Part shown: in pieces, positions 1 through 64,000 of the stretch | How the letters are laid out: each line of letters opens with the position of its first letter | Numbering within the stretch: the first letter of the stretch is position 1 | Assembly (NCBI GenBank): GCA_963977015.1 | Contig: CAXBMO010000006.1 | Location: 224,001 to 288,000, forward strand | Length of the DNA stretch: 64,000 bases | Direction of reading: 5' to 3' | Origin: an uncultured bacterium | Lineage (GTDB): Bacteria > Verrucomicrobiota > Verrucomicrobiia > Verrucomicrobiales > DEV007 | Program-made: the position numbers and the translations under genes | Notes under the pieces: generated by a model | The model's input: only the letters and a program-made list of their open reading frames with translations | What the model was told of the DNA's origin: nothing | Databases searched by the model: none

Positions 1-1
1 G

Positions 2-838
2 CTTACGGAATTTGTCCTGTTTCTCAACAGCGGTCCTCTCACCAGTGCCTTTGGCGTCACGGTTTTGATCCTTGCGCTCGGTTATCTCTTTTTCTCCCGG
101 ATTGTCGACCCCGTCATTTCAAGTCTGCGTGGAGGGTTGGATATTGCCCTCGATGTTGTGAATTATCTCCGCCCGGTCCCACGGGATGGGACCTTCCGTG
201 CCCGAATCCTCAGCCGATTCGCGTCGCTGCTCAAATACGTCGTGGATTGGCGCGACCCGCAGAATCCGGAGGTGCGCTACTCCCGGATTGTGATCCTCGC
301 CCACAGTCAGGGCACCGTGATTTCCTCTGACATTCTGCGCGCCCTTTCCAAGGGCAGTGTGGCACAAGACAACGGTTTGGAAGTGCTTCGTCGTGATCCG
401 GATTCAAACGACTGGATTCCGATTCGTCTTTACACCATGGGCAGTCCTCTGCGCCAGCTCTACGCGGCGCGTTTTCCGGATCTTTTCGCGTGGAACAGTT
501 CCGAAGATCCCCGGACTCATCATCGCGGTCTGGAAGCCTGGTGGAATGCGTATCGCAGCGGAGACTATGTCGGGCGGATGCTCTTTCGTGATCTCAAGGA
601 CCCGGATGCGTTCGTTCCGGAACGCGATTTCATCATGTCGCAGAACGGAAGGAACATTCCGGTTCGCGAAACCTGCATTGGTCCCGGAGCCCACACCCAT
701 TACTGGGACGAAACGGCACCGTCCGTCATCCGCGGGCTCGATTACCTGATCGCCTGCGATGATGCCGAGGATCTTGGGAAACCTCGGGAATCGATGGGGA
801 CGGACTCTAAAGATGGCGATGATGCCATCGTTCCCTAG
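2..838 (+). CDS. Alpha/beta-hydrolase-fold membrane-associated protein, 3' part (starts upstream of window)
   Basis: Frame open from base 2; nucleophile elbow AHSQG, YTMGSPL, WWNAYRSGDYVG and C-terminal GAHTHYW; hydrophobic segment at the N-terminal edge. Confidence 0.7.
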   Translation, partial: LTEFVLFLNSGPLTSAFGVTVLILALGYLFFSRIVDPVISSLRGGLDIALDVVNYLRPVPRDGTFRARILSRFASLLKYVVDWRDPQNPEVRYSRIVILAHSQGTVISSDILRALSKGSVAQDNGLEVLRRDPDSNDWIPIRLYTMGSPLRQLYAARFPDLFAWNSSEDPRTHHRGLEAWWNAYRSGDYVGRMLFRDLKDPDAFVPERDFIMSQNGRNIPVRETCIGPGAHTHYWDETAPSVIRGLDYLIACDDAEDLGKPRESMGTDSKDGDDAIVP

Positions 839-842
839 GGGG

Positions 843-1235
843 CTAGGGATTCTTCTTGTAGTGGGCGCGAATTTCTTCCAACCCATCGTGTTCCGTGAGA
901 GGCAGGGTGGGGCGTCGAACGTTCGAGACTTTGAGCAGCCGCTGAGAGACTCCTTCGACCGCGCCCAGGATTTGATCCCGGGGAATTTCAGGCAGGCGTT
1001 CTTGAAGGTGGTCGGCGATGAGTTTTTCGATGGTTTCCTTGTCCTTGAGAGGATCGAGAAAGCGATCTTCCGCGTTTTGCGCTGATGCTTCGGACATGGC
1101 GCGAAGTTCGGCCAGGCTGGAGGGGTTCACTGCGCAGATCTTGTCCATCATGGTGCCGCAATTGAGTGATCCGGAGGCAGCGGACCATTCATTCAAAATC
1201 CTCTTGCGAGAGGCCGGTTGGAATCCGGTGAACAA
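843..1235 (-). CDS. Hypothetical protein (start may be the ATG near 1151)
   Basis: Helical, charged ORF filling the gap between the hydrolase and furA; no motif recognised. Confidence 0.45.
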   Translation of the reverse strand: MFTGFQPASRKRILNEWSAASGSLNCGTMMDKICAVNPSSLAELRAMSEASAQNAEDRFLDPLKDKETIEKLIADHLQERLPEIPRDQILGAVEGVSQRLLKVSNVRRPTLPLTEHDGLEEIRAHYKKNP

Positions 1236-1254
1236 TCGATCAATGTATCTATTC

Positions 1255-1289
1255 TAGTTCTTGACTCTGTCCAAAACTGGATTCATTCT
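1255..1289 (+). promoter_or_regulatory. furA promoter / probable FurA operator
   Basis: TTGACT (1261-1266)-17 nt-CATTCT (1284-1289), 8 nt before the ATG at 1298; resembles the mycobacterial furA autoregulatory region as I recall it. Confidence 0.55.
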
Positions 1290-1297
1290 TTGGGAGA

Positions 1298-4149
<2,852 letters not shown>

Positions 4150-4177
4150 TTGACCCTGATCAACAGATCGAATTTGA

Positions 4178-4214
4178 CCAAAGCTGCCTGGAGATATCTC
4201 CGGGCAGCTTTTGG
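4178..4214. terminator. Bidirectional intrinsic terminator
   Basis: AAAGCTGCCTGGAGAT/ATCTCCGGGCAGCTTTT hairpin between convergent genes. Confidence 0.75.
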
Positions 4215-4301
4215 TTTGGTCGGCCATCCGGTTGAGATTGACGGTTGAACCGAATGGCTCAGGGTCCTCATGGCCCATGGAAGGACGGGCCTTCAGGCTT
4301 C

Positions 4302-5342
4302 CTATTCTTTGGGATAAGGCCGCAGGCCGAGAAGGATCTCGGCTCTTTCCGTAAGAGGTTGGTTCACAAGTGACGGGTCCGTAAATTCGGCGAGCTGGCT
4401 GACAACGAGGTCATAGACGGCCTGGCGACTCTGGCTCGTGTCGATCTCCACACATTGGTTCTCGCTTCGAAAGTATTCAACCGTGGGCAGGGTTTCGTCC
4501 TTGAAGGTGTCGAACCGCAGTTTTACGCTTTCGACATTGTCGTCAGCCCTTCCCGTGTATTTGGCGCGGGCGAGAATCCGCTTTTCGAGAACGGGGTAGG
4601 GACACTCGAAGTAGATCATTTTGGGGAGCTCAGTCTCAGAGCCGAAAATCTCACGCCAACCCTCCAAATTGTCCAAGGAGCGGGGAAATCCATCCAGGAG
4701 AAAATTCCGTTTCCCGGTCGTTCGTGTCACCCGCTCCATCGTGTCTTTGAGCAACGTTACGGTAATTTCGTTGGGAACCAGTTTTCCGGCTTTGACAAAC
4801 TCGGCGATGGTCGCCGCGTTGGGACCGCCCGTTTCCCGTTCGGCCCGGAGGAGATCTCCGGTGGAGAGATGAGTCCATCCGAGTTGAGATTCGGCAAGCT
4901 CGCACATCGTTCCTTTTCCGGCACCAGGGCCTCCGAGAACGAAGACCACGTTTGGCTTGGGACAGGGCTCCCTTGGGTCGGTGTGATGAAGGACAACCTT
5001 GGGAGCCGGCGCGACTCCCTTCTTGTAAACCTGCCAATCCTTGTCCGTCGGTGGCATTGCATCTTCGCAGGTGATCTCGTAGGCGAGATGGCCGTCCAGC
5101 CGACAGATGCGCCAGGAATGGTAGCTGTTGGAATAGGAGAGCGCTGGACTTCGCTCGGATTTCCCGTCGGCTCGATCCCACGCCATCTTTCCGTTCCAAT
5201 AGCCAGGGCTGGAAATGGTTCCCGATTCTGATTTCGCGGGAGGCGCGGTTGAAGGAACGAACAGGCCATCCACTTCGGGAAGACCAGATCCTGACACTTC
5301 AATAAAAAACGTATTTGGCGGGAGTTTGTTGGGTTCGAGCAT
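4302..5342 (-). CDS. UMP-CMP kinase / short-LID adenylate kinase family with extra N-terminal domain
   Basis: VVFVLGGPGAGKGT P-loop, HLSTGDLLRAE, LVPNEIT, FLLDGFPRS, GRADDNVES; ~125-aa N-terminal extension. Confidence 0.88.
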   Translation of the reverse strand: MLEPNKLPPNTFFIEVSGSGLPEVDGLFVPSTAPPAKSESGTISSPGYWNGKMAWDRADGKSERSPALSYSNSYHSWRICRLDGHLAYEITCEDAMPPTDKDWQVYKKGVAPAPKVVLHHTDPREPCPKPNVVFVLGGPGAGKGTMCELAESQLGWTHLSTGDLLRAERETGGPNAATIAEFVKAGKLVPNEITVTLLKDTMERVTRTTGKRNFLLDGFPRSLDNLEGWREIFGSETELPKMIYFECPYPVLEKRILARAKYTGRADDNVESVKLRFDTFKDETLPTVEYFRSENQCVEIDTSQSRQAVYDLVVSQLAEFTDPSLVNQPLTERAEILLGLRPYPKE

Positions 5343-5512
5343 GATGGTTGGCTGGGACAATTGGACAGGGAAAGGAGAGAGGCCACCTTTTTTGCGGGTT
5401 GCGTCTTCACGTCTGCCCGATTCTCGAACATTCATCATCGCTCCGTAAGGTTTCCAGCCTAGGAGTGGGTCATTCAGATGTTCGTAAATATCTTCAACAA
5501 CCCCATCCTACC

Positions 5513-6595
5513 TTGAAAACCATTCCCCAATTTCTTCCTGTCGTTCTCACGTTGGCGGCTTCAACGCTGGTTCTTAATGCAAACGAGAAAAACAGTCCCG
5601 GTGAACGAATGTTCAAGGAATGGGACAAGAATGGGGACGGCGTTCTGGAGAAAAACGAAGTGCCACCTGGGCCGCGCAAGATTTTCGAGAAGAAAGACGC
5701 AAACGGAGATGGGAAGATCAGCATGGCTGAGCATCTTGGTAGGGAAGGCAAGCCTGCGATGCGCCCGGATAGACCTGGTGACGGGAATTCTGACGCTGCG
5801 TTCTCCATCGGGCAAACCTGGGACCAGGAGCCGCAGGGGTTTGACCGGCCGGTTTATGTGAGCGAGCCAGGTTCGAAACGTGGCCGTGTTCCCGTTGTGA
5901 TCTTCTTCCACGGAGCCGGAGGCAATGCCGGTGGCCAGATTAAAAACTGGGCCCAACTCTTTCCCGATCGCCTCGTGGTGGCTCCCCAGGGCTACCGCAA
6001 GGGCTGGAATATCCAGGGCGAAGATACCAACGCTCCTGACATCGAGTTCTTTAAGGCGGTGATCGCAGAACTGGAGAAACGCTATGACTACGCAGACATG
6101 GACAACGTTTCCCTGATTGGATCTTCCAATGGTGCCGCCTACATCTATCGCATCATGATCGAAGTCGGGGAAGATCTCTTCAGGAATGCCGTCCCGATGG
6201 TGTCATCCTTGTTGGAGGTACAATATAATAGTGACACCTTCTGGATGCCATCCGGCGATACCGATCACTATGATACCGAGGCCGATCCCGTGGGCGGACG
6301 CAGGATACTCTATCTTCATGGGACTGAAGACCGGGTGGTTCCCTTTGACGGAGGGTTGCGAGGACGGTTCGAACATCTCTCTGCGCTGGAAACCGCGTTG
6401 ATCTGGGCGCGGGAGCAGGGATACGCCGGCGAAGACATCGACCGCAACGACGGCAAAGACCTTGGAGACGGCCTGACGCTTTACGAATACGCCGGCTCAA
6501 ACGTCACGTTTGTCGCGGTTGAGGAAAGTGGGCACGGCCTGCAACCGCATCGTGACGCGGCAATGGATTACATTCAGAAGTTCCTGAATCAATAG
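5513..6595 (+). CDS. Secreted EF-hand plus esterase (PHB depolymerase/LpqC-like)
   Basis: Signal peptide; DKNGDGVLEKNE and DANGDGKISMAE EF-hands; FFHGAGG, GSSNG, HGTEDRVVP, SGH. Confidence 0.8.
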   Translation: MKTIPQFLPVVLTLAASTLVLNANEKNSPGERMFKEWDKNGDGVLEKNEVPPGPRKIFEKKDANGDGKISMAEHLGREGKPAMRPDRPGDGNSDAAFSIGQTWDQEPQGFDRPVYVSEPGSKRGRVPVVIFFHGAGGNAGGQIKNWAQLFPDRLVVAPQGYRKGWNIQGEDTNAPDIEFFKAVIAELEKRYDYADMDNVSLIGSSNGAAYIYRIMIEVGEDLFRNAVPMVSSLLEVQYNSDTFWMPSGDTDHYDTEADPVGGRRILYLHGTEDRVVPFDGGLRGRFEHLSALETALIWAREQGYAGEDIDRNDGKDLGDGLTLYEYAGSNVTFVAVEESGHGLQPHRDAAMDYIQKFLNQ

Positions 6596-6795
6596 TCGGC
6601 GCCTGTGAGGCTCTGCAGAACAGAGGTTTGCCACGCGCCCAGCTTTTGCCCCAATTCTTCCGCGATGGCAGGTTTCTGCTCAATGAGATTCATCGTTTCA
6701 GCGGGATCGGTTTGGAGATCGAAGAGTTCGCTGGCGAGCGCGCCTTTCCTCTGATCGTGGATGACCAGCTTCATTCCGCCGTCGATCATCGTCAT
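6589..6795 (-). pseudogene. Sulfatase C-terminal remnant
   Basis: KLVIH...ELFDLQTDPAETMNL is the typical sulfatase tail; an in-frame stop lies shortly upstream and no catalytic domain is present. Confidence 0.7.
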
Positions 6796-6921
6796 TCTGC
6801 GATGGGCGTTTGTGTCGGAACTTGAAAGGCATTTCGGGAACTCGAATCAAGAACCGAAGACCTGGAAACGCGGCAACCGTTCGGTTGTTCACAATTTATT
6901 CACGCTTTTTTGACAGGAGGG

Positions 6922-6950
6922 TTGACTTTGCGAGCGCCAGTCGATAGACC
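6922..6950 (+). promoter_or_regulatory. Candidate sigma70 promoter
   Basis: TTGACT-17 nt-TAGACC, followed by a GGAGG RBS before the ATG at 6986. Confidence 0.4.
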
Positions 6951-6985
6951 GATCTTCGAGACTTTGCTGAAACCTAGGGAGGCAC

Positions 6986-9900
6986 ATGCGCTACGTTTAT
7001 CATTCATCATTTTTGGGCAACCTTATCCTGATCGGGATTTTTGCCGCGTTTTTGGGCGGGATTGCTAGTGAATCGTTCGGCCAGGCAAAAGGGAAAACGA
7101 CCCCGAGTTGGAAGCGGAAAAAGGAGCGCAACCAGCCGAGCGCAGTCGTTGAGCGGGTGGATTCTCAAACCCAGCCTGCCTCCTACCTGAGTGCCGAAGA
7201 GTGGAACGTTATTCGCGAGCATCGTCTTCAAAAAGCACGCGAAGATGAGCTCAAGAGATTCGATGAGGAGGAGCGAAAAGCACTGGAGTCCTACCGCAGC
7301 AAACTCCGCAGCGCAGAAATCGAAACTGACATCAAGGGCAAGATTCCTCGCTGGGAAGACCGGGTTGACGATGCCGCCCGCCAGATTGACAAGTGGGGCT
7401 ATGCCTCAGCTACCGGATTGATTTTGGTGGAGGACACTCCGGCTGGTCGCGTAGGATTCGTCAACAACCGGACCTTTGCGGAGAACTTCAATGAAGCGGG
7501 CCGCACCCAGGGAACCGTGGCCAACTCCATTCAGCAGTCGTTCCAAACCGGCCTTGAGGGGGCTTACGGTTCCGACCAGATGGCCGAGTCGAAGAACCGC
7601 ACCAAGTTATTGGACGACGATATCGAACGAGAAGAAAAAGCTCGCCGTGCTGCCAACAAACGGGAATTGGAGCAGCAACAACAGGAACTGGAAAGGGAGA
7701 TTCTCCGGCAGAAGCTGGAAGTGGAGGAAAGCAAGTTCGATCTCAGGCGTGACGCCCTCTACAATCAACTCCAATACCTGGATGGCCGGATTGGACAAAA
7801 ACGGGCCGAGCTGGGACAAGCGCAGGATGAAATCAAGAGACTGGACCGCCAGATTGAGGATCAGACTGCAGTCAAGGAACTGAATGAGCAATTGGATGGT
7901 CCTGAAAACGAGGCCGCGGTCACCAAGGCAACCCTAGAAATCGCCAGATTGGGCAGGCAGAAGACGATTGCCGAAAATATTCGGGACGACGCTGTTGATG
8001 CTCTGGAGGGAACTCTGAGCCCTGCATCGAAAGGGCTTCTCAACCAGCGGGAAGAGGCTGTCAACTCACTAACGGGAGCTCAAGGATCGAGCTCGATCAA
8101 GAAATTGGCGGACGGGGCCGCTGCAGAGATTCCGAGGGGAAGCATCGTTACGGTCGGTCAAAACGGTGAGGTCAAAATTGACACCGAACCGGAACGGAGC
8201 ACCGAAGGTGGCGGACAGAGTAGCGGCGCAACCGCGATCTCTGACCCGACGTTTGGCAAACTCGACCTCCATCACGACGACAACCTGAAGAATCTCCGGG
8301 ACAGCCCGGTTGCGGAACGGTTTCGCGGTCGTGGTGACTTGGTTGATGATTTCGACCGGGCCAACAACGGACTTTCCGTTGACGACCGCCAGACGACCGC
8401 CAGACGATTGCCGCATCGACGAGCGTGGCGGGGCGGCTCCTGGAAATGATGGCGCACCCCACGGGGATGCCGGACAATTCCCGTGCGTTTCTGGGGATTA
8501 CCCAAGTCAGTGTTTCACCGGGATGGAAGACTAATAAGGACTATGTGGCCGAAGTGACGGTGTCGGTGAGTTACGGAACCACATCGCGGAGCGCGGCGAA
8601 GATGAAGGAGATCATCCGGTATCTCGACTATTACGATGAGTTCTATGATTTAGCCAATCTCGCTCAGAAGAATCTAATGAACGGGGAGGTGCTTGACGAC
8701 GAGTCCAAGCAACTGATCTGTGAATACGAGAATAAGCTCGAAATTCTTGATAGAGCCCTCCGGTCTCTCCCGGATGAGTACTATGAGATCTACGAAGCGA
8801 TGGGCGAAAATACCCCAATCGCTGAGTTCGCCAAACTGTTCGATGAAATCGAACTAAGAGACAAGATCGATCGCGTTCAGGGAGCATTGCCGCACGAATA
8901 CGAGGTTCCTCCATTGATCTATTCCGCCTTTCCCTTGGCCAAATCCCAGGTTCTCGACCAGTCGCACAGCTTCCGGGGCATGAAGGAAATGGCCTGGACG
9001 CTTCAGATGCAGGCCATTCAGGCGGGCAACAAAGCCGCGGCGAAGAGTTACGGACGGTTTCTCAAAATGGTCGAACAAGACGTCGCCACGAAAAACGCGC
9101 TTCCGGTAGTCGTTCCAAGTTCAAACGGAAACTTTATCAGCTACCGGTTCGATCCTTCCCTTCACGCTCTTGAGAATCCCAGCGACCGGGAAAGCGGATC
9201 GGCCAAACTTCTCAATGCCATCAGTATTCCCGCTCTTGTCGTCATTGTCTGTCATGAGAATGATCTGGACAAATTCAAGACGGTTCGTCTCCACTCCTCG
9301 ACTCGTTGGATTCCGACCAATGAGAAAGTTCTCCGCGTCATCCCCCGGCCCTTCCGGCGCGCTCAGGCGGAACGCACCATCGGCAATGTCTTTCAACTCG
9401 ATCAAGTTCGTGGAGAACTCTTCGACATCCAACACGAAATTATGGATGAGCTGGGGCGTAAACAGCAATATCGAATCATCCATTCCTATCAGGGGACCTA
9501 CGGGACGCTCCTGAGCCGCGTAAAAGAGTTGTCGCAAAAAGTAGGCACCTCCGTCCTTGATGTGCCACTTCCCGATCAAGCACGATCCAGTGTCCGAATT
9601 AGCCCGGGCTATCTCCCCGTGGCTCAGTTGGATAAAGACAACTTCTTCACCGTTTCCGGGAAGGACCTTGGCAGCTATCGTTCTGGCGTGAAAGGATTTC
9701 TGGGAGGTCAGGAACTTGTGTTGATAGAGGTAGAGACCATCGATACGCTTCTCTTCAAGCTCCCTGCGAGAAGTGTGGAATCCGGGCAGGCGCCCCTCCA
9801 GCCAGGCGTCTATGATTTTGTATTGATCACCGAAAAAGGAGTTCGCAAGGCGCCTGCCTCGGTCAGCATAGGGGTGCGCGTTCCCGGGACACACGCAAGT

Positions 9901-10632
9901 GCCTTGGATGTCGCAAGCGCGGGTGGCACGATTATGTTTAAGGGAGTCGACAAATATGTCTTGGCGAGAACCAGAGCGGAAGTCGCCGGTTACGCTGCTC
10001 GGGAAAAAGCGTTTGGTGATAAAATTAAGGAATTGGACGGGGAAATTACCGCTCTGGACGATGGGGACGACAATCACCCCGGCATCACCGCGCTTCAGAA
10101 AAAGGTCGATGAAAACAAGGCGACCGATGATGAGAAGCGGAAACTCGCAAGCCTGATGGCGACCAAGAAAAAGCTCGAATCAACCAGAAAAACTCAGGAG
10201 GAGAAACTGGACATCGTGGTGAAGGACAAGTCTCTTTACCATGAGGACGAGTCTGTCGCCTACGAAGAATTCAAGATCGCGAGGGTTGGCAACTGGAACG
10301 GGCGAACGGAAGTGAAGCTTGCCATCACACCCAATTCCTCCAATGGCCCGTCCCTGGCTTCAAGCAGTGGTGATACCAACGCCAATTTCAAGATCGTCCA
10401 CAAGGTTGATCCTGCCGATACTTCGAAAGACGTCTACCTGAGAGCGGGGTCGAACACCCTGACCTTCGAAAACGATCAACAAGTACCGAAAGTCATTCTG
10501 ATTGAATGCCAAAAGCGGCAGAAAGAATCGATGTCGGTCAGGCTTCAATTGGTGAAGGAAGAAGGAACTGCCCGGGTAGATGGCAGGTCGGTCGAATTCA
10601 CCGTTCCCAAGGATGAGTTGGCGGAAGACTAA
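6986..10632 (+). pseudogene. Large secreted coiled-coil protein (~1211 aa) frameshifted by an 11-bp tandem duplication (ORFs 6986-8449 and 8425-10632)
   Basis: GACGACCGCCA occurs twice at 8381-8402; removing one copy joins both ORFs in frame (SVDDRQTIAASTSVAGRLLEMM). Signal peptide, coiled coils, IPT/Ig-like beta segments. Confidence 0.8.
8381..8407 (+). repeat. 11-bp tandem repeat (2.5 copies)
   Basis: GACGACCGCCA GACGACCGCCA GACGA. Confidence 0.95.
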
Positions 10633-10650
10633 TCGACACACCCTGATTCG

Positions 10651-11127
10651 GTGAACTCAAAAAGGCACAACCTAACAGACAACCTGATATTGGGTTTCGC
10701 CGTTCTGCAGCTGTGTGCGATCGGAATGTTGGGATGCAAATCAATGCCGGAAGTTGTGGCGATGGATTCGCAGGCTCACCCTCAACCGCCATTGTTTCTC
10801 GTTGAACATGAGGTAGGTCCATCCGACACGCTGTGGAATCTGGTAAGGCGATACAATCCCGATCTTTCAGAGGGTGAGGAACTGACCGCAAGGGTGAAAA
10901 AATTGCGAGCCCTCAATCGAATTGGGGGTGATTTGGTCTACCCCGGTCAAACGGTGGTGGTGCCCTCCAGTATGAACTTGGTAAGGGCGCCGACTTCCGG
11001 AAGCGGAGGCGATTCCGGTGAAAAGATCAACGAGGGAACGCGTCAGCTTCAAAACCTCACCGGTCAGGCATCGACTGAAATTCGGCATGCCAAGGCCTCA
11101 GAATTTGGTCAACTTTCTGGCGATTAA
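10651..11127 (+). CDS. LysM-domain lipoprotein
   Basis: Lipobox-like MLGC; HEVGPSDTLWNLVRRY...LNRIGGDLVYPGQTVVVP. Confidence 0.8.
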   Translation: MNSKRHNLTDNLILGFAVLQLCAIGMLGCKSMPEVVAMDSQAHPQPPLFLVEHEVGPSDTLWNLVRRYNPDLSEGEELTARVKKLRALNRIGGDLVYPGQTVVVPSSMNLVRAPTSGSGGDSGEKINEGTRQLQNLTGQASTEIRHAKASEFGQLSGD

Positions 11128-11188
11128 GCTTTTGATCAACCACTTCATCCTTTAATACTTTCTCTATCACTATCACGCAGGATAGGCA

Positions 11189-11620
11189 GTGTCAGGAACC
11201 CAATCGAACTTGGCGAGCCCTGCGTCAACACCAACCGATATTGCAATGACCAAAGGCCAGCTAATGGAAAAATTGATGAAAAAGCTTAGGCTCGGGAAGA
11301 AGTCAACACCCGATCCGCCCCAGTCTGAGACAACGCCTTCACCTGATCCTTCTGCAACGCAGACAGAAAACCAGGGAACAACACACGACACTGCGATGCC
11401 TTCCGGCACCGCATCGTCAGTCCAGCCCGAAGTTGCCTCGGGGCCACCCGTTGGCAGTCCGGTGGCCGGAGGTGCATCCACGATGGGAAGCGAATCCGGG
11501 GGAGCAGTCGCACCAGAACCGCCATCACCGGACGCAAGTGCCGGTCAAATCGGCGGAACGTCGGGCGAGCAAAAACCGGACCAAGCGAAGAAACAGGAAG
11601 AGTTGCCTCCAGACACCTAG
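11189..11620 (+). CDS. Low-complexity Pro/Ser/Thr-rich hypothetical protein
   Basis: Co-oriented ORF after the LysM gene; disordered composition; start may be the ATG near 11246. Confidence 0.45.
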   Translation: MSGTQSNLASPASTPTDIAMTKGQLMEKLMKKLRLGKKSTPDPPQSETTPSPDPSATQTENQGTTHDTAMPSGTASSVQPEVASGPPVGSPVAGGASTMGSESGGAVAPEPPSPDASAGQIGGTSGEQKPDQAKKQEELPPDT

Positions 11621-11758
11621 GGGATCGAATTCGGATCCAGCTTTTCAGGAGTTCCTCTCATTGCTGACCGCGATCCGCCGCTCATCCTGCGGGTCAGCCC
11701 CTGACCGTTTCGCAAAAGTCACTTGCATTCACAGGAAGAACGGACGCTAGGATGCGGG

Positions 11759-13606
11759 GTGACTACCGCCATTCTTACCGCTTTTGTGGTTGGGTTGATC
11801 AGCGCACTATCCCTTCCGCTGGGAACGCTGACTTCGGCGTTTTGGCGACCCGGTGACCGGACGATTGCCTTCCTGATGGCGTTCGGTGGCGGCGCCTTGA
11901 TCGCGGCGTTGACGATCGATCTCGCGGGGCCGGCGTTGGCGAAAGGCCACTTCAATTGGCTCGCATCCGGATGTATCCTCGGCGGATTGCTCTTTGTGCT
12001 CCTCGATCAGACGATCAATCAACACGGCGGTTTCCTGCGAAAGATGTCGACCACCGTCTATCACTTGCGCCTCAAGGAAACCCGCCGTTTCAAACGCGCG
12101 TTGCGACAGCTCAAACGGTTGGAGGTGTTCACCGGGTTGCCGCGCGATACCATTTCGAAATTGACGGAATCGGCGAGGTATCAGCGGGTCAAGAAGGGGG
12201 AAACGCTCTTTTGCGAGGGAGATGTCAGTGGGTGTCTGTATGTGGTCGAGGAAGGTGAGTTCGAGTTGTTAGACCCGAAAGACGGGATGAAGCAACTGAT
12301 GCGGGTGAAGAGGAATGATGCCTTTGGCTACAATGCCTTCCTTACGGGTTGTCCCCACGCGGCGGTGGCGAAGGCGCATCGTGATGGGGGCGTGCTGATT
12401 TTGGCACGGTCGGTCTTCGAGCCGGTGGCGACCGAGTGCGACGTCTTGCAGCACAAGATGACGGAATACTTTGAGGCCGAAGACACCGCGCGCTATCTGC
12501 GGGAACGCCAGGGGCTTACCGGCGAGGAGATCGAAAGCTGGAGATCGACGGCAATCGAGGCGGTGAAGGCCGGCAAGCCGATTCCGTCTGCGGTCGACTC
12601 GGATCGGCAGGAACCGCCGCTGAGCGAAATCCTGGAACAGGTCAGTCGAATCCCGATCTTTCAGGGATTGCCGGACGAGGATATTCAGTTTCTCGCGTCC
12701 TGTTGTTTCACGAAAAGTCATCCGCGCGGTCACACGTTCTTTTATGCGGGAGAGTCGAGCGAGCGGCTCCATATCCTGGAAGCCGGGCAAGTCGTCCTCC
12801 TTGATCCGAAGAAACCGGATCGCAAACCGCTGCGGCTCGATGCCTGCGACGAGTTTGGCGCGCTGTCGTTCCTGACCGGAGCCAAACACAGTGTGAGCGC
12901 GGTCGCCTCCTCCGATGTGACGGTGCGGATTCTCCTGCGTCGCCACTTTGACGAATTGATGAAGCGCTCGCCGGCATTCGCCTCCGCGGTGGAAGACTTC
13001 ATCCAACAGGAAACGCTCGCCCGCTATCTGCAGGACAAGCAACAGTTCGATTCGGACAAAACGGCGCGTTGGGTTTCGCAGGCGGTGGGACGCTCGGAAG
13101 GCGGCAAGCTGTTGCCGTCAGCCGCCGATATGACGCGCGAGATTCAGCAGCACCAGGGCGCGCCGCTCGCCATCTGGCTCGGAATTCTGCTTGATGGCAT
13201 CCCGGAATCGCTCGTCATTGGCGCCAGCGTCGGGAGCAAGGGCTTTGTCAGCATGTCCCTCATTGCCGGGGTCTTCCTGTCCAACTACCCGGAAGCCCTC
13301 TCGAGCTCGGTCGGCATGAAACAGCAGGGAATGCCGTTTCGCCGCATTCTTCTCATGTGGACATCGTTGATGATCCTGACGGGGATTGGCGCCGCGCTCG
13401 GCGTCATCTTCTTCGTCGGGGCGCCACCGGGAATGTTTTCGCTCGTGGAAGGCATCGCCGCGGGAGCCATGCTCACGATGATCGCCCAGACCATGCTTCC
13501 CGAAGCCTACTTGAAAGGTGGCTCCATTACCGGATTCGCAACCCTGTTGGGATTCCTCGCCGCGATCTTTTTCAAGACGCTTGAAGGTGGTGGCGGTGGG
13601 CATTGA
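11759..13606 (+). CDS. ZIP-family metal transporter with two cNMP-binding domains inserted
   Basis: N-terminal TMs (FLMAFGGGALIAAL), two CAP/cNMP folds, C-terminal LDGIPES, FLSNYPEA, GIAAGAML..IAQTMLPEA. Confidence 0.85.
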   Translation: MTTAILTAFVVGLISALSLPLGTLTSAFWRPGDRTIAFLMAFGGGALIAALTIDLAGPALAKGHFNWLASGCILGGLLFVLLDQTINQHGGFLRKMSTTVYHLRLKETRRFKRALRQLKRLEVFTGLPRDTISKLTESARYQRVKKGETLFCEGDVSGCLYVVEEGEFELLDPKDGMKQLMRVKRNDAFGYNAFLTGCPHAAVAKAHRDGGVLILARSVFEPVATECDVLQHKMTEYFEAEDTARYLRERQGLTGEEIESWRSTAIEAVKAGKPIPSAVDSDRQEPPLSEILEQVSRIPIFQGLPDEDIQFLASCCFTKSHPRGHTFFYAGESSERLHILEAGQVVLLDPKKPDRKPLRLDACDEFGALSFLTGAKHSVSAVASSDVTVRILLRRHFDELMKRSPAFASAVEDFIQQETLARYLQDKQQFDSDKTARWVSQAVGRSEGGKLLPSAADMTREIQQHQGAPLAIWLGILLDGIPESLVIGASVGSKGFVSMSLIAGVFLSNYPEALSSSVGMKQQGMPFRRILLMWTSLMILTGIGAALGVIFFVGAPPGMFSLVEGIAAGAMLTMIAQTMLPEAYLKGGSITGFATLLGFLAAIFFKTLEGGGGGH

Positions 13607-13696
13607 TCGTCCTGACGTTCCCGATCCAAAGCGTTCTTGTTCTTGGCAAAAGGCTGGACTCAGCTACGCTTCAAGACCCGAATTCTTCCGACGACG

Positions 13697-13885
13697 ATGC
13701 TTCTACTCCTTCCCATTCTCCTGGCGGCGGTCGCCTATGTCATCGCGGGATTCATCATCGCCTGCCGAACGAAGAATCCGGTCGTGCGATGGGGGTTTGG
13801 GGTTTCGGCCGCGCTCACGCTCTTGGCGCTCATCTTCGGAGCCTTCGTTGTCTTCTTCGGCACCCAGCTTCCAGCTCCTCCCTGA
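13697..13885 (+). CDS. Small two-TM membrane protein
   Basis: 62-aa ORF with two hydrophobic helices. Confidence 0.55.
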   Translation: MLLLLPILLAAVAYVIAGFIIACRTKNPVVRWGFGVSAALTLLALIFGAFVVFFGTQLPAPP

Positions 13886-13892
13886 GGCGGGA

Positions 13893-15677
13893 TCACCAGG
13901 ATTTAATGGTATTGCTGAGCCGTTTCTCGGTCTGTGGATCTCTCGAAACGTTGCGATACGTGATGTCGTAGTGATAGGAAAGAAGATCGTCGGCAAACTG
14001 AATTGGGATCTCCTCGTTTTGGAGAGATTGGAGATGTTGCGCCAAAGTGCGTCCCGTCGGCATGGGATGACCGAGGCGCGCGCAGGCTTGATGGAATAGC
14101 ATGAGATAGCCTGGAGTCGGTGACGAATGCGCGGAAAGTCCCTGCATCGTGCCACGACTGGACCTTCCGCGTTGGAAGGCCCGCAGGAAAACCAGAATGG
14201 TGAGCCCGATTCCGAGGGCGATGAAAACCCACACTGAACTGCTGGGAAGCGCGATTCCAATCCGCCGACCGTTTCCTTCGCCCTCGTTGTGGAGGAACTC
14301 TTTCAATGCGGGGGGATTCTCGCCGGGAGTGGTCGTCATCGCCTGTGGCCGTGAAGGTGTCGGCGTTGTGTCAAACACGACCCAACCGTAGTCCTGAAGG
14401 TGGATCTCGGTCCAGGCGTGGCCGTGTTTGCTAAGAAAAACGAATTGGTCGTGCTTCTGGTAATGTCGCCCCCCGGTCCAACCAAAACAAATGCGGGACG
14501 GGACTCCCAGCTCGCGCGTGAGGAGCGCGGAGGCCGAGGCAAAGTGCACGCAAAAGCCCTTTCCGGTTTCCGGGTTGCCCAGAAAGTTCTCCAACGCGCA
14601 CTTCCCATTGTCCGGATAGTTCACGAGAAGCGAATAGGAGTAGGTGTTGCGCAGCCATTCCTGCAATTGGACGAGGCGTTCGCTCAGCGAGGCGGTGCCG
14701 TCAAACTGCATCGAGAGGGACTGGATCTGCGCTTGCAAGCCGGGATGGGAGGTCGGCGCGCGATAGACCGCCTCTGTCTCCCCGGGCGCGATTGAGCGCC
14801 CATTGGAAACCAGGTCTTCCAACCGCAGCGGCGATGAACTGGCTTCGTATTGGTAGTGTTTGACTTGAGGGCTGAGGATAGGGAGTAGCCAGGTTCCCGG
14901 TGAAATTCGGGTCACTTCCGGAAGCTGGACCGTAAGGCCGCCCTGGAGAAGGTTGACCGTATTCAACCGGTCGAAGTGGCGCCCGTGCAGGATTGAGTAT
15001 TCGTAGGAAGGTGCCGAGTTGGGCGCATGCAAAGGAATCAGTCCATCGCGATTTGGCGACACGGTTTGCGAATCCGTGACGGCTTGAGTGGTCCAGCGAT
15101 CACCGTCAAAAAAATCGTGCGCGAACGCGCTGATGTAGACCGGGCCGGAGTTGGCGAGCCGTTCGGCGTCTTTGGAGGTCTTCATCTCCAAACGAACCTC
15201 CGGTTTGTCCTTCAGCGTCAGGTTCGCCGAAGTCGGAACCGCGGCTCCGCTTGGATCAAAGGTGGTCCGCACTTCGGTGTGAACGTCGCCGCTGAAGAAC
15301 TGCATCTGCCCCGCCTCCGCGGCATCCCAATCAATCTCCCCCTCCTCGCCGGCCTCCAGTTGAACCTCGTCAGTCCGGACGAGTTTGTAGCTCCATCGGG
15401 TGGCCGTGGTGGGTCCGAAAACGAAGAGGAGATAGAGCACAACCAAACTCAGGGTGATGGCGCTCCCGCCCGCGACCCGGTCGAGCCGGCTGGGTTTTTG
15501 GCGGTGTTGAAAGTGGGGCGCATGAGGCGTTGGTGCGAGCCGGCTCATCAGCCCAAAGGCAGCTGCCAGCGAAGCAAGCGCGACAAACGTTCGGAGCCAG
15601 AAGTCCAATTGCACCGGCCATCCTCGAAGCGTCAGGAAGGCGAGCAGCAAGGCGGGAATGAGGATGAGGCGCTCCAT
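13893..15677 (-). CDS. Membrane transglutaminase-like protein (TgpA type)
   Basis: GFCVHFASA..L.RELGVPSR, HAWTEI, W..FD.TP (Cys-His-Asp triad). Confidence 0.88.
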   Translation of the reverse strand: MERLILIPALLLAFLTLRGWPVQLDFWLRTFVALASLAAAFGLMSRLAPTPHAPHFQHRQKPSRLDRVAGGSAITLSLVVLYLLFVFGPTTATRWSYKLVRTDEVQLEAGEEGEIDWDAAEAGQMQFFSGDVHTEVRTTFDPSGAAVPTSANLTLKDKPEVRLEMKTSKDAERLANSGPVYISAFAHDFFDGDRWTTQAVTDSQTVSPNRDGLIPLHAPNSAPSYEYSILHGRHFDRLNTVNLLQGGLTVQLPEVTRISPGTWLLPILSPQVKHYQYEASSSPLRLEDLVSNGRSIAPGETEAVYRAPTSHPGLQAQIQSLSMQFDGTASLSERLVQLQEWLRNTYSYSLLVNYPDNGKCALENFLGNPETGKGFCVHFASASALLTRELGVPSRICFGWTGGRHYQKHDQFVFLSKHGHAWTEIHLQDYGWVVFDTTPTPSRPQAMTTTPGENPPALKEFLHNEGEGNGRRIGIALPSSSVWVFIALGIGLTILVFLRAFQRGRSSRGTMQGLSAHSSPTPGYLMLFHQACARLGHPMPTGRTLAQHLQSLQNEEIPIQFADDLLSYHYDITYRNVSRDPQTEKRLSNTIKSW

Positions 15678-15679
15678 GT

Positions 15680-16813
15680 TCAGGGAATCAGTTGCATCCG
15701 GCGTTTGCGAAAACGGACTTGCCGGATGTCGACGATGATCACCTGCGGATGGGTCGACGGAACCAGGTGGATCCAGTTGTCCGGCGGTGAATCGGAAACC
15801 ACGATCAGCTGTTCATCGGTCGGGACGCTCTGGAGGATCTCGGCAAGCTCGCTCGGCTTCGTCGGTTTGGGATGTGGGGTTTGCGCGAGGAGGGCGAGGC
15901 AATCGGAGTATTGGGCGCGGTTCTCGCAGGGGCGACAGAGCCAGTTCGTAAAGTCGGCTTGCAGCGTGATCCTGGTCTGGCCCGCCTGGAGATAGTTCAG
16001 GGTCCCGGCGACCAGCGAAAGTCCGCGTTCAAAACGGTCAAACCGAATCACCTCACCGGTCGTGGGTTGGGAATGGAAAATGAGGCGACAGCGATAAGGA
16101 TGAAAACCCGGCGGATCGTAGGCTCTCACCTGCAAACTCTGGTCCCGGGCCAACGAGCGCGCCGTCGCGGATTGATGAATCCGGTTCGCCGGATCGCCCG
16201 GCTGATACGGTCGCACCCCGCGTGGTTCGCCCAGAAAATCTCCCATCGCGATTCCGCTCGTCGGCATGTTGTCCGGTTGCGCCCCTTCCGAAAGCAGCTC
16301 GAGCGGCGTGATGAGGCGCGGGTAAACCAGGACCGGAGCGGGAACCGTCAAGCTTCGGCGAACCTCGAACAGCCCCAACGGAAACCGCGAAACCAACTCG
16401 GTCTCCACCTCGGAAAAGGCGGAGCGCACGGGAATACTAAGCCGATCATGAAGCGCGGAGCCGCTGCCGACCGGGGTCCAGGGCAGGTAACCGAGACGCT
16501 CGACGTTTTGCGGAAATCGGATCGCCACCGTCACCTGGTAGGCATCCAGCAAGCGCCGCCCGTTCCACAACTCCGCATTGTAGGGAACGCTTCGAGCCGC
16601 ATGAAAACGTCGCGGCACCTGAAGCCTCAGCTCCAGATTTCGCAGGTTCAACGGAGCGAGAACCTGGCCGCACCCCACCAGCAGCAGACCACAGAATCCC
16701 AACGTCATCATCGCCCCGTCATGGAACAGGGTTCCGACAATGAGCAGCATCGCCGCGCCACAAGCGAGAGCGACGCCGAGTCCGGTGATCGTGCGGTGAA
16801 TCCCTTGTTCCAC
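15680..16813 (-). CDS. DUF58 protein
   Basis: SRFPLGLF, VLVYPR, GVRPYQPGDP.NRIH; in MoxR operon. Confidence 0.88.
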   Translation of the reverse strand: MEQGIHRTITGLGVALACGAAMLLIVGTLFHDGAMMTLGFCGLLLVGCGQVLAPLNLRNLELRLQVPRRFHAARSVPYNAELWNGRRLLDAYQVTVAIRFPQNVERLGYLPWTPVGSGSALHDRLSIPVRSAFSEVETELVSRFPLGLFEVRRSLTVPAPVLVYPRLITPLELLSEGAQPDNMPTSGIAMGDFLGEPRGVRPYQPGDPANRIHQSATARSLARDQSLQVRAYDPPGFHPYRCRLIFHSQPTTGEVIRFDRFERGLSLVAGTLNYLQAGQTRITLQADFTNWLCRPCENRAQYSDCLALLAQTPHPKPTKPSELAEILQSVPTDEQLIVVSDSPPDNWIHLVPSTHPQVIIVDIRQVRFRKRRMQLIP

Positions 16814-17728
16814 CTAACCCACCTTGGTTTGTTCGAGAGCCTGGGCAATCGCCAGCTCGGGATCACTTCCATCCTCGCAAATCAACCGGTGCCGCATCAC
16901 GTGGGGAAACATCTCCTGCACGTGTTCCGGCAGCGTCGCCGATTCTCCCGCAATCAACGCCCGCGCCTGCGACGCGCGCAACAGTGCAATCGATCCGCGA
17001 ACCGAGACCGTATGCTCGCCGCCGGCCAATCGGCGCAACGTCTCACTCAACGCGACGACATAACGCGTTAGCTCATCACTCACCGTCAGCTCGGGAACCC
17101 GGCTTTGCAGCTTCACCACATCATCCGGACTCAACAACGATTCTGTGGAGGCCGAATCGAGGTCGTCGGACGCATGCGTCCGCAGAATTTTCGCCTGCAC
17201 CGTGGGGGAGGGGAGGCTCATCGGGATCGAAAGCAGAAAGCGATCCAGCTGCGGCTCCGGCAAGGGAAACGTCCCCGTCGTCGACGTGTTGTTCTGCGTC
17301 GCGATGACCATGAACGGCGCCTCCAAACCGCGGGTTTCCCCATCGATCGTCACCTGTCCCTCGTTCATCGCCTCCAGCAGGGCCGACTGCACCCGGGGCG
17401 ACGTCCGGTTGATCTCATCCGCCAGAACGAGATTCGCAAAAACCGGCCCCGGCACAAAGGTGAACTCGTTCGTATGCGCCCGATACAGATTGTAGCCGAG
17501 AATGTCCGACGGCAGCAGATCGGGCGTAAACTGGATGCGCTTGAACGTTCCGCCAATCCCGGTCGCCAGCGCATGCGCAATCGACGTCTTCCCGATTCCC
17601 GGCGGCCCCTCGATCAGGGCGTGACCCTTCGCCAGCAACGCCGTCAGCAGCAGGTTGGCAGGCTCTTCCGCCCCCAACACCGTGGACACCAGGCGTTGAC
17701 GAAGTTGATGCAATCTCTCAGTAGGCAC
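16814..17728 (-). CDS. moxR: MoxR-family AAA+ ATPase
   Basis: GPPGIGKT, RIQFTPDLLPSDI, LADEINR, VIATQN, LPEPQLDRF. Confidence 0.93.
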   Translation of the reverse strand: MPTERLHQLRQRLVSTVLGAEEPANLLLTALLAKGHALIEGPPGIGKTSIAHALATGIGGTFKRIQFTPDLLPSDILGYNLYRAHTNEFTFVPGPVFANLVLADEINRTSPRVQSALLEAMNEGQVTIDGETRGLEAPFMVIATQNNTSTTGTFPLPEPQLDRFLLSIPMSLPSPTVQAKILRTHASDDLDSASTESLLSPDDVVKLQSRVPELTVSDELTRYVVALSETLRRLAGGEHTVSVRGSIALLRASQARALIAGESATLPEHVQEMFPHVMRHRLICEDGSDPELAIAQALEQTKVG

Positions 17729-17858
17729 TCGACAGTGATAGCGGGGCGGGGCGTGGATGAAAATGTCAAAATCCAGAATCTGGACCCGGAATCGTCCTTC
17801 CCGAGCTCGAAAAACGCCCGAGCCATCCCAACGGCTCGGGCGCAAACTGGAAACCTGT

Positions 17859-18203
17859 TTACGGCTCAGTCAGTAGTTCCACTACCTCCAACACCTTGTC
17901 CTTCGCGTAACTGTGCCCCTCCACCGTCGTAACGATTTCGCCCGCCGCATTGGTCGCGATAATGCCATGGGTTTTCAGGCCCGCTTTGGTGACTTTCTCT
18001 CGAACTCCCTCCGCCGTCATGCTGGCGGTCTCGAAGTTGATGGCATCACCCTGCTCGTTTTTGAGGTCATTCACGATGACCGTAATCTTGGCGCAAAGCG
18101 GTCATCCATCGAAGTACGCGTAAAACAGAGTCGGCTTCGAATCGTCGGCATTGGCAAAACCCGTCAGGGCCAGGAAGAGGATGATAGAATGGAGGTATTT
18201 CAT
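17859..18203 (-). CDS. Secreted thioredoxin-like selenoprotein (UxxC), 114 aa
   Basis: MKYLHSIILFLALTGFANA signal peptide, then LFYAYFDG-TGA-PLCAK in frame with ORF 17859-18074; SECIS-like hairpin downstream of the TGA. Confidence 0.82.
18065..18081 (-). promoter_or_regulatory. Candidate bacterial SECIS element
   Basis: GGUCAU-CGUGA-AUGACC hairpin with a GU-containing loop beginning 26 nt after the UGA. Confidence 0.6.
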
Positions 18204-18289
18204 AAGAACTTTTCGACTATCACGCCAACCCCGCTTCTGGCGAACCATTTTTCGTGAAGGGGAATCCCCCAATCGTGTCACCTTCCAGC

Positions 18290-18378
18290 GTAAATTGGGA
18301 CACCGGCCCGTTCCCGCAGGCGAAGGGCCCGTTCGACCAGCCGGATTCTCTGGGGAACGGGTCAGTGCCCCGTTTTAC
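18290..18378. repeat. Palindromic MITE/REP-like element, copy 1
   Basis: GTAAATTGGGACACCGGCCCGTTCC...GGAACGGGTCAGTGCCCCGTTTTAC; homologous to 25198-25276. Confidence 0.8.
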
Positions 18379-18553
18379 TGGCGTGAATTGGACGCGATGG
18401 AATTGGGCCGGATATCTTGATGCGCTGAGTTGATCGGCAAATGGCTCACGGGGGAGTTCACGATCCGAACCAAGCTCCTGCTTTGGCGAGAAACCTACGA
18501 TTCGTCTCCTTCCTCACGTTGCGATCCGAAAAAATCGGTCTAGGCTCCGGGCC

Positions 18554-19630
18554 ATGAAAATCCCCATCTATTTTGTCGCCGCGCTTGGATTGACGTTCGC
18601 CGCCAACGCTGAGGAAGTCGCCGTGTTCGAGAGTGGAATGATCCAGCCGTTTTCGCTGATTTTCGCCGCAGATGGCACGGCCTACGGCGTCGAGTATGAA
18701 AAAGGGAATCGAGTCTTTACCATCAGCAAATCGGGGGAAGTCCGCTTCATCGCCGGTCGCAACACTCCGGGCGGCAAAAACCTTGGCGACGTGGCCGAAG
18801 GCGATGGGGGAAATATGGCCAAAGCGAGGTTCAACGGCATGCACGAACTGGCTCTTCATCCTGACGGGAAGCGCCTCTTTATCGCAGACACCTTTAACCA
18901 TCGGGTTCGCCTGATTGATCTGGAAACCGGCACCGTTTCCACCTTTGCGGGGCAAGGCGGCAACGCCGGATTCGGAGGTGATGGTGGCCCGGCCAGTGAA
19001 GCGAAATTTGACCAACCTTACACCGTCACCCTCAATCCCGCAGGCGACAAACTGCTGGTCCCCGATATCGGAAACCGCCGCGTTCGGGAAATTGATTTGG
19101 TTACCGGAAAAATCGTCACCATCGCTGGGAACGGAAAGGGAGGCATTCCCAAAGATGGTGAGCCGGCCACCGAGCAGCCACTCGTCTCGCCCCGTGCCGC
19201 CTGCTATGGATCGGACGGAACCATTTACCTTGCCTCCCGCAACGGAAACGCCGTTCGCGAGATCGATCCCCAGAGCAAAATTCGCACCATCGTCTCCCGA
19301 TCCGGCAAAGCTGGCTACTCTGGAGATGGCGGGCCCGCCGTTGACGCCCAACTCAACGGCCCCAAACATCATTGTCTCGACCCGCAGGGCAACCTCATCA
19401 TCACTGACGACGTCAACCATTGCATCCGGCTTTACGTTCCCGAGACCGGCAAGATTCACCTCATTGCTGGCGTTCCCCAAAAATCCGGAACCAAGGTCGG
19501 AAGCGGCCCCCTCGAAACCCAACTCAATCGCCCTCATGGTGCACGGATCGACGCCGAGGGAAGATTCTGGGTCTCCGACAGCATGAATCATCGCGTTTTG
19601 CGTTTTTCGGGGATGCCTAAGGTCGAGTAG
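18554..19630 (+). CDS. Secreted NHL-repeat beta-propeller protein
   Basis: Signal peptide; repeated GDGGPA..A.F..P and IADTFNHRVR motifs. Confidence 0.88.
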   Translation: MKIPIYFVAALGLTFAANAEEVAVFESGMIQPFSLIFAADGTAYGVEYEKGNRVFTISKSGEVRFIAGRNTPGGKNLGDVAEGDGGNMAKARFNGMHELALHPDGKRLFIADTFNHRVRLIDLETGTVSTFAGQGGNAGFGGDGGPASEAKFDQPYTVTLNPAGDKLLVPDIGNRRVREIDLVTGKIVTIAGNGKGGIPKDGEPATEQPLVSPRAACYGSDGTIYLASRNGNAVREIDPQSKIRTIVSRSGKAGYSGDGGPAVDAQLNGPKHHCLDPQGNLIITDDVNHCIRLYVPETGKIHLIAGVPQKSGTKVGSGPLETQLNRPHGARIDAEGRFWVSDSMNHRVLRFSGMPKVE

Positions 19631-19963
19631 GGCCTTTCATCGCGCGAACGGTCGATTTTCGATCGCGTTGGCCATGGAATGGGCGGCCTGCTGGGGCGAT
19701 GAGAAGCGCAGGAAAAAAGTCGTTAACGTGCGGATGTCGAATCCGAATTGCGGTTTCGCTTGCGAAGAAGGACTCCAAAATAGTCTCCTGCCGATCTTAC
19801 CACGGAACTGTTTATCGAGTCTTGATAACCATCTGTAGGCATCGCCTCTATTGAGCCGTAATCATTTCGTGTTGGACCAACGCGGCCGTCCGGAATTGAT
19901 TTTCAACAATGCGGAGCGAGAGGAGTCCAAGTCCGCGCACGTTGACTAAGCCCTGACTTTGGC

Positions 19964-22900
19964 ATGAACTTTTTATCCTTTTCCAAAACCCTTACCGTTG
20001 TCTTTTTCCTATCCAGTTTCGCCGCCGGAGCGGAGTTGCGATTCGCTGGTTCGCTGGGCAATTCCGGGGAATCCGGCGACACCCTGGTGACGTTTTCCGA
20101 GCAAACCGCCAGCGGGATGGGGCCGGTGATCGACGACGCGCTGACGATCTGGGAACGCGGCGGGTCGGGAAAATTGAACCGCTATGCGCTGGACGGACGG
20201 CTTTTGGCGAGTTTCGCAATTCCGGCGAGCACGGAACGCAGCGACCAGCTGACCCGGGCGGGTGATTTGCTGGTGATGAAGATCGGCCGGGGCTTGTTCA
20301 CGTTGCCGCTCGACGCGGTGCCGGGAACCGCAGCGACCCGGCTCGCGGGCGAGGCGGAAATCCTGTCATCATCCAGTTTCGAGGGGAAAGTCGCGGTGTT
20401 CGCGAAGAGTAGCGGAGAGGTTTCCTGGCTCGATCCGGCGACCGGAGAACGAACTCCGGCCTTGAAGCCGGATTTCCGGGTCACCGACTTGCATCCCACT
20501 GGCGACGGCACGCTTTACCTGTTCGGCGGGGGAGAAGTGCGCGCCTGGAAGGACGGGGAACTGCTGCCCGGGTTTCCCCTCGGTTTCAACGGCGAGCGGC
20601 CCCGGAAAATCGGGCGGTTCTGGTACAGCTTCAGCTGGCACGGAACCATCAACCGGATGAACGACCAGTTCGAGCCGGACCCGGGCGTGGTTCTGGGTGG
20701 GGCCTCGGGTTCGTTTATCGGTTACCTGCCGGAGAGCGTCGACCTGACTTTGGGGCGGGGAATCGCACTGGTGCGGGACGGCATCCACGCGGTCTCGGGG
20801 CTGGAAGGCGTGGTCCAGCTTCTGCAGTGGAACGGGGCGGAAGAGCGGTTCGAGGTGGTGCGCCGGATCGGGGCGTTGCCGGGGCTGAACGGCGTGGCGC
20901 TCGACGCGGCCGGGAACATCTGGACGCCGCACGGCAGTTGGCGCTGGGACGATTCCGCCGAAACGCCGAACACCCTGGGCGACAAGCGGCCGGATGTGAT
21001 GGCCCAGCCGGTGGTCTTGGATGGGCAGACGCTCTGCCTCTTGAAGAAGCATTACAGTTCCGTGCAGCTGGCTCGCGGGCCGTTCATCGACGCGAGCGGC
21101 TGGTCGCACTTCGACACTCCCGGGATCAAGAATTTCGAGCTGCCCGACTCGGTCAGCGGAGCGGCGGTGGTTCCGGACGGGAACGGCCTGACGCTGATCG
21201 CGGTGGAACGCGGGGGCCAGGCCTTTGAACTCGGCATCAACGAGGCGGGCCAGCTGCGTTCCGCGCCGAAACCGGTGACGTTGCCGGGATTGCAGGATTG
21301 CACCAGCCTGGCCTGGTTCGACGGCCACCTCATCGCGGCGGACGGCGGGGAACTGGTCGCGTTTCAGCGCGATGGCGATGGCAACTGGAAGGAAACCTCG
21401 CGCCGGGCGGATTTCGGCGCCGAAATCTACGTTCACGGCGATGGGGCGCGGCTCGCGGTGAGCGACACCGAGAACGGAACGGTGCACCTCTTCGATTCGC
21501 TCGGCAACCCGCTCGCGACCCGTTCCGGCCTGCAGGCGCCGCGGCATCTCGCGGTCAGCGGAGACCGGCTTGCGGTGTTCGAAGCGGGGAGGCAGCGGCT
21601 CGTGAAGCTGGAGCTGAGCGCGGACGAAAAACCCGCGCCGGCCTTCGCGGCGAAACCGGCGCCTCCGGCCAAGGGAAAAATCGCGGAGCATGGCGAAGCG
21701 AACTTCCAGGATCTGGGGCGCCCCGGCGGGATCCCGTTTTCGGTCGCCCTGACTCCGGAGAAAAGCGGGCTTTCCCTCTCGATCCAGACGGCTGCCGATG
21801 CCGAAATCCGGATCGGGGTGGCGAACCGCCAGAACGCTTACCTCCTGACGAACGCCTCGGGAAGCGGCTCGCAGGGACGACTCGATTTCCGGCTCCCGGC
21901 CGGCGACTGGTCGGAGATCCGGCTCGCCGCGGCGCTGAAAAGCTCCGGGCAACGGGAACGATTCGGGTTTCTCGACCGTGCGCCGATTCACGCCCCGTTT
22001 TCGGACGCCCCGGCGACCTGGGCGCCGTTCGATCTCGACGCCTACCGCGAAACCGTCACCGCGCGGCAGCAGGAAATCCGGCTCACCTTCGAGCAAGCGG
22101 TGGCCGGCAAGGCGACGCTGGTGATCGAGAACGAAGCCGGGCAACGGATCCGCAACCTGGTTTCGGGCCGCTCGTTAGAGGCCGGAAAACACACCGTGAT
22201 CTGGGACGGCCTCGATGAAACCGGGAACCTGATCGCGCCGGGAACCTATCACTGGCGCGGTATCACCCATCCCGGGATCGAGCCGGTCTACCGAATGCAT
22301 TTCGCGAACGGCGGCGAGGAAACCACCGCGCCCTGGGGGCCGAACCACAGCACCTTTCACCACGCCGCGACCAACGGCGAGCTGGTTTTTTTCGCCGCGC
22401 CGGTGACCGAAGGCGGCTGGGCCCTGGTCGCGCTGGACGCGGACGGCAAGCTGGTCCAGGGCTACGAGCATCAGCACGGGTTCGGGATCCAGCACGACGC
22501 GATCGCCGCCGACGAGCGCTACCTTTACTGCGCCCAGGACGGCTTCGCCTGGGGCGGCACCAAGGGCGTCGACTTCAAGGACGCGAAGTGGACTGCGACC
22601 TGGTCGCTCACCGTGGTGCGTTATGACATTGCCTCCGGCAAAATGATCGAGTTTCCCGGCAAACGGCGCGCCTTGGAAGTGGGGACGATGGAGGTCGGCC
22701 CGGGCTCGGACCATCCCGATTTGAGCGACTTCAACCTGGGCGGACTGGCCGTGGCCGAAGGGCGGCTCTATGTCGGCTCGCGGGCGCGCCAGGCGGTCCT
22801 GGTTCTCGACCCGGAAACTGGGGAAGAACTCGAGGCGATCCCGGCTGACGGGGTGCGTCACCTCGCGGTTTCGCCGCAAAACTTGATTTACGCCGCGACC

Positions 22901-25114
22901 GACACCGGCGTGCTCCGGCTCGGCGACGGAAAGCTGCTGGTTCCGGCTGGGAAGATGGATCTTTCCGGGATCACCGTGGCGCCAAACGGCGATCTTTTGG
23001 TGAGCGACCGGGCGACCCACCTCATCCGGCGTTTTACCGCGGAAGGCAAGCCGGCCGGGACGATCGGAACCCAGGGTGGCCCCTACAAGGGAACCTATGA
23101 CCCGAGCCGGATGGTCAATCCCGCCGGGCTCGTGTTCGGGCCGGACGGCAAGCTCTGGGTCGCCGAAAATCGTTGGAATCCGAAGCGGGTTCTCGCGTGG
23201 AACCTGGAGAAAAATCAGGTCGCGTTCGAGAAATTCGGGATGCCGCATTACGGCGGCGACGGCTCCGGATTCGACCCGGAAAACCCGCGGCGCTGGATCG
23301 GGCTCGGCTGTTTCTGGGACGTCGACATCGCGACCGGAGCGGCACGCCCGACGCACATCATTTCGCTGGAGGAAGGGCACTTCGGCAAGTATCACCCGCA
23401 GAGTTACTCCTTCTTCCGCGAGCACGGTCGGACCTTTCTCTGCGCCCGGGGCAAGATTGCCCTGATTTCCGAGGTGCTGCCGGACGGCACGATTCGCGAT
23501 CTCGCCGCGACCGCCGGCACCCATCATTTCGCCTACGGTTGCGGCTGGGAACCGCCCCAGGCCTACATCGACGCCTTTTACGAGAAGTGGCCGGAGAAAC
23601 GCGCCCTGGAGAAGCCGATGGGTCGCAAAGGCGAGGGCAAACCGTGGCGGGAACGCGGCATGGGCGTGCTCTGGGTCGACCGCAACGGCGACGGCGAACC
23701 GCAGAAGGAGGAGTTCGATTTTTGCGGCGACGACATCGCCTACTGCGACGGAGCCTGGGGCCATCTCCAGAATTCGCTGACCTTTTCCGTGCCGGTCGCG
23801 GACAAAACCCGGACCTGGGTCGCCGCGATCGAGCCGAAGGGATTTCTGCCCAACGGCGTGCCGGATTACCCGACCCTGGACGAAGCCATCGCCGCGGCGA
23901 CGCCGGTCAACCTGACTCCCGGCTACCAGCGCAACGGCGTCCCCACGGTGAGGGATAACTCCGGCCGGTTCATCTTCAATTCCGACCCGGAGATGAACGC
24001 CTACGCAGCCGACGGGCGGCATCTCTGGACCTACCCGAATCAGTGGAGCAACGTCCACGGCTCGCACAAGGCGCCCCTGCCCGAACCCGGTGTGATGCAG
24101 GGCACCCTGGGGATTCTCGGCCTGGCTCCGTTCGACGAACGGGGCGACGTCTTTTTCCTCAACGGCAACCACGGGCGCTGCTTTATCCTCACCAGCGACG
24201 GACTTTATCTCGACGAAGCGTTCGTCGACGTCCGGGTCAGCTATCTGAAAAACGAATACCGGCTCGGGGGCGAGATTTTCGGCGGCAGCTTCGCGCGATC
24301 TGCGACGGACGGAAAATACTACGTCCAGATCGGACACGGGCCCTACCGGATCTACGAGCTGACCGGACTGCAGGAAGCCCGGCGGATCGAGGGCATGCTT
24401 GCGGTCACTGCCGAGCAGATCGCGACCGCGGAAGCACGCAATCTGCGGCGAGCTGCCGAAAGCCAGGTCGCCCGGGAGGCCACCCTGCCCGGAAAGGTCA
24501 GCTGGGACAAGAGCGGCAAGTTCCGGGTCGAACTCGAGCTCGACGCCGACGCGACTCACCTCCACCTGCACTACCGGGTTCAGGACCCGTCGCCCTGGGT
24601 CAACAACGGCCGCGACTGGACCAAGCTCTTCGCCACCGGCGACACCGTCGACCTCCAGATCGCGACCGACCCGGCTGCGGATCCGCGGCGCCGCGGACCG
24701 GTCCCGGGCGACAAGCGGCTCCTCATCGCCGGATTCGAGGGCGAGCCGGTCGCGGTGCTTTACGAACATCGTAAGCCGGGTGGCGACGGGAACAATGCGA
24801 TCGAGTTCACCTCGCCCTGGCGCGGGGAAAAAGTCGACAACGTCCAGAAACTGCCGGAGGCGAAGATCGAGGTGAAGACCGGCAACAGCAGCTACGAGGT
24901 CAAGGCGTCGATCCGCCTGGAAGATCTCGGGCTCGAGCTAAAACCCGGCGAGACCTACCGGGCCGACTTCGGCGTCACCTACGGCGACGTGGACGGAACC
25001 GACACCAATCTGCGTTCCTACTGGTCAAACCCGAGCACCGGCCTGGTCGACGACATTCCCGGCGAGATCATGCTTTCCCCGGCGATGTGGGGCGACCTGA
25101 CCGTAGAACCCTGA
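19964..25114 (+). CDS. Large secreted protein: beta-propeller/NHL repeats, FlgD Ig-like domain, C-terminal CBM9-like domain
   Basis: Signal peptide; [15 protein letters not shown]...WDGLDETG...PGTY; NHL repeats; C-terminal [13 protein letters not shown]...YEVKASI...DFGV. Confidence 0.8.
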
Positions 25115-25197
25115 AGAATTCCGCGGCGTCCATTTCAAGATCAGCGAATGCAGATGCTTGGGCGACCAAGGAGCCTGCGTAAACTTTTGCCCGCGAC

Positions 25198-25276
25198 GTA
25201 AAACGGGACACCGGCCCGTTCCTGCAGAGGCTGCCGCCAGTCGACCGGGGGGGAACGGGCCGGTGTCCCGTTTTAC
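25198..25276. repeat. Palindromic MITE/REP-like element, copy 2
   Basis: Perfect 25-bp inverted repeat GTAAAACGGGACACCGGCCCGTTCC / GGAACGGGCCGGTGTCCCGTTTTAC. Confidence 0.85.
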
Positions 25277-25303
25277 CTTACTTCCACCATTCGGTACTAG
25301 AAT

Positions 25304-25549
25304 GTGGAAGTCCGGGCTGGTGAAGAGTACCCATGTGGTGACGGCCTGCGCCACCACCAGGAAATATCTCGGGCTCAAGCTGAACCCTACTACCGGGCTG
25401 ACTTCGGCGTCACGTCCGGCGACGTGGTCGGCACCGACATCAACCTGCGTTCCTGCTGGTCGAACCCAAGCACCGGCCTGGTCGACGACATTCCCGGCGA
25501 GATCATGCTTTCCCCGGCAATGTGGGGCGATTTGACCGTCGAACCCTGA
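25304..25549 (+). pseudogene. Decayed duplicate of the 3' end of the 1716-aa gene
   Basis: 25391-25549 matches the last 53 codons of 19964-25114 with 14 substitutions; the upstream part has indels. Confidence 0.85.
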
Positions 25550-25674
25550 CGTTTCAACCTGCCGCTTCGGTTGCCAGCCTGGCCCAATTTCCTGGTTAGT
25601 CTTTGAACTCATCTTGATGCGAACGGGGCCGCGCTGACGAAGTCGCTTCAGAGCATGTTGGGACGGCTTCTCAC

Positions 25675-28582
<2,908 letters not shown>

Positions 28583-28590
<8 letters not shown>

Positions 28591-30310
28591 TGGCTCGAGT
28601 CATTTCAACCGGTCGTTTCAAGGTTTCGGGATACGGCCCCTCCCGCACCGACCAGTGCTGGCCGGTGACTTGAATCTTCCACAAGGGAATGCAGGCCATC
28701 TTATAGGGATGAAAAACGACTTCCTTGTTCACCGCAAAGACCTTGTTCGGGGTCGGCACGAACAGCATGTAACTTTCGTCGTAAGCCCGGCGCATGATGT
28801 TCTCGCAGACCTGGTCGAACCCGGGCTCGTCGACTCCGGTGCGAAACAGGTCTTCCATGTAGCCGTTCATAGTGGGATCGGGAAACACGGTGCTCCAAAC
28901 GTTGTCGGTCCGGAACACGAAGAACGCCGTGAACGGATGATTGAAATACCAGTCGTCGTTGCCCCACACCAGCAGATCCCACTGCTTCTTGTTCTGTCCC
29001 GCATTGGTTAGGAGAAGCGGGCCGAAGATTTCCTTTTCGCTCGTTGTAAATTCGATGTCCAGCTCGACGCCGACCTTCTTGAGCTGTGTTTCGATGCCGC
29101 GCCACATGGCCCGGTAGCGGTCCTGGGTCAGCACCTTGAGCTTCAATCCCTCGAGAACGGCCGCGAGCCGCGCCTGGGTGTCCGGCGCGTAGGGATCATG
29201 ATCCCGCGGCACTGGCAGCAGGGTCTTGCTCACTTCCGAGACGCCGGGATAGTACGGAGAAAAGGGAGATAATCTGCCTTCGTCCTCGAACACAAAGTGG
29301 AGCAGGTTTTGCTGATGCAACGCCTCGTTGAGGGCTCGCCGCACCTTCCGGTCTTTCAACCGCGGATGGCCGTTGATCAGGTTCATGTGAATGGCGATGT
29401 TGTCCGTCGACGGCGAAATTACGAGCTTGCTGTAGGGGGCCAGGATCGTCTCGACCTTGTCCTCCGGGGGCACCACCGTGATGTCGAGCGCGCCCTCCTC
29501 ATAGAGCGCCATGTCCTTGGCCTGTTCCGTGTTCAACTCGGTGAACACCGTGATCGTCTCGACCTTGGGATAGTTCTCTTTGTCCCAGTAGTAGGGATTC
29601 GCCTTGAAGACGGCCTTGCTGGTTTGACGGTCGCCTTCGATATAGCCTTCCGTCAGAATGTAGGGCCCGAGTCCGTAGGGACCGGGCTTGGAGAGATTGG
29701 GGCAGTTGGCCTTGCCGTTCCAGCCGACTTTCTCACCGGTCACGGGATCCTCGTTGGTCTCCAGGTATTCCTTGGTGTAGAACTGCATCCAAATGACGTC
29801 GTTCATGAACGAGCCGTATTTTTCGGTCAGGTGAAAGCGGACCGTTTCGTCGTCGATCTTTTCGGCGCGGTCGAAGACCTTGTCGATCTTGCTGTAGAGA
29901 ACCGGAGCCTTCTTGAAATACTCCATGTTCAGCACCACGGCATCGGCGTTAAACGGCGTTCCGTCCTGGAATTTCACCCCCTTCCGGAGCGTAAACTCAT
30001 AGGTGGTGTCGTCGATTTGCCGGTGGGACGTGGCCATGTCGTACTCCCAGCCCCGCTCGTTGTCCGAGGGCTTGATCAACGCGCCGTTCACCGAGTGCGA
30101 GGTGTAGAGATAGGGCAGACTCGGGATGAACACCTTGACGTGGGATCCCGGCACGAGTCCGGACAAAACCCGTTGCGGGGCCTCGTCCCTGCGCAATTCG
30201 AGCGGCGTGACCAGCGCAGGTTCAGCCCGGGTCCAGGTCGGGAACGTCGAAAAAACCCAAACAAGACCCATCAATGGCAAGGCGAACCGACCGCTGATAG
30301 GGGAACTCAT
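28583..30310 (-). CDS. Family 5 (Opp/Dpp-like) solute-binding protein
   Basis: [36 protein letters not shown]; signal peptide; overlaps the kinase start. Confidence 0.88.
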
Positions 30311-30596
30311 GATGAACTCGATGGCTGCGAAAGCCGCAAGGCGGCATCCAACTGCATTGAAACGATTCTCAAAGTTTTTTGAGAAAAAAGCGATTCTATA
30401 ATTTCATGACATTTAGCGACGGCTAGGTCTGGTGATTCGGAAGGGGGCATCGATCGCCCTTTTTAACCAGGAGGCTTAGGGGGTGAGCGAGGTTTTTGAG
30501 ACGAAGAAGGTTGTCATCTTGTCAGGCCCGACTGGGAAACGCTTGATTGTTGGGAATGCCGGTGTATTCGCGGCCTTCTCCACGCATTTTCAAACC

Positions 30597-30941
30597 ATGC
30601 CCAAAAAACCTCGTTTGCTGCTTTCGTTCCTTGCTGCGTTCCTTGTGACGACCTCGCTGTTGGCTGAAGATCCATCGGAAGCGACTCCATCCGGCGTCCC
30701 GGTTGCCTACCAACTTCCCACGGACGGCGATCTCCCAAAGACCTATCGCGTCACCCTCGCCATCACCGCGCCGAACGAGCCGGACTGGATCGTTTGCACG
30801 TTTGTCAGTGGAGAAGAACGGACCGTCACCAAGGAGAACCCGGGCAAGTTCACCGATTTCTGGAATGGCTGGGACGATAACTTCATGCAGGTTCCTCCTG
30901 GGAATTATGGGGTGAAGGGAATTTCCAAGATCGAGAATTAG
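30597..30941 (+). pseudogene. Truncated N-terminus of a secreted FlgD-Ig-type protein
   Basis: Signal peptide, TYRVTLAI...WNGWDDNF..VPPGNYGVKG, then ends abruptly at a repeat element. Confidence 0.6.
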
Positions 30942-30989
30942 GGACAGACCTCGCGAGAATTAGGACAGACCCCGCGAATTCGAGAATTA
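30932..30989 (+). repeat. Short tandem GGGACAGACC-type repeat; related single copy at 32041-32059
   Basis: CGAGAATTAGGGACAGACCTCG CGAGAATTAGGACAGACCCCG CGAATT CGAGAATTA. Confidence 0.7.
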
Positions 30990-31018
30990 CCGCGCGGGCT
31001 ACTCTCCGGCTTTTTGAC

Positions 31019-32017
31019 CTACACCCCGTTCTCCTCTTCTTTCCCCGTCTCAACCACTTGATCTGGCTGCACTTTTGTGAGGACCGGACGAAACCCGATA
31101 TAAGTTCTGCTTTCGGGTTTTGAGTGGTAACGGTTCGACGTATGGCAATACCAGCCGGGACTTTGCCATGAGCCACCCCGAATCACCCTGCCCGGCTGTT
31201 TCATATCAGAGGGCTTGAGCTGCATGGGATCAACGCCTCCTTCGACTTTGTGGTGATACCAGTCGAGACACCATTCGGTCACATTCCCGAGCATATCGTG
31301 CAAGCCCCAGGCATTTTCCGGATAACTGCCAACCTCCGCAGTCTTTCCGAGATTCGGCCCTTTTTCGGTGCCTTTCTCCGGTCGAGTCCCATCATAATTC
31401 GCCAGACGGCTGGGCATCTTCTCGCCAAAAGGGGTGCGCGTCAGCGTTCCGGCCCGGCAGGCGAAGCCCCATTCCGCAGCGGTGGGAAGCCGGTATTCGT
31501 AGCCGTCCGGCAGTTTGCCAGCCTCGCGTTCGAGTTGGGTGAGCTTTCGACAGAATTCACCCGCTTCGGCGTGATTGACGCGATAGACTGGAAACTGATC
31601 TCCCGCACCGGCATCGAGCTTATTTTCGTTCGGCCCCATGACTCGTTCCCATTCGGCCTGGGTCACCTCAAACTGTCCGATCAAAAACGCTTGGCTGAGA
31701 GTCACCTCGACTGGTCCTCCATCGTTGCCCTCAACTCTTCGGCTTTTCATGCGATAGGTCCCGGGCGGGATCACCCGCAGCTTCATGCCGATCGAGTTTT
31801 CAAACGCCACCCCAAAACCGATGTGTTCAGCCCACGCTTTCTGAACCGATTGCGCCTCCTCTTTCGTGAGCGGCTTTTCGAAGAGTTTCACGGGCTCGGG
31901 GTCGGCCGCGAATGTCACTACGGCCGCGAAGGTCATTATTGTGTTGATCTGTAACATCGCACCAACCCTTCTCGATTTCCCTGCCAATCCGTTTTTTTGT
32001 ATTTGTCTGCTCATCAT
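31019..32017 (-). CDS. Formylglycine-generating-enzyme (FGE-sulfatase/SUMF1) domain protein
   Basis: NSIGMKL..IPPG, FEVTQ, YRLPTAAEW..ACRAG, NAWGLHDMLGNVTEWC, RGGSW, GFRPV; start may be 31957. Confidence 0.9.
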   Translation of the reverse strand: MMSRQIQKNGLAGKSRRVGAMLQINTIMTFAAVVTFAADPEPVKLFEKPLTKEEAQSVQKAWAEHIGFGVAFENSIGMKLRVIPPGTYRMKSRRVEGNDGGPVEVTLSQAFLIGQFEVTQAEWERVMGPNENKLDAGAGDQFPVYRVNHAEAGEFCRKLTQLEREAGKLPDGYEYRLPTAAEWGFACRAGTLTRTPFGEKMPSRLANYDGTRPEKGTEKGPNLGKTAEVGSYPENAWGLHDMLGNVTEWCLDWYHHKVEGGVDPMQLKPSDMKQPGRVIRGGSWQSPGWYCHTSNRYHSKPESRTYIGFRPVLTKVQPDQVVETGKEEENGV

Positions 32018-32199
32018 AGAAAGATTTCTTTCAAAAAACCTGGGACAGGCCCCGAGAATACCCGGCGCTTCATTCCGCCGCAGTTTCGTGGTGGATCTAA
32101 AGACCTACGCATCACTCAAGTAAGAAAAAAGAAACGGCCCCGCCTGTAAACGGGAAACTGTGCTCGTTTGCGTCCCTGCGATTCAGCCTTCGGGGCGGC

Positions 32200-32352
32200 A
32201 TGGCAGCTCGCGCATTGCGCTTCTTCCATGTGCGCGGCCAGTTTTTCGCGAGTCGTGAGCGGTTGGTCGGCGAGGCGGGAAAGCTGGGGCACGTTTGGCG
32301 GTGCTGGAGGTGGAGGGTCGTTGAGCAGATGACGCAGGACTCAGGCGCCCCG
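32200..32352 (-). pseudogene. DUF1588/cytochrome fragment
   Basis: RGA*VLRHLLNDPPPPAPPNVPQL...REKLAAH...CASCH; paralogous to the DUF1588 part of 35143-37557, with TGA at the conserved Trp. Confidence 0.8.
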
Positions 32353-32434
32353 GCGATGTCCGGCTCATTTTCGGGCTCTACGAAGACGGCGGCCAAATGA
32401 TGTCTCCAACCGATTCGCTCTGTCAGGTCAGCAG

Positions 32435-33778
32435 TCAGGCGGTGATTTCGGAAACGATTCCGGTGCTGTCGGCAAAACGCTCCGCTTCGACGTCCATTTT
32501 TTGGGCGAGGGTGAGCAGCAGATTGCTGAGGTGAGCCTTCTCGTTAACCGGCCGGTGGTGGATGCCCTTGTGCTGATCGTAGCCTTGGAAATCGGCGGCT
32601 TCGCGGTTGAAATCGACGTGCCGGCCGTGCTTGAGCCCCAGTTTGGAGCCGCCGGCGAGCACCAGGGGCAGGCTGGCGTTGCCGTGACTGTGCCCGTAGG
32701 CCATTCCACTGCCATAGAGCGCCATCGTCGTATCGAGGAGCGGACCATCGGCGTCCTTGGTTTCCTGGAGCCGCGTCAGGAAATAGGAAAACTGTGCCAC
32801 ATTGAAGGCGTCGCTCTGGGTCAGTTGGCGGAGCAGATCAGGATTCCCATTGTGGTGTGAAAGTGCGTGCCGTGACTGGTTGATCTCAAGTTCCGGAATG
32901 GGCAGGCCCTGGCCCTCCTCACCCGTGCTGAAGGTCGCGACGCGAGTCAGGTCGGTCTGCAGGGCGAGAACGATGAGATCATATATGACGCGGAAATACT
33001 CGCCGGGATCTTCCTGGGCAACGTCGCGATTGACGCGTGATTTGTCCTTGGGATCGATTCCCGGTCGCGGAATGTCGAGCCAGGCATCGGCCCGCTCGGT
33101 GCGAATCTCGGTTTCGCGGACGGCGGTGAGATACTGATCGAGCCGGTCGCGGTCCTCGCTGCCGACCTTCATTCGCAGGGCTTTCGCCTCGTCGAGATTG
33201 GCGTCGAGGATGCTGCCTTTTCGGCTCAGCTCCCGGCGCTGTTGCTCGACGCCGCCTTTCGGTTCTTCGAAGAGGTACTGGAAAACGACCTTCGGCCGAC
33301 TGATCGCGGGCAGCGTGATTCCGTCGCCGTTCACGGCCAGGGCACCGCCCTTGTTGGCCAATTCCAGGGAAGAAAACCGGGTCTGCGGCGCCGTAACCCG
33401 GGCCATGAGTTGATCGATGGAGATGGTGTTCTTGGCGGTGACTCCAAGGTTGCCGCCGGAGAGCCAGATCTTGCGGCAGTTGTGATGATGACCGAGGCCA
33501 TTGGGATGATAAAGACCGCTGAACGGGGTGATGTGGGCGCGGTGTTTTTCGAGGGGCTTGAGCGGCTCGCTCAACTCGTAATCGGCCCCGGAATTCTGGA
33601 TCTGATAGTCGCGGGTGTTGACTCCGTTGGGCAGGTAAATGAACACGCTTCGTTTCGGGCGGGCGGCGGAAGTTTCGGCGGCGCGCATACAGTCGAGCAT
33701 GGGCAGGGCAATGGTCGCGCCAAGACTGCGGAGAGCATAACGGCGGCTGATGAGCCACTTTTTGGATGAAAAGTTCAT
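32435..33778 (-). CDS. DUF1552 protein (Tat-like leader)
   Basis: [57 protein letters not shown]. Confidence 0.9.
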
Positions 33779-33791
33779 TGGCTGGAGGGGT

Positions 33792-35138
33792 TCAGGAGTT
33801 TTTGGGAGTTTGTGAGGGTGCCTGGCGAGGTTGAAAGGTGTCGGGAATGCGTTCTTCCATTCCCTTCACGCGTTCTTCCGGAGGGAGTTTCACGTTCGGC
33901 CAGTGATGGGCCCGAATGCGAATGACGCGAGTGGGGCGAAAGCCTTCCAGAACGCGCCGGACTTCGATTCGAAGCTGAATCCCGCTGCTGCCGTGAGGTG
34001 GGTTTTTCTCCACGCTGACCGACTGGATCGATCCGTCTATTCCATCGTGATCCTGCCACCAGGTGCGCAGGGTGTTCTCCGCCGAGGCGGCTTTGACGAT
34101 CTGCGTCTGGCGTTCGCCTTCGAGAAACGGCTCGTACAACGCGGGGGCCATGCCGCCGAAGAGCGTCGCGGTGACCAGTCCCCGTCCATTGCCGAGATGC
34201 TCGACTTCATCCACGTAAGCGGGGAGCCAGCGAAATTCCATGTGATGCACGTGGCGGCGGCGCTGGAGCTCGGCGGCGTTGGCGCGGCTTTCTTCATCCA
34301 GCCAGATGTCGGAAACGTGAAAGCGGCCGTATTCCCAATACTCGCTCCAGGTGAGATTCATCGTAACCTCGGGACCATCGGCGAGATTCAGGATCCGTTG
34401 CCCTTGTTGCAAATCAGACTCCCAATTTTCGGCTGGAGCGAGATCCTCCCACTCCACGTTTTCGCGCCCTCGCCAGAGCCGGGTGGAGCGATCGATGGTA
34501 AAAACCTGGTCGCCCTCCAACCCGTCCTCGGTCTCGTTGCCGGATCGAACCGCCCGCAGTTTTCCCCGCGGGAAATGGAGTTTGCGCCAGTCGCCCTGGC
34601 CTTCTTCGGCCGATGCCGGAAAATCGGGATGCTTTTTCGACCCTTTCTCCCACGACAGTTCGATCGCGCTGATTTTCCAGGTTAGTCCGCGGCTTTGGCA
34701 GTAGCTGGAATGATCCTCAAGCGCGACGCAATGGGTGTAGGGCCGGAAGTGTTTGTCCTTGCCCTGCGGCGGTCTCGGCACGGTGGTGTCGCCTTCCGGC
34801 GCGAGGAAAAACCAGCCATGCAACACGGTGCCGATCGGGACATCACGCAGTTCCGCCGGAGCGCCCTGGTAACGAATCGTTCCGTAGGGCAGCATGGCGA
34901 AGCGATGGGGCTCTGCCCGGTGATAGGGATCGCTGGTGCCATTGCCTCCCAGGCGAATTGCGCCAAGCCGATTGACGGGATCGACAAAAACCAATTCACC
35001 CATGAGGTGGTGGGCGCGTTCGATCGGCGCGAACTGACCGGGTTCGGGCACGTAGTCCGGCGACTCACTCTCCGCAGCCAGCGGAGTTGCGAAAAGAGCC
35101 AGGAAACCGAGCGTGAGAGGGGAATGGAAACGGAGCAT
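33792..35138 (-). CDS. Secreted hypothetical protein in DUF1592-DUF1552 operon
   Basis: Signal peptide; tight spacing within the operon. Confidence 0.8.
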
Positions 35139-35142
35139 GAGG

Positions 35143-37557
35143 TTAGCGGGAAAGGAAGAGGTCAGAGAGCACCAGGTTTTCGATCAAATCGCCGATGTGG
35201 TAACCAGAGTCGGCACTCCGCTCGGTGATGGCCCGGAGTTCTTTCCGGTCATCGATCGTCATGGTGCGGCGCAACGCATACGTCGCCAGATTTTCGATCA
35301 GGGCGTCGATGAACGGTTCGGGTTCCGAAGCCAGCAACTGCTTGAATTCCTCCACTCCGGCGAATTTCCGGCCGTCGGGCATCACCCCGGACGCATCCAC
35401 CGCCGGGTTTTCCCCTTTCCCCTCGGACACAACTTCCGCGGTCCGCCACCGGCCAATCGCATCGTAGTTTTCAAACGCAAAACCTAGGGGATCGAGCTTT
35501 TTGTGACACGTCGCGCAATTCTTATCCGTCGCGTGAGCCTCAATTTGCCTTCGGATCGTCGTTTTCGGCGCATTCCGTTCGGCAGGTTCAAGCGGTTCCA
35601 CGTTGGGAGGCGGCGGCGTTGGCGTCACCCCGAAAATGGCTTCGCTGATCCAGACCCCGCGATGAATCGGCCGGTGCCGCGTGCCGTCCGAGGTCAGCGA
35701 CAGCACCGAGCCATGCGTCAGCAACCCACCCCGCCGGTGCTCCGGTCGCAGGCTCACGCGGTGAAAGCCGGATTTCTGCGGGATCGGAATGTCGTAATGG
35801 CGGGACAGCCGGGGGTTCAACATCGTCCAGTCGGAGTCGAGAAAGGCGGTCACCGGCAGGTTGTTCGCAAAGACTTCACGGAAGTAGCGGGTCGTTTCCA
35901 GCGTCATGCTTTTCTCCAGCCAGAGGTCGTAGTCGGGATAGAGTTTTGAATCCGGCGCAAACATCCCGACTTGGTGCAATTGCAGCCATTGTTTCGGAAA
36001 CGACTCCGTGAATCGCTCGATTTTCGGATCGGCCAGCATCCGTTTCAATTGCGCCCGCAAGTTCTTCGGTTCCCGCAGCGTTCCGGTTTCGGCGGCGGAA
36101 AGCAGGGTCTCATCCGGCATCGATCCCCAGAGGAAATACGACAACCGAGAGGCGAGTTCATGGTCGTTTAACTCCAGTCCTCGTCCCTCCCCGCCTTCCA
36201 CGATGTAGTAGAAATTTTTCGAGGTCAGGATGCCGAGCATGGCTGCCAGTTGAGCCCGGTGCGGCGTTTCACCCGCCTCCAGTTCAAGCTCGAACACGTG
36301 GAGATAGCGCGCGATCTCTTCTTCGCTGGCCGGCCGGCGCCAGGCCCGATCCGCCAGTTTTCGGAGCGCCGCTCGCGACTCCTCAATCAATTCCTCCCGT
36401 TGAAGTTCGGACTTCGAGTTGCGAATCTGCTCCGGCATCAGTCCCTCCCGTTTCGCCAGATCCGTTTCCGTCGTGAGAGGCCCCTCCCATTCAATCCAGT
36501 CCACCATCATGAGGGGATAGACGCCGCGCCCGTCGTCGGTCGTCAGCATGAGGCCGGTCGGGTTGAGCTGCCCCACCACTTCCTTGGAACTGGTGAACAC
36601 GCTCCCTCCGCCGCGAAGCACGTTCCTGTAATGGCCATCCGGAATTTTGCCGGCAACTTCGTTTTGCAGAACCAAAGCGGTGCCCGCATCGAGAAACGTC
36701 TCAAACTCGACGACCATTGGCGCGTCCTCCGCGGCCACGATATCCTGTTCGAACACCGATTGTCCCAGCTTCGGGTCCCAGACCGTGAGATGTGGTGCGA
36801 TCCCGTCGACGGACATCAATCCGCTGATTTGCAGGCGTGCGCGATACTGCCCCGGTTCATTCCTGGGAACGCCGCTTCGTCCATGAATCGTCTGCCCCGG
36901 CCAGATCAACACCCGCACCCGATCCGCGATTCCTCGCTCCTCCAATTCCTGGCGTTGTCCCCGGTGCTTCAGGTCGATGGCATCGGTGCGAACCACCTTG
37001 ATCTTGGGTTGGTGCTTGGGAAACGCCCGTTCCAGAATTTCCTCGCCTGCACGGAAATACCGATCCACATGCGAGGGAGACAGCGAAAGCATCGATCCGA
37101 CGCGCTCGAAACCGTGCCAACGCGGGTCCTCGTTCATCGCTCCCGGTTGATACACGTCGAAGCGCACGCCGAGCAGGTCGTAAACGGTGTTGGCATACTC
37201 TTCGCGGCTCAGCCGGTAGTGCGCGACCTCGCCGCGTTTCGCCATTCGTGCTGCCTCGCCTTCCGCGAGCCGCGCGGCAATCCAACCGGAAATTTCCTCC
37301 AGCTCGGCTCCCGACGGCTGCGGTTCGTCCTCCGGAGGCATTTCCCCCGCATTCAGCCGCCCCATGACTTCCGCCCAGATTTCGGCATTCGTGCTGACCG
37401 CGAAATCCCGTGGCAAGGTGTCGATCCGGAAATCACCTTTTTGTTTCTCCTCACCGTGACAGCGAACGCAGTGTTCGGCCAGGAACGGCTCGACGGATGA
37501 CGGTGCGGCGCAGACGGCGGCAGTGAGGCTCAATAGGATGGGGAACAGACACTTCAT
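35143..37557 (-). CDS. Planctomycete-type cytochrome c / DUF1592-1588-1587-1585-1595 protein
   Basis: CVRCH and CATCH heme motifs, RLSREEYANTV, ELASRLSYFLW.SMPD, RGGLLT. Confidence 0.9.
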   Translation of the reverse strand: MKCLFPILLSLTAAVCAAPSSVEPFLAEHCVRCHGEEKQKGDFRIDTLPRDFAVSTNAEIWAEVMGRLNAGEMPPEDEPQPSGAELEEISGWIAARLAEGEAARMAKRGEVAHYRLSREEYANTVYDLLGVRFDVYQPGAMNEDPRWHGFERVGSMLSLSPSHVDRYFRAGEEILERAFPKHQPKIKVVRTDAIDLKHRGQRQELEERGIADRVRVLIWPGQTIHGRSGVPRNEPGQYRARLQISGLMSVDGIAPHLTVWDPKLGQSVFEQDIVAAEDAPMVVEFETFLDAGTALVLQNEVAGKIPDGHYRNVLRGGGSVFTSSKEVVGQLNPTGLMLTTDDGRGVYPLMMVDWIEWEGPLTTETDLAKREGLMPEQIRNSKSELQREELIEESRAALRKLADRAWRRPASEEEIARYLHVFELELEAGETPHRAQLAAMLGILTSKNFYYIVEGGEGRGLELNDHELASRLSYFLWGSMPDETLLSAAETGTLREPKNLRAQLKRMLADPKIERFTESFPKQWLQLHQVGMFAPDSKLYPDYDLWLEKSMTLETTRYFREVFANNLPVTAFLDSDWTMLNPRLSRHYDIPIPQKSGFHRVSLRPEHRRGGLLTHGSVLSLTSDGTRHRPIHRGVWISEAIFGVTPTPPPPNVEPLEPAERNAPKTTIRRQIEAHATDKNCATCHKKLDPLGFAFENYDAIGRWRTAEVVSEGKGENPAVDASGVMPDGRKFAGVEEFKQLLASEPEPFIDALIENLATYALRRTMTIDDRKELRAITERSADSGYHIGDLIENLVLSDLFLSR

Positions 37558-37668
37558 GACGGGGTTTTGGGGATCATTTCCGAAAAACCCCGTCCTGTCA
37601 TGTCACGAGATCCGGGGACAAGCCCGGAATTCGCACACCTTCCCGATCACGCTATGGTAGGTGGATTC

Positions 37669-39642
37669 ATGACGTTTCAGGTCGCCATCCTCTGCGCAGT
37701 ATTCGCCGCTCTCCCGCTCCTCCAGGCGGTGGAACCGGCGCGGCTTGGCGAGATCGAACGCGAACTGGCCCAATTGCCCCAACTGATCCCTTCCCTCCAG
37801 TCCAGCCGGCGGATCGGGTTCCACGGACATTACGCCGAACCGGCTTGGGTCACGATCGATCTGGGAGCCATCGTGACGCCCGAGCGCGTCGTGATTTTCC
37901 CGGCCCGTCTTCCGGTCGTCCAAAACGGAACGCCCCCTTCCACCGGCTTTCCCGCCGCTCTCGACGTGGAAGTCGACGAGAGTGCGGAATTCGAATCACC
38001 GATCCGGATTGCCCGCTGGTCCGAGGCGCATCCCGGCGAAGGTGAGCATCTTCCCTTTCTCAGTATTCCGGGCAACGGCGCTTCGGGCCGTTTTCTCCGG
38101 GTTGTCATTCCGAACCATGGGTTTCGGGGAACCGCCGGGGACCCGGAAAGTCTCCACTTTCGTCTCGGCGAAATTGTCGTGCTGGCCGAGGGCAGAAACG
38201 TGGCCCTGAGGCGGCCGGTGACAAGCTCTGCCTCGACCGAACAATCGCGCCGCTGGGAACGCACCAACCTGACCGACGGCTATTTCTGGTGCCTGCCATT
38301 GCGCGGAAGTGAGCCATCGCCGAGCTTCGGCTACCACAGCGCCACGCATTCCCGTGCGGTTCCCGGCTCTCCTCTCTGGGTGGAGATTGATCTCGGCCAG
38401 GAAATGGCGATCGACGAGATTCACGTCACTCCCGCTCATCCCCAAAACATTCCCGACGCCGAGGGCTACGGGTTTCCATTGCAGTTTGAAATCGTCGCCG
38501 ATCCCGGCACCGGTGAAACCGTGGTGCTCGACGAAATCGAGAATCCCCGCTCCAGCGCCGCTGCCCTGCCCAATCCCGGCGCCGCCCAGGTCATGCTGGC
38601 GACCCCGGGGTTACGCGCCCGGCGCATTCGGGTGAACGCGGCCCGCCTCAACGGAATCGGGAGCAGCGGATTGATCGAGAACCACTTTCTGGCGCTTGCC
38701 GAGATCCAGATTTGGCAGGGCGAACGCAACCTCGCCCTGGGAAAGAAGGTCCGCCATGCCGATTCCATGGCCGGTGATGGCTGGTCGGCGGAGGCGCTCG
38801 TTGATGGATACGGAAGCCGATATGAACTGCTCGATTGGTCGACTTGGCTGAAGGGCATTGAAGAAGCCAGCGAGTTGCAGGCGGAAGCGGTCACGATCCG
38901 CGCCCGGATGGCCGAACGCCGCGAAATTCGACGCAACCGCTTGGTGACCGCGACGGTCGCAACCGCCTTGCTCATCGCCCTGGCGTCGGCTTGCGCCATT
39001 CTTGTGATGCGCTCGATCGCGGCTCGTTCCCGCGAAGCTCTCCGCCAACGTCTGGCCCGCGATCTCCATGATGAGATCGGCGCCAGCCTGAGTCATCTGG
39101 CCCTGCAGAGCGAGTTGGCCGGCCAGCAAATGCGACGTGGCCATTTGGAACCAGCCCGTCTCGACAACATCTCGGCGACGGCCCGCGAAACGCTCGATCA
39201 TATGCGCGATGTGATCTGGCTGCTCGCTCCCGCATCTGGTAGCTGGAGCGAATTCTCGCAACGCATGGAATCCATCGGCCACCGCCTGCTGGATGGGGTA
39301 ACCGGTGAAGTGTCCGTTCACGGAAAACCGCCCGAAGGATCGCCCCCGATCGGGTGGGCGCGGGAAGTCGTGGCTTTTTTCAAGGAAGCGCTGACCAATG
39401 CCCGGCGCCATAGCCAGGCCGAATGCGTCCGCGCCGAAATCTCGTGGACGGATCCCGTGCTGACCGTTTGCATCGATGATGACGGTTGCGGATTCGACGC
39501 GAATTCGATCACGGAAACGACAGGCTATGGTCTCGCCAACCTGCGGCAGCGCGCCACCAAGCTGAACGCCGACCTCAAACTCGACTCCGAGCCCGGCAAC
39601 GGCACCCGAATCCGCCTGAGCATCCCTTATCCCAAATCATGA
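37669..39642 (+). CDS. Sensor histidine kinase (F5/8-type discoidin domains, TM, HisKA_3, HATPase)
   Basis: WVTIDLG and WVEIDLG, NVALRRPV, ARDLHDEIGASL, DDGCGF, GYGL.NLRQR. Confidence 0.88.
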   Translation: MTFQVAILCAVFAALPLLQAVEPARLGEIERELAQLPQLIPSLQSSRRIGFHGHYAEPAWVTIDLGAIVTPERVVIFPARLPVVQNGTPPSTGFPAALDVEVDESAEFESPIRIARWSEAHPGEGEHLPFLSIPGNGASGRFLRVVIPNHGFRGTAGDPESLHFRLGEIVVLAEGRNVALRRPVTSSASTEQSRRWERTNLTDGYFWCLPLRGSEPSPSFGYHSATHSRAVPGSPLWVEIDLGQEMAIDEIHVTPAHPQNIPDAEGYGFPLQFEIVADPGTGETVVLDEIENPRSSAAALPNPGAAQVMLATPGLRARRIRVNAARLNGIGSSGLIENHFLALAEIQIWQGERNLALGKKVRHADSMAGDGWSAEALVDGYGSRYELLDWSTWLKGIEEASELQAEAVTIRARMAERREIRRNRLVTATVATALLIALASACAILVMRSIAARSREALRQRLARDLHDEIGASLSHLALQSELAGQQMRRGHLEPARLDNISATARETLDHMRDVIWLLAPASGSWSEFSQRMESIGHRLLDGVTGEVSVHGKPPEGSPPIGWAREVVAFFKEALTNARRHSQAECVRAEISWTDPVLTVCIDDDGCGFDANSITETTGYGLANLRQRATKLNADLKLDSEPGNGTRIRLSIPYPKS

Positions 39643-40277
39643 TCGCCATTGTCGAAGATCACGCGCTCCTTCGCGCAACCCTCCGCGAAGCCCTCGAACT
39701 GGCCGACGCCGGGCCGGTCGCGGATTTCCCGGATTGCGAAGCCGCCCTGAAAGCGATGCCCGAACTGAAGCCCAATGTCGTCATTCTCGACATCGGCCTG
39801 CCCGGCATCTCGGGCTTGGAGGGGATTCGCCAGTTGAAGACGCTCGCGCCTCTCGCGGAGATTCTGATGTTTACCGTGTTCGACGATCAGGCGCGGATTT
39901 TCGAGGCGATCCGCGCCGGGGCGTCCGGTTACCTTCTGAAGTCGGAAAAACTCAGCCGCATTGTCTCTGCCGTGGAAGAAATCCAGCGCGGCGGCGCCCC
40001 GATGAGTCCCGAGATCGCCCGGCTGGTCCTCGACCGCTTCGCACGCAGCCCGGCCGCTGCCACTTCCCAGGATGATAACCGAGAAGACGCTCTATCCGAA
40101 CAGGAACTCAACGTGATCCGGCTGCTGGCCGACGGCTTGACCCGAAAGGAAATCGCCGCCGAACTCAACCTGAGCACCCATACCATCGACACCTATATCC
40201 GGCGGATCTACGCCAAACTTCACGCCAACACCGTCGGCGGCGCGGTCGCCAAGGCGCTGAGAGAGGGGTTGCTTTAG
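39639..40277 (+). CDS. NarL/LuxR-family response regulator
   Basis: IVEDH, ILDIGLPG, GYLLK, C-terminal LuxR HTH; ATGA overlap with the kinase stop. Confidence 0.93.
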   Translation: MIAIVEDHALLRATLREALELADAGPVADFPDCEAALKAMPELKPNVVILDIGLPGISGLEGIRQLKTLAPLAEILMFTVFDDQARIFEAIRAGASGYLLKSEKLSRIVSAVEEIQRGGAPMSPEIARLVLDRFARSPAAATSQDDNREDALSEQELNVIRLLADGLTRKEIAAELNLSTHTIDTYIRRIYAKLHANTVGGAVAKALREGLL

Positions 40278-40317
40278 TTAGTGATGAATTCGAGGTCCCG
40301 CTTCTGACGACGTCTCC

Positions 40318-42369
40318 TCACTCGGTTTCGACTGCGATCAACGCATGCGGGATGCCGTGCCAGCCCCTGGCGTCGGTTCCGTTGTGGGGCGGAATCGTCA
40401 GTTTTCCGGCGGGCGCGAGGCGTCGATACAACTGGTCGCGGTAGGTCTTTCCGTCCGGCCCTTTCCATTGCGCCTCAACCCCGGGAACCAGCTCCCAATC
40501 CTTGGGCAACGCCGGAGTTCCGCGATCCATCACGAGGAGAAAGACCGGCCCGCCTTTCGGCAAATCCAGCTCCCAGCCCTGGCCCGGGCTTTGGCCTGAA
40601 CCGCGCCCGACCGTCCAGAGGGTTGCTTGGGGTGGAAACACGCCGTCCGGCAGCGCCGTGAACTCAAATTCCGTTGTGCACCGCGTCGCGCCGGCGCGAA
40701 GGGGCTGAGATCGCGGCTTGGAATCCACGTGGCTGAATCCCGACTCGCCTTCGTAGCTGATGTCGCGTTTGCCGTCCCAATTCGCGCCGTCGGGAATCTG
40801 AAGAATCAAGCCGTCCTCCAGCAGTCGGGTCCGAATCTTCTCATAACTCACCTCCTGAACGGCAACCTCGTCATCCACCGCCAACGCGGCAGCCGTTCCC
40901 GCAGCCTGGCCCAACATCATGAAGGTGCACAGAATCCGGATTCCGGAGTAACCGATGTAGCTGGAGCTGGGGCAGGTCGGCGTGATCAGGTTTTCTGCTT
41001 CGGCCCGCTTCGGAACCAGCGCCCGATAGCTCACCCCGAACGGCGACCAGCCGCCGTCGCCGTAGACGAACCCTTCGTTGTATGCCGCGCCGTCGCGAAC
41101 GATCCGCCGGGCGTGATGCGCGTCGGGCGGCCACCACGCCATCGTCACCGGATCCTCAACCGGCTCCGGATCCGGCCAGCCCATGTGCCGTTCGGTGTGG
41201 ACAAAGTCGGATACCATGCGCCGTGCGCTGCGGATGTAGAGCCGTCGCGGCCAATGCCCGTTGTCGGTAAATTCATCGCGGCAAAGTCCCCAGCCTTCCC
41301 ACTTCCTGCGCTGCGATTCCGGAACGGTGGGGTCGTTCTGGAGAAACCAGATCAACCCGCGGGTGAAGTCCTCGTGATGCCGCACGATGCGCTCCTGCTC
41401 CGCGTAGTCGCCCGCCGGGTAACCCACGTTTTCGCCATACAAATTGGCCGAAAGATCGTGCCAACTTCCCAGGTCCGTCTTTCCATTTGGGAGCCGCGCC
41501 CCGGGAGCGAACAGCTGGCCGCCCGCGGCAAAGTAGCGCCGGTAGATCTCGTAGGTCGCCGGGTCATAGTTCGCCGGTTTTTCGATCGGCACGACCAGGT
41601 CCGGGTTGCGGGTCAGGCAGAGGCGAAAGCAGAAGCCCATGATGTGCGGATCGGCCGCGCCGGGTGTTCCCAGCTCACCGGGTTGGATCGTCGCGATGAG
41701 CCCGCTGGCGGGATTCCCCGGTTCACGGTAAGGATCGATGCGGATCCGGAAATTGCGGTGATGGCTCTCCGCGCGAATGCCGTTGAGCGTCTCGCCGTAG
41801 GTCGCGTTGCTCTCGCGTCCCGTTGCCGTCGTCACCCCGGCGAAATGCAGCAGGTGCCCCTCGATCGACGCATCGACGAAAACCCGCCCGGTGATCTGCG
41901 TCCCGTCTTCCAGAACCACCGCAGTCAGCCGCGTTCCGTCCTTCTTCACACCGGCGGCGCCCTCGCGAATCCGGCTGCCGCGATGGATCGAGATTTGCCC
42001 GGCGTGTTCCCCTAACATGGCCTCAATCACCGCCTCCGCCGTGTGCGGCTCGTAACGCGGAACACCCTTCAGCACGGGGCCTGACCGACCGTAGTAAGCG
42101 TCAATCCTGCGGTAGAACTCCCGCGCGATGCCGGAAACCACAGCTTGGTTGCCGTGCTTGATGTCGCCCGCGATTCCCTCCACCACCATCCCGCCCGGAT
42201 GACCGTTCGGCTCGATCAGCGCGACCGATTTCCCCATTCGCGCGGCCTGGATCGCGGCAGTGAAACCCGCTTCGGAGCCCGAGAGGATCACCACGTCGGC
42301 GTCCGTCGCCGCAACTGCGGTCGAAATGGCAGATGCCAGGAAGAGGGAAATGAGAAATCGGAAGATCAT
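40318..42369 (-). CDS. Secreted FAD-dependent oxidoreductase with extra C-terminal domain
   Basis: AAIQAARMG, FVDASIEG, GRES...YGE, LYIRSARRM, SYRALVPK, MMLGQAAGTAA. Confidence 0.85.
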   Translation of the reverse strand: MIFRFLISLFLASAISTAVAATDADVVILSGSEAGFTAAIQAARMGKSVALIEPNGHPGGMVVEGIAGDIKHGNQAVVSGIAREFYRRIDAYYGRSGPVLKGVPRYEPHTAEAVIEAMLGEHAGQISIHRGSRIREGAAGVKKDGTRLTAVVLEDGTQITGRVFVDASIEGHLLHFAGVTTATGRESNATYGETLNGIRAESHHRNFRIRIDPYREPGNPASGLIATIQPGELGTPGAADPHIMGFCFRLCLTRNPDLVVPIEKPANYDPATYEIYRRYFAAGGQLFAPGARLPNGKTDLGSWHDLSANLYGENVGYPAGDYAEQERIVRHHEDFTRGLIWFLQNDPTVPESQRRKWEGWGLCRDEFTDNGHWPRRLYIRSARRMVSDFVHTERHMGWPDPEPVEDPVTMAWWPPDAHHARRIVRDGAAYNEGFVYGDGGWSPFGVSYRALVPKRAEAENLITPTCPSSSYIGYSGIRILCTFMMLGQAAGTAAALAVDDEVAVQEVSYEKIRTRLLEDGLILQIPDGANWDGKRDISYEGESGFSHVDSKPRSQPLRAGATRCTTEFEFTALPDGVFPPQATLWTVGRGSGQSPGQGWELDLPKGGPVFLLVMDRGTPALPKDWELVPGVEAQWKGPDGKTYRDQLYRRLAPAGKLTIPPHNGTDARGWHGIPHALIAVETE

Positions 42370-42559
42370 GAGGATGGTTCGAAAATTGGGGCTGTTTCTG
42401 GGCGCCGCGAAGCTGCCGTTCCGCCCGCAACCGCGCGGAGATCGGCTCGGCGGGGGATGGGATTTGGCGGAATCTTCCCCGGAAAGGGATCGTTGTCGAA
42501 AAAGAATCCGCTCGACACACGTGAAGTGACCACTTCGCTTGGAAGGCCCCTGTCCGATC

Positions 42560-44977
42560 ATGAAACATCAACTCTTCCCCACCATCGCCGCCGCCCTGAC
42601 GGTCGTCATTTTCTTTGACCCGGCCGGGTTGCCCGCTGCCGGCGGAAAATCCGACATGCCGAACCCGGATTTCACCAAGGGCGATGCGATTCCGAAAGGG
42701 GCCACGCACGATTGGACACTCGGGCCGACCGGGACTCGGGGCTGGATGTATAGCAACAAGCTGGAAACGAGCGAGGCCCGTCAGATTTACCTGACCGAGG
42801 TGGAGCTCGGCTCGCCCGCCGATGGCGTTCTCGAGGTTGGCGATGTGATCCTGGGCCTCGGCGGCGAGCCGTTTTCGCAGGATCCACGCACCGCGTTCGG
42901 CAAGGCGATCGGAAGGGCGGAAGCGACCGATGGCGCCCTCACCCTGATGCGTTGGCGGAATGGAAAGACCGAGTCGGTCGCCGTGAAACTCCCCGTGCTT
43001 GGCGCCTACAGCTCGACGGCTCCCTTCCATTGTCCGAAGTCGCAGCGCATTCTCGAACAAGGTTTCAAGGTGCTGGCGGAGCGGATGAAGGCCGACCCCG
43101 GTGCCGGAAACGGGATCGTCCGTTCGCTCAACGCGCTTGCACTTCTTGCCAGCGGCAATCCGGACTATCTCCCCCTCGTCCGGGAACAGGTCGGGAAAGC
43201 CGCCCAGTATTCCGATCCGGATCGCAAATCGCTTCATTCGTGGTTTTACGGTCCGGCCACGATCCTCGTTGCGGAATACACCCTCGCAACGGGGGACGAG
43301 AGTTTCCTTCCCGATCTAACGCGACTTGCCAGGGAGATCGTCCGCGGGCAAAGCGCCGTGGGATCGTGGGGGCACAGGTTCACGCAGCCGGGTGGAAGGC
43401 TCGCCGGCTATGGCATGATGAATTCACCCGGCATTCCCCTGACCATCTCCCTCATCCTGGCTCGCAAGGCCGGGGTCGAGGATCCTGATCTGGATCGGGC
43501 CATTGAGAACAGTCTGATGTTGATCCGTTTTTACACCGGAAAAGGAAGCGTTCCCTACGGCGATCATCATCCCTGGACTCAGACCCATGACGACAACGGC
43601 AAGAACGGCATGGCTGCCGTGATGTTCAACCTGGTGGGGGAAGCCGCGCCCACGGAGTACTTCTCTCGAATGAGCGTCGCCTCGTATGGCGCCGAGCGAG
43701 ACACGGGACACACCGGCAATTTCTTCAATATCCAGTGGGCGCTGCCAGGCGTGGCGTTGTCAGGCCCCAACGCGAGCGGGGCGTGGATCGAGGAATTCGG
43801 CTGGCACTATGATCTTGCCCGCCGCTGGGACGGAACCTTCGTCCACCAGGGACCGCCGAGCATGCGACCGGACAAGTATCGCGGCTGGGACACGACGGGT
43901 GTCTACCTGCTATCCTACGCCCAACCGCTTGGAACCATTCATCTCACGGGCAAACAACCAAGCGTCGCGCAACCGGTCACCGAAGAGACCGCGGACAGCC
44001 TGATTGAGGACGGGCGGGGATGGAGCCCGAAAGAGAAGCACGCGGCCTACCGCGGGCGCAGCAGGGACGAACTGTTTGAAGGGCTGAAGAGTTGGTCTCC
44101 GGTCGTTCGCGAACGCTCGGCCATGGAGCTGGCAACGCGGGACGGCGAGTTGGTGACTCGTCTGATTGAACTGCTCGGTGACGATCATGACAAACACGCC
44201 CGATTGGGAGCCTGTCAGGCGCTGATCGAACTGGGAAAACGCGGTGCACCCGCCGTTCCCGCACTTCGGAAAACGCTCCAGGCAGACGATCTCTGGCTGC
44301 GCGTCAAGGCCGCCGAGGCCCTGGCCGCCATCGGTGATGCGGCCATGGATGCGGTCCCAGAGTTGCTCTCGATGCTCACGGTAACCGATCCGATGAGCGA
44401 TCCCCGGGGCATGGAACAGCGCTATCTCACCTTTGCCCTCTTCCAGCAACGGGGCGGCCTGTTGAAGAATTCCCTTGAAGGGGTTGATCGCGAAGCGCTT
44501 TACGAGGCTGTGCGGACCGGGCTCCGCAATGAAGACGGCCGCGCCCGCGGTGCGCTTGGATCGGTCTATCGGAATCTCTCTTCCGAGGAGATCCAACCGT
44601 TACTTCCCGCCATTCATCGCGCCGTGATCGAGCCCGCCCCCAGCGGAGTGATGTTTGCCGACGGCATTCGTCTGAGCGGTCTCGAGGTCCTCGCCAAGCA
44701 CCGCATCGCAGAAGGTCTGCCCCTCTGTCTGGAAGTGATGGAACTCGACCGCTGGGGAAAACAGGGCCGAATCACAAAGTGCCTCAACACCCTGCAGATC
44801 TACCGGGGCGCGGCCAGATCCATGCTTCCGGAACTCGAAACGCTCGAAGAGGAACTGAAGGCGCATCGGGAAGCCAAGGGAATGAAATCCCAGATTGAGC
44901 TGGTCCGCCAAACCATCAACGTCATCAAATCGGACCAGAATCCGCCGGAACTGCGACCGTTGAAAGCAACTCGTTAG
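42560..44977 (+). CDS. Secreted DUF6288-like protein with PDZ-like and HEAT-repeat regions
   Basis: WTLGPTG.RGW, GSPADGVL.VGDVI, GSVPYGDH, HTGNFF, HEAT-like helices. Confidence 0.75.
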   Translation: MKHQLFPTIAAALTVVIFFDPAGLPAAGGKSDMPNPDFTKGDAIPKGATHDWTLGPTGTRGWMYSNKLETSEARQIYLTEVELGSPADGVLEVGDVILGLGGEPFSQDPRTAFGKAIGRAEATDGALTLMRWRNGKTESVAVKLPVLGAYSSTAPFHCPKSQRILEQGFKVLAERMKADPGAGNGIVRSLNALALLASGNPDYLPLVREQVGKAAQYSDPDRKSLHSWFYGPATILVAEYTLATGDESFLPDLTRLAREIVRGQSAVGSWGHRFTQPGGRLAGYGMMNSPGIPLTISLILARKAGVEDPDLDRAIENSLMLIRFYTGKGSVPYGDHHPWTQTHDDNGKNGMAAVMFNLVGEAAPTEYFSRMSVASYGAERDTGHTGNFFNIQWALPGVALSGPNASGAWIEEFGWHYDLARRWDGTFVHQGPPSMRPDKYRGWDTTGVYLLSYAQPLGTIHLTGKQPSVAQPVTEETADSLIEDGRGWSPKEKHAAYRGRSRDELFEGLKSWSPVVRERSAMELATRDGELVTRLIELLGDDHDKHARLGACQALIELGKRGAPAVPALRKTLQADDLWLRVKAAEALAAIGDAAMDAVPELLSMLTVTDPMSDPRGMEQRYLTFALFQQRGGLLKNSLEGVDREALYEAVRTGLRNEDGRARGALGSVYRNLSSEEIQPLLPAIHRAVIEPAPSGVMFADGIRLSGLEVLAKHRIAEGLPLCLEVMELDRWGKQGRITKCLNTLQIYRGAARSMLPELETLEEELKAHREAKGMKSQIELVRQTINVIKSDQNPPELRPLKATR

Positions 44978-45006
44978 GGCAAAGCCGGGATCAACTCCTG
45001 TTGCGT

Positions 45007-45559
45007 TAAGAGGAATGGCGCTTGGTGAAGAGGGGCATCGTGCAATTTGCGTTGGTCCACAGGGTTCATCTTCGTGGAACCGCGATCGACAACCAGACAG
45101 TTGTCCTCGTTCGCGAAGGCATAACACGGAAGAACCGCCCTCAAGGAGTCACCGCTTCACCGGCATGAAGCCGGTGGTGGGTTTCGCGCCTTCGAATTCG
45201 ATTCTGGTCGTTAATCGTGCTTCCACCGGCGCAAGACCGGAGGAGATCAATGGTGGTTAACCAAGCGCCATTCGGGGTAAGAGGAATGGCGCTTGGATAA
45301 CGAGCTTCGTCGGCAAAGGCAAGCTGAAGGCTTCCTAGCCATTAGCCCCGGGTCGAGCGCCAGCGAACACCCGGGGTCAGGCATCGAACCCAAGATCCAT
45401 CCCGGGAGGGATGGTAGCATCGTGGCTGCGATCCCTGCCGGGATCGCCAGTTCTTGACCTTTGGTTCCCCGGGTATCGCTTCACTCAACCCGGGGCTAAT
45501 CGCTGAACAAGCCTCCGGCTTTGTTTCCCTCGTAAACCAAGCGCCATTCGGGCCAAGAG
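45007..45559. repeat. Two tandem ~260-bp elements bounded by GAATGGCGCTTGG / CCAAGCGCCATTC inverted repeats, with internal REP-like hairpins
   Basis: Inverted repeats at 45013/45273 and 45284/45549; internal CCCCGGGT...ACCCGGGG and CACCGGC..GCCGGTG palindromes. Confidence 0.8.
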
Positions 45560-45560
45560 C

Positions 45561-45821
45561 CGCGAAGACCAATGAATGGCTGGATCAACAAGACGTTCCC
45601 TCGATCGCAACACCCGTGGATCAGCATTCGATATCCCGACGGCCCGAAAGGTCGACCGAAGGAGAATCCATGACTGATGGGAACCGCCCGGTGCAATGGA
45701 GCGAAGCGACATAGATAGCCGAAAGGCTACCGCAAAGCGGCAAGGGAGGAACGACCGCAGTCAAACCCGCGCGCCGGGTGGTGTGGGGGGGAGCGGGTTC
45801 AATCCCCGGTTCCTACCCAAT
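45561..45821 (+). mobile_element. 3' remnant of a group IIC(-attC) intron: IEP C-terminus, domain V (interrupted), domain VI
   Basis: TNEWLDQQDVPS / WISIRYP maturase-like tail (frameshifted, stop at 45671); GAACCGCCCGGTGC...ACCCGCGCGCCGGGTGGTGTGGGGG; ends CCTACCCAAT at an attC inverse core. Confidence 0.85.
45695..45764 (+). repeat. ~70-nt AATGG...TCAA structured insertion element, copy 1 (inside intron DV)
   Basis: Homologous to 46613-46678. Confidence 0.75.
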
Positions 45822-46368
45822 TCGCATAGATTTTGTGGTCGACCCAATCACCATAGAGATTCTCTGCTCTCTCTTGAATCTTGATAAGGTCGAATCCTAG
45901 ATTTTCAGCGATTCGTTCGCTCGCCAGGTTTCCAATTGCAGTGCGAATCTCAAAGTTCACAATCCCATATGCACTCTCGAAATACGACATAAGTTCTCTG
46001 CAAGCGTTGGTGATGATTCCGCAACCGCGAAAGGTCGGATCTAAACTATACGACAATTCTGCGAGTCTAGGCTCCCAATCAATTCTTTTTGCTGCGAGCA
46101 TTCCGATAATAGACTCTTTGTGCAGAACAAAGAACCTTAGCGATCTACCTTCAGACTTAGATCTCGAAGATTGGTCGTAGCGCCGCGTGATGTCTTCTTC
46201 GCATTTGACATCGTCCACCCAAGAAAGCCACCTACGCAAATCGAAACGATAGCAGTCGATCATCCGGTAGAACTCTTTCGAGTCGTCCCGGCGCATGAGC
46301 CGGATACTCACTTCGCTGGTGACGCGAATAGTCAACTCATCCGGCAGTCCTGTGATTTGTTCCTGTAT
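45799..46368 (-). CDS. GNAT acetyltransferase, RimL/RimJ-like (gene cassette)
   Basis: LRRWLSW, AELSYSL...FRGCGI, NLASERIAENLGF; AAGGAG RBS followed by ATA (mutated or non-canonical start); 3' end reads into the intron. Confidence 0.8.
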   Translation of the reverse strand: MQEQITGLPDELTIRVTSEVSIRLMRRDDSKEFYRMIDCYRFDLRRWLSWVDDVKCEEDITRRYDQSSRSKSEGRSLRFFVLHKESIIGMLAAKRIDWEPRLAELSYSLDPTFRGCGIITNACRELMSYFESAYGIVNFEIRTAIGNLASERIAENLGFDLIKIQERAENLYGDWVDHKIYANWVGTGD

Positions 46369-46387
46369 TCGATCTCCTTTCTTGTTT

Positions 46388-46473
46388 TGCCAACGTTTTG
46401 GTTCTGGTGCCGCCGGGTAGGCGGGCCACATTCTCCCACGCTTTGGCGGTCTCCAGCAACCGATTGTGTGTGC
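46388..46473 (-). other. attC site (degenerate R'')
   Basis: Minus strand GCACACAC AATC GGTTGCTGG...CCAGAACC AAAAC GTTGGCA; L boxes pair with one extrahelical G. Confidence 0.7.
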
Positions 46474-46612
46474 CCAGCATGGGCGTTGTTCTACGGGGTG
46501 CAAGTCCCCGGTGTGAGAATCGTTGCTGAAACGATGAAAATCAGAGTAACCAGAAGCACTAGCAGAAGCCAACTGCGTCCGGGTAACCGGTCGTGGGGAG
46601 GAAGGTTATGCG

Positions 46613-46678
46613 AATGGGAGCGAAGCGGACATCGACAGCCGTTAGGCTGCCCGAAGGGTGGAGTGCCAGCGCTATCAA
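46613..46678 (+). repeat. AATGG...TCAA structured insertion element, copy 2
   Basis: AATGGGAGCGAAGCGGACATCGACAGCCGTTAGGCTGCCCGAAGGG...TCAA. Confidence 0.75.
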
Positions 46679-46723
46679 TGGGCGCATGAGATGCAGCTTT
46701 ACAGCCAAACCTTCGGGGAATTC

Positions 46724-46814
46724 GCCGAACAATCAGCACGTCACTGTCTATGGGCCAAAGCTTAGCTAGCCAACCAAAAAGCGAAAGGCAAAACCCATAC
46801 AACGGTTGTTCGAG
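46724..46814 (-). other. attC site (degenerate)
   Basis: Minus strand CTCGAAC AACC GTTGTATGGG...CCCATAGAC...GTTCGGC. Confidence 0.55.
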
Positions 46815-47123
46815 CATTAGCCTTCAAATGGCAACGAATCATGTTCGCGTGTTGGCAACGCGGGGAAACCGATGACGATCTCAAATACGAAGCAAGCTTA
46901 TCAAGGCGAGGCAGTCAATTCGCAGCTTCGCCGGGCCAAGAGGAATCGAAAAAGCGCTTCAAGAACGAAAAATATCCGCAAGGATCGCCCTTCTTTCGAA
47001 GTCGGCGTAGCCGGAACATTGTAATCGATCAAGGGGAAGAAGAATTCAATGGCGACCTGTACCAAAAAGCAAAAAACTATCGACAGACCACCTCAGATGT
47101 TCGAATCGCCGATAGCCAGCTGT

Positions 47124-47210
47124 CATCGTCGTGATATTCACGCCGTAAATGTGGCTTTCTCGTTTGCTGCACGCAAGAGAGATCGTCCGCAAGGGGCGAC
47201 GGTTCGCTGA
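47124..47210 (-). other. Decayed attC site (R'' clear, right arm unclear)
   Basis: TCAGCGAAC after the cassette gene is the exact complement of GTTCGCTGA that opens the cassette. Confidence 0.45.
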
Positions 47211-47256
47211 TCGCGGAGAATGCTGTCTCCAGTGGTGGGCCCGAAATATGCTTCCT

Positions 47257-47787
47257 TTAGGACTTTGGTGTTTTTCCTGATCCAATGATCACATCCGCGA
47301 TTCCATCACAGAGCCAATCCAGCCCCCCATTCAAAAATCGGATAGCTCCGCGCATCTGCTTCCTCCTTTTGGGTGAAGCTCTTGAATAAGTATCCTCAAG
47401 CCCAGTACCTGCATACGCGCCTCGGATGAAATGTACAAATTGGATCCACATAGGAGCTGTAATTGCTATCCCAAGCCATTTCGCTACTCCATTAAGCTTC
47501 ATTATAAGCCCTATCACTGCTAAGAGGAGACTAACTGCTCCGATAATAGAAAGTACCAGTTTGATCTGTGCGCTTAGATTTCCCTTTCTCGCTTCCTTCC
47601 AGTTCGCAGCAATTTCCTCGACTTCGTCACTCAGGGGGTCGGGCCTACTCTTTGTCTCGGTGTGCGTTTCCCATTGAAACCCACATTTGGGACATGTGAT
47701 GCGGAGTGGTTTTTGACTTACCGGAATCCGCAGCGACTGACCACATCTGACGCAATCAATGATTCTCTTCGCAGGTGGATTGTACAT
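47257..47787 (-). CDS. Zinc-ribbon membrane protein (gene cassette)
   Basis: CVRC...CPKC followed by two TM helices; lower GC; bounded by att cores. Confidence 0.75.
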   Translation of the reverse strand: MYNPPAKRIIDCVRCGQSLRIPVSQKPLRITCPKCGFQWETHTETKSRPDPLSDEVEEIAANWKEARKGNLSAQIKLVLSIIGAVSLLLAVIGLIMKLNGVAKWLGIAITAPMWIQFVHFIRGAYAGTGLEDTYSRASPKRRKQMRGAIRFLNGGLDWLCDGIADVIIGSGKTPKS

Positions 47788-47829
47788 TTGGGTGTCGTTT
47801 CGGCGTTGAGTCTACAAACCCGGATCTTC

Positions 47830-47888
47830 AGCGAACGTCCGGCACCACCCGTACCGATCAGGCGTCGGTGTGCGTGCCATTGTTAGCC
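47830..47888 (-). other. attC site (59-base element)
   Basis: Minus strand GGCTAAC AAT GGCACGCAC ACCGA..TCGGT ACGG GTGGTGCC GGAC GTTCGCT. Confidence 0.88.
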
Positions 47889-47907
47889 TAGCCGTAGTGC
47901 CAAGACA

Positions 47908-48615
47908 CTACTCAAGGATTGCCCTCTTTTTCTTCAGAAACTCTTCTTCAGTCAAAACTCCCTTTTCTCTGAGTGCCCCCAACCGCTCCAATTGAACCAG
48001 TTGGTCCTCGTCGTTAGAATTCTTGATTTCCTGTAGCTTGCCAAGATATTTTATCACGGAATCAGCGATATCATCAATAGCTGCTGAAGTCGAAAACTCT
48101 CTACGGTCGGACGCTACCATTAATCTTCCCTCCTTGGTTATCATGTATTTAGTCACCTCCTGGAGTGGGATTCTCTCACTCTTCACTTCCAGTGTTGCGA
48201 TGGTAAGTGCTGTGGAGAGAATGTTTCCTAAGATACCGCCACCCATGTCTTTTTCGACTCCCTTTGACTCTATGAGAAAGATATTCTCGAACGTGCAAGC
48301 AATAATGCCGTTGCCTGTAATCCATATCTTCCTAACTTCCTCAGCAGGTTGAAGTTCTTCTCGAAGTTTGTCCGGGTATTTCTCATATACATCAATCGCA
48401 GACTTCATTCTGATTTCCTCTTCACCGGGATATGAGACAGGTTCGCCGCGATGAAGCTCGTCTATCGCTTCTCGGAAAACATTATCTACTTTGTCGCCCA
48501 GAAAGATCGCTTTACAATTGACGCATTGCACTTCGGCCCTCCGCAACACTTCGGGTATTTGGTGTTCTTGGCCACATTTGGGGCATGGCACAATCAGAGC
48601 GTTTTCGTTATTCAT
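47908..48615 (-). CDS. Zinc-finger plus SHOCT domain protein (first gene cassette)
   Basis: CPKC...CVNC at the N-terminus; LERLGALREKGVLTEEEFLKKKRAIL SHOCT at the C-terminus. Confidence 0.82.
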   Translation of the reverse strand: MNNENALIVPCPKCGQEHQIPEVLRRAEVQCVNCKAIFLGDKVDNVFREAIDELHRGEPVSYPGEEEIRMKSAIDVYEKYPDKLREELQPAEEVRKIWITGNGIIACTFENIFLIESKGVEKDMGGGILGNILSTALTIATLEVKSERIPLQEVTKYMITKEGRLMVASDRREFSTSAAIDDIADSVIKYLGKLQEIKNSNDEDQLVQLERLGALREKGVLTEEEFLKKKRAILE

Positions 48616-48629
48616 TTTCAAGATTGTGG

Positions 48630-48700
48630 GGCTAACAGTATAATATTCCACTTGAAGGGCCGATATCCAAATCATGAAATTGGGCTTAAATGATTAAGAA
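48630..48700 (-). other. Putative attI site
   Basis: GTTAGCC core (48636-48630) opening the first cassette, preceded by AT-rich non-palindromic DNA. Confidence 0.55.
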
Positions 48701-48846
48701 ATGTTGATTGGTTGCCTTTGGTATTCATGATGATTCACGAGGGTTGTGGGAATTGTCAAAATCTGGCTGCCGCTCTGAGATTGCTAGTGGACTAGCAATA
48801 CGGGATTTTGCCGATTTCGACAAGGAAGTTTCGAGACGTTTTTGAG

Positions 48847-48925
48847 GTGGAATATCGGAGGGAGTGGAGGAGGCGGATTGACTTTGATGATTGGGTGGAG
48901 CTTCTTGGACTTGCCATCCATCGGC
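48847..48925 (+). pseudogene. Possible 5' stub of a deleted integron integrase
   Basis: Divergent from the array where intI is expected; MEYRREWRRRIDFDDWVELL then runs into REP-like DNA. Similarity to verrucomicrobial IntI N-termini is from memory only. Confidence 0.3.
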
Positions 48926-48927
48926 TT

Positions 48928-49150
48928 GAGCCCAGCCTGAAAGGCATGGAACATGCCAGCCCCGGCCAGAGGGCGGAACGCCCGGCGGGCCGGGGAAAAT
49001 ACCGGTGGTCATGGAAAGGCCTGAAAGGCCGGGACACAGGTGGACCGCCCCTTTCAGGGGCCGATTTCCCCCTTCGGCAATCCCAGGGCCGGGGTGGTGC
49101 TCTCGCAACGGCGCGACGAGCGCGGCGGCGGGGGTTGAGTCGGCTGGAAT
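48928..49150. repeat. REP-like palindrome cluster
   Basis: GCCTGAAAGGC twice, CCCTTTCAGGG, CCCCGGCC...GGCCGGGG. Confidence 0.65.
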
Positions 49151-49266
49151 GATTGGGGATTGCCTAACCGGTTTTGGTCTGATACGTGAGCTGGCTGCCC
49201 AAAAGATAGGGTGAAGGGCTATAACTCACGATTCTGCTTCAATCCCTTTGGAGACGGTTTCATCAA

Positions 49267-50406
49267 TCAGCGTGGTCGAAGAACTTGTGCACCGGCTCGA
49301 ATTTGGCCAGGGGTCTTGTCGAGGCGTTGTTTCAGGACGTAGCCGAGGTATTCCTGGTGGCGAAAGCCGGTTCGCGAGGCGATTTCGGCAAAGGGGAGGT
49401 CGGAACGCCGGATCAGGTCGACGGCACGTTTCAGGCGATGGTCGACGAGAAATTCGCGGATGCTCCGGCCAGTGGCGAGGCGGAAGCGTTGTTGGATGCG
49501 ACTGCGGGAGACGCCGGCGGCCCGCCCGATGGCTTCGTTGTCGATCGGCGATGCCAGGTTCTCCCGGATGAACTGCATTGCTTTGCGGACGACGGGATCG
49601 GAGATGCCGCGGCTGTCGGTGGATTCCCGGTCCACGATTCCGGTCGGCGGGACCAGAACCGTCGATGCCGGTGGGGCTTCGCCATCGAGGAGCCGGTCCA
49701 TCCACTTTGCGGCTTCGAATCCGACACGGAAGTGGCCGCCCCGAACGCTGGTGAGCGGCGGTGCGCTGATTTCGCACAACGCGAGGTCGTTATCGACTCC
49801 GGCGACGGCGGCCTGCTCGGGCACGCTGATGCCTTCGATGCGGCAGGCCTCGAGGAGGATGAGTCCGCCTTGGTCGCTGCAAACCATGATTGCCACCGGT
49901 TTCGGCAGTCCGCGCAGCCAGGCCCGCAACCTCCGGTCGTCCGGATGGCGGCCGGTTTCGAGTACGTGAAACGATTTCGCGTCTTTGCAGGATTGCCGGA
50001 AGGCGTCGCGACGGCGCTCTGACCAGTTCTCGCCCTCGATGCCGTAGAAGGCGAAATGCTGGAAGTCGCGCTGGAGAAAGTGATCGGCGATGAGCGCCGA
50101 AATTTGGTGGTCGTCGACGTGGACCAATGGGAAATTGGTTTCGTAAACACCGAGCACGTCGATGACCGGAATCTTCAATCGATTTAGGTTGTGGGCGATT
50201 TCGGCATTTTGAACCCGGGCAATCACGCCATCGCCGTCCCAATCGTCGAGCCAGTCCGGAACGGCTTCCTCAAGGCTGCGCACGGCGTGAAAAACCTCCC
50301 AATTCTCCGTTTGATGGGCAAAACTGGCGATCCCGCGCAGAATCTCCCGCCCGGAGCCGAGGGAGGTTTCCACGATCAGGGCGACTTTTTTTCGTTGTCC
50401 GTGCAT
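49267..50406 (-). CDS. XylR-type regulator (periplasmic-binding-protein-like sensor plus AraC HTH)
   Basis: VALIVET...GREILRGI, WDGDGVIA, GVDND..CE...PPLTSV, C-terminal AraC HTH. Confidence 0.9.
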   Translation of the reverse strand: MHGQRKKVALIVETSLGSGREILRGIASFAHQTENWEVFHAVRSLEEAVPDWLDDWDGDGVIARVQNAEIAHNLNRLKIPVIDVLGVYETNFPLVHVDDHQISALIADHFLQRDFQHFAFYGIEGENWSERRRDAFRQSCKDAKSFHVLETGRHPDDRRLRAWLRGLPKPVAIMVCSDQGGLILLEACRIEGISVPEQAAVAGVDNDLALCEISAPPLTSVRGGHFRVGFEAAKWMDRLLDGEAPPASTVLVPPTGIVDRESTDSRGISDPVVRKAMQFIRENLASPIDNEAIGRAAGVSRSRIQQRFRLATGRSIREFLVDHRLKRAVDLIRRSDLPFAEIASRTGFRHQEYLGYVLKQRLDKTPGQIRAGAQVLRPR

Positions 50407-50513
50407 CGGTTTCGCAGTGATCCGATTTCTACAAAGTTTAAACCATTCTCTCAAGAGGAAAGCGTTGCCAGCCCGGATTCCAGCTTCTTAGGTGGAGGCT
50501 CTGTTCAAACGTT

Positions 50514-51314
50514 ATGAAACCCCTCAAACTTGCCCTCTATCTAGGCCTGGGATGGCTGTTGCTGTGCCCTTCCTTCGCTGCTGAAGAAAACGCAACGCCG
50601 CAGGAAGCCGCCGAATCGGAACTGATCGAAGATCCGCTGGGCTCCGAACTGGTGGAGGTGAACTGGCTGGAAGAGATGATGGAAGGCGGGCTGACGATGG
50701 TGGCGCTGAGCATCCTGTCCGTGGCCCTGGTCGCTTTGCTGATCGAACGTTTCCTGACACTGAAGCCGGAAAAATTCGTTCCCTCGCCGTTGATCGAGAC
50801 GGTCCGGCCGCTGTTCGCGAAGAACGATTTTGCGGGGATCCGAAGCGCCTGCGACGAGCATCCCTCAACCGCGGCGGAGGTTATCCGGCATTGCGTGGAT
50901 TACCGGGAAACGGAGTTCGATCTGCTCCAGACGAGCGCGGCGGATATCGCGGCCCGCGCCGTGGTCGATCAGGAAGAGAAGTGCAATCCGCTCAGTGTCA
51001 TCGCGGGCGTGGCGCCCTTGCTGGGACTGCTCGGAACGATGATCGGGATGATCGAGTCCTTCAAGCTGGTGGAGGTTTTCGGGGATGAAGGAGGCGCATC
51101 GTTGCTGGCGGGATCGATTTCCAAGGCGCTCATCACCACGGCCGTCGGGCTGATTCTGGCGATTCCCGCCGTGCTGGGCTACCACTGGGCGCGACGCCGG
51201 GTTCATCACATCTCCAACGCGATGGAGGTGGAGACGGAATCGCTGCTCAAGCACTGGTTTCTCCTCAAGGCCGCCGATTCCGATTCTGATTCTGAAACCG
51301 CCGTTGCGTCGTGA
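50514..51314 (+). CDS. exbB: MotA/TolQ/ExbB proton channel
   Basis: APLLGLLGTMIGMI, LAGSISKALITTAVGL. Confidence 0.9.
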   Translation: MKPLKLALYLGLGWLLLCPSFAAEENATPQEAAESELIEDPLGSELVEVNWLEEMMEGGLTMVALSILSVALVALLIERFLTLKPEKFVPSPLIETVRPLFAKNDFAGIRSACDEHPSTAAEVIRHCVDYRETEFDLLQTSAADIAARAVVDQEEKCNPLSVIAGVAPLLGLLGTMIGMIESFKLVEVFGDEGGASLLAGSISKALITTAVGLILAIPAVLGYHWARRRVHHISNAMEVETESLLKHWFLLKAADSDSDSETAVAS

Positions 51315-51784
51315 ACCTTCGCTCCCGTCGCAAGAAGCCGCCGGAATCAGGAGTGTTGCTTTCGCCCCTGATCGATTGCGTGTTTCTGCTGCTGATCTTT
51401 TTCCTGGTTACCAGCATGATTAAGCGATTCGAGCGGCAGATCCCGGTGACCCTGGCGGATGACACGTCCGCCATCACCCTCGATCCCCACGACGACTCCT
51501 TTCCCATTGGCGTAACCACGGAAGGCCGGCTCTATGGCCCGAGCCGCAAGAATGAATACGGGGTGCGCATCTTTGAGCCCCTGGATGATCCGGAAGCCTT
51601 TCTCAAGCAATTGATCGTCGATCACGGGTCCCGTTCTCCGGTCACGGTGTTGGTGGAGCGCGGCACGTCGTTCCAGAAGGTGATTCGAGTCCAGGACCAA
51701 CTGGAACTGATCGGGTTCGAGAATATCCGTTTCCGAATTCGGGATCTTCCACTCAACAACACCCGATCCGGCATTCGAAGTTAG
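51311..51784 (+). CDS. exbD: ExbD/TolR family protein
   Basis: SPLIDCVFLLLIFFLV. Confidence 0.88.
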   Translation: MNLRSRRKKPPESGVLLSPLIDCVFLLLIFFLVTSMIKRFERQIPVTLADDTSAITLDPHDDSFPIGVTTEGRLYGPSRKNEYGVRIFEPLDDPEAFLKQLIVDHGSRSPVTVLVERGTSFQKVIRVQDQLELIGFENIRFRIRDLPLNNTRSGIRS

Positions 51785-51803
51785 TTAGCCGCCTCCCACC
51801 GCC

Positions 51804-52229
51804 ATGCGAATACGCCGCCGCAGCAATCAACCCGACGCCGAGGTCTCCATGGGGCCGCTGATCGACTGCGTCTTTCTTCTGCTGATCTTCTTCCTCGTCG
51901 CGACGATGTATAAGAAGGAGGATCGCGATATCGACATCGTTCCGCCGGAATCTTCCTCCGCCGTGAGAATGCCGCCGGACGACGACCAGGTGGTTCTCGG
52001 GATCGACCGGTTTGGCGAGGTTTTTTGGCAAGGGTCCGCGGTGTCGCGCACGGACCTGCATCGCCGCCTGCGGGATCTGGCGCAGACGGAACCGGACCGG
52101 CAGATTCGGCTCGATGCGGACTCTGAGACCCCTTTTGAACTCGTCGTCGAACTGCTGGACATCTGCCAGTTTCGCGGATTGGGCAACGTGGGAATCCGAA
52201 CCTATGATGATCGCTATAACCAACGCTGA
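51804..52229 (+). CDS. exbD: ExbD/TolR family protein
   Basis: MGPLIDCVFLLLIFFLV, IRLDAD. Confidence 0.9.
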   Translation: MRIRRRSNQPDAEVSMGPLIDCVFLLLIFFLVATMYKKEDRDIDIVPPESSSAVRMPPDDDQVVLGIDRFGEVFWQGSAVSRTDLHRRLRDLAQTEPDRQIRLDADSETPFELVVELLDICQFRGLGNVGIRTYDDRYNQR

Positions 52230-52238
52230 CTACCGCGC

Positions 52239-54677
52239 ATGAAGAGGAGATTCGTTATCATATCCGTCGGGATCCACGTGCTCTTCCTCGTGATGGTGGG
52301 GCCGTATCTCTATACGCGCATGGAGTTCGACAAGGAAGAGGAGGCCAACCGAACCGAGGAAGTCCGCAAGCGTGAACTGGAGCGTCAGGAGTATGAAAAG
52401 GCGAAGCGTGAAGAACAGCAGCTCACGGAATTGCAGGCCAGGAAACTGAAGCGCGAGGCCACCCGGAAAAAGCAGGAGGAGCTGGAGAAGGAGCTACAGC
52501 GCCTGCGCGAGTTGCGCGAGGAGATCGCGGAAAAGCGGAAGGAGGCATTGCGCAAGATCGAGCAACGCACCGAGCGGGACGTGCTGGATCTCGAACACAT
52601 TGACTTCACGCGCCTGGCGCGAAAGCTGGAAGCGGAGGTGGAGTCCGTGACCGACCTGGCCGCTCGTCGTCATTTGGTGGCCGGGGCCTATGGTAGTGGA
52701 TCGAATGGAGTCATCGGGAAACTGGACGACCTACGACTCTATGGCCAATTACTGGACGACGCGGAGATGAATGCTCCGCCGTCGGAGGGACTGCTTCGTC
52801 GCTGGCGATTCGAGGGAGATTTGCGCGACGAGGTTTCCGGCAAGGAGATCGGGATACTGAGGTATGGCGGGAAGTTGGTCGAGGGCGGTGCTGAAGGAGA
52901 CCAGGCCTTTCATGGAAACGCCAAGAATGGGCGGGCCGTGTTGGGAGACCAGGGGTTTGGCGATCAGTTCACCATCGTCGTCTGGGTCCACACGACCGCG
53001 AATCTGAAAACCCAGGTGCTGGCTACCAACAGCCATGCCACCACCTACCAAAGCGGGTTTCGGCTCTTGATCGATGAATGTGAGTCAGAGGACGCTGAGT
53101 CGGGAACGCTGAAGCTGGTAACCAGTGGCCTCGGCAGCGGCAGCAGGACCAAGACGATTGCCAGCACCGAGAACGCGCTGCCCTTTGGCGAATGGGCCCT
53201 CGTCGCGATGCGTATCGATAAGGCGACGCTGAGTGCGGACCTCTTTGTCAACGGTGCGAAGGTTACCGCGGCGGGCGGCGAGGTCGCGAAAGACGTCTTC
53301 ACCGCGGTCACGCAGATCGACGTGTCCCTGGCGCAACAGGCTCGGGAGTTCCGGGAAGCGATCGAGGCTCAACCGATCACTCCGGCGCAGGTTCCCGAGT
53401 TCAAGAAGCAGTTGGAGAAGCTCGAGGAGGAAGTGGCGTCCAAGAGCGAGAACAATCCTTCCGACATCCAGAACGCAATCCAGGAGACGATCAACGTCGC
53501 CCAGGCCCTGGCGGAGGAATTGGACGGGCTGGAGGCCAAAACCGACCTCACGGCGATGAACGACACCAGCGCGGCGACGGCTGACTTCGATCCGCCCGCA
53601 TCGTCGGAAATCGCGACACCCGCGGAGATGTACGAGCAGGCGCAGGAACTCGAGAACCAGATTGCGGAAGCGAACGCGGATATCCAGGCCGCTCAGGACG
53701 CTGCCCAAAAGAACTTGTCTTACCAGGAAGCTCGCCAACCAATCACGCCGATGACGCCTCCCCGTCCGGACCTCGCCGAAGCGCTGAGTCGCAACCCGCT
53801 GAAAACCGTGGGCGAGCTGAACGAGCTGCGCAACTCGCTCCAGGAAGCGGAGAACGAGATGAAAGACATGACCGCCCGGGCGGAAGCAGCGCTGGGCAAA
53901 ACTCCGAACGAAGCGGGCGAGGAATCCAGCCCGCAAACCCGGCCCGCCGCTGCCTTTGCCTCCACCGCCGCCCGGGTCAACGCCGCCATCGCGAGCGGCA
54001 AGGCCGGATCCGTTGTAAACATGGTAGGGACGGCCGGAGGCGACGGAATTTCCGAAGGCATGCGGGCTGACGAGTCCGGCGAAGGGGCGGGCATGGAACT
54101 GGGCGCCACCAGCCCGGCGCCCCGGTTCGACCGTAGCGAGATTTTGAAGAAAGCGCTGCCCGGGCGCCGGTTTACAGCTGATAGCCTGCGGCGCGGCTGG
54201 CTCTATGTCGATACGTGGTATGTGATTGGTCCCTGGGAGAACCATTCCCGGATCGACTATACCAATACCCATCCGCCGGAATACGACATCGACTTCGACG
54301 CGCGTTACCGGGACGGCAAATTTGCCGATGAACCGGATCATCCCAGCCAGATCCTGAAGTGGGAATTCTATCAAAGCGACCAGGTGCGGAGTCAGCCACC
54401 CCGGGTTTATGGAGCCAGCACCTACTATGCCTACACGGACCTCTGGTTCGAGCATCCGCGCACCATGCTCATCGCCGTGGCATCCGACGACGCGGCGCGC
54501 ATGTGGCTGAACGGCGAGCTGGTCTGGCAGGATGAAGGATTGTCGCCCTGGACGCTGGGCGAAGGATACCGCCGGGTCTACTTTCGCCAGGGCTTTAATG
54601 ATCTCCTCGTGCGAATCGAGAACGGCCCCGCACATTGTGTGTGGAGCGTTTTGCTTTGCCCGGCGGAGGTGGAATGA
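52239..54677 (+). CDS. Membrane-anchored coiled-coil protein with LamG-like domain and C-terminal beta-sandwich
   Basis: SVGIH (S-x3-H) TM anchor; coiled coils; GKLDDLRLY/FTIVVWV/LFVNG LamG-like; WYVIGPW, SDDAARMWLNG. Confidence 0.75.
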   Translation: MKRRFVIISVGIHVLFLVMVGPYLYTRMEFDKEEEANRTEEVRKRELERQEYEKAKREEQQLTELQARKLKREATRKKQEELEKELQRLRELREEIAEKRKEALRKIEQRTERDVLDLEHIDFTRLARKLEAEVESVTDLAARRHLVAGAYGSGSNGVIGKLDDLRLYGQLLDDAEMNAPPSEGLLRRWRFEGDLRDEVSGKEIGILRYGGKLVEGGAEGDQAFHGNAKNGRAVLGDQGFGDQFTIVVWVHTTANLKTQVLATNSHATTYQSGFRLLIDECESEDAESGTLKLVTSGLGSGSRTKTIASTENALPFGEWALVAMRIDKATLSADLFVNGAKVTAAGGEVAKDVFTAVTQIDVSLAQQAREFREAIEAQPITPAQVPEFKKQLEKLEEEVASKSENNPSDIQNAIQETINVAQALAEELDGLEAKTDLTAMNDTSAATADFDPPASSEIATPAEMYEQAQELENQIAEANADIQAAQDAAQKNLSYQEARQPITPMTPPRPDLAEALSRNPLKTVGELNELRNSLQEAENEMKDMTARAEAALGKTPNEAGEESSPQTRPAAAFASTAARVNAAIASGKAGSVVNMVGTAGGDGISEGMRADESGEGAGMELGATSPAPRFDRSEILKKALPGRRFTADSLRRGWLYVDTWYVIGPWENHSRIDYTNTHPPEYDIDFDARYRDGKFADEPDHPSQILKWEFYQSDQVRSQPPRVYGASTYYAYTDLWFEHPRTMLIAVASDDAARMWLNGELVWQDEGLSPWTLGEGYRRVYFRQGFNDLLVRIENGPAHCVWSVLLCPAEVE

Positions 54678-54762
54678 ATCTGATTTCTCACAACCCATTG
54701 CGGCATTGGCGACACCTCCACTTGAAATGCTCTAACTAAACTCCCTCACGAAATACCTCATC

Positions 54763-56469
54763 ATGCATCCTCTATTGACATTGCTATCTTCGGTGATTGT
54801 AACCCTGCTGATTCCCTCGCTTTTGAAGGCGGAGAATGACATCGGCGTGTTTGGAATCGGCAGTTGCCACATCAACAATCGCTCCGTTAAAGACAACGAA
54901 AGGTGGGTTCCGCAAATGGAGGCGATCGGCCTCAAATATTATCGCTCCGGTCAGACTGGCTGGTCGGCCGTGGAACCGGAGGAAGGAAGCTGGAAGTGGG
55001 ATACGCTGGATCGGCAGATGGAATATCTTGAGGGGAGGGGATTCACGTTTGGAGGCATTCTCATTGGCAACCCCGGGTGGAATAGCAAAGACCCTCGCGG
55101 CTCTTTACCGGTCAACCACATCGAAGGTTGGTCGGCTTATGTGTCGGCCATTGTCGGTCACACCAAGGGAAAGATTAAGTACTGGGAGGTTTGGAATGAG
55201 CCCCCGAATTTCACTGGCAAGGATCAAACGCCGGCGGACTATGCAAAGATCGTGGTGAGCGCCTACAACGCTGCCAAGAAGGCCAATCCCGATTGCCTGG
55301 TCGGTCTGGCCGCAAAATCTCTCCACATCAACTATCTGGAACAAGTCATCCAGGCCGGAGCGAAAGATCATTTCGATTTTATTACCCTTCATCCCTACGA
55401 GGTTCTGGATGGTGTGGCGGGCAGCCGTGGAACCGAACCGGTTTTTATGCATATTGAGCCCACCGTCCGGAAGATGTTGGCGGCTCAGAATCCTGAGAAA
55501 GTGGATGTGCCCATCGTCTTTACGGAGTTGGGATGCAGCGTGAAAAAGGGAGCCGATGTTCAAGCGCATACCTTGGTCAAAGCCTACACCATGAGTATCG
55601 CCCAGGGCATCGCCTGCGTGCATTGGTTTGAAGGAAGGGATGGTGATAGCGGGCCACTCGGCTTGCTCGACCGCAAAGGCAATCCGCGCCCCTCCTATCA
55701 CGCGCTGGGGCATCTGATTCAGTATCTCGGTCAGGAACCGGAGTATTTGGGATGGATTCAGGAAAACGAATCTCAGATTGGCTTTGTCTTTGCAGGAAGG
55801 GAAGAACCGGTGCTCGTCATCTGGGATAAATATCAAAAGACGAGGGAGTTCGATTTTGGGGCGCCGGTGCGGATCGTGAATCTGATCACGGGAACACCGT
55901 TGACGGGAGATCGCTACCCATTGACATCAGCACCGGTGCTGGTGACGGATTTGCCCGAGCATCTCGTGAATCAAGCTCGCGAGAATCGAGCCAATCTCAT
56001 TCCGTGGGGCGGGAATTTTGCGGATCAAAAGACTGTTTCCCTGACGATGGGAGATGAACCGGTCGCAAAAGGGCTTCATACCCGTTCCGGCGAGTCGGTT
56101 GCGGAAGCGGTCACCGGCTATGGTGGTTCGGCGCGTGCCGGGGGCGTGCCGGGTGGCAATCTGTTTATCGTTGATCCAGGATTCATGACCTACACCTCCG
56201 AACCCATCGAAATCAAAGCGGTGGTGCGAAGAAACAGCGCCAACGACAATGCCGGGTTCAAGTTGGTCTATGAATCGACGGATGGTTTCAAAACCGCCGG
56301 TCACTGGTACACGATCCCTGACAACAAGAAGTGGCATACGGTCACCTGGAGGATCGATGATCCCCAATTCGTTCGCTACTGGGGATACAACTTCGCGTTG
56401 GAGTCCGATGGCAGCAAATACAACAAATACTATATCCAAAGCGTGTCGGTGACGAAACTGGGGGAATAG
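54763..56469 (+). CDS. Secreted clan-A glycoside hydrolase (GH39/GH5-like)
   Basis: W..VEPEEG.W.W, WEVWNEP acid/base, LHPY, VFTELG nucleophile. Confidence 0.82.
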   Translation: MHPLLTLLSSVIVTLLIPSLLKAENDIGVFGIGSCHINNRSVKDNERWVPQMEAIGLKYYRSGQTGWSAVEPEEGSWKWDTLDRQMEYLEGRGFTFGGILIGNPGWNSKDPRGSLPVNHIEGWSAYVSAIVGHTKGKIKYWEVWNEPPNFTGKDQTPADYAKIVVSAYNAAKKANPDCLVGLAAKSLHINYLEQVIQAGAKDHFDFITLHPYEVLDGVAGSRGTEPVFMHIEPTVRKMLAAQNPEKVDVPIVFTELGCSVKKGADVQAHTLVKAYTMSIAQGIACVHWFEGRDGDSGPLGLLDRKGNPRPSYHALGHLIQYLGQEPEYLGWIQENESQIGFVFAGREEPVLVIWDKYQKTREFDFGAPVRIVNLITGTPLTGDRYPLTSAPVLVTDLPEHLVNQARENRANLIPWGGNFADQKTVSLTMGDEPVAKGLHTRSGESVAEAVTGYGGSARAGGVPGGNLFIVDPGFMTYTSEPIEIKAVVRRNSANDNAGFKLVYESTDGFKTAGHWYTIPDNKKWHTVTWRIDDPQFVRYWGYNFALESDGSKYNKYYIQSVSVTKLGE

Positions 56470-56710
56470 TTGGGCGGCAAAGGTTCCAATAAGGCTGATC
56501 CTTCCCCGACAACAACATCTCGATTTGGAATTCGCCGCACCCAGCCTACGCATGGTGACTTGGACCAATGAAGCAGAACTCAATCCACCGATTGTCCCGG
56601 TTGCCAGTCTGGTTGATGAAGGGGTGCATGCGTCCTGAAAACATCCTTTTCGCGCTTCTCACATGAACTGAAGCGGATTCAAAAATACGCGAGTCCGATT
56701 CACTGGCACC

Positions 56711-56949
56711 GGCCAAAATGCATTGACAGGTGTGGACCGGGTTTTCTATGCTCGCATTGTGCCAACCGGGAGTGAAATTCAGCCTTGGTTGGGGCAAATC
56801 AACTCGCCTGAAAGCCAAAGGGCCAGTTTCCCAATTTCAAACCGATATTTGGGAGAAGATTTTCCCCTTCCGCCTCCTGGTCCCCCTCCAACCCCAGCCA
56901 AACCGGACTCGTGGCCCACGTGTCGTGAAACGCAAATTCCTACCAGTTG
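56711..56949 (+). promoter_or_regulatory. Duplicated promoter/leader, copy 1
   Basis: TTGACA-18-TATGCT, TCCCAA-14-TTGGGA, GTGAAACGCAAATTCCTACCAGTT; homologous to 59861-60033. Confidence 0.75.
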
Positions 56950-57010
56950 ATCTCGGAAAGGCGCGCTCGATAGTCTGTCGAAGGCCATCCGGCATTGATG
57001 GGATTTGCGG

Positions 57011-59824
57011 ATGAAAGACGACGAGAATTCGCCCAAGTCCGGGCAGGCCCCGGCGCAGTCAACCGGTCGGCTCCGGGCGATTCTGGACGCCGTCGTCGAA
57101 GGAATTGTCGCCACTGACGAGCAAGGAATCGTCGAGTCCGTCAACCCGGCTGCCGAACAGCTGTTTGGTTACCCGGTCGAAGAACTCATCGGCAAGAACG
57201 TCGGCATCCTGGCAGCGACGCCGGAAGGCGAGGCCTCCAGTCACTGCGACCCGGCGAAGTTCACCGACGGTGGCGGCGAGGTGACCGGTCGGCGCAAGGA
57301 CGGGTCGGAGTTTCCAATGGAGCTTTCGGTCGGCGAAGCGAACCTGGCCGCGGAGCGGGTGTTTGTCTGGGTCATTCGCGACATCACCGAGCGCAAGCTG
57401 GAGGAGGAACGGCTGCTCGCGAGCCAGACTCGGTTGAAACTGGCGCTGGACGCGGCCCAAATCGGCGATTGGGAGTTGAATCTGGAAACCCAACACACCC
57501 GGCGCTCGCTGAAGCACGACCAGGTTTTTGGCTATGAGGAACCGTTGGACGATTGGAGCTATGAGATTTTTTTGGAGCACGTTCATCCGGAAGACCGGGA
57601 GCGGGTTGACCGCAATTTCCAGGAGAGCGTCGCGGCGGGCCGGGACTGGTATTTCGAATGCCGGATCATCCACAAAAACGGCGAGGAGCGCCACATCTGG
57701 GCCCGGGGCGGCATCTACCCGGATTCGGCCGGGCGCCCGATCCAGATGTTGGGGATGGTCCGCGACATCACCGAGCGGAAACGCGCCGAGGAGCGCATCA
57801 TCCAAAGTTCGCGTGAACTGCAAGCGGTCAACCAGCAGCTGCTGGCCGCCAAAGCCGAGGCCGAGCGCGCGAACCGGGCCAAGTCGGAGTTCCTCGCCCA
57901 AATGAGCCACGAGATCCGCACCCCGATGAACGGCATCATCGGCATGACCGGCGTGGCCCTCAACACTCAGCTCACCCCCGAGCAGCGCGAATACCTCACC
58001 ATGGTCAGCTCCAGCGCCGACGCGTTGCTCGCCGTGATCAACGACATCCTCGATTTCTCCAAGATCGAAGCGGGCAAGCTCAGCCTCGATTGCGCGGATT
58101 TCAGCCTGCGCGACAGCCTCGGCGACACCATGAAATCGCTCGCCAACCGCGCCCACGAAAAGAATCTCGAACTCGCCTGCTATTTCGATCCCGGGACGCC
58201 CGACTTCCACCACGGCGACGTGGGGCGGCTCCGCCAAATCGTGGTGAACCTCGTCGGCAACGCCATCAAGTTCACCAGCAAGGGCGAGATTGTCCTCGAG
58301 GTCCGCGAAGAATCGAGGGCCGAAGACGGATCTTCCTGCCTGCACTTTTCGGTGATCGATACCGGAATCGGGATTCCGGCGGAAAAGCAGCAGTCGATTT
58401 TCGAGGCCTTCAGCCAGGCCGACAACACCACGACGCGCGAGTACGGCGGCACCGGCTTGGGCCTGACGATTTCGGCTCAGCTTGTTGAACTGATGGGCGG
58501 GCGCATTTGGGTCGAGAGCGGGCCTGGCAAGGGCAGCGCCTTCCACTTCACCGCGCGACTCGGCAAAGCGGCTCGCCCACCGGGGTCGAACCGGATTTCC
58601 GCGCGGCTGGAGATGCTGCGCGGGTTGCGGGTGCTGGTGGTGGACGACAACGCGACCAACCGCCGAATCCTCAAGGAAACCCTCACCAGTTGGCACATGG
58701 AGCCGACCCTGACCGATAGCGGTCCCGCCGCTATCGAGGCGATGCGGCGCGCCCAGTCCGAAGCGGGTTTCGGCATCGTCCTGCTCGACTTTCACATGCC
58801 GAAAATGGACGGATTCACCGCCGCCCGACAGCTCCGGGAAATCGCCACCACTCCCATCGTGATGCTGACATCCGGGCCGAGGGCGGACGACGCCGCGCAT
58901 TCGCGCGAAATCGGCATCTACGCTTGCCTGACCAAACCCGTGAAGCAGTCCGAACTGCTGGACGCGATGCTTGGCGCGTTGAATCTCGAACTCGAGGACG
59001 CCGAGCGGCCGGCCCCAGCCGAGCCCGCCGAGTCAGCACCTGAGGGCGACCGCAAATGGCGCGTTTTGCTCGCTGAAGACAACGCCGTCAATCAGAAGCT
59101 CGCGATCCTCCTGCTTGAGGAGAGGGGGCACTCCGTCGTCGTCGCCGGGAACGGCCAGCTTGCGTTGGAGGCATTCGACCGCGAGGAGCCCTTCGATGTT
59201 GTCTTGATGGACGTTCAGATGCCGGTGATGGACGGCTTTCAAACCAGCGCCGCCATCCGCGAACGCGAGAAAACAACCGGGACCCGTATCCCCATCATCG
59301 CGATGACCGCCCACGCCTTGAAAGGCGACCGCGAACGTTGCCTCGCCGCCGGAATGGACGGCTACGTCAGCAAGCCGATCCAGTCCGGCCAACTCTGGGA
59401 TGCTCTTGAAGCCGTGCTGCCTTCCAATCCAAGCGCGAGCGACGCGGACACCAACGCGAAAATTGCGCAACCCTCGGTGTCCGGGGAAGAGGAAGACGCC
59501 ATTCGGGCGCACGCGTTGGATTGCACGGACGGCAACGTCGGCTTTTTGCGCGAACTCACCCGGATCTTTCTCGAAGACGCTTCGACCCAGCTTTCCGACA
59601 TTCGCGCCGCGATCGACTCAGGCGACGCGAAAGCGCTGCAATTCCAAGCCCATTCCCTCAAGGGCGCACTCGCAATTTTTGGCGTGGAAGAAGCCACTTC
59701 GGAGGCCCAGCGACTGGAGTTCCTCGGCCGAGACGAGGATCTCGATCATGCGCCCGCCATCTACGCCAAGTTAGAGGCCGAACTCGCCCGGCTGGATCCC
59801 GTGCTCCGCCGTTTGGCGGAATGA
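57011..59824 (+). CDS. Cytoplasmic hybrid kinase (PAS-PAS, HisKA, HATPase, 2 REC, HPt)
   Basis: [36 protein letters not shown], two receiver domains, AHSLKG. Confidence 0.93.
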   Translation: MKDDENSPKSGQAPAQSTGRLRAILDAVVEGIVATDEQGIVESVNPAAEQLFGYPVEELIGKNVGILAATPEGEASSHCDPAKFTDGGGEVTGRRKDGSEFPMELSVGEANLAAERVFVWVIRDITERKLEEERLLASQTRLKLALDAAQIGDWELNLETQHTRRSLKHDQVFGYEEPLDDWSYEIFLEHVHPEDRERVDRNFQESVAAGRDWYFECRIIHKNGEERHIWARGGIYPDSAGRPIQMLGMVRDITERKRAEERIIQSSRELQAVNQQLLAAKAEAERANRAKSEFLAQMSHEIRTPMNGIIGMTGVALNTQLTPEQREYLTMVSSSADALLAVINDILDFSKIEAGKLSLDCADFSLRDSLGDTMKSLANRAHEKNLELACYFDPGTPDFHHGDVGRLRQIVVNLVGNAIKFTSKGEIVLEVREESRAEDGSSCLHFSVIDTGIGIPAEKQQSIFEAFSQADNTTTREYGGTGLGLTISAQLVELMGGRIWVESGPGKGSAFHFTARLGKAARPPGSNRISARLEMLRGLRVLVVDDNATNRRILKETLTSWHMEPTLTDSGPAAIEAMRRAQSEAGFGIVLLDFHMPKMDGFTAARQLREIATTPIVMLTSGPRADDAAHSREIGIYACLTKPVKQSELLDAMLGALNLELEDAERPAPAEPAESAPEGDRKWRVLLAEDNAVNQKLAILLLEERGHSVVVAGNGQLALEAFDREEPFDVVLMDVQMPVMDGFQTSAAIREREKTTGTRIPIIAMTAHALKGDRERCLAAGMDGYVSKPIQSGQLWDALEAVLPSNPSASDADTNAKIAQPSVSGEEEDAIRAHALDCTDGNVGFLRELTRIFLEDASTQLSDIRAAIDSGDAKALQFQAHSLKGALAIFGVEEATSEAQRLEFLGRDEDLDHAPAIYAKLEAELARLDPVLRRLAE

Positions 59825-59860
59825 GCGGTGATTCACGCTAGACTAACCTGCGCCCGAAGC

Positions 59861-60033
59861 GGCCAAAATGCGTTGACAGGCGCGGACAGGAGTTTTTATG
59901 CTCGCGCCCTGCCATTCACGAGTGAGCCAAAGGACCCGTCTCCCAACCTCAAGTCGATGTTTGGGAGGAGATTTTTCTGTCCCCTCATCCAGCCTGCGCC
60001 ACCGCCTCGTGAAAAGCAAACTCCTACCCGTTG
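59861..60033 (+). promoter_or_regulatory. Duplicated promoter/leader, copy 2
   Basis: TTGACA (59873)-18-TATGCT (59897), TCCCAA-14-TTGGGA (59941-59966), GTG start at 60009. Confidence 0.75.
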
Positions 60034-62867
60034 CCAGTCCAGTCCGTTGTTCCCTCCCGTTCTGGTTGGCCCTTTTCCTCTTCGTGACTTCGGTCCCCTG
60101 GGCTCCCGGTCAGGATCAAAAGGCGGAAGATGGTGAGCGAACTCTCGTAGGTCCCGTCGTTCCTCGACCGGCGGTGACCATCTACGTGGTCAGCGATGGG
60201 AAGGGCGGTCAGGCGCGGCTCCTGCTTCGAAAATCGCACGGAACGCCCCACGTCAAGGCCCTCGCCCGGGTGCTGGATCCCGAAGAAACGGTGATTCGGT
60301 GGAAATACCTGGAGACGGCTCCGGAATCCGTGCGGAGCGCCTGGGAACCCCGGGAGGAAATCGACCTGATTTCGGAGGAGACCAAGCCCGGCCAGGTCCT
60401 GCACGAGGAAACGTTCGACCTGTCCCGGGCCGGTATCTACCAGATCCGGGTTTCCACCGCTGCAGAAGTGGTCAAGGTGGAGTTGGAATTGCCGGATGCG
60501 ACGCCCTGGGGTGTCTCTTTTCAGAACGGCAAGGGGCGAGCGTGGACCGAGACGCTGGAGAAGGCTTACGTCTATGTTCCGCCGCATGCCGAGGTGCTCC
60601 AATGGTCAGGCGGACCTTGTGTGATTCGGGATGAGGAGGGGCGCGAATTGGTGCGGAGCGAAGCGGCAGGCAAGGGAGAGGTGGAGGTTGCCAAAACGGA
60701 CACCGTCTGGGAACTCGAGTTTCCCGATCTGAAAGGCTGGGAACTGCGGGCGGCGGGATTCCCCTTCATTCTTTGTCAAAGCGCGGAGGCGGCCCGGAAG
60801 ATTCGGGGGAGCGTGGAGCAACTCGAAGACGGGACGGTTGTCTGCCACCAGTTTCAGCGGCGCATTGCGAAGCTTCTCCCGGAACTGTTGCGTCCCGAGA
60901 ACGTGGGAATCACGGAGGAACTCCTCGTTCCGCTCAAGTCGCGGGAGGATGCCTGGCTCGCCGATCCTCTGAGGAATCTCGCTCTAAGAAACAGCTTCCT
61001 CGCGGCTGTGCCAAAGTGGCTTCAGCAGCAGAATCTCGATCCCGCCAGTCACTGGAGCGGGTCGCTCGACGGCTGGCAGGAGAAGGAGAACGCCGAGCCG
61101 CCCAACAATCGGTGGGATCGGATGAGGAAGATCGATGGACTTTACGCAGGAGCCTCGAACCACTACGGCGCGGCGGCGGAACACTTGGCGCTGGCCGCGC
61201 TGCACGACTCGCCCACCAATCCTTACTTTGGAAAAACGGAGCTGCTCTACCGCGCCGCCGCCGCCGCCCTGCGCGACCTCATGACCCTGGCCGAGGACGA
61301 AACGTTCTTCGGAATTTCGGACATGAATCCCTATCCCGGGAACATGGCCTTTGTGGTCGGACAAAAGACGCTGCCCGTTTACGGCGTCGTCGCCCCGCAC
61401 CTGCCCGAGGAAATCCGCCAGGTTTGGACAGAGGGCCTCCGTCATCTCATCGACCGTTCGTTTCCGGATGGCCTGGTAAGCGCGCGGAATCAGTCCAGCC
61501 ACTACCTGGTCGCCTTCCAGGCCTTTGCTGATGGATCGGAAGACCCGGTTTATCAAAGCCTCGCCCGGCTCTATGCCCTGCGCTGGAATCAGGGGCAGCA
61601 CCCCGCCGGTTGGCACATGGAAGCCACCGGACCGGACGCGAGCTATATCGGGATGACGCATTGGCACGAAGCTGTCTACTATCGGATGAGCGGCGATCGG
61701 ACCATCCTCGATTCGCTCGCGAAGTCCTACCGCTTTTTCAATCACACCGTCGCGCCGGAGCCGGATGGCAGGATGCTCGGAGGATTCAACTTCGGTCATC
61801 GAGTTGGGGACGGGTTTTTTAACGAGCAATGGGGTGGCGCCAAGGGAATCCTCGACGATGTCCTGCCCGAAGTCGGGATCTGGGCCGGGCCCGAGCCGTC
61901 CCCGGAATTGCGCGCTGAACAGGAGGAGGACGCCCGCCGGGAGATCCGGAAATTTCTCGAGAAGCCCACGTATCCTGGCGGCGCGGCGCTGAACAACCCG
62001 CGTTACCTGCACTATCCCGAAACGGTGGATCGCGGCGCGAAATTTCCTTGTCTCGAAGAGGGGCCTTTTATCCGCGATCTCGGCGGTGAGATGGTCGCGG
62101 TGAAGCGTCCTGCGTATTATACCTATGGGTTTACCGGGAAACCGGCTGGAGGCTTCTATATCCAGCAGAAAGAGGACTTTCGCGCTCCGTTCCCGAACGA
62201 TGCCGAAGAGAACGGGGGAGCGATTGATCTGCGCAAAATCACGCCCTTTGTCGGGGGAGGTCTCTCCGGATTCTGGACGCCGGAGTATGGTCATTTTCTG
62301 CTGGCAACGAACTGGGCTCCCACGACCCATCACGGCGTGATTGCGACCAAGGCGGATGGAACCCGATATTGGGAAGACTACCACGCGCACACGCACGAAC
62401 TGGATGAGGCGGCGGGAACGTTGATGATTGAGGGACAAATTGAGTCTCTCCCGCTTCGCTACGTTCGGCGTTATGTCTTCGGGGCGGAGAGTTTGGACGT
62501 TACCCTGACGCTGAACGCGGTGGAAGACCTTGAGCTTGCCGGTCTCGTCGAGAACCTGCCCGTGGCCCGCGGCGGATGGAAAGCCCGGGGGACGGAATGG
62601 GACGCCGGTGGTGTTGCCGAAGGGGAGGTGAAGGCGGATCGGTTTCGCGCCATCGACCAGACCGGCGCCGGGGCCGAAATCCGCTTCGACCGGGTCCGGC
62701 CCCTTCGCCTCGTTCCAGAAGGCCTCCGAGCCGGAGGTTGGCGGCTGCTCCAGATCGGGCGAGTCGAAATTCAGCTTCCTGCGATGTTGAAAGCGGGAGA
62801 ATCGATCGAAGTTGCGTATTCCATCAGGCCATTGCGGGCGGCGGATAAGGGTGAGGTGGCCCGCTAA
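60009..62867 (+). CDS. Large secreted hypothetical protein (helical toroid plus beta C-terminus; possibly lyase-like)
   Basis: Signal-like N-terminus; NQSSH and EATGPDASY motifs reminiscent of heparinase-like toroids (weak). Confidence 0.7.
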   Translation: MKSKLLPVASPVRCSLPFWLALFLFVTSVPWAPGQDQKAEDGERTLVGPVVPRPAVTIYVVSDGKGGQARLLLRKSHGTPHVKALARVLDPEETVIRWKYLETAPESVRSAWEPREEIDLISEETKPGQVLHEETFDLSRAGIYQIRVSTAAEVVKVELELPDATPWGVSFQNGKGRAWTETLEKAYVYVPPHAEVLQWSGGPCVIRDEEGRELVRSEAAGKGEVEVAKTDTVWELEFPDLKGWELRAAGFPFILCQSAEAARKIRGSVEQLEDGTVVCHQFQRRIAKLLPELLRPENVGITEELLVPLKSREDAWLADPLRNLALRNSFLAAVPKWLQQQNLDPASHWSGSLDGWQEKENAEPPNNRWDRMRKIDGLYAGASNHYGAAAEHLALAALHDSPTNPYFGKTELLYRAAAAALRDLMTLAEDETFFGISDMNPYPGNMAFVVGQKTLPVYGVVAPHLPEEIRQVWTEGLRHLIDRSFPDGLVSARNQSSHYLVAFQAFADGSEDPVYQSLARLYALRWNQGQHPAGWHMEATGPDASYIGMTHWHEAVYYRMSGDRTILDSLAKSYRFFNHTVAPEPDGRMLGGFNFGHRVGDGFFNEQWGGAKGILDDVLPEVGIWAGPEPSPELRAEQEEDARREIRKFLEKPTYPGGAALNNPRYLHYPETVDRGAKFPCLEEGPFIRDLGGEMVAVKRPAYYTYGFTGKPAGGFYIQQKEDFRAPFPNDAEENGGAIDLRKITPFVGGGLSGFWTPEYGHFLLATNWAPTTHHGVIATKADGTRYWEDYHAHTHELDEAAGTLMIEGQIESLPLRYVRRYVFGAESLDVTLTLNAVEDLELAGLVENLPVARGGWKARGTEWDAGGVAEGEVKADRFRAIDQTGAGAEIRFDRVRPLRLVPEGLRAGGWRLLQIGRVEIQLPAMLKAGESIEVAYSIRPLRAADKGEVAR

Positions 62868-62870
62868 TTT

Positions 62871-62940
62871 TGTATTCCGGAGATTTCTCCGGAACAACGG
62901 AATCGACCCGCCATCCATCCGGAGAAATCTCCGGATTACA
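62871..62940. repeat. REP doublet (REPIN-like), downstream of RAYT
   Basis: TGTATTCCGGAGATTTCTCCGGA...TCCGGAGAAATCTCCGGATTACA. Confidence 0.9.
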
Positions 62941-63631
62941 TTTCCGCGTTCTCATCCTCGAAAACCCAATCCGCCTCCCGCCACTCCGGCGCGATCCATC
63001 GTCGCCAGCCTTTCTCGTGCTCCAGCCCGGCGTGGGTGGGATTCCGCCCGAGGTATTGCAGTGCTTTATCGAGATGCGCAACATCGCGGACAATCCGGTC
63101 ATAGCTCTCCTCCATCCAAAGCTGTTGCCCGGGCGTGCCGCGCTCGTGATTCAATTTCCGTGCGATGTGCGATTTCCAATACTGCAGCAGCCGCTCCAAT
63201 TTCCGCCCCGGGAAAGGGCGAACCAACAAGTGAACGTGGTTCGGCATCACCACAGAAGCGCCCAGGTAATACCATTCATCCTGCCGATACCGCAGCGCAT
63301 CAGACAACTGATCGGCCCAGCGGCGGTCGCGGAACACGCACGACCCGTAGCCGCGATCGAGCCAACGCTCGGCCAAACTGGTGTATTCGTGGGCATACGC
63401 GTTCCACTGCTCCTCGGTGCGCGGTGGCGGATAGAGTTGCTCCCAGGTTCGGCGGAGAATGCGCAGGTTCTCCTGAGTCTGTTGATCCAACGCGTCGTCC
63501 TGGCGAAACGTGACCCAATACGTCGCCCCGTCCTGTCGCCAATGCGGGAGCCGTCGCGTGTAACGGTGAATTGGGCGTTCCCCATCCAGGCCCGTGAACC
63601 CAGGCGGCCCTTCATCGTCCTCCGGCGTCAT
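62936..63631 (-). mobile_element. REP-associated tyrosine transposase (RAYT, Y1 HUH)
   Basis: RRLPHW, YWVTFR, VMPNHVHLL (HUH), WK, LW.EESYDRIVR, Y..RNP. Confidence 0.92.
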
Positions 63632-63668
63632 GTTCCAGAATTAGGGCAAAACGGCTGACCGCAGCAAA

Positions 63669-63737
63669 TGTATTCCGGAGATTTCTCCGGAAAAACCGCA
63701 GTAACTGAATCCAATCCGGAGAAATCTCCGGATTACA
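63669..63737. repeat. REP doublet (REPIN-like), upstream of RAYT
   Basis: Same 23-nt REP as an inverted pair with a different spacer. Confidence 0.9.
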
Positions 63738-63853
63738 ACTCCTATCTGCGCGGTGAACCCGCGTTGGACAGGCCACTCGCAAGGAGCTCATCGGCAAGAG
63801 CCTCGGTGGCAGCGTTCACCGCATGGAGTGGGACGTGAAGTAAACCAGTCGGT

Positions 63854-64000
63854 TCAGCGCTTGGCAACGGCGTCGTGGGCGGTTTGCCGCAGGAACCGGG
63901 CGTAGTCCGGATCGAAATCTTTGGGAACGAAGCTGTTCTCCACGACGCTCTCCCCAAACAACACTTCAAACCACACGCATCCCAGCAGATACTTTCCGGC
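63854..64000 (-). CDS. 3' end of a DUF4886/SGNH-like protein (starts beyond window)
   Basis: GKYLLGCVWFEVLFGESVVENSFVP...YARFLRQTAHDAV*. Confidence 0.6.
   Translation of the reverse strand, partial: AGKYLLGCVWFEVLFGESVVENSFVPKDFDPDYARFLRQTAHDAVAKR

Follow-up and report, generated by a model that had tools for sequence, protein, structure and literature searches.

A probable thioredoxin-fold selenoprotein gene of a marine verrucomicrobial bacterium, with a conserved His-Gly in place of the cis-proline that hints at a metal-related role

Does a single in-frame TGA on the minus strand of a marine verrucomicrobial genome stand for selenocysteine (Sec), and if it does, what could the product be for? 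The host of this small thioredoxin-like gene is a marine bacterium known from a draft assembly (51 contigs, 6.9 Mb, 95% complete), and the window is the whole 64-kb stretch of DNA analysed here. The frame runs from ATG 18203 to TAA 17861–17859 on the minus strand and has 114 codons with one in-frame TGA, located at 18104–18102 (codon 34) in the motif G-U-P-L-C. It reads MKYLHSIILFLALTGFANA-DDSKPTLFYAYFDG-TGA-PLC-AKITVIVNDLK... to the TAA, and from start to end MKYLHSIILFLALTGFANADDSKPTLFYAYFDG-TGA-PLCAKITVIVNDLKNEQ...LLTEP. In the ordinary ORF list its C-terminal portion is given as a 71-aa GTG ORF (17859–18074). The first-pass annotation had described a frame from ATG 18203 with a signal-like start, DG-TGA-PLC and an orphan 71-aa ORF in phase, and all of these parts are present. 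The features of the locus are collected in Table 1.

Table 1. Features of the putative selenoprotein locus (positions in the window).
Feature	Position	Strand	Basis
Putative complete selenoprotein CDS	17859..18203	-	114 codons + TAA, with Sec proposed at codon 34; orthologs share the architecture
Predicted signal peptide, residues 1–19 (MKYLHSIILFLALTGFANA), AxA-type cleavage site before DD	18147..18203	-	Predicted by eye from the sequence
TGA as putative selenocysteine U34, first residue of U-P-L-C	18102..18104	-	Column conservation; Cys in distant homologs; falls on the first Cys of WCGPC
Cys37 codon, candidate resolving or second ligand residue of UxxC	18093..18095	-	Invariant in the 58-sequence alignment; C in 103/106 covered sequences
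SECIS-like hairpin GGUCAU-CGUGA-AUGACC	18065..18081	-	26 nt UGA-to-loop; conserved pairing
His79-Gly80 codons; Gly80 at the thioredoxin cis-Pro position, His79 the residue before	17964..17969	-	Alignment invariance; hhalign
His97 codon, GH motif after strand 4	17913..17915	-	Invariant in 58 sequences; H in 123/132 covered
Terminator-like hairpin and U-run	17810..17843	-	RNAfold; 15 nt past the TAA stop

A hydrophobic N-terminal segment ending in a small-x-small pattern was present in all orthologs listed. The AlphaFold pLDDT was ~55 over residues 1–20, compared with ~96 over the domain. The product is likely exported to the periplasm by a Sec-pathway signal peptide.

Homologs were searched at several levels of relatedness. 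A six-frame search with the read-through protein in 61 related genomes gave seven matches with one TGA, including the window's own, and five stop-free matches, which were three C-F-L-C proteins (L027–L029) and two ordinary WCGPC thioredoxins. A profile search of the 134 genomes of the taxonomic family returned 45 matches in 42 genomes; 37 of them had exactly one TGA (37 genomes, 8 genera) and 8 had none. Of the 30 loci inspected, 27 had the TGA, without exception in the same column, and the other three showed TGT or TGC. The motif at the TGA in the 27 loci was U-[PVIF]-[LFM]-C. Upstream of it they showed an in-frame ATG, a hydrophobic signal-like segment and a strand of the form K-P-S/T-L-x-Y-Y/A-Y-F/L/I-D-G/Q.

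If the TGA were a true stop, the locus would consist of a 33-aa signal-peptide-like leader and a separate 71-aa GTG ORF. Gene callers do report only C-terminal ORFs of 70–80 aa in the relatives, and in the public annotations, where this portion alone is called, two such products are named 'hypothetical protein' (71 and 79 aa). However, the 12 codons preceding the TGA showed pS of 0.78 and pN of 0.15, giving a pN/pS of 0.19 over 26 unique sequences; the upstream piece therefore appears to be translated in phase with the downstream piece. This upstream frame, under purifying selection, is always in phase with the downstream frame. The 71-aa product would also be missing strand 1 and UxxC, both parts of one domain that is predicted with confidence, and the Cys homologs are continuous proteins. 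Lastly, the TGA form tracks the Sec machinery. selA was detected in 34 of the 37 TGA-form genomes, the three exceptions (G121, G130, and G132) being 54–67% complete, and in 49 of the 97 family genomes without the TGA form; because these genomes are related and hence not independent, the association is given as counts and no test was applied. We consider a true stop very improbable.

The source is a draft assembly of 51 contigs, so a sequencing or assembly error at the TGA, or a recent pseudogene, also has to be weighed. The same TGA in 37 genomes of 8 genera effectively refutes both, and practically no weight is left for them. At the site itself, three public DNA runs agree: their contigs cover 18102–18104 with no difference reported, and all three belong to one study that is possibly the assembly's own source. 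These contigs show TGA, where TGG or TGC had been named by the first-pass annotation as the outcome that would speak against Sec. A 24-kb contig of a different organism matched only 18067–18113, which is the TGA-to-hairpin segment. Among public RNA runs, none was found for the stretch.

The genes that the first-pass annotation had named for a check, selA, selB, selC, and selD, were all found in the genome. Infernal placed a tRNA-Sec in the host assembly with 61.8 bits (Rfam cut-off 47); ARAGORN called no tRNA at this locus. SelA and SelB scored 498.1 bits and 293.4 bits, respectively. SelD scored 375.7 bits, and its gene has its own in-frame TGA in SCAG-U-ASK, where UxxK is the motif given for Sec-type SelD in Table 1 of PMC13188914. 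All four (selA, selB, selD, and tRNA-Sec) were above their curated cut-offs.

A further reading is that the UGA is decoded as tryptophan or passed by near-cognate read-through. According to the available part of PMC13462651, UGA=Trp is known in two verrucomicrobial ciliate endosymbionts, with the loss of RF2 as one tracked marker. Release factor content and stop usage matter here because this reassignment is on record in Verrucomicrobiota. The 6.9-Mb host genome keeps RF2 (480.6 bits, cut-off 370). In the 64-kb window, TGA terminates 24 of the 42 stop-to-stop frames of at least 300 aa and is the commonest stop. Two orthologs of the selenoprotein gene itself have TGA as their terminal stop. For these three reasons, UGA is not reassigned genome-wide in the host.

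Tryptophan does occur in database relatives. P0004, P0011, P0014, P0028, and P0029 carry W at the Sec column, always as WxxC. P0004 comes from a 577-bp contig and shows four other differences in 105 residues compared with the G145 ortholog, whose DNA has TGA; P0011 matches the FDG-TGA-VLCS group. Because P0004 is nearly identical to an ortholog with TGA in its DNA, the most plausible account of the five W entries is that TGA was translated with a TGA=W table. The remaining database relatives begin directly past the column (MLC..., MC..., MFC...), as expected of a gene caller that stops at TGA. At this position, a residue other than Cys or TGA had been put forward by the first-pass annotation as evidence against Sec; the homologs carry TGA or Cys once the W entries are read in this way. 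Trp would also be non-functional in this column, which corresponds to the catalytic Cys, and no other residue recurs there in any homolog. Decoding as tryptophan or by read-through is thus left with a slim chance. These five entries illustrate how gene-caller tables with TGA=W can hide selenoproteins.

A hairpin, GGUCAU-CGUGA-AUGACC, with its loop 26 nt after the UGA had been reported for this strand, and it was recovered at 18081–18065. The loop CGUGA contains GU and occupies nucleotides 27–31 after the UGA, and the stem has 6 bp. The UGA-to-loop range of bSECISearch is 16–37 nt. As a single-sequence fold, the hairpin showed a z of −1.13, and 30 of 200 shuffles were as stable. Conservation gave a stronger signal. 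In a set of 25 distinct Sec forms, standard pairs made up 93.3% of the pair cells, compared with 13–45% when the 3′ arm was slid, and none of 500 shuffles reached 93.3%. Five or six of the six pairs were kept in 24 of the 25 Sec forms, versus one or two of six in four distinct Cys-form genes in the same register. Synonymous divergence fell at codons +8 to +11, with pS values of 0.08, 0.55, 0.37, and 0 versus ~0.8 in the flanks. Part of this hairpin conservation is due to the conserved peptide VIVND. There was one compensatory change only (U-A to C-G in L062, with U.G in L061), and the covariation score was equalled by 78 of 500 shuffles. In the Rfam search of 17700–18400 at E ≤ 10, noise matches alone were obtained, with no SECIS family or bacterial SECIS model among them. 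The host selD showed a comparable layout, a hairpin with a GUU loop ~35 nt past its UGA. The hairpin is consistent with a SECIS element and probably is one, supported by conservation rather than covariation.

The exhaustive profile search gave 186 clusters (50% identity) at E ≤ 1e-3, with Cys and Sec forms together. The 156 family proteins classified comprised 68 with CxxC, 80 that begin just past the column, 5 with WxxC, and 3 others. In the maximum-likelihood tree (unrooted), the 22 Sec forms fell to one side of a branch supported at 100/99; the CFLC forms of their taxonomic family were placed apart from them. The CFLC forms have a lipobox-like Cys in place of the AxA-type signal. As they coexist with the Sec form in G135 and G137, the CFLC and Sec forms are paralogs. 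When 401 genomes from across the phylum were searched at E ≤ 1e-8, with at most 10 candidates scored in each, only G000 and two weak stop-free matches were returned. The pattern of the metagenome locus scan required Cys at the Sec column, so that it could return only the Cys form (L033). The single locus from the genome contig scan apparently duplicates the G003 record.

These observations make it very likely that the product is a selenoprotein. A 114-aa Sec protein with UxxC had been proposed from the first reading of the DNA, and the proposal gained support from the sel machinery, the TGA column (27/27), and the Cys homologs. We hold with good confidence, from sequence comparison and a predicted structure, that the locus is a real, unannotated selenoprotein gene whose product has a thioredoxin fold.

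The fold was predicted by AlphaFold with a 58-sequence alignment (mean column identity 24%), resulting in a mean pLDDT of 88.5 and ~96 over residues 21–110. The model showed β1 at 25–30, α1 at 35–51, β2 at 56–61, α2 at 67–73, β3 at 80–84, β4 at 90–95, and α3 at 101–112. This β-α-β-α-β-β-α order is that of the thioredoxin fold, and helix 1 begins at residue 35, so that the CxxC-type dyad lies at its N-terminus. Foldseek found 162 PDB chains at E ≤ 1e-3, thioredoxins ranking first (TM 0.62–0.67, prob 1.00), and VIA-align superposed the model on thioredoxins with a Z of 11–13 and an rmsd of 1.6–2.1 Å over ~88 residues. In hhalign against a classical thioredoxin of a related genome, U34-P-L-C37 fell on C-G-P-C with a probability of 88.9. 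A sequence search of the PDB gave weak thioredoxin matches (best E 1.3e-3). For P0012, a natural Cys form, the ESM Atlas returned generic thioredoxin-family clusters only (0.94). The thioredoxin-fold order that the first-pass annotation had read from the sequence agrees with AlphaFold, Foldseek, and VIA-align, and the predicted domain almost certainly has this fold.

Family models did not claim the protein. The window protein gave no match to PF00085, PF13098, PF00462, or PF05768 even at E ≤ 10, and each of these four was matched by 5 of the 58 members at most, weakly. Neither the window protein nor any of the 58 members reached the cut-off of a Pfam or NCBIfam model, which bears out the earlier suggestion of a possibly new family. 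The best NCBIfam match was TIGR00411 (20.1 bits, cut-off 92.75). A clostridial TrxA model matched at E 2.5e-5, short of its cut-off. NF047660 (HUIPC) and NF045500 (GOS_C) were absent from the matches of the 58 members at E ≤ 0.01.

Thioredoxin-fold selenoproteins with UxxC are a well-known kind (PMC13188914, a 2026 review, Table 1), to which further families continue to be added. The present family fits none of the models in that table, and it was compared with the closest known groups. The Sec-containing thioredoxins and glutaredoxins of that table (PF00085/PF00462) share with it the thioredoxin fold, a UxxC at helix 1 aligned with WCGPC, and the existence of Cys homologs. However, PF00085 matched only 5 of the 58 members (best E 0.0043) and PF00462 only 2, none at the cut-off. 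The present family further differs from them by its predicted export with a signal peptide, by His-Gly in the place of cis-Pro, and by an extra invariant His97. The Dsb-type selenoproteins (PF13098, DsbA-like, and DsbG-like; also in Table 1 of PMC13188914) are likewise predicted periplasmic proteins of the thioredoxin fold with UxxC. Here the differences were a single match to PF13098 among 58 members (E 0.0069), a minimal domain of ~95 aa that lacks DsbA's helical insertion, and the missing cis-Pro.

The small redox-active disulfide proteins of the MJ0307 family (TIGR00411) have a similarly minimal Trx/Grx-like domain of similar length; 9 of the 58 members matched that model, weakly, and the window protein stayed at 20.1 bits versus 92.75, so it is not a member. 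SaoT (NF040730) and TsoX (NF045809) are Trx-like UxxC selenoprotein families for which NCBIfam models were set up recently; they showed weak similarity to 5 and 4 of the 58 members, respectively, at best E values of 7e-4 and 1.4e-3, far from family level, and the loci read had no Sao or Tso gene context. A last group consists of metal-binding human thioredoxin mutants without the cis-Pro and of copper proteins of the Sco type, with CxxxC and a His. In common with this group, the present family has the thioredoxin fold, two paired cysteines, an absent cis-Pro, and a conserved His close to the site, and the metal-site hypothesis is founded on this likeness. The present family differs from Sco in its CxxC spacing and its two histidines, and gave no SCO1-SenC Pfam match at E ≤ 10.

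In the literature, no description of the present family was found; an earlier generic 'Trx-like' entry in the sequence lists of metagenomic surveys is possible. The matches listed held no account of verrucomicrobial selenoproteins. The selenoproteome of this marine Verrucomicrobiota group would be under-counted, because the family lies outside the Pfam and NCBIfam models and is annotated only as hypothetical proteins of 70–80 aa. Taken as an undescribed family, it has a conserved His-Gly replacing the cis-proline, hinting at a metal-related role.

The putative active site differs from that of a usual thioredoxin. Only U/C34, C37, H79, G80, and H97 were invariant in the 58 sequences. In the wider family set, His was present at position 79 in 134 of 144 covered sequences and Gly at position 80 in 138 of 144, with Pro at position 80 in 1 of 144. 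In hhalign, G80 fell on P80, the cis-Pro of the classical thioredoxin, and H79 on the preceding residue. The cis-proline typical of the thioredoxin-fold superfamily is thus absent from the protein. We take the loops carrying residues 79 and 97 to border the active site, as is presumably usual in the thioredoxin fold, and residues 34, 37, 79, and 97 would cluster in space.

In the available part of PMC2757866, the cis-Pro is described as more conserved than CxxC across the groups of the thioredoxin fold and as part of the substrate-binding site. That source and PMC2665069, as far as available, also relate metal binding once the cis-Pro is missing, in cis-Pro mutants of human thioredoxin (citing Su et al. 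2007). Among the Cys-form relatives, P0053 is fused to HMA, and P0064, P0076, and P0106 to a Cys-rich DUF6370, for which no literature was found; P0047 and P0106, again Cys forms, have His-rich stretches. These metal-type fusions were seen in distant Cys forms only, as 4 fused clusters among 18 proteins scanned.

Because the cis-Pro is absent, His79 and His97 are invariant, and Cys relatives carry metal-type additions, Sec34, Cys37, His79, and His97 may form a soft-metal site, with which the protein would bind, buffer, or hand over metal in the periplasm; we regard this as nearly balanced between right and wrong. The narrower proposal, that the selenolate is part of the metal site and the protein is a periplasmic binder or deliverer of Cu, Zn, Cd, Hg, or Ni and not a disulfide oxidoreductase, is a tentative one that we hold as rather doubtful. 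Against a metal role, the genes adjoining the Sec forms were varied and not metal-related, and most known UxxC selenoproteins are redox enzymes, as far as the available part of PMC13188914 goes.

A genuine exported selenoprotein could also work as a thiol/selenol-disulfide oxidoreductase, like the periplasmic TlpA, DsbA, and DsbG. Sec34 and Cys37 would then alternate between the selenolate/thiol and the selenylsulfide state, with His79 and His97 tuning the pKa, binding substrate, or helping in catalysis. A thioredoxin fold that has UxxC at the start of helix 1 fits such a function, and the many Trx-, Grx-, and Dsb-like UxxC selenoproteins are regarded as redox proteins (PMC13188914, Table 1). 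The residue preceding the cis-Pro modulates redox properties according to the available part of PMC2665069. However, the family lacks the cis-proline, which is elsewhere more conserved than CxxC (available part of PMC2757866), and its two histidines are conserved as strongly as the cysteines. No partner of the DsbD/CcdA type adjoined the gene in the loci inspected. An oxidoreductase is a serious possibility, a little on the improbable side. The first-pass annotation had called the protein a Sec-oxidoreductase; the selenoprotein part of this name stands, and 'oxidoreductase' may be too narrow because the cis-proline is missing and two histidines are invariant. As mechanism, we prefer the metal site ahead of the redox role, with the latter as a close alternative.

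In our reading of the locus, which holds for either mechanism, SelA, SelB, SelD, and tRNA-Sec would decode the UGA at codon 34 as selenocysteine, assisted by the small hairpin that follows it at 26 nt. Export of the 114-aa precursor through the Sec pathway would yield a soluble periplasmic domain of ~95 aa. This mature domain would be a minimal thioredoxin fold in which Sec34-Pro-Leu-Cys37 begins helix 1. In place of the cis-proline ahead of strand 3 the family has the invariant Gly80, following the invariant His79, and the second invariant His97 comes past strand 4. In a metal site, a selenolate would give higher metal affinity than a thiolate. The frame, the conserved TGA, the Cys homologs, the Sec machinery, the fold, the conserved residues, and the missing cis-Pro come directly from the analysis; Sec insertion at the UGA, export, the clustering of the four residues in space, and the metal role are what we infer from it.

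If the metal site is true, the family would be a natural counterpart of the in vitro behaviour of the thioredoxin cis-Pro mutants, and a case of an exported protein that owes its affinity for metal to selenium. This would also add a small, exported, metal-binding selenoprotein to a fold whose UxxC motif has until now been interpreted as redox-active.

The gene neighbourhood was compared across the loci. The gene had been described as lying upstream of a MoxR-DUF58-transglutaminase operon. Downstream of it we found MoxR (AAA_3, E 2.4e-57), an ORF with no Pfam match, and a Transglut_core protein, so that MoxR and the transglutaminase stand. The DUF58 part did not hold, as the ORF at 15680–16813 between the MoxR and transglutaminase genes gave no DUF58 Pfam match even at E ≤ 10, and the operon link failed as well, as it is not conserved within the genus. 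Membership of the MoxR operon is ruled out, with synteny at genus level at most and a terminator-like hairpin between the genes. In RNAfold this hairpin showed a 13-bp stem, a UGGG loop, and −27.2 kcal/mol (z −3.60), and 0 of 200 shuffles were as stable; a simple consensus scan for terminators and promoters listed nothing, this hairpin included. The gene behaves like an independent unit whose neighbours offer no clue to its function. Among the loci inspected, MoxR adjoined the gene in G000 and G003 only. In G002, of the same genus, a fatty-acid desaturase was located upstream and PhoD downstream. The neighbours in other genera were amidohydrolase, DUF1501, nucleoside symporter, glycosyltransferase, sulfatase, aldolase, anthranilate synthase, DUF1552, and VIT-domain genes.

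Two related genomes of one genus, G135 and G137, each carried a TGA form of the family and a stop-free CxxC form. As the two forms co-occur in the same genomes, they are paralogs and not simple replacements of each other. Among the database relatives with Trp at the UxxC column, P0028 and P0029 showed the context IPG-W-P-x-C, which is typical for the Cys-form branch and unlike the YFDG of the verrucomicrobial Sec clade. This context suggests a second, independent group of putative TGA forms elsewhere. Six Cys-form database relatives (P0053, P0064, P0076, P0106, P0047, and P0052) had additions, namely a fused HMA domain, a fused DUF6370 domain, or His-rich N- or C-terminal stretches. DUF6370 is a Cys-rich, uncharacterised domain, and the literature search found no paper on it.

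In G000, the assembly holding the window, selD also encodes a selenoprotein, and the gene for tRNA-Sec is located about 7 kb away from it. This tRNA gene was missed by ARAGORN and was detected by Infernal. The 47-nt TGA-to-hairpin stretch (window 18067-18113) was matched, with 3 letters differing, by another organism's contigs in two public marine runs; both flanks diverged, and only these 47 nt were shared.

Coordinates of the selenocysteine machinery genes of G000 and of the ORFs around the window gene
Feature	Location	Strand	Remarks
selD (L009)	G000 contig C5:255715-256644		In-frame TGA in SCAG-U-ASK
tRNA-Sec gene (L001)	G000 contig C5:263260-263354		Infernal 61.8 bits
1716-aa ORF	window 19964-25114	+	Matches to FlgD Ig-like, NHL, PQQ_2/BamB-like repeats
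377-aa ORF	window 15680-16813	-	No Pfam match at E<=10
377-aa ORF	window 18458-19591	-	No Pfam match at E<=10

The region is flanked by the two 377-aa ORFs. The first-pass annotation had labelled the one at 15680-16813 as DUF58, a label that the Pfam search did not bear out even at this permissive threshold. Upstream of the selenoprotein gene, the 1716-aa ORF is divergently oriented, and its product resembles a large repeat protein that is secreted or located at the surface.

A DUF1501 gene adjoined the family gene at five Sec-form loci of one genus (L034, L036, L046, L049, and L051) and also at L048, a Cys form from another genus. This adjacency to both forms may be due to chance; the DUF1501 family is presumably expanded in these bacteria.

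Follow-up and report, generated by a model that had tools for sequence, protein, structure and literature searches.

A 5'-truncated group IIC intron relic with an extended domain V at the end of a GNAT cassette in a Verrucomicrobiota cassette array

The window (the whole 64,000-nt stretch of DNA analysed here) contains, at the end of a short cassette array, a group IIC intron that has lost its 5' part and of which the 3' end, relic A (45560..45821, plus strand), is left, made up of the tail of an intron-encoded protein (IEP), a domain V (DV) carrying an insert and a domain VI (DVI), and delineated by blastn, a family-specific covariance model (CM) and bridging contigs. The evidence supports its identification as the 3' relic of a group IIC intron that lies antisense to the cassettes in the inverse core of the attC site of the last cassette. 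We consider it quite likely that an attC-targeting group IIC intron inserted behind a cassette for a GNAT acetyltransferase, that the 3' stump of this intron supplies the last codons of the gene, and that a 70-nt extension of its DV existed before the insertion.

Evidence for the identity of relic A comes from a full-length sibling intron with an intact RT on contig C17 of the same genome, which itself matches RF00029 (46.4 bits against a cut-off of 40 bits) and RF02001. By blastn, window positions 45556-45694 match C17:905-1042(-) with 94% identity (E 1.3e-53), and 45765-45823 match C17:846-902(-) with 80% identity; the C17 stretch matched by the maturase tail closes a 516-codon ORF for an RT/maturase with the terminus ...MTNEWLDQQGVPSIANQWISIRYPDGPKGRPKENP*, and the second stretch falls within the RF00029 match. 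The corresponding IEP remnant in the window (45560..45673, plus strand) retains the final ~38 codons down to a TGA stop at 45671-45673, and in tblastn searches residues 479-496 and 484-516 of the C17 IEP fall in two different window frames. A single +1 frameshift lies between TNEWLDQQDVPS and WISIRYP, where relic A has one surplus base (gcaacacccgtgg vs gcaaaccagtgg). The remnant is followed on the same strand by the 5' strand of DV (45683..45694), defined using RNAalifold and pair counts over 22 copies, and by its 3' strand including a two-base bulge (45769..45782) and DVI (45786..45821), both defined by the 22-copy alignment and the CM match. DVI has a bulged A at 45815 and ends in ...CCTACCCAAT at 45821, which corresponds to the end of the RF00029 model in C17; TCGCATAG follows directly after this last intron base.

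A CGC in place of an AGC catalytic triad is a mark of class C group II introns, and the central G of the triad is expected to pair with U. The triad of relic A is the CGC at 45685-45687, and its pairing is C-G, G-U, C-G in 19-21 of 21 distinct copies. The 22 copies retain the two helices of the canonical DV (RF00029), its bulge of two bases and the G-U pair within the triad; likewise, the bulged A in the DVI of the relic family lies seven bases from the end, as is canonical. They depart from the canonical DV in having a structured segment of 52-75 nt in place of the apical base pair and tetraloop. It is because of this replacement that RF00029 fails on the window: Rfam searches, which covered the whole window with the gathering score as cut-off and 44000-47000 with E<=10, gave no RF00029, tRNA or ribozyme family match. 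In contrast, a CM trained on 14 ordinary DV-DVI copies of the same intron family recovers 45746-45824 from the unedited window with 41.9 bits (E 1.4e-9), the runner-up scoring 6.2 bits. Thus, the frameshifted maturase tail with similarity to group II IEPs (tblastn with the C17 IEP, together with the 94% blastn identity), the DV with its CGC triad (the CM match) and the DVI with a precise 3' end (the 80% blastn identity and the CM match), which the initial annotation had read from the letters, are all borne out, and the full-length copies that it proposed to look for elsewhere in the genome are represented by the C17 intron with its intact 516-codon IEP.

The reading of 45744-45817 as a tRNA-like or tmRNA-like fragment marking an island boundary, which takes its cue from the only near hit of the Rfam searches, a low-scoring match to tRNA-Sec (18.3 bits, E 3.5) that the loop of DVI produces through its T-loop-like GGTTCAATCC, and from the fall in GC content just to the right, has in our estimate a negligible probability. 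The match is far under the 47-bit cut-off, ARAGORN detects neither a tRNA nor a tmRNA in the window, and the same bases are DVI in the 22 aligned copies; together with the C17 blastn match and the family CM match, the ARAGORN result led us to reject this identity. Relic A is also genuine sequence and not an assembly artefact: the junction of the preceding repeat with the relic, the insert, and the junction of the relic with the GNAT gene are bridged by contigs of four DNA runs, which come from one study and may include the source sample, with no differences and no alternative joints. For 45500-46750, no RNA run was listed.

The GNAT gene (45799..46335, minus strand; Pfam Acetyltransf_3, 66.9 bits) overlaps the end of the relic in the antisense sense, and its C-terminus in the window reads ...HKIYAN|WVGTGD*, the N codon being split by the junction. 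Hence its last seven codons (the junction-spanning N, then WVGTGD) and the stop are partly or wholly intron antisense. The alignment of ten homologues, nine of which reach the C-terminus, shows that conservation stops at ...HKIYA/x-N/x and gives way to 5-22 variable residues, which confirms the earlier proposal that this GNAT takes its final codons and stop from the antisense strand of an intron. The element TATGCGA (45822..45828, minus strand) holds the last native codons together with the left part of a cut inverse core, TGCGA|AC, as judged from a homologue and from complementarity to the cassette start TTGGCA. This homologue, L035, lies on another contig, is 74% identical and has TAT GCC AAC AAG at the same codons, so that it presents an intact TGCCAAC|AAG, followed by a long imperfect palindrome. 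The GNAT cassette starts with G|TTGGCA at 46394-46388 (minus strand), the complement of which, TGCCAAC, agrees with the visible TGCGA in four of five bases; these five are the only visible bases of the GNAT inverse core, and they fit RYYYAAC poorly. The search of metagenomes for GNAT homologues yielded 65 loci, of which only two, L034 and L035, had enough similarity to be read, the remaining 63 lying at 24-37% identity; L034 is identical to the window, and its contig ends inside relic A.

In the accounts given in parts of PMC7923331 and PMC3001079, IIC-attC introns insert in the bottom strand of attC at the R'' core, at TTGT/T and opposite to the cassettes; they are also described there from arrays without an integrase, often in the last cassettes. 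The insertions in this genome follow the same pattern, being placed at the bottom-strand inverse core of attC, at TTGT/T and antisense to the cassette, as seen at the 3' side of relic A (T|CGCA, the 5' side of this insertion being lost), at a second intron fragment in the window (fragment B, below) and at the intron copies on contigs C16 and C4, both of which also show a TTGT-type 5' side. Across the copies seen in the genome, the 5' exon ends in TTGT in three of five, the remaining two having CTGT and TTGA, and the 3' exon begins with T in five of six. The core boxes are consistent with this, as the R'' box is complementary to the cassette start at both the GNAT cassette and cassette 2: the latter starts with TTCGCT, and AGCGAAC, the candidate for its inverse core, is complementary to GTTCGCT at 7/7 positions. 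The initial annotation had placed the insertion at the GNAT inverse core, TGCGA|AC, with the intron antisense to the cassettes; the former is supported by the TGCCAAC of L035, the complementarity to the cassette start and the TTGT/T at fragment B, and the latter by every flanking ORF lying on the opposite strand.

Two attC-like sites can be delineated upstream of the GNAT gene. On its bottom strand, the first (46388..46467, plus strand), recognized from the sequence, runs from the complement of an R' GTTGGCA through an imperfect hairpin with extrahelical bases to ...GATTGT; the second (47830..47888, minus strand; GGCTAAC ... GTTCGCT), recognized from sequence and fold, belongs to a SHOCT cassette. 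When folded as DNA, the candidate bottom strand 46386-46468 forms a stem from which two bases bulge out, and 47826-47892 forms an R box, a spacer, an L box that has one extrahelical base, and a stem at the apex; both shapes are those expected of an attC site, with energies no better than those of shuffles (z -0.79 and -1.59, respectively). The candidate 47095-47215 lacks an attC-type fold, the z values of the three candidate folds being -1.59, -0.79 and 0.01. The scan of the window for AAC...GTT hairpins did not single out the array, and was dropped because it is not selective in a GC-rich window. There is no integrase within the window, and an integron integrase is encoded elsewhere in the genome, on contig C1 (291 bits vs a curated cut-off of 265).

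These folds bear on an alternative in which relic A is an ordinary group IIC intron that inserted behind a hairpin of the GNAT gene resembling a terminator, with the attC and integron context being over-read. Group IIC introns generally insert after hairpins, as stated in a part of PMC3001079, and the lack of significance of the candidate attC folds, the weaker core boxes at the insertion sites of the C17 and C16 introns and the absence of a supported join to integron-borne references in the IEP tree (below) all speak for it. On the other hand, core-box complementarity fits the logic of cassettes at two of them, all flanking ORFs run opposite to the intron, the junctions are of the TTGT|T form, and the GNAT gene is patchily distributed (two of 301 genomes of the order, its own counted) and lies within a block of low GC content made up of three short minus-strand genes. 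Moreover, the genomes of relatives have several relics at cassette-like spacing, with at least four within 5 kb in G049:C25. On this balance, we regard a terminator-like target as improbable and retain the attC site as the target.

The next attC-like site upstream of the GNAT cassette is occupied by fragment B (46468..46614, plus strand), which comprises the initial ~147 nt of another group IIC intron (GTGTGCCCAGCATGGGC...) and was recognized by blast to C17 and C16: it is 82% identical to positions 94-153 of the C17 intron, with an additional match at the 5' end, and 84% identical to C16:88-242. Its junction, ...CCGATTGT|GTGTGCCC at 46467/46468, is TTGT|GTGTG and comes after an imperfect hairpin with bulged bases. 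Fragment B is followed by a 64-nt module copy in its domain I (46615..46678, plus strand; nhmmer E 7.4e-18), a relative of the DV extension, and by the 3' fragment of a probable IS110-family element (46680..47104, plus strand; tblastn) comprising the C-terminal tail of the transposase and then the non-coding right end. Of the transposase, which in the IS110 family is of the DEDD type, only the C-terminal ~60 residues are left (52% identity to annotated IS110-family transposases, E 8e-9 by tblastn), and the frames of 46587-47131 have no Pfam match. This fragment is 94% identical to C41:13277-13553, and its end is repeated on C41, C30 and C16. We also considered whether the module might be the left end of the IS110 fragment; this was rejected, as C41 has the same IS110 tail fused to an IEP fragment without the module.

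The class assignment is concordant with that of introns known from integrons. The closest PDB relative of the C17 IEP is the GsI-IIC RT (413 bits, residues 35-449), and the C17 IEP is of class C and without an endonuclease domain, as judged on this full-length sibling only. In this respect and in the CGC triad, the introns resemble the IIC-attC introns of the S.ma.I2 type, known from class 1 and chromosomal integrons, including those of the plasmid loci L099, L239 and L240; passages of PMC3001079 and PMC7923331 indicate that the latter share further features with the present case, namely insertion at TTGT/T of the bottom-strand inverse core, antisense orientation and a frequent position behind the last cassette. 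The best plasmid relatives of the IEP belong to introns antisense to class 1 integron cassettes or beside an integron integrase. The IEPs of these known introns are only 48-51% identical to that of C17, and in a small tree of 11 IEP sequences, C17 and two relatives (support 100) stand apart from three integron-borne references (support 100), and the deep fork that joins the two clades is without support. The present introns also differ from the known ones in the 70-nt DV extension and in having no predicted outward sigma-70-type promoter in the retained fragments; an outward promoter is described for IIC-attC introns in a part of PMC3001079, and none of the sigma-70 type was predicted in 46468-46680, although the promoters of this organism may differ. 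A closer parallel is UHB.F1, a 5'-truncated IIC-attC intron in a cassette array from a soda-lake metagenome, whose best database relative is given as a Verrucomicrobia RT in a passage of PMC7923331.

Together, these observations suggest a history in which a mobile attC-targeting group IIC intron would have entered, by reverse splicing, the attC site behind the GNAT cassette on its bottom strand, in a short array without a nearby integrase. The cut would have fallen between GT and T of the complement of the inverse core, a position in the bottom strand that results in the intron being antisense to the cassette. The GNAT frame, which would once have continued into its own attC, now runs into the intron antisense, and consequently the N codon at the junction, the six new residues and the stop all involve intron bases. 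What survives of the insertion is the ~38 maturase codons, DV and DVI, with the 5' part, the RT and the remainder of the attC gone, either through incomplete retrohoming, in which they were never copied, or through a deletion beside a MITE-like repeat. A second intron copy would have entered the next attC upstream; only its first ~147 nt remain, in fusion with the module and the IS110-family fragment.

The absence of the 5' intron, the RT and the rest of the attC, which the initial annotation had reported, holds, as only the 3' end was found. The deletion that it placed at a repeat boundary is plausible, given that relic A starts within ~10 nt of the end of a MITE-like repeat, and has an equal rival in truncation at integration because related relics are truncated at various points without such a repeat. 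Two tandem repeats of this type (45013-45273 and 45284-45549, together 45013..45549; repeat search; terminal inverted repeat GAATGGCGCTTGG) abut the truncated end of relic A. The version in which a complete intron inserted, and its 5' part, RT gene and the attC remainder were later deleted via these repeats, has in our view slightly less than an even chance. It would account for homology to the sibling beginning within ~10 nt of the right end of the second repeat, M2, for the two tandem copies filling the space up to the neighbouring chromosomal gene and for no attC remainder being visible on the left, and the same repeat family is inserted in another intron copy, that on C4. Against it, the related relics are truncated at many points, next to unrelated upstream sequence and with no such repeat, which makes 5' truncation the usual state of the copies. 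Moreover, incomplete retrohoming reportedly gives precise 3' junctions and ragged 5' ends in work on linear group II intron RNAs, and this is the pattern found here.

The DV of relic A is interrupted by the 70-nt extension (45695..45764, plus strand; boundaries +/-3 nt), which forms two small hairpins, ends in ...GTCAA and takes the place of the DV apex. That this insert is real, as had been claimed, is evident from its being the exact gap between the two blastn pieces against C17; it is not an accident private to one copy, as it is common to a set of related relics. An extension is found at the identical position in 13 of 13 selected loci, and copies bearing it occur in 12 of the 134 genomes of the family and at 22 loci in the species representatives of Verrucomicrobiota; the pattern scan of genome contigs for extended copies takes exact matches only and misses those altered in its 20 fixed bases. 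Pairing in the DV helices of these copies stays at 97-98%, and two of the pairs carry changes on both sides. Their 3' exons differ, beginning with T in 14 of 14, and their 5' ends vary, some lying within the extension itself. The end of the insert was also considered as a degenerate copy of the DV 5' strand, that is, a target duplication; this was rejected, as the CM-aligned pairs are mostly non-standard and about half of the bases agree by eye. A limited literature search found no paper on an insertion or extension in the DV of group II introns.

Dozens of copies that inserted independently in related genomes carry this extension at one and the same position, which implies that the segment was probably part of the template RNA, and it is most likely that the 70-nt segment was already in the intron RNA that inserted at the GNAT site. 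The loop of DV normally docks on domain I. The extended DV was presumably compatible with catalysis. All the extended copies are 5'-truncated: a full IEP is found upstream of none of them in one set of 30 loci (0/30) and one of 22 (0/22), and one copy retains a piece of the RT (residues 126-200). Thus, we infer, but do not see, an active master intron with an extended DV, because no extended copy has a full IEP.

The insert resembles a 61-71-nt module that also resides in domain I of sibling introns and within transposase genes of the IS91 type: the first 37 nt of the insert align to it in 32 of 39 columns, a score reached by one of 1000 shuffles. The module is present in domain I of some intron copies and absent from their 97%-identical sibling on C17; in the IS91-type transposase genes it occupies two different sites, with an empty site in one genome, and removal of 64 or 61 nt restores their frame. 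It is inserted after ...GAA in 15 of 17 copies, ends in ...TCAA, produces no visible target duplication, and has neither coding capacity nor terminal inverted repeats, its ends resembling direct repeats around two small hairpins. The identity between modules is 78-94% across families of the order. The searches run against Rfam gave no match to it, and no paper was found with its sequence strings in a limited literature search. As a non-coding module within other mobile elements, it is comparable to the miniature elements of the MITE-like or hairpin type that are moved by HUH enzymes of the IS200/IS605 or IS91 type. It differs from these in lacking terminal inverted repeats and a partner enzyme, none having been found, and in its low copy number, the module profile (nhmmer) detecting two clear copies, both in domain I, in its own genome.

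The mobility of the module raises the alternative that the 70-nt segment is a small mobile DNA that repeatedly entered the apical loop of DV in resident copies and was not part of the retrohomed RNA. The alignment of the 37 nt to a module that clearly moves favours this, as do the identical DV/DVI flanks of ordinary and extended copies and the fact that the extended copies are never full-length, whereas at least 240 residues of the IEP are retained at four of 23 loci with an ordinary DV. Yet, random entry among resident copies should leave some full-length carriers, the position is identical in every copy, the truncations inside the segment are those expected of one borne by the template, and the own genome has no free copy of the window-type segment outside DV. 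We therefore hold repeated entry into resident DNA to be possible but rather doubtful, and prefer the presence of the segment in the inserting RNA.

Relic A in itself is an ordinary example of known behaviour, and offers a clean case of an intron insertion that rewrites the end of a cassette gene and removes a recombination site; the loss of this site most likely fixed the GNAT cassette in place. The unexpected feature is a structured extension at the point where the catalytic hairpin usually has a four-base loop, with the helices still paired, in dozens of independent copies. If the parent RNA was active, this would be a natural large insertion in the catalytic core, of interest for the structural biology of ribozymes. 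We tentatively raise the possibility, which we think unlikely on present evidence, that a proliferating attC-targeting IIC lineage of Verrucomicrobiota works with a structured 52-75-nt module in place of the DV tetraloop, the same module being a free-moving mini-element that enters other mobile elements (domain I of introns and the IS91-type transposase genes); were this true, a large apical insertion would be tolerated by the best-conserved portion of the group II ribozyme, and the module might be excised from the RNA or bypassed in it instead of merely killing its hosts. More generally, the cassette arrays of this bacterial family appear to be heavily colonised by such intron stumps, with several per array in some genomes, and this colonisation bears on the mobility that remains to the arrays.

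To establish the nature of the relic A sequence (window 45560-45821, +), which lies antisense to a GNAT cassette gene, we compared it by blastn with the rest of its own genome. Window 45556-45694 (+) aligned to C17:905-1042(-) with 94% identity (E 1.3e-53), and C17:846-902(-) matched 45765-45823 at 80% identity; the 70 nt between the two pieces (45695-45764) have no counterpart in the intron on this other contig. The C17 sibling is a complete group II intron with Rfam matches to group-II-D1D4-3 (99.8 bits) and, at C17:848-917(-), to Intron_gpII (46.4 bits against a 40-bit cut-off), and its 516-codon RT/maturase ORF ends in the same residues as were spelled out in the initial annotation. Residues 479-496 and 484-516 of this intron-encoded protein (IEP) map by tblastn to two frames of the window; hence, the frameshift noted in the maturase-like tail is real. 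The best relative of the IEP with a solved structure is the GsI-IIC RT (413 bits). The domain V (DV) triad C-G-C of the relic lies at 45685-45687, its middle G pairing with U, and a CGC triad is a mark of class C introns. The intron on C17 belongs to class C, and its 3' stump is present in the window. An Rfam scan of the window returned no match for the relic even at E<=10, and a family-specific covariance model, derived from 14 copies of the DV and domain VI (DVI) region of the ordinary type within its intron family, recovered 45746-45824 from the unedited window with 41.9 bits (E 1.4e-9; runner-up 6.2 bits). The 3' end falls at 45821 (...CCTACCCAAT) and is followed by TCGCATAG. All junctions of the relic are bridged, without variants, by contigs from four DNA runs of a single study, which excludes an assembly artefact, though these contigs are not independent support because the runs may include the source sample. 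The observation is real, and the main lines of its original interpretation hold.

The GNAT gene (Pfam Acetyltransf_3; 45799-46335, -) belongs to a block of three short minus-strand genes with a GC fraction of 0.47-0.52, most flanking windows being at about 0.60-0.65, and is present in 2 of the 301 genomes sampled from the order, its own included. We aligned ten homologues, one with a shorter N-terminus and one without four internal residues. Nine of the ten extend to the C-terminus, and in these conservation ends at ...HKIY-x-N/x and gives way to 5-22 variable residues. The window protein ends in ...HKIYAN|WVGTGD*, with the intron junction within the N codon where this conservation stops, in agreement with the proposal that the gene borrows its end from the intron antisense strand. 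L035, a homologue of 74% identity from an unrelated contig, has TAT GCC AAC AAG at the junction codons, with an intact TGCCAAC core followed by an imperfect palindrome of about 140 nt and then GTTCTCC. The cassette start G|TTGGCA (46394-46388, minus strand) is the complement of TGCCAAC, with which the TGCGA still visible at the relic junction agrees in 4 of 5 bases. Together, these matches uphold the placement of the insertion within the inverse core (TGCGA|AC). The preceding cassette starts with TTCGCT; the candidate inverse core of this cassette, AGCGAAC, complements GTTCGCT exactly. As far as sequence can tell, core-box complementarity at both putative cassettes is integron cassette logic. 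An integron integrase scoring above the curated cut-off is encoded on a different contig of the genome; the window array therefore has no integrase nearby. The candidate attC bottom strands, folded as DNA, take the expected shape with energies no better than those of shuffles, which weakens the attC call. Just inside the upstream edge of the array, adjoining an XylR/AraC-type regulator gene, is a perfect core-type GTTAGGC (49162-49168, minus) for which no matching inverse core was found. A promoter-like TTGACA-18-AATCAT (48730-48759, minus) lies upstream of a SHOCT gene, and the stretch 48900-49100 is repetitive, occurring on at least ten contigs.

With the C17 intron as blast query, its own genome yielded a second piece in the window, fragment B (46468-46614, +). 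This is the initial ~147 nt of a further intron copy and immediately follows an imperfect hairpin that has two bulged bases; the plus strand at 46467/46468 reads ...CCGATTGT|GTGTGCCCAGCATGGGC. Consequently, the GNAT cassette sits between an intron 3' end and an intron 5' start. One published account gives TTGT/T as the target of IIC-attC introns (PMC7923331), and another has them entering the bottom strand, antisense to the cassettes and often at the last ones (PMC3001079). In this genome the 5' exons end in TTGT (fragment B, C16 and the second C4 copy), CTGT (C4) and TTGA (C17), and the 3' exons start with TC (three copies), TA and CC, with TC also at relic A. The layout of the window recurs at C16:1-1100 (L031), where an intron 3' end (...CCTACCCTAAT|TCGGTG) at 938 is accompanied by a low-GC antisense gene of ~670 nt and then TTGT|GTGTT, where another intron fragment begins near 243. 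Behind the intron 3' end at C31:26850-26930 (L030), the last 13 bases plus TAG stand in three repeats (CCTACCCGATTAG), followed by two copies of CCCTACTCCATTTG.

The best plasmid relatives of the C17 IEP (48-51% identity) belong to introns lying antisense to integron cassettes: one following catB3, with which the cassettes of a class 1 integron end, one between aadA11 and a qac cassette, and one beside an integron integrase. Class C introns outside integrons are equally similar to the C17 IEP. In a tree of 11 IEP sequences the Verrucomicrobial and integron-borne clades are each fully supported, and the fork joining them is open. The intron of C17 and relic A is an attC-targeting IIC intron by behavior and, by phylogeny, a candidate member of the named IIC-attC clade. 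As an intron stump in a cassette array, relic A adds a member to a known kind.

The loss of the 5' part of the relic had been ascribed to deletion at a repeat boundary. Two MITE-like repeats in tandem (45013-45273 and 45284-45549) occupy the space up to the neighboring chromosomal gene, and homology to C17 starts no more than about 10 nt from where the second repeat ends on the right, which fits that account. Among related relics, however, the point of truncation varies widely, and the DNA upstream of it is unrelated. Such copies may have been left incomplete from the outset, an alternative about as probable as deletion. Both repeats have the terminal inverted repeat GAATGGCGCTTGG and follow a TAAGAG, and a portion of the repeat is found again close to the ends of several contigs. 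A family member whose terminal inverted repeat is GAATGGCGCAAGG has entered domain I of the intron copy on C4, where a 10-nt duplication appears to flank it. That intron copy (C4:396981-398038; L029) is an ORF-less derivative of the C17-type intron of about 1 kb, with the module described below and the MITE in domain I, an ordinary DV and a duplicated DVI loop.

Fragment B gives way to a 64-nt module (46615-46678), and this in turn to the 3' end of an IS110-family element (46680-47104, +; right edge about 47104). The latter comprises a transposase C-terminal tail and a non-coding end and is joined to both module and fragment B; on C41, a piece of 94% identity is preceded by an IEP fragment. 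For the IS1111-attC group, attC sites are described as targets (PMC11187229). The module is 61-71 nt long, with strongly conserved ends, a covarying central hairpin, a CCC-GAA-GGG hairpin and the end ...ATCAA, and ...GAA precedes it in 15 of 17 copies; it also carries GCGAAGC-type mini-hairpins. A query of fragment B plus module matched 83 of 301 genomes of the order and, among the matches listed, 78 of 116 covered the module part alone. It occurs at a single site in domain I of five intron copies, the 97%-identical C17 intron being without it, at two different sites of IS91-type transposase genes, and in further sequence contexts. In the IS91-type genes removal of 64 or 61 nt restores the reading frame; at one site the module divides the Pfam Y2_Tnp match in two (profile positions 4-70 and 112-179), and for the other an empty version is seen in one genome. 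A profile search of the own genome found the module only as two domain I copies (46615-46678 and G000:C4:397499-397572); further copies are at L101, L104, L106-L110, L113, L114 and L122-L129. No Rfam family matches the module, and its sequence strings occur in no paper of the literature searched.

The first 37 nt of the insert in relic A match the fragment B module in 32 of 39 columns, a score reached by 1 of 1000 shuffles, and more distant copies with an extended DV are module-like over the whole insert. Using the last 161 nt of the C17 sibling as query, we found the intron family in 45 of 121 genomes of the bacterial family, many matches being split at one common point. In all 13 loci fetched because their matches split or stopped there, the insert occupies the identical DV position; nine have the ~70-nt window type and four another type, of 52 nt in three loci and 113 nt, with extra sequence, in L166. 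A query across the extended DV matched 12 of 134 family genomes, which fall in 4 of 30 genera; a single genome may have as many as six or more copies. An exact 24-position pattern searched in one genome per species gave 37 stretches, 22 of them true extended-DV copies, all in Verrucomicrobiota; the other 15, in coding sequences of other phyla, matched by chance. In an alignment of 22 copies 92.7% of cells are paired, versus at most 50% with partners slid, both DV helices are 97-98% paired, and six pairs carry changes on both sides, with 6 of 500 shuffles giving as many. One contig of a relative (G049:C25:74900-80850; L174, L195, L199, L232) has four or more, and probably seven, pieces of extended-DV relics within 6 kb and with cassette-like spacing, this array appearing saturated with intron stumps. 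In the relics at L161, L165, L166, L168 and L169, a further small insertion, rich in hairpins, lies between ...CAGCATT and CGGTATCC of the maturase tail.

The DV/DVI flanks are the same in ordinary copies of the same genomes (GGTGC-GG-ACCCGCATG versus GGTGC-(insert)-ACCCGCATG), and a mobile module might have inserted repeatedly into resident intron copies, which we regard as rather doubtful. The 3' exons vary between extended-DV copies, with T first in 14 of 14, which points to independent insertions, and the 5' ends of these copies are ragged, some falling inside the insert. A full IEP was found upstream of none of 30 and none of 22 extended-DV loci, and at least 240 aa upstream of 4 of 23 ordinary-DV loci; one extended-DV copy keeps an RT piece (aa 126-200), and one with the second insert type keeps IEP aa 336-516, in line with an ORF-bearing origin. 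We lean toward the extension having belonged to ORF-bearing intron RNAs that were reverse-spliced into many attC sites, yielding incomplete copies only. The extended DV common to many relics is a new variant that merits specialist attention.

What the first reader, a model, noticed from the sequence alone, without database searches (positions are those of the whole stretch)
45695..46678. A ~70-nt structured micro-element that appears to target hairpin loops, including a ribozyme catalytic domain
Seen: two diverged copies, AATGG-AGCGAAGCG-ACATAGATAGCCGAAAGGCTACCGCAAAGCGG...TCAA (45695-45764) and AATGGGAGCGAAGCGGACATCGACAGCCGTTAGGCTGCCCGAAGGG...TCAA (46613-46678). They keep the same ends and the same two small hairpins (AGCC-loop-GGCT; CCGC/GCGG versus CCC/GGG) despite sequence changes. 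Copy 1 sits in the apical loop of intron domain V; copy 2 lies between ATGCG and CGCAT arms inside a cassette. There are no terminal inverted repeats or obvious target duplication. Inference: a non-autonomous ssDNA/RNA-mobilised parasite of other mobile elements, possibly moved by an HUH enzyme. I cannot assign it to a named family.
Basis: partly seen in the sequence, partly recalled or inferred. Interest (0 to 1): 0.8.

Follow-up and report, generated by a model that had tools for sequence, protein, structure and literature searches.

The report
Tiny hairpin-built insertion element in Verrucomicrobia
The two 70-base repeats are real copies of a widespread, previously undescribed family of miniature insertion elements of Verrucomicrobia that land after the triplet GAA, including in the loops of self-splicing intron domains and, in frame, inside ordinary genes.

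Summary
Confirmed. A covariance model built only from other genomes finds both copies at exactly 45695-45764 and 46613-46678. Copy 1 sits in the apical loop of domain V of a 5'-truncated group II intron. Copy 2 sits in a domain I hairpin of another intron fragment, not in a cassette. Empty sites exist: an intact intron on contig C17 has both sites empty, with flanks 91-97% identical. The element belongs to a family of mostly 60-70 nt found in 62 of 151 related genomes and restricted to Verrucomicrobiota. It has four small hairpins closed by a long-range helix, with strong covariation. Two hairpins are GCGNAGC "mini-hairpin DNA" motifs. It has no inverted ends, begins AA and ends CAA, and follows a G (90 of 104). 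Sites include GAAA tetraloops of intron domains, transposase genes and host genes, where 7 of 7 insertions keep the frame. Hairpin loops are about twice enriched, not obligatory. Movement as single-stranded DNA by a Y1 HUH (RAYT/IS200-like) enzyme is plausible but unproven. All 19 sense intragenic sites follow an in-phase GAA codon; this is unexplained.

The parts
45695..45764 (+). Copy 1 of the mini-element (70 nt), in the apical loop of group II intron domain V
   Evidence: R2 39.0 bits, E 7.4e-8; R1 70.8 bits. The same sub-lineage sits in the same domain V site in G017 (9 copies), L108 and L064.
46613..46678 (+). Copy 2 of the mini-element (66 nt), in a domain I hairpin of a second intron fragment
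   Evidence: R2 69.3 bits, E 2.7e-15. It is 82% identical to the third genomic copy, in the same domain I site of the C4 intron.
45556..45694 (+). 5'-truncated group II intron, 3' fragment: end of the reverse-transcriptase ORF remnant and the 5' strand of domain V
   Evidence: 93.5% identical over 139 nt to C17 intron positions 1704-1841; the alignment stops at the insertion point.
45765..45821 (+). 3' strand of domain V, domain VI and the intron 3' end
   Evidence: Pairs with 45682-45694 in the fold. Equivalent parts of the sister copies align to C17 intron positions 1844-1905. Read against the Rfam RF00029 alignment of the C17 copy.
46464..46612 (+). Group II intron 5' fragment (domain I) upstream of copy 2; its first bases are degenerate
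   Evidence: 83.9% over 155 nt to C16 and 81.7% over 60 nt to the C17 intron. No Rfam hit in the window itself.
46679..46697 (+). Continuation of the domain I hairpin 3' arm after copy 2; homology to the intron ends here
   Evidence: Alignment to C17, C4 and C16 read by eye.
45799..46572 (-). GNAT acetyltransferase ORF between the two intron fragments, antisense to both. It is a neighbour, not part of the element.
   Evidence: Pfam Acetyltransf_3 9.3e-18; NCBIfam PRK10151-like 8.5e-18, below its cut-off.

Best explanation
The repeats are two old copies of a family of non-autonomous mini insertion elements of Verrucomicrobiota. Most copies are 60-70 nt, the mode is 62, and the range is 36-98. 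The top strand folds into a compact set of small hairpins: P1 and P4 capped by GCGNAGC or GCGNNAGC mini-hairpins, then P2 and P3, with P2-P4 closed by a 2-bp long-range helix, P5. The element has no inverted ends. It starts AA and ends CAA, and it sits after a G and mostly before A or T. The simplest reading is insertion immediately 3' of GAA (rarely CAA) with no target duplication. Because GAA is part of GAAA tetraloops, loops of structured RNAs such as group II intron domains V, I, II and IVa are frequent sites. In proteins the sites are Glu codons. Copies survive where they do little harm: terminal loops, dead or multicopy mobile elements, and host genes when the net insertion is a multiple of three and is translated. 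In this window both copies are passengers in decayed intron fragments and probably do nothing. Shown: family membership, structure, empty and filled sites, site preference, frame-keeping in host genes. Inferred: the element moves as single-stranded DNA, cut and rejoined by a Y1 HUH transposase of the RAYT/IS200-IS605 type supplied in trans.
For: Mobility. The filled C4 intron and the empty C17 intron share flanks 91.2% and 96.9% identical, and 69 nt replace 3 nt. The window domain V is filled, while the 93.5%-identical C17 copy is empty. The domain IVa site in L024 matches the empty C17 sequence once the element is removed and one AA is kept. Two near-identical copies sit at different sites of one IS66 gene in L101.
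Spread. 62 of 151 relatives have a hit. 66 of 80 pattern loci are confirmed by the model, all with Verrucomicrobiota-type or unclassified titles; 0 of 11 loci from other phyla are confirmed. 16 of 151 genomes in a phylum-wide sample have a hit.
Structure. 88.9% of cells are paired against 79.4% in shuffles (0 of 500 reach it). 158 double-change cells against 51. Slid controls give 23-38%.
DNA-level hints. GCGNAGC lies in the first 22 nt of 129 of 143 distinct copies, with N free (A81, C22, G16, T10). GCGN(N)AGC lies in the last 26 nt of 72 of 143. These are the sequences described as extraordinarily stable mini-hairpin DNA (PMC13037366, abstract seen). There are only 12 one-sided (G-U type) changes against 158 two-sided.
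Not removed from mRNA. 7 of 7 Pfam-supported host-gene insertions have length minus 2 divisible by 3, against 8 of 22 in mobile-element genes. 69 of 143 distinct copies have such lengths.
HUH analogy. No inverted ends, similar hairpin motifs in direct orientation at both ends (the 42-nt minimal form), a short conserved left flank, and a strand bias of 19 sense to 5 antisense. Y1_Tnp genes occur in 121 of 151 relatives, with 13 matches in this genome. A GTAG-type REP carrying the same 13-nt apical motif flanks Y1 genes on G000 C16 and in G079. By coordinates it also lies beside Y1 genes in G015, G017, G035, G042 and G069. REP against element over 151 genomes: both 31, REP only 12, element only 31, neither 77.
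Against: No transposase is linked. None of the 32 Y1 loci examined carries the element's ends, and only 1 of 32 matched the motif scan. 31 element-positive genomes lack the matching REP, including G094, which has 13 element copies and 0 REP hits. G021 and G044 have the element but no Y1 hit. The conserved target is only 1-3 nt, far shorter than the 4-5 nt of IS200/IS605 elements (recalled). Kin are not independent, so the 2x2 table overstates the link. Many copies ride inside other repeats (G079, G032, G094), so copy number overstates transposition. The strict codon phase of sense intragenic sites is not predicted by a DNA-level mechanism. The sense bias and the link with retroelements would also fit an RNA route.
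Confidence: 0.5

Rival explanations
1. RNA-mediated spread. A small RNA with fixed ends is copied into cDNA by a group II intron reverse transcriptase through template switches at AA microhomologies. It therefore lands in intron RNA and in other transcripts, which are then fixed in DNA by retrohoming or cDNA recombination.
For: Sense bias of 19 to 5 at Pfam-supported intragenic sites against a 53% null. All intron RNA-domain sites seen are sense. 9 of 29 best hits lie in group II introns. AA at both junctions. The in-phase GAA rule, 19 of 19 against a 41.5% null, hints at a translation-linked step.
Against: The hairpin caps are DNA mini-hairpin motifs, and G-U intermediates are rare. Antisense insertions exist. 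So do tandem arrays and copies in non-transcribed-looking repeats. No master gene with a promoter and terminator was identified. Fixation in chromosomal genes would need rare cDNA recombination.
Confidence: 0.15
2. Conservative site-specific recombination by a serine, tyrosine or IS110/IS607-like recombinase that uses AA as the crossover dinucleotide. That would leave AA on both sides without a true duplication.
For: AA at the start in 96 of 104 copies and CAA at the end in 104 of 104. No inverted ends. Little target specificity beyond the dinucleotide, as recalled for IS607-type elements.
Against: A circle of 40-70 bp is very small for a double-stranded synapse. The structure is strand-specific: GNA loops exist on one strand only. 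No recombinase is linked, and none was looked for.
Confidence: 0.1
3. It is not mobile. It is a lineage-specific structural expansion of these group II introns, duplicated from domain I into domain V by recombination.
For: All three copies in this genome lie in group II intron sequence.
Against: In other genomes the same element lies in IS66, IS91, IS630, IS256, ISAs1 and IS5 transposase genes, in hsdM, AcrB-type, GcvT-like and YceI genes, and in intergenic hairpins. Closely related introns have empty sites.
Confidence: 0.02
4. The copies have a host function, for example a protein-binding or transcript-stabilising hairpin module like some REPs, and are kept for that. This does not exclude mobility.
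For: The fold is conserved with covariation across families. Several copies lie just upstream or downstream of genes, in terminator-like hairpins.
Against: The contexts are too varied: coding, ribozyme, dead transposons. No conserved genomic neighbourhood was seen. Only three decayed copies remain in this genome.
Confidence: 0.1

Closest known systems
Rickettsia palindromic elements (RPE)
   Same: Short, hairpin-forming repeats found in frame inside protein-coding genes that remain open, as well as in RNA genes and intergenic DNA, with the mobilising enzyme unknown. The in-frame point is cited from passages of PMC3733652; the rest is recalled.
   Different: Different phylum, and about half the size. 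Built from GNA-loop mini-hairpins. Has a defined junction (G, then AA...CAA). Sequence similarity was not tested because no RPE sequence was at hand.
REP / REPIN elements with RAYT (Y1 HUH) transposases
   Same: Small structured repeats that lack coding capacity. A GTAG-type REP in these genomes carries the same 13-nt apical motif and flanks Y1 genes.
   Different: REPs are single 20-40 nt palindromes with a GTAG or CGTC tag, mostly extragenic and often in inverted pairs (PMC3733652 abstract and passages; PMC3337134 abstract). This element is multi-hairpin, its motif copies are direct, it is often intragenic, and it does not flank the Y1 genes.
IS200/IS605 elements and their miniature derivatives (e.g. 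IS608; recalled knowledge)
   Same: No inverted ends and no target duplication. Subterminal hairpins on one strand. Insertion 3' of a short fixed sequence, with the right end closing on a related short sequence (here GAA and CAA). Strand bias.
   Different: The target here is only about 3 nt. The hairpins abut the ends. No autonomous partner with these ends was found in 32 Y1 loci.
Twintrons and nested group II introns
   Same: A mobile sequence lodged inside a group II intron, including its ribozyme domains.
   Different: Those inserts are themselves introns that splice out. This one is 60-70 nt, has no ribozyme features or Rfam match, and also occupies ordinary genes, where it is kept in frame.
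Mini-hairpin DNA, GCGNAGC / GCGNNAGC (PMC13037366, abstract)
   Same: The caps of P1 and P4 have exactly these sequences, with N free to vary.
   Different: That work describes a physical DNA motif, not a genetic element.

Membership tests
Normal group II intron domain V variant (Rfam RF00029) | About 34-nt hairpin with a 4-nt apical loop that matches the model | tested here: not met
   No RF00029 hit in window 42000-49000 even at E up to 10. The uninterrupted C17 copy scores 46.4 bits against a cut-off of 40. The window hairpin carries 70 extra nt in its loop.
Any Rfam 15 family | Match at the gathering score | tested here: not met
   0 matches in the whole window. Nothing overlaps copy 2 at E up to 10; only a tRNA-Sec chance match (18.3 bits, E 8.1, gathering score 47) overlaps the last 21 nt of copy 1.
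MITE | Terminal inverted repeats | tested here: not met
   The ends are AAYSGG... and ...KCAA and are not complementary.
MITE | Target-site duplication | tested here: inconclusive
   AA at both ends (96 of 104 start AA; 104 of 104 end CAA). This may be a 2-nt duplication, or insertion 3' of GAA without one.
REP / REPIN | Single 20-40 nt palindrome with a GTAG or CGTC tag, often in inverted pairs | tested here: not met
   Four or five helices, 36-98 nt, motif copies in direct orientation, no tag.
REP / REPIN | Copies flank a RAYT gene | tested here: not met
   0 of 32 Y1 loci carry the element's ends. Only a different REP that shares the apical motif flanks Y1 genes.
IS200/IS605-derived miniature element | No inverted ends, with subterminal hairpins on one strand at both ends | tested here: met
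   P1 and P4 carry the same GNA-capped motif in direct orientation. The 42-nt form is just these two.
IS200/IS605-derived miniature element | Insertion 3' of a conserved tetra- or pentanucleotide | tested here: inconclusive
   Position -1 is G in 90 of 104 and C in 13. Position -2 is G in 57 of 104. Only GAA or CAA is conserved.
IS200/IS605-derived miniature element | An autonomous relative with the same ends that encodes TnpA | tested here: not met
   None among the 32 Y1 loci examined: 12 top-scoring loci plus 20 from five element-rich genomes. Not an exhaustive search.
IS200/IS605-derived miniature element | Orientation tied to the replication direction | not testable with these tools
   No complete genome with many copies was available.
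Integron attC site | Imperfect inverted core sites (RYYYAAC...GTTRRRY, recalled) next to cassettes and an integrase | tested here: not met
   The ends do not fit that pattern. Copies lie inside introns and genes, not at cassette ends.
RPE-like in-frame selfish DNA (behavioural class) | Insertions inside open host genes that keep the reading frame | tested here: met
   7 of 7 Pfam-supported host-gene insertions have a net length divisible by 3. One example is an AcrB-type gene with 698- and 620-aa open flanks covering profile positions 2-413 and 419-1020.
RPE-like in-frame selfish DNA (behavioural class) | Sequence relationship to Rickettsia RPEs | not tested
   No RPE sequence was available from a tool.

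The most novel reading that the evidence does not exclude
Insertion is coupled to RNA and translation. The element enters transcripts right after an in-frame GAA codon, or after GAA of a GAAA tetraloop, and is fixed in DNA through group II intron reverse transcription. If so, a 60-nt RNA module would be able to colonise even the catalytic domain V of the ribozymes that copy it. A further possibility is that the domain V-filled intron stayed mobile, which would explain the repeated 3' fragments with the insert.
Probability: 0.12. Interest if true: 0.9.

Novelty: new variant of a known kind. Interest (0 to 1): 0.62.

Why it matters
The work defines an unannotated repeat family across a major environmental phylum. 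Such repeats will confuse gene calling (extra 20-22 residue segments, apparent frameshifts) and RNA annotation (introns that escape Rfam because domain V is split). It gives a natural series of 60-70 nt insertions in group II intron loops, including the domain V tetraloop, that could be tested for tolerance. It offers a second, independent case of in-frame selfish DNA besides Rickettsia. The element is also made of the most stable known DNA mini-hairpins. Together with the strict GAA-codon phase, that points to a mobilisation mechanism not yet worked out.

Tried and rejected
Rfam on the window, at gathering scores and at E up to 10, gave no intron or ribozyme hit. ARAGORN found no tRNA or tmRNA. 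A tRNA-like or tmRNA-like reading of 45677-45820 was dropped once the C17 intron was seen.

I first read the ORF remnant after copy 2 (46766-46930) as an IS110 C-terminus. Support is only NCBIfam E 0.0098 at 15 bits, and Pfam finds nothing. Its 94% repeat on C41 lies in a junk ORF with a weak reverse-transcriptase match.

An attC or integron reading of the G017 array was rejected. The repeated unit is an intron 3' fragment.

Single-sequence folds of the elements alone are not exceptional, with z from -1.5 to +0.1. Structure support comes from covariation only.

The hairpin-loop rule holds only as a twofold enrichment.

A full-length intron carrying the domain V insert was not found. Every copy examined is 5'-truncated, including 9 in G017.

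A Y1 gene bounded by the element was not found.

Sequencing runs: no RNA holder is listed. Contigs of four DNA runs from one study carry the filled state, and none joins across either element. One contig is the empty C17-type copy of the same organism. This gives no information on expression or polymorphism.

Earlier findings of this scan were not open. Supplementary files of papers were not consulted; the REP tables of PMC3733652 might list Verrucomicrobial families.

A weak R2 hit at 32168-32231 (-) looks like chance.

Full report
OBSERVATION. The two stretches exist as described. A covariance model made only from copies in other genomes (alignment A7, model R2) finds window 46613-46678 at 69.3 bits (E 2.7e-15) and 45695-45764 at 39.0 bits (E 7.4e-8) with all filters off. 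The next window hit is at E 0.014 and looks like chance on inspection. The copies are 61% identical overall and 81% over their first 37 columns. The 6.9-Mb genome holds just one more copy, on contig C4.

WHAT SURROUNDS THEM. Rfam finds nothing in the window. Contig C17 of the same genome, however, holds an apparently intact group II intron:
- RF02001 at 99.8 bits, RF01998 at 36.2 bits and RF00029 at 46.4 bits.
- A 431-aa ORF scoring 415.8 bits to TIGR04416 (cut-off 300), with RVT_1 and GIIM domains.

Window 45556-45694 is 93.5% identical to the end of that intron up to the 5' strand of domain V. The alignment stops exactly where copy 1 begins. After copy 1 come the 3' strand of domain V, domain VI and the intron end. 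The domain V stem still forms around the insert. So copy 1 is a 70-nt insertion in the domain V apical loop of a 5'-truncated intron.

Copy 2 lies in a domain I hairpin of a separate, degenerate 5' fragment (46464-46697). An ORF-less intron copy on C4 has the third element copy at the same domain I site. There, 69 nt replace 3 nt of the C17 intron, and the flanks are 91.2% and 96.9% identical. C16 carries another empty domain I site. Empty and filled alleles therefore exist for both sites.

A FAMILY. Model R1 finds the element in 62 of 151 related genomes at E up to 0.01, with up to 22 matches per genome. Of these, 66 are confirmed by the model, and all 66 have Verrucomicrobiota-type or unclassified titles. 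None of the 11 loci from other phyla is confirmed. An even sample of the phylum gives 16 of 151 genomes, mostly in the window's class. I found no description of the element in four full-text searches or in Rfam.

ANATOMY. On 103 distinct copies (A6), a structure of 18 pairs is 88.9% paired, against 79.4% in column shuffles (0 of 500 reach it). It shows 158 cells changed on both sides against 51 expected. Slid controls give 23-38%. The helices are:
- P1, a stem around a GA-flanked GC/GC hairpin capped by GNA.
- P2, 5 bp, with A-U/U-A and C-G/U-A swaps.
- P3, 3-4 bp, with a GNA-type loop.
- P4, the same cap motif as P1.
- P5, a 2-bp long-range helix that swaps A-U (53 copies) for C-G (34 copies).

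GCGNAGC occurs in the first 22 nt of 129 of 143 distinct copies, with N free. GCGN(N)AGC occurs near the 3' end of 72 of 143. These are the sequences reported as extraordinarily stable mini-hairpin DNA (PMC13037366, abstract). Only 12 one-sided (wobble-type) changes accompany the 158 two-sided ones. Both points hint that the folded species is DNA. A 42-nt form consists of just the two capped hairpins in direct orientation. Forms of 50, 83 and 98 nt and tandem arrays also exist.

WHERE IT LANDS. Over 104 complete, non-redundant copies:
- The base before the element is G in 90 and C in 13.
- The element starts AA in 96 and ends CAA in all 104.
- The next base is A in 58, T in 26, C in 17 and G in 3.

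Removing the element and keeping one AA reproduces the empty C17 sequence at the domain IVa site of L024. It also restores the conserved protein motif at every intragenic site I checked by eye. The simplest reading is insertion 3' of GAA with no duplication. A 2-nt AA duplication cannot be excluded.

In intron RNA domains the sites are GAAA-type tetraloops. These include the domain I hairpin, the first hairpin of the RF01998 region, and domain V of two further introns (L095, L116) besides the window lineage. Flanks form a stem of 5 or more pairs at 26 of 134 unique sites, against 10.8% of 15,270 control GAA sites (p about 0.002). For 6 or more pairs the figures are 14 of 134 against 4.3%.

Of the best hit in each of 29 relatives, 9 lie in group II introns. 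Seven have an Rfam group II hit beside the element, one is shown by BLAST (L017) and one by Pfam (L030).

GENES. Using Pfam on stop-free flanks, I count 19 independent sense intragenic sites:
- IS91 (2 sites), intron reverse transcriptase (2), IS66 (4), IS630 (2), IS256 (2), ISAs1 and IS5.
- An AcrB-type pump, hsdM (2), YhcG, and a long gene with a Poly_export/SLBB domain.

I count 5 antisense sites: reverse transcriptase (2), IS256, a GcvT-like gene and YceI. From 1,528 long ORFs of this genome, 53% sense is expected.

All 7 host-gene insertions have length minus 2 divisible by 3, against 8 of 22 in mobile-element genes. Across all distinct copies the figure is 69 of 143, and the modal length is 62. 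Frame-keeping in host genes argues that the element stays in the mRNA and is translated, as reported for Rickettsia palindromic elements (passage in PMC3733652).

Unexplained: at all 19 sense sites the preceding G is codon position 1, so the element follows an in-phase GAA (Glu) codon and the right flank starts a codon. The null for GAA followed by A, C or T is 41.5%, which gives about 5e-8. The five antisense sites show no such rule. Stop codons in the other frames explain only part of it: frame a is open in 65% of copies, frame b in 52% and frame c in 36%.

MECHANISM. Shown: it inserts, it is strand-specifically structured, and it prefers G-AA-W.

Inferred: single-stranded DNA transposition by a Y1 HUH enzyme. 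The grounds are as follows.
- The element resembles IS200/IS605-type ends (recalled knowledge): no inverted ends, direct hairpins on one strand, a short fixed left flank, and a right end closing on a related triplet.
- Its hairpin caps are DNA mini-hairpin motifs.
- Y1_Tnp genes are abundant: 121 of 151 relatives, with 13 matches in this genome.
- A GTAG-type REP has, as its loop, the same 13-nt motif as P1 and P4. This REP flanks Y1 genes on G000 C16 and in G079. By coordinates it also lies beside Y1 genes in five more genomes. It co-occurs with the element: both 31, REP only 12, element only 31, neither 77. At genus level the counts are 14, 2, 7 and 7. Kin are not independent.

Against this reading:
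- No Y1 gene is bounded by the element (0 of 32 loci).
- G094 has 13 copies and no such REP.
- The target is very short.
- The codon phase is not predicted.

I put this mechanism near 0.5, an RNA/reverse-transcriptase route near 0.15, and a dinucleotide-crossover recombinase near 0.1.

THE WINDOW ITSELF. Both copies are passengers in dead intron pieces. The domain V-filled 3' fragment recurs at other loci, always 5'-truncated. There are 9 copies in G017, 7 of them in one array alternating with opposite-strand ORFs, plus copies in L064 and L108. I cannot tell whether a master intron with a filled domain V was mobile.

VERDICT. A real and well-observed feature. It is a new variant of the small structured repeat elements of bacteria, with unusual targets and an unexplained codon-phase rule.

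Noticed in passing
window 45013-45273 and 45284-45549: Two adjacent units of about 260 nt, each bounded by a 13-nt inverted repeat (GAATGGCGCTTGG and its complement), with relatives on at least 10 contigs. A relative sits in domain I of the C4 intron between 10-bp direct repeats, at a site that is empty in the C17 intron. This is a classical MITE, distinct from the mini-element.
   Followed up: partly
L002 (G000 C17) 848-2733, minus strand: An apparently intact group II intron with a 431-aa reverse transcriptase/maturase ORF. Its domain V reads CGC where the model has AGC, and its apical loop is not GNRA.
   Followed up: partly
window 46766-46930 (+): An ORF remnant weakly like the C-terminus of IS110-family transposases (NCBIfam E 0.0098, far below cut-off). 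Window 46827-47104 is repeated at 94% on C41 and in part on C30 and C16.
   Followed up: partly
G000 C16:25242-25821 and about 12 other places: A three-hairpin REP family whose middle hairpin loop is the mini-hairpin motif shared with the element. Two copies in inverted orientation flank a Y1 (RAYT-like) gene. The pattern occurs in 43 of 151 relatives, with up to 56 copies per genome.
   Followed up: partly
L044 (G017 C25:66000-85900), about 8900-14900: An array of 7 units of about 170 nt (the last bases before domain V, domain V with the insert, and domain VI), all on the minus strand, alternating with plus-strand ORFs. The arrangement is cassette-like and mirrors the window's GNAT gene.
   Followed up: partly
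L182 and L184 (G028): Tandem arrays of element variants (42-98 nt) separated by a constant 6-nt spacer and preceded by an 8-nt repeat tract.
   Followed up: no
L226-L233 (G094): Most of the 13 copies lie in a composite repeat: a T-tract plus AACCAC, then the element, then a short tandem ACAC-type repeat. An element-less version lies 100-150 nt upstream in 4 of 8 loci.
   Followed up: partly
L105, L126, L127, L040, L223: Type I restriction-modification genes (hsdM, and near hsdS) are hit repeatedly. Two elements sit in one hsdM in L105 and two in L223. The site before the FYTP motif is used in two genomes. The L040 and L223 assignments are by eye only.
   Followed up: no
window 42539-44977 (+) and L048 3205-7263: A DUF6288/HEAT/PDZ protein gene lies next to the repeat-rich region in the window. 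In G015 a related gene is bracketed by two element copies.
   Followed up: no
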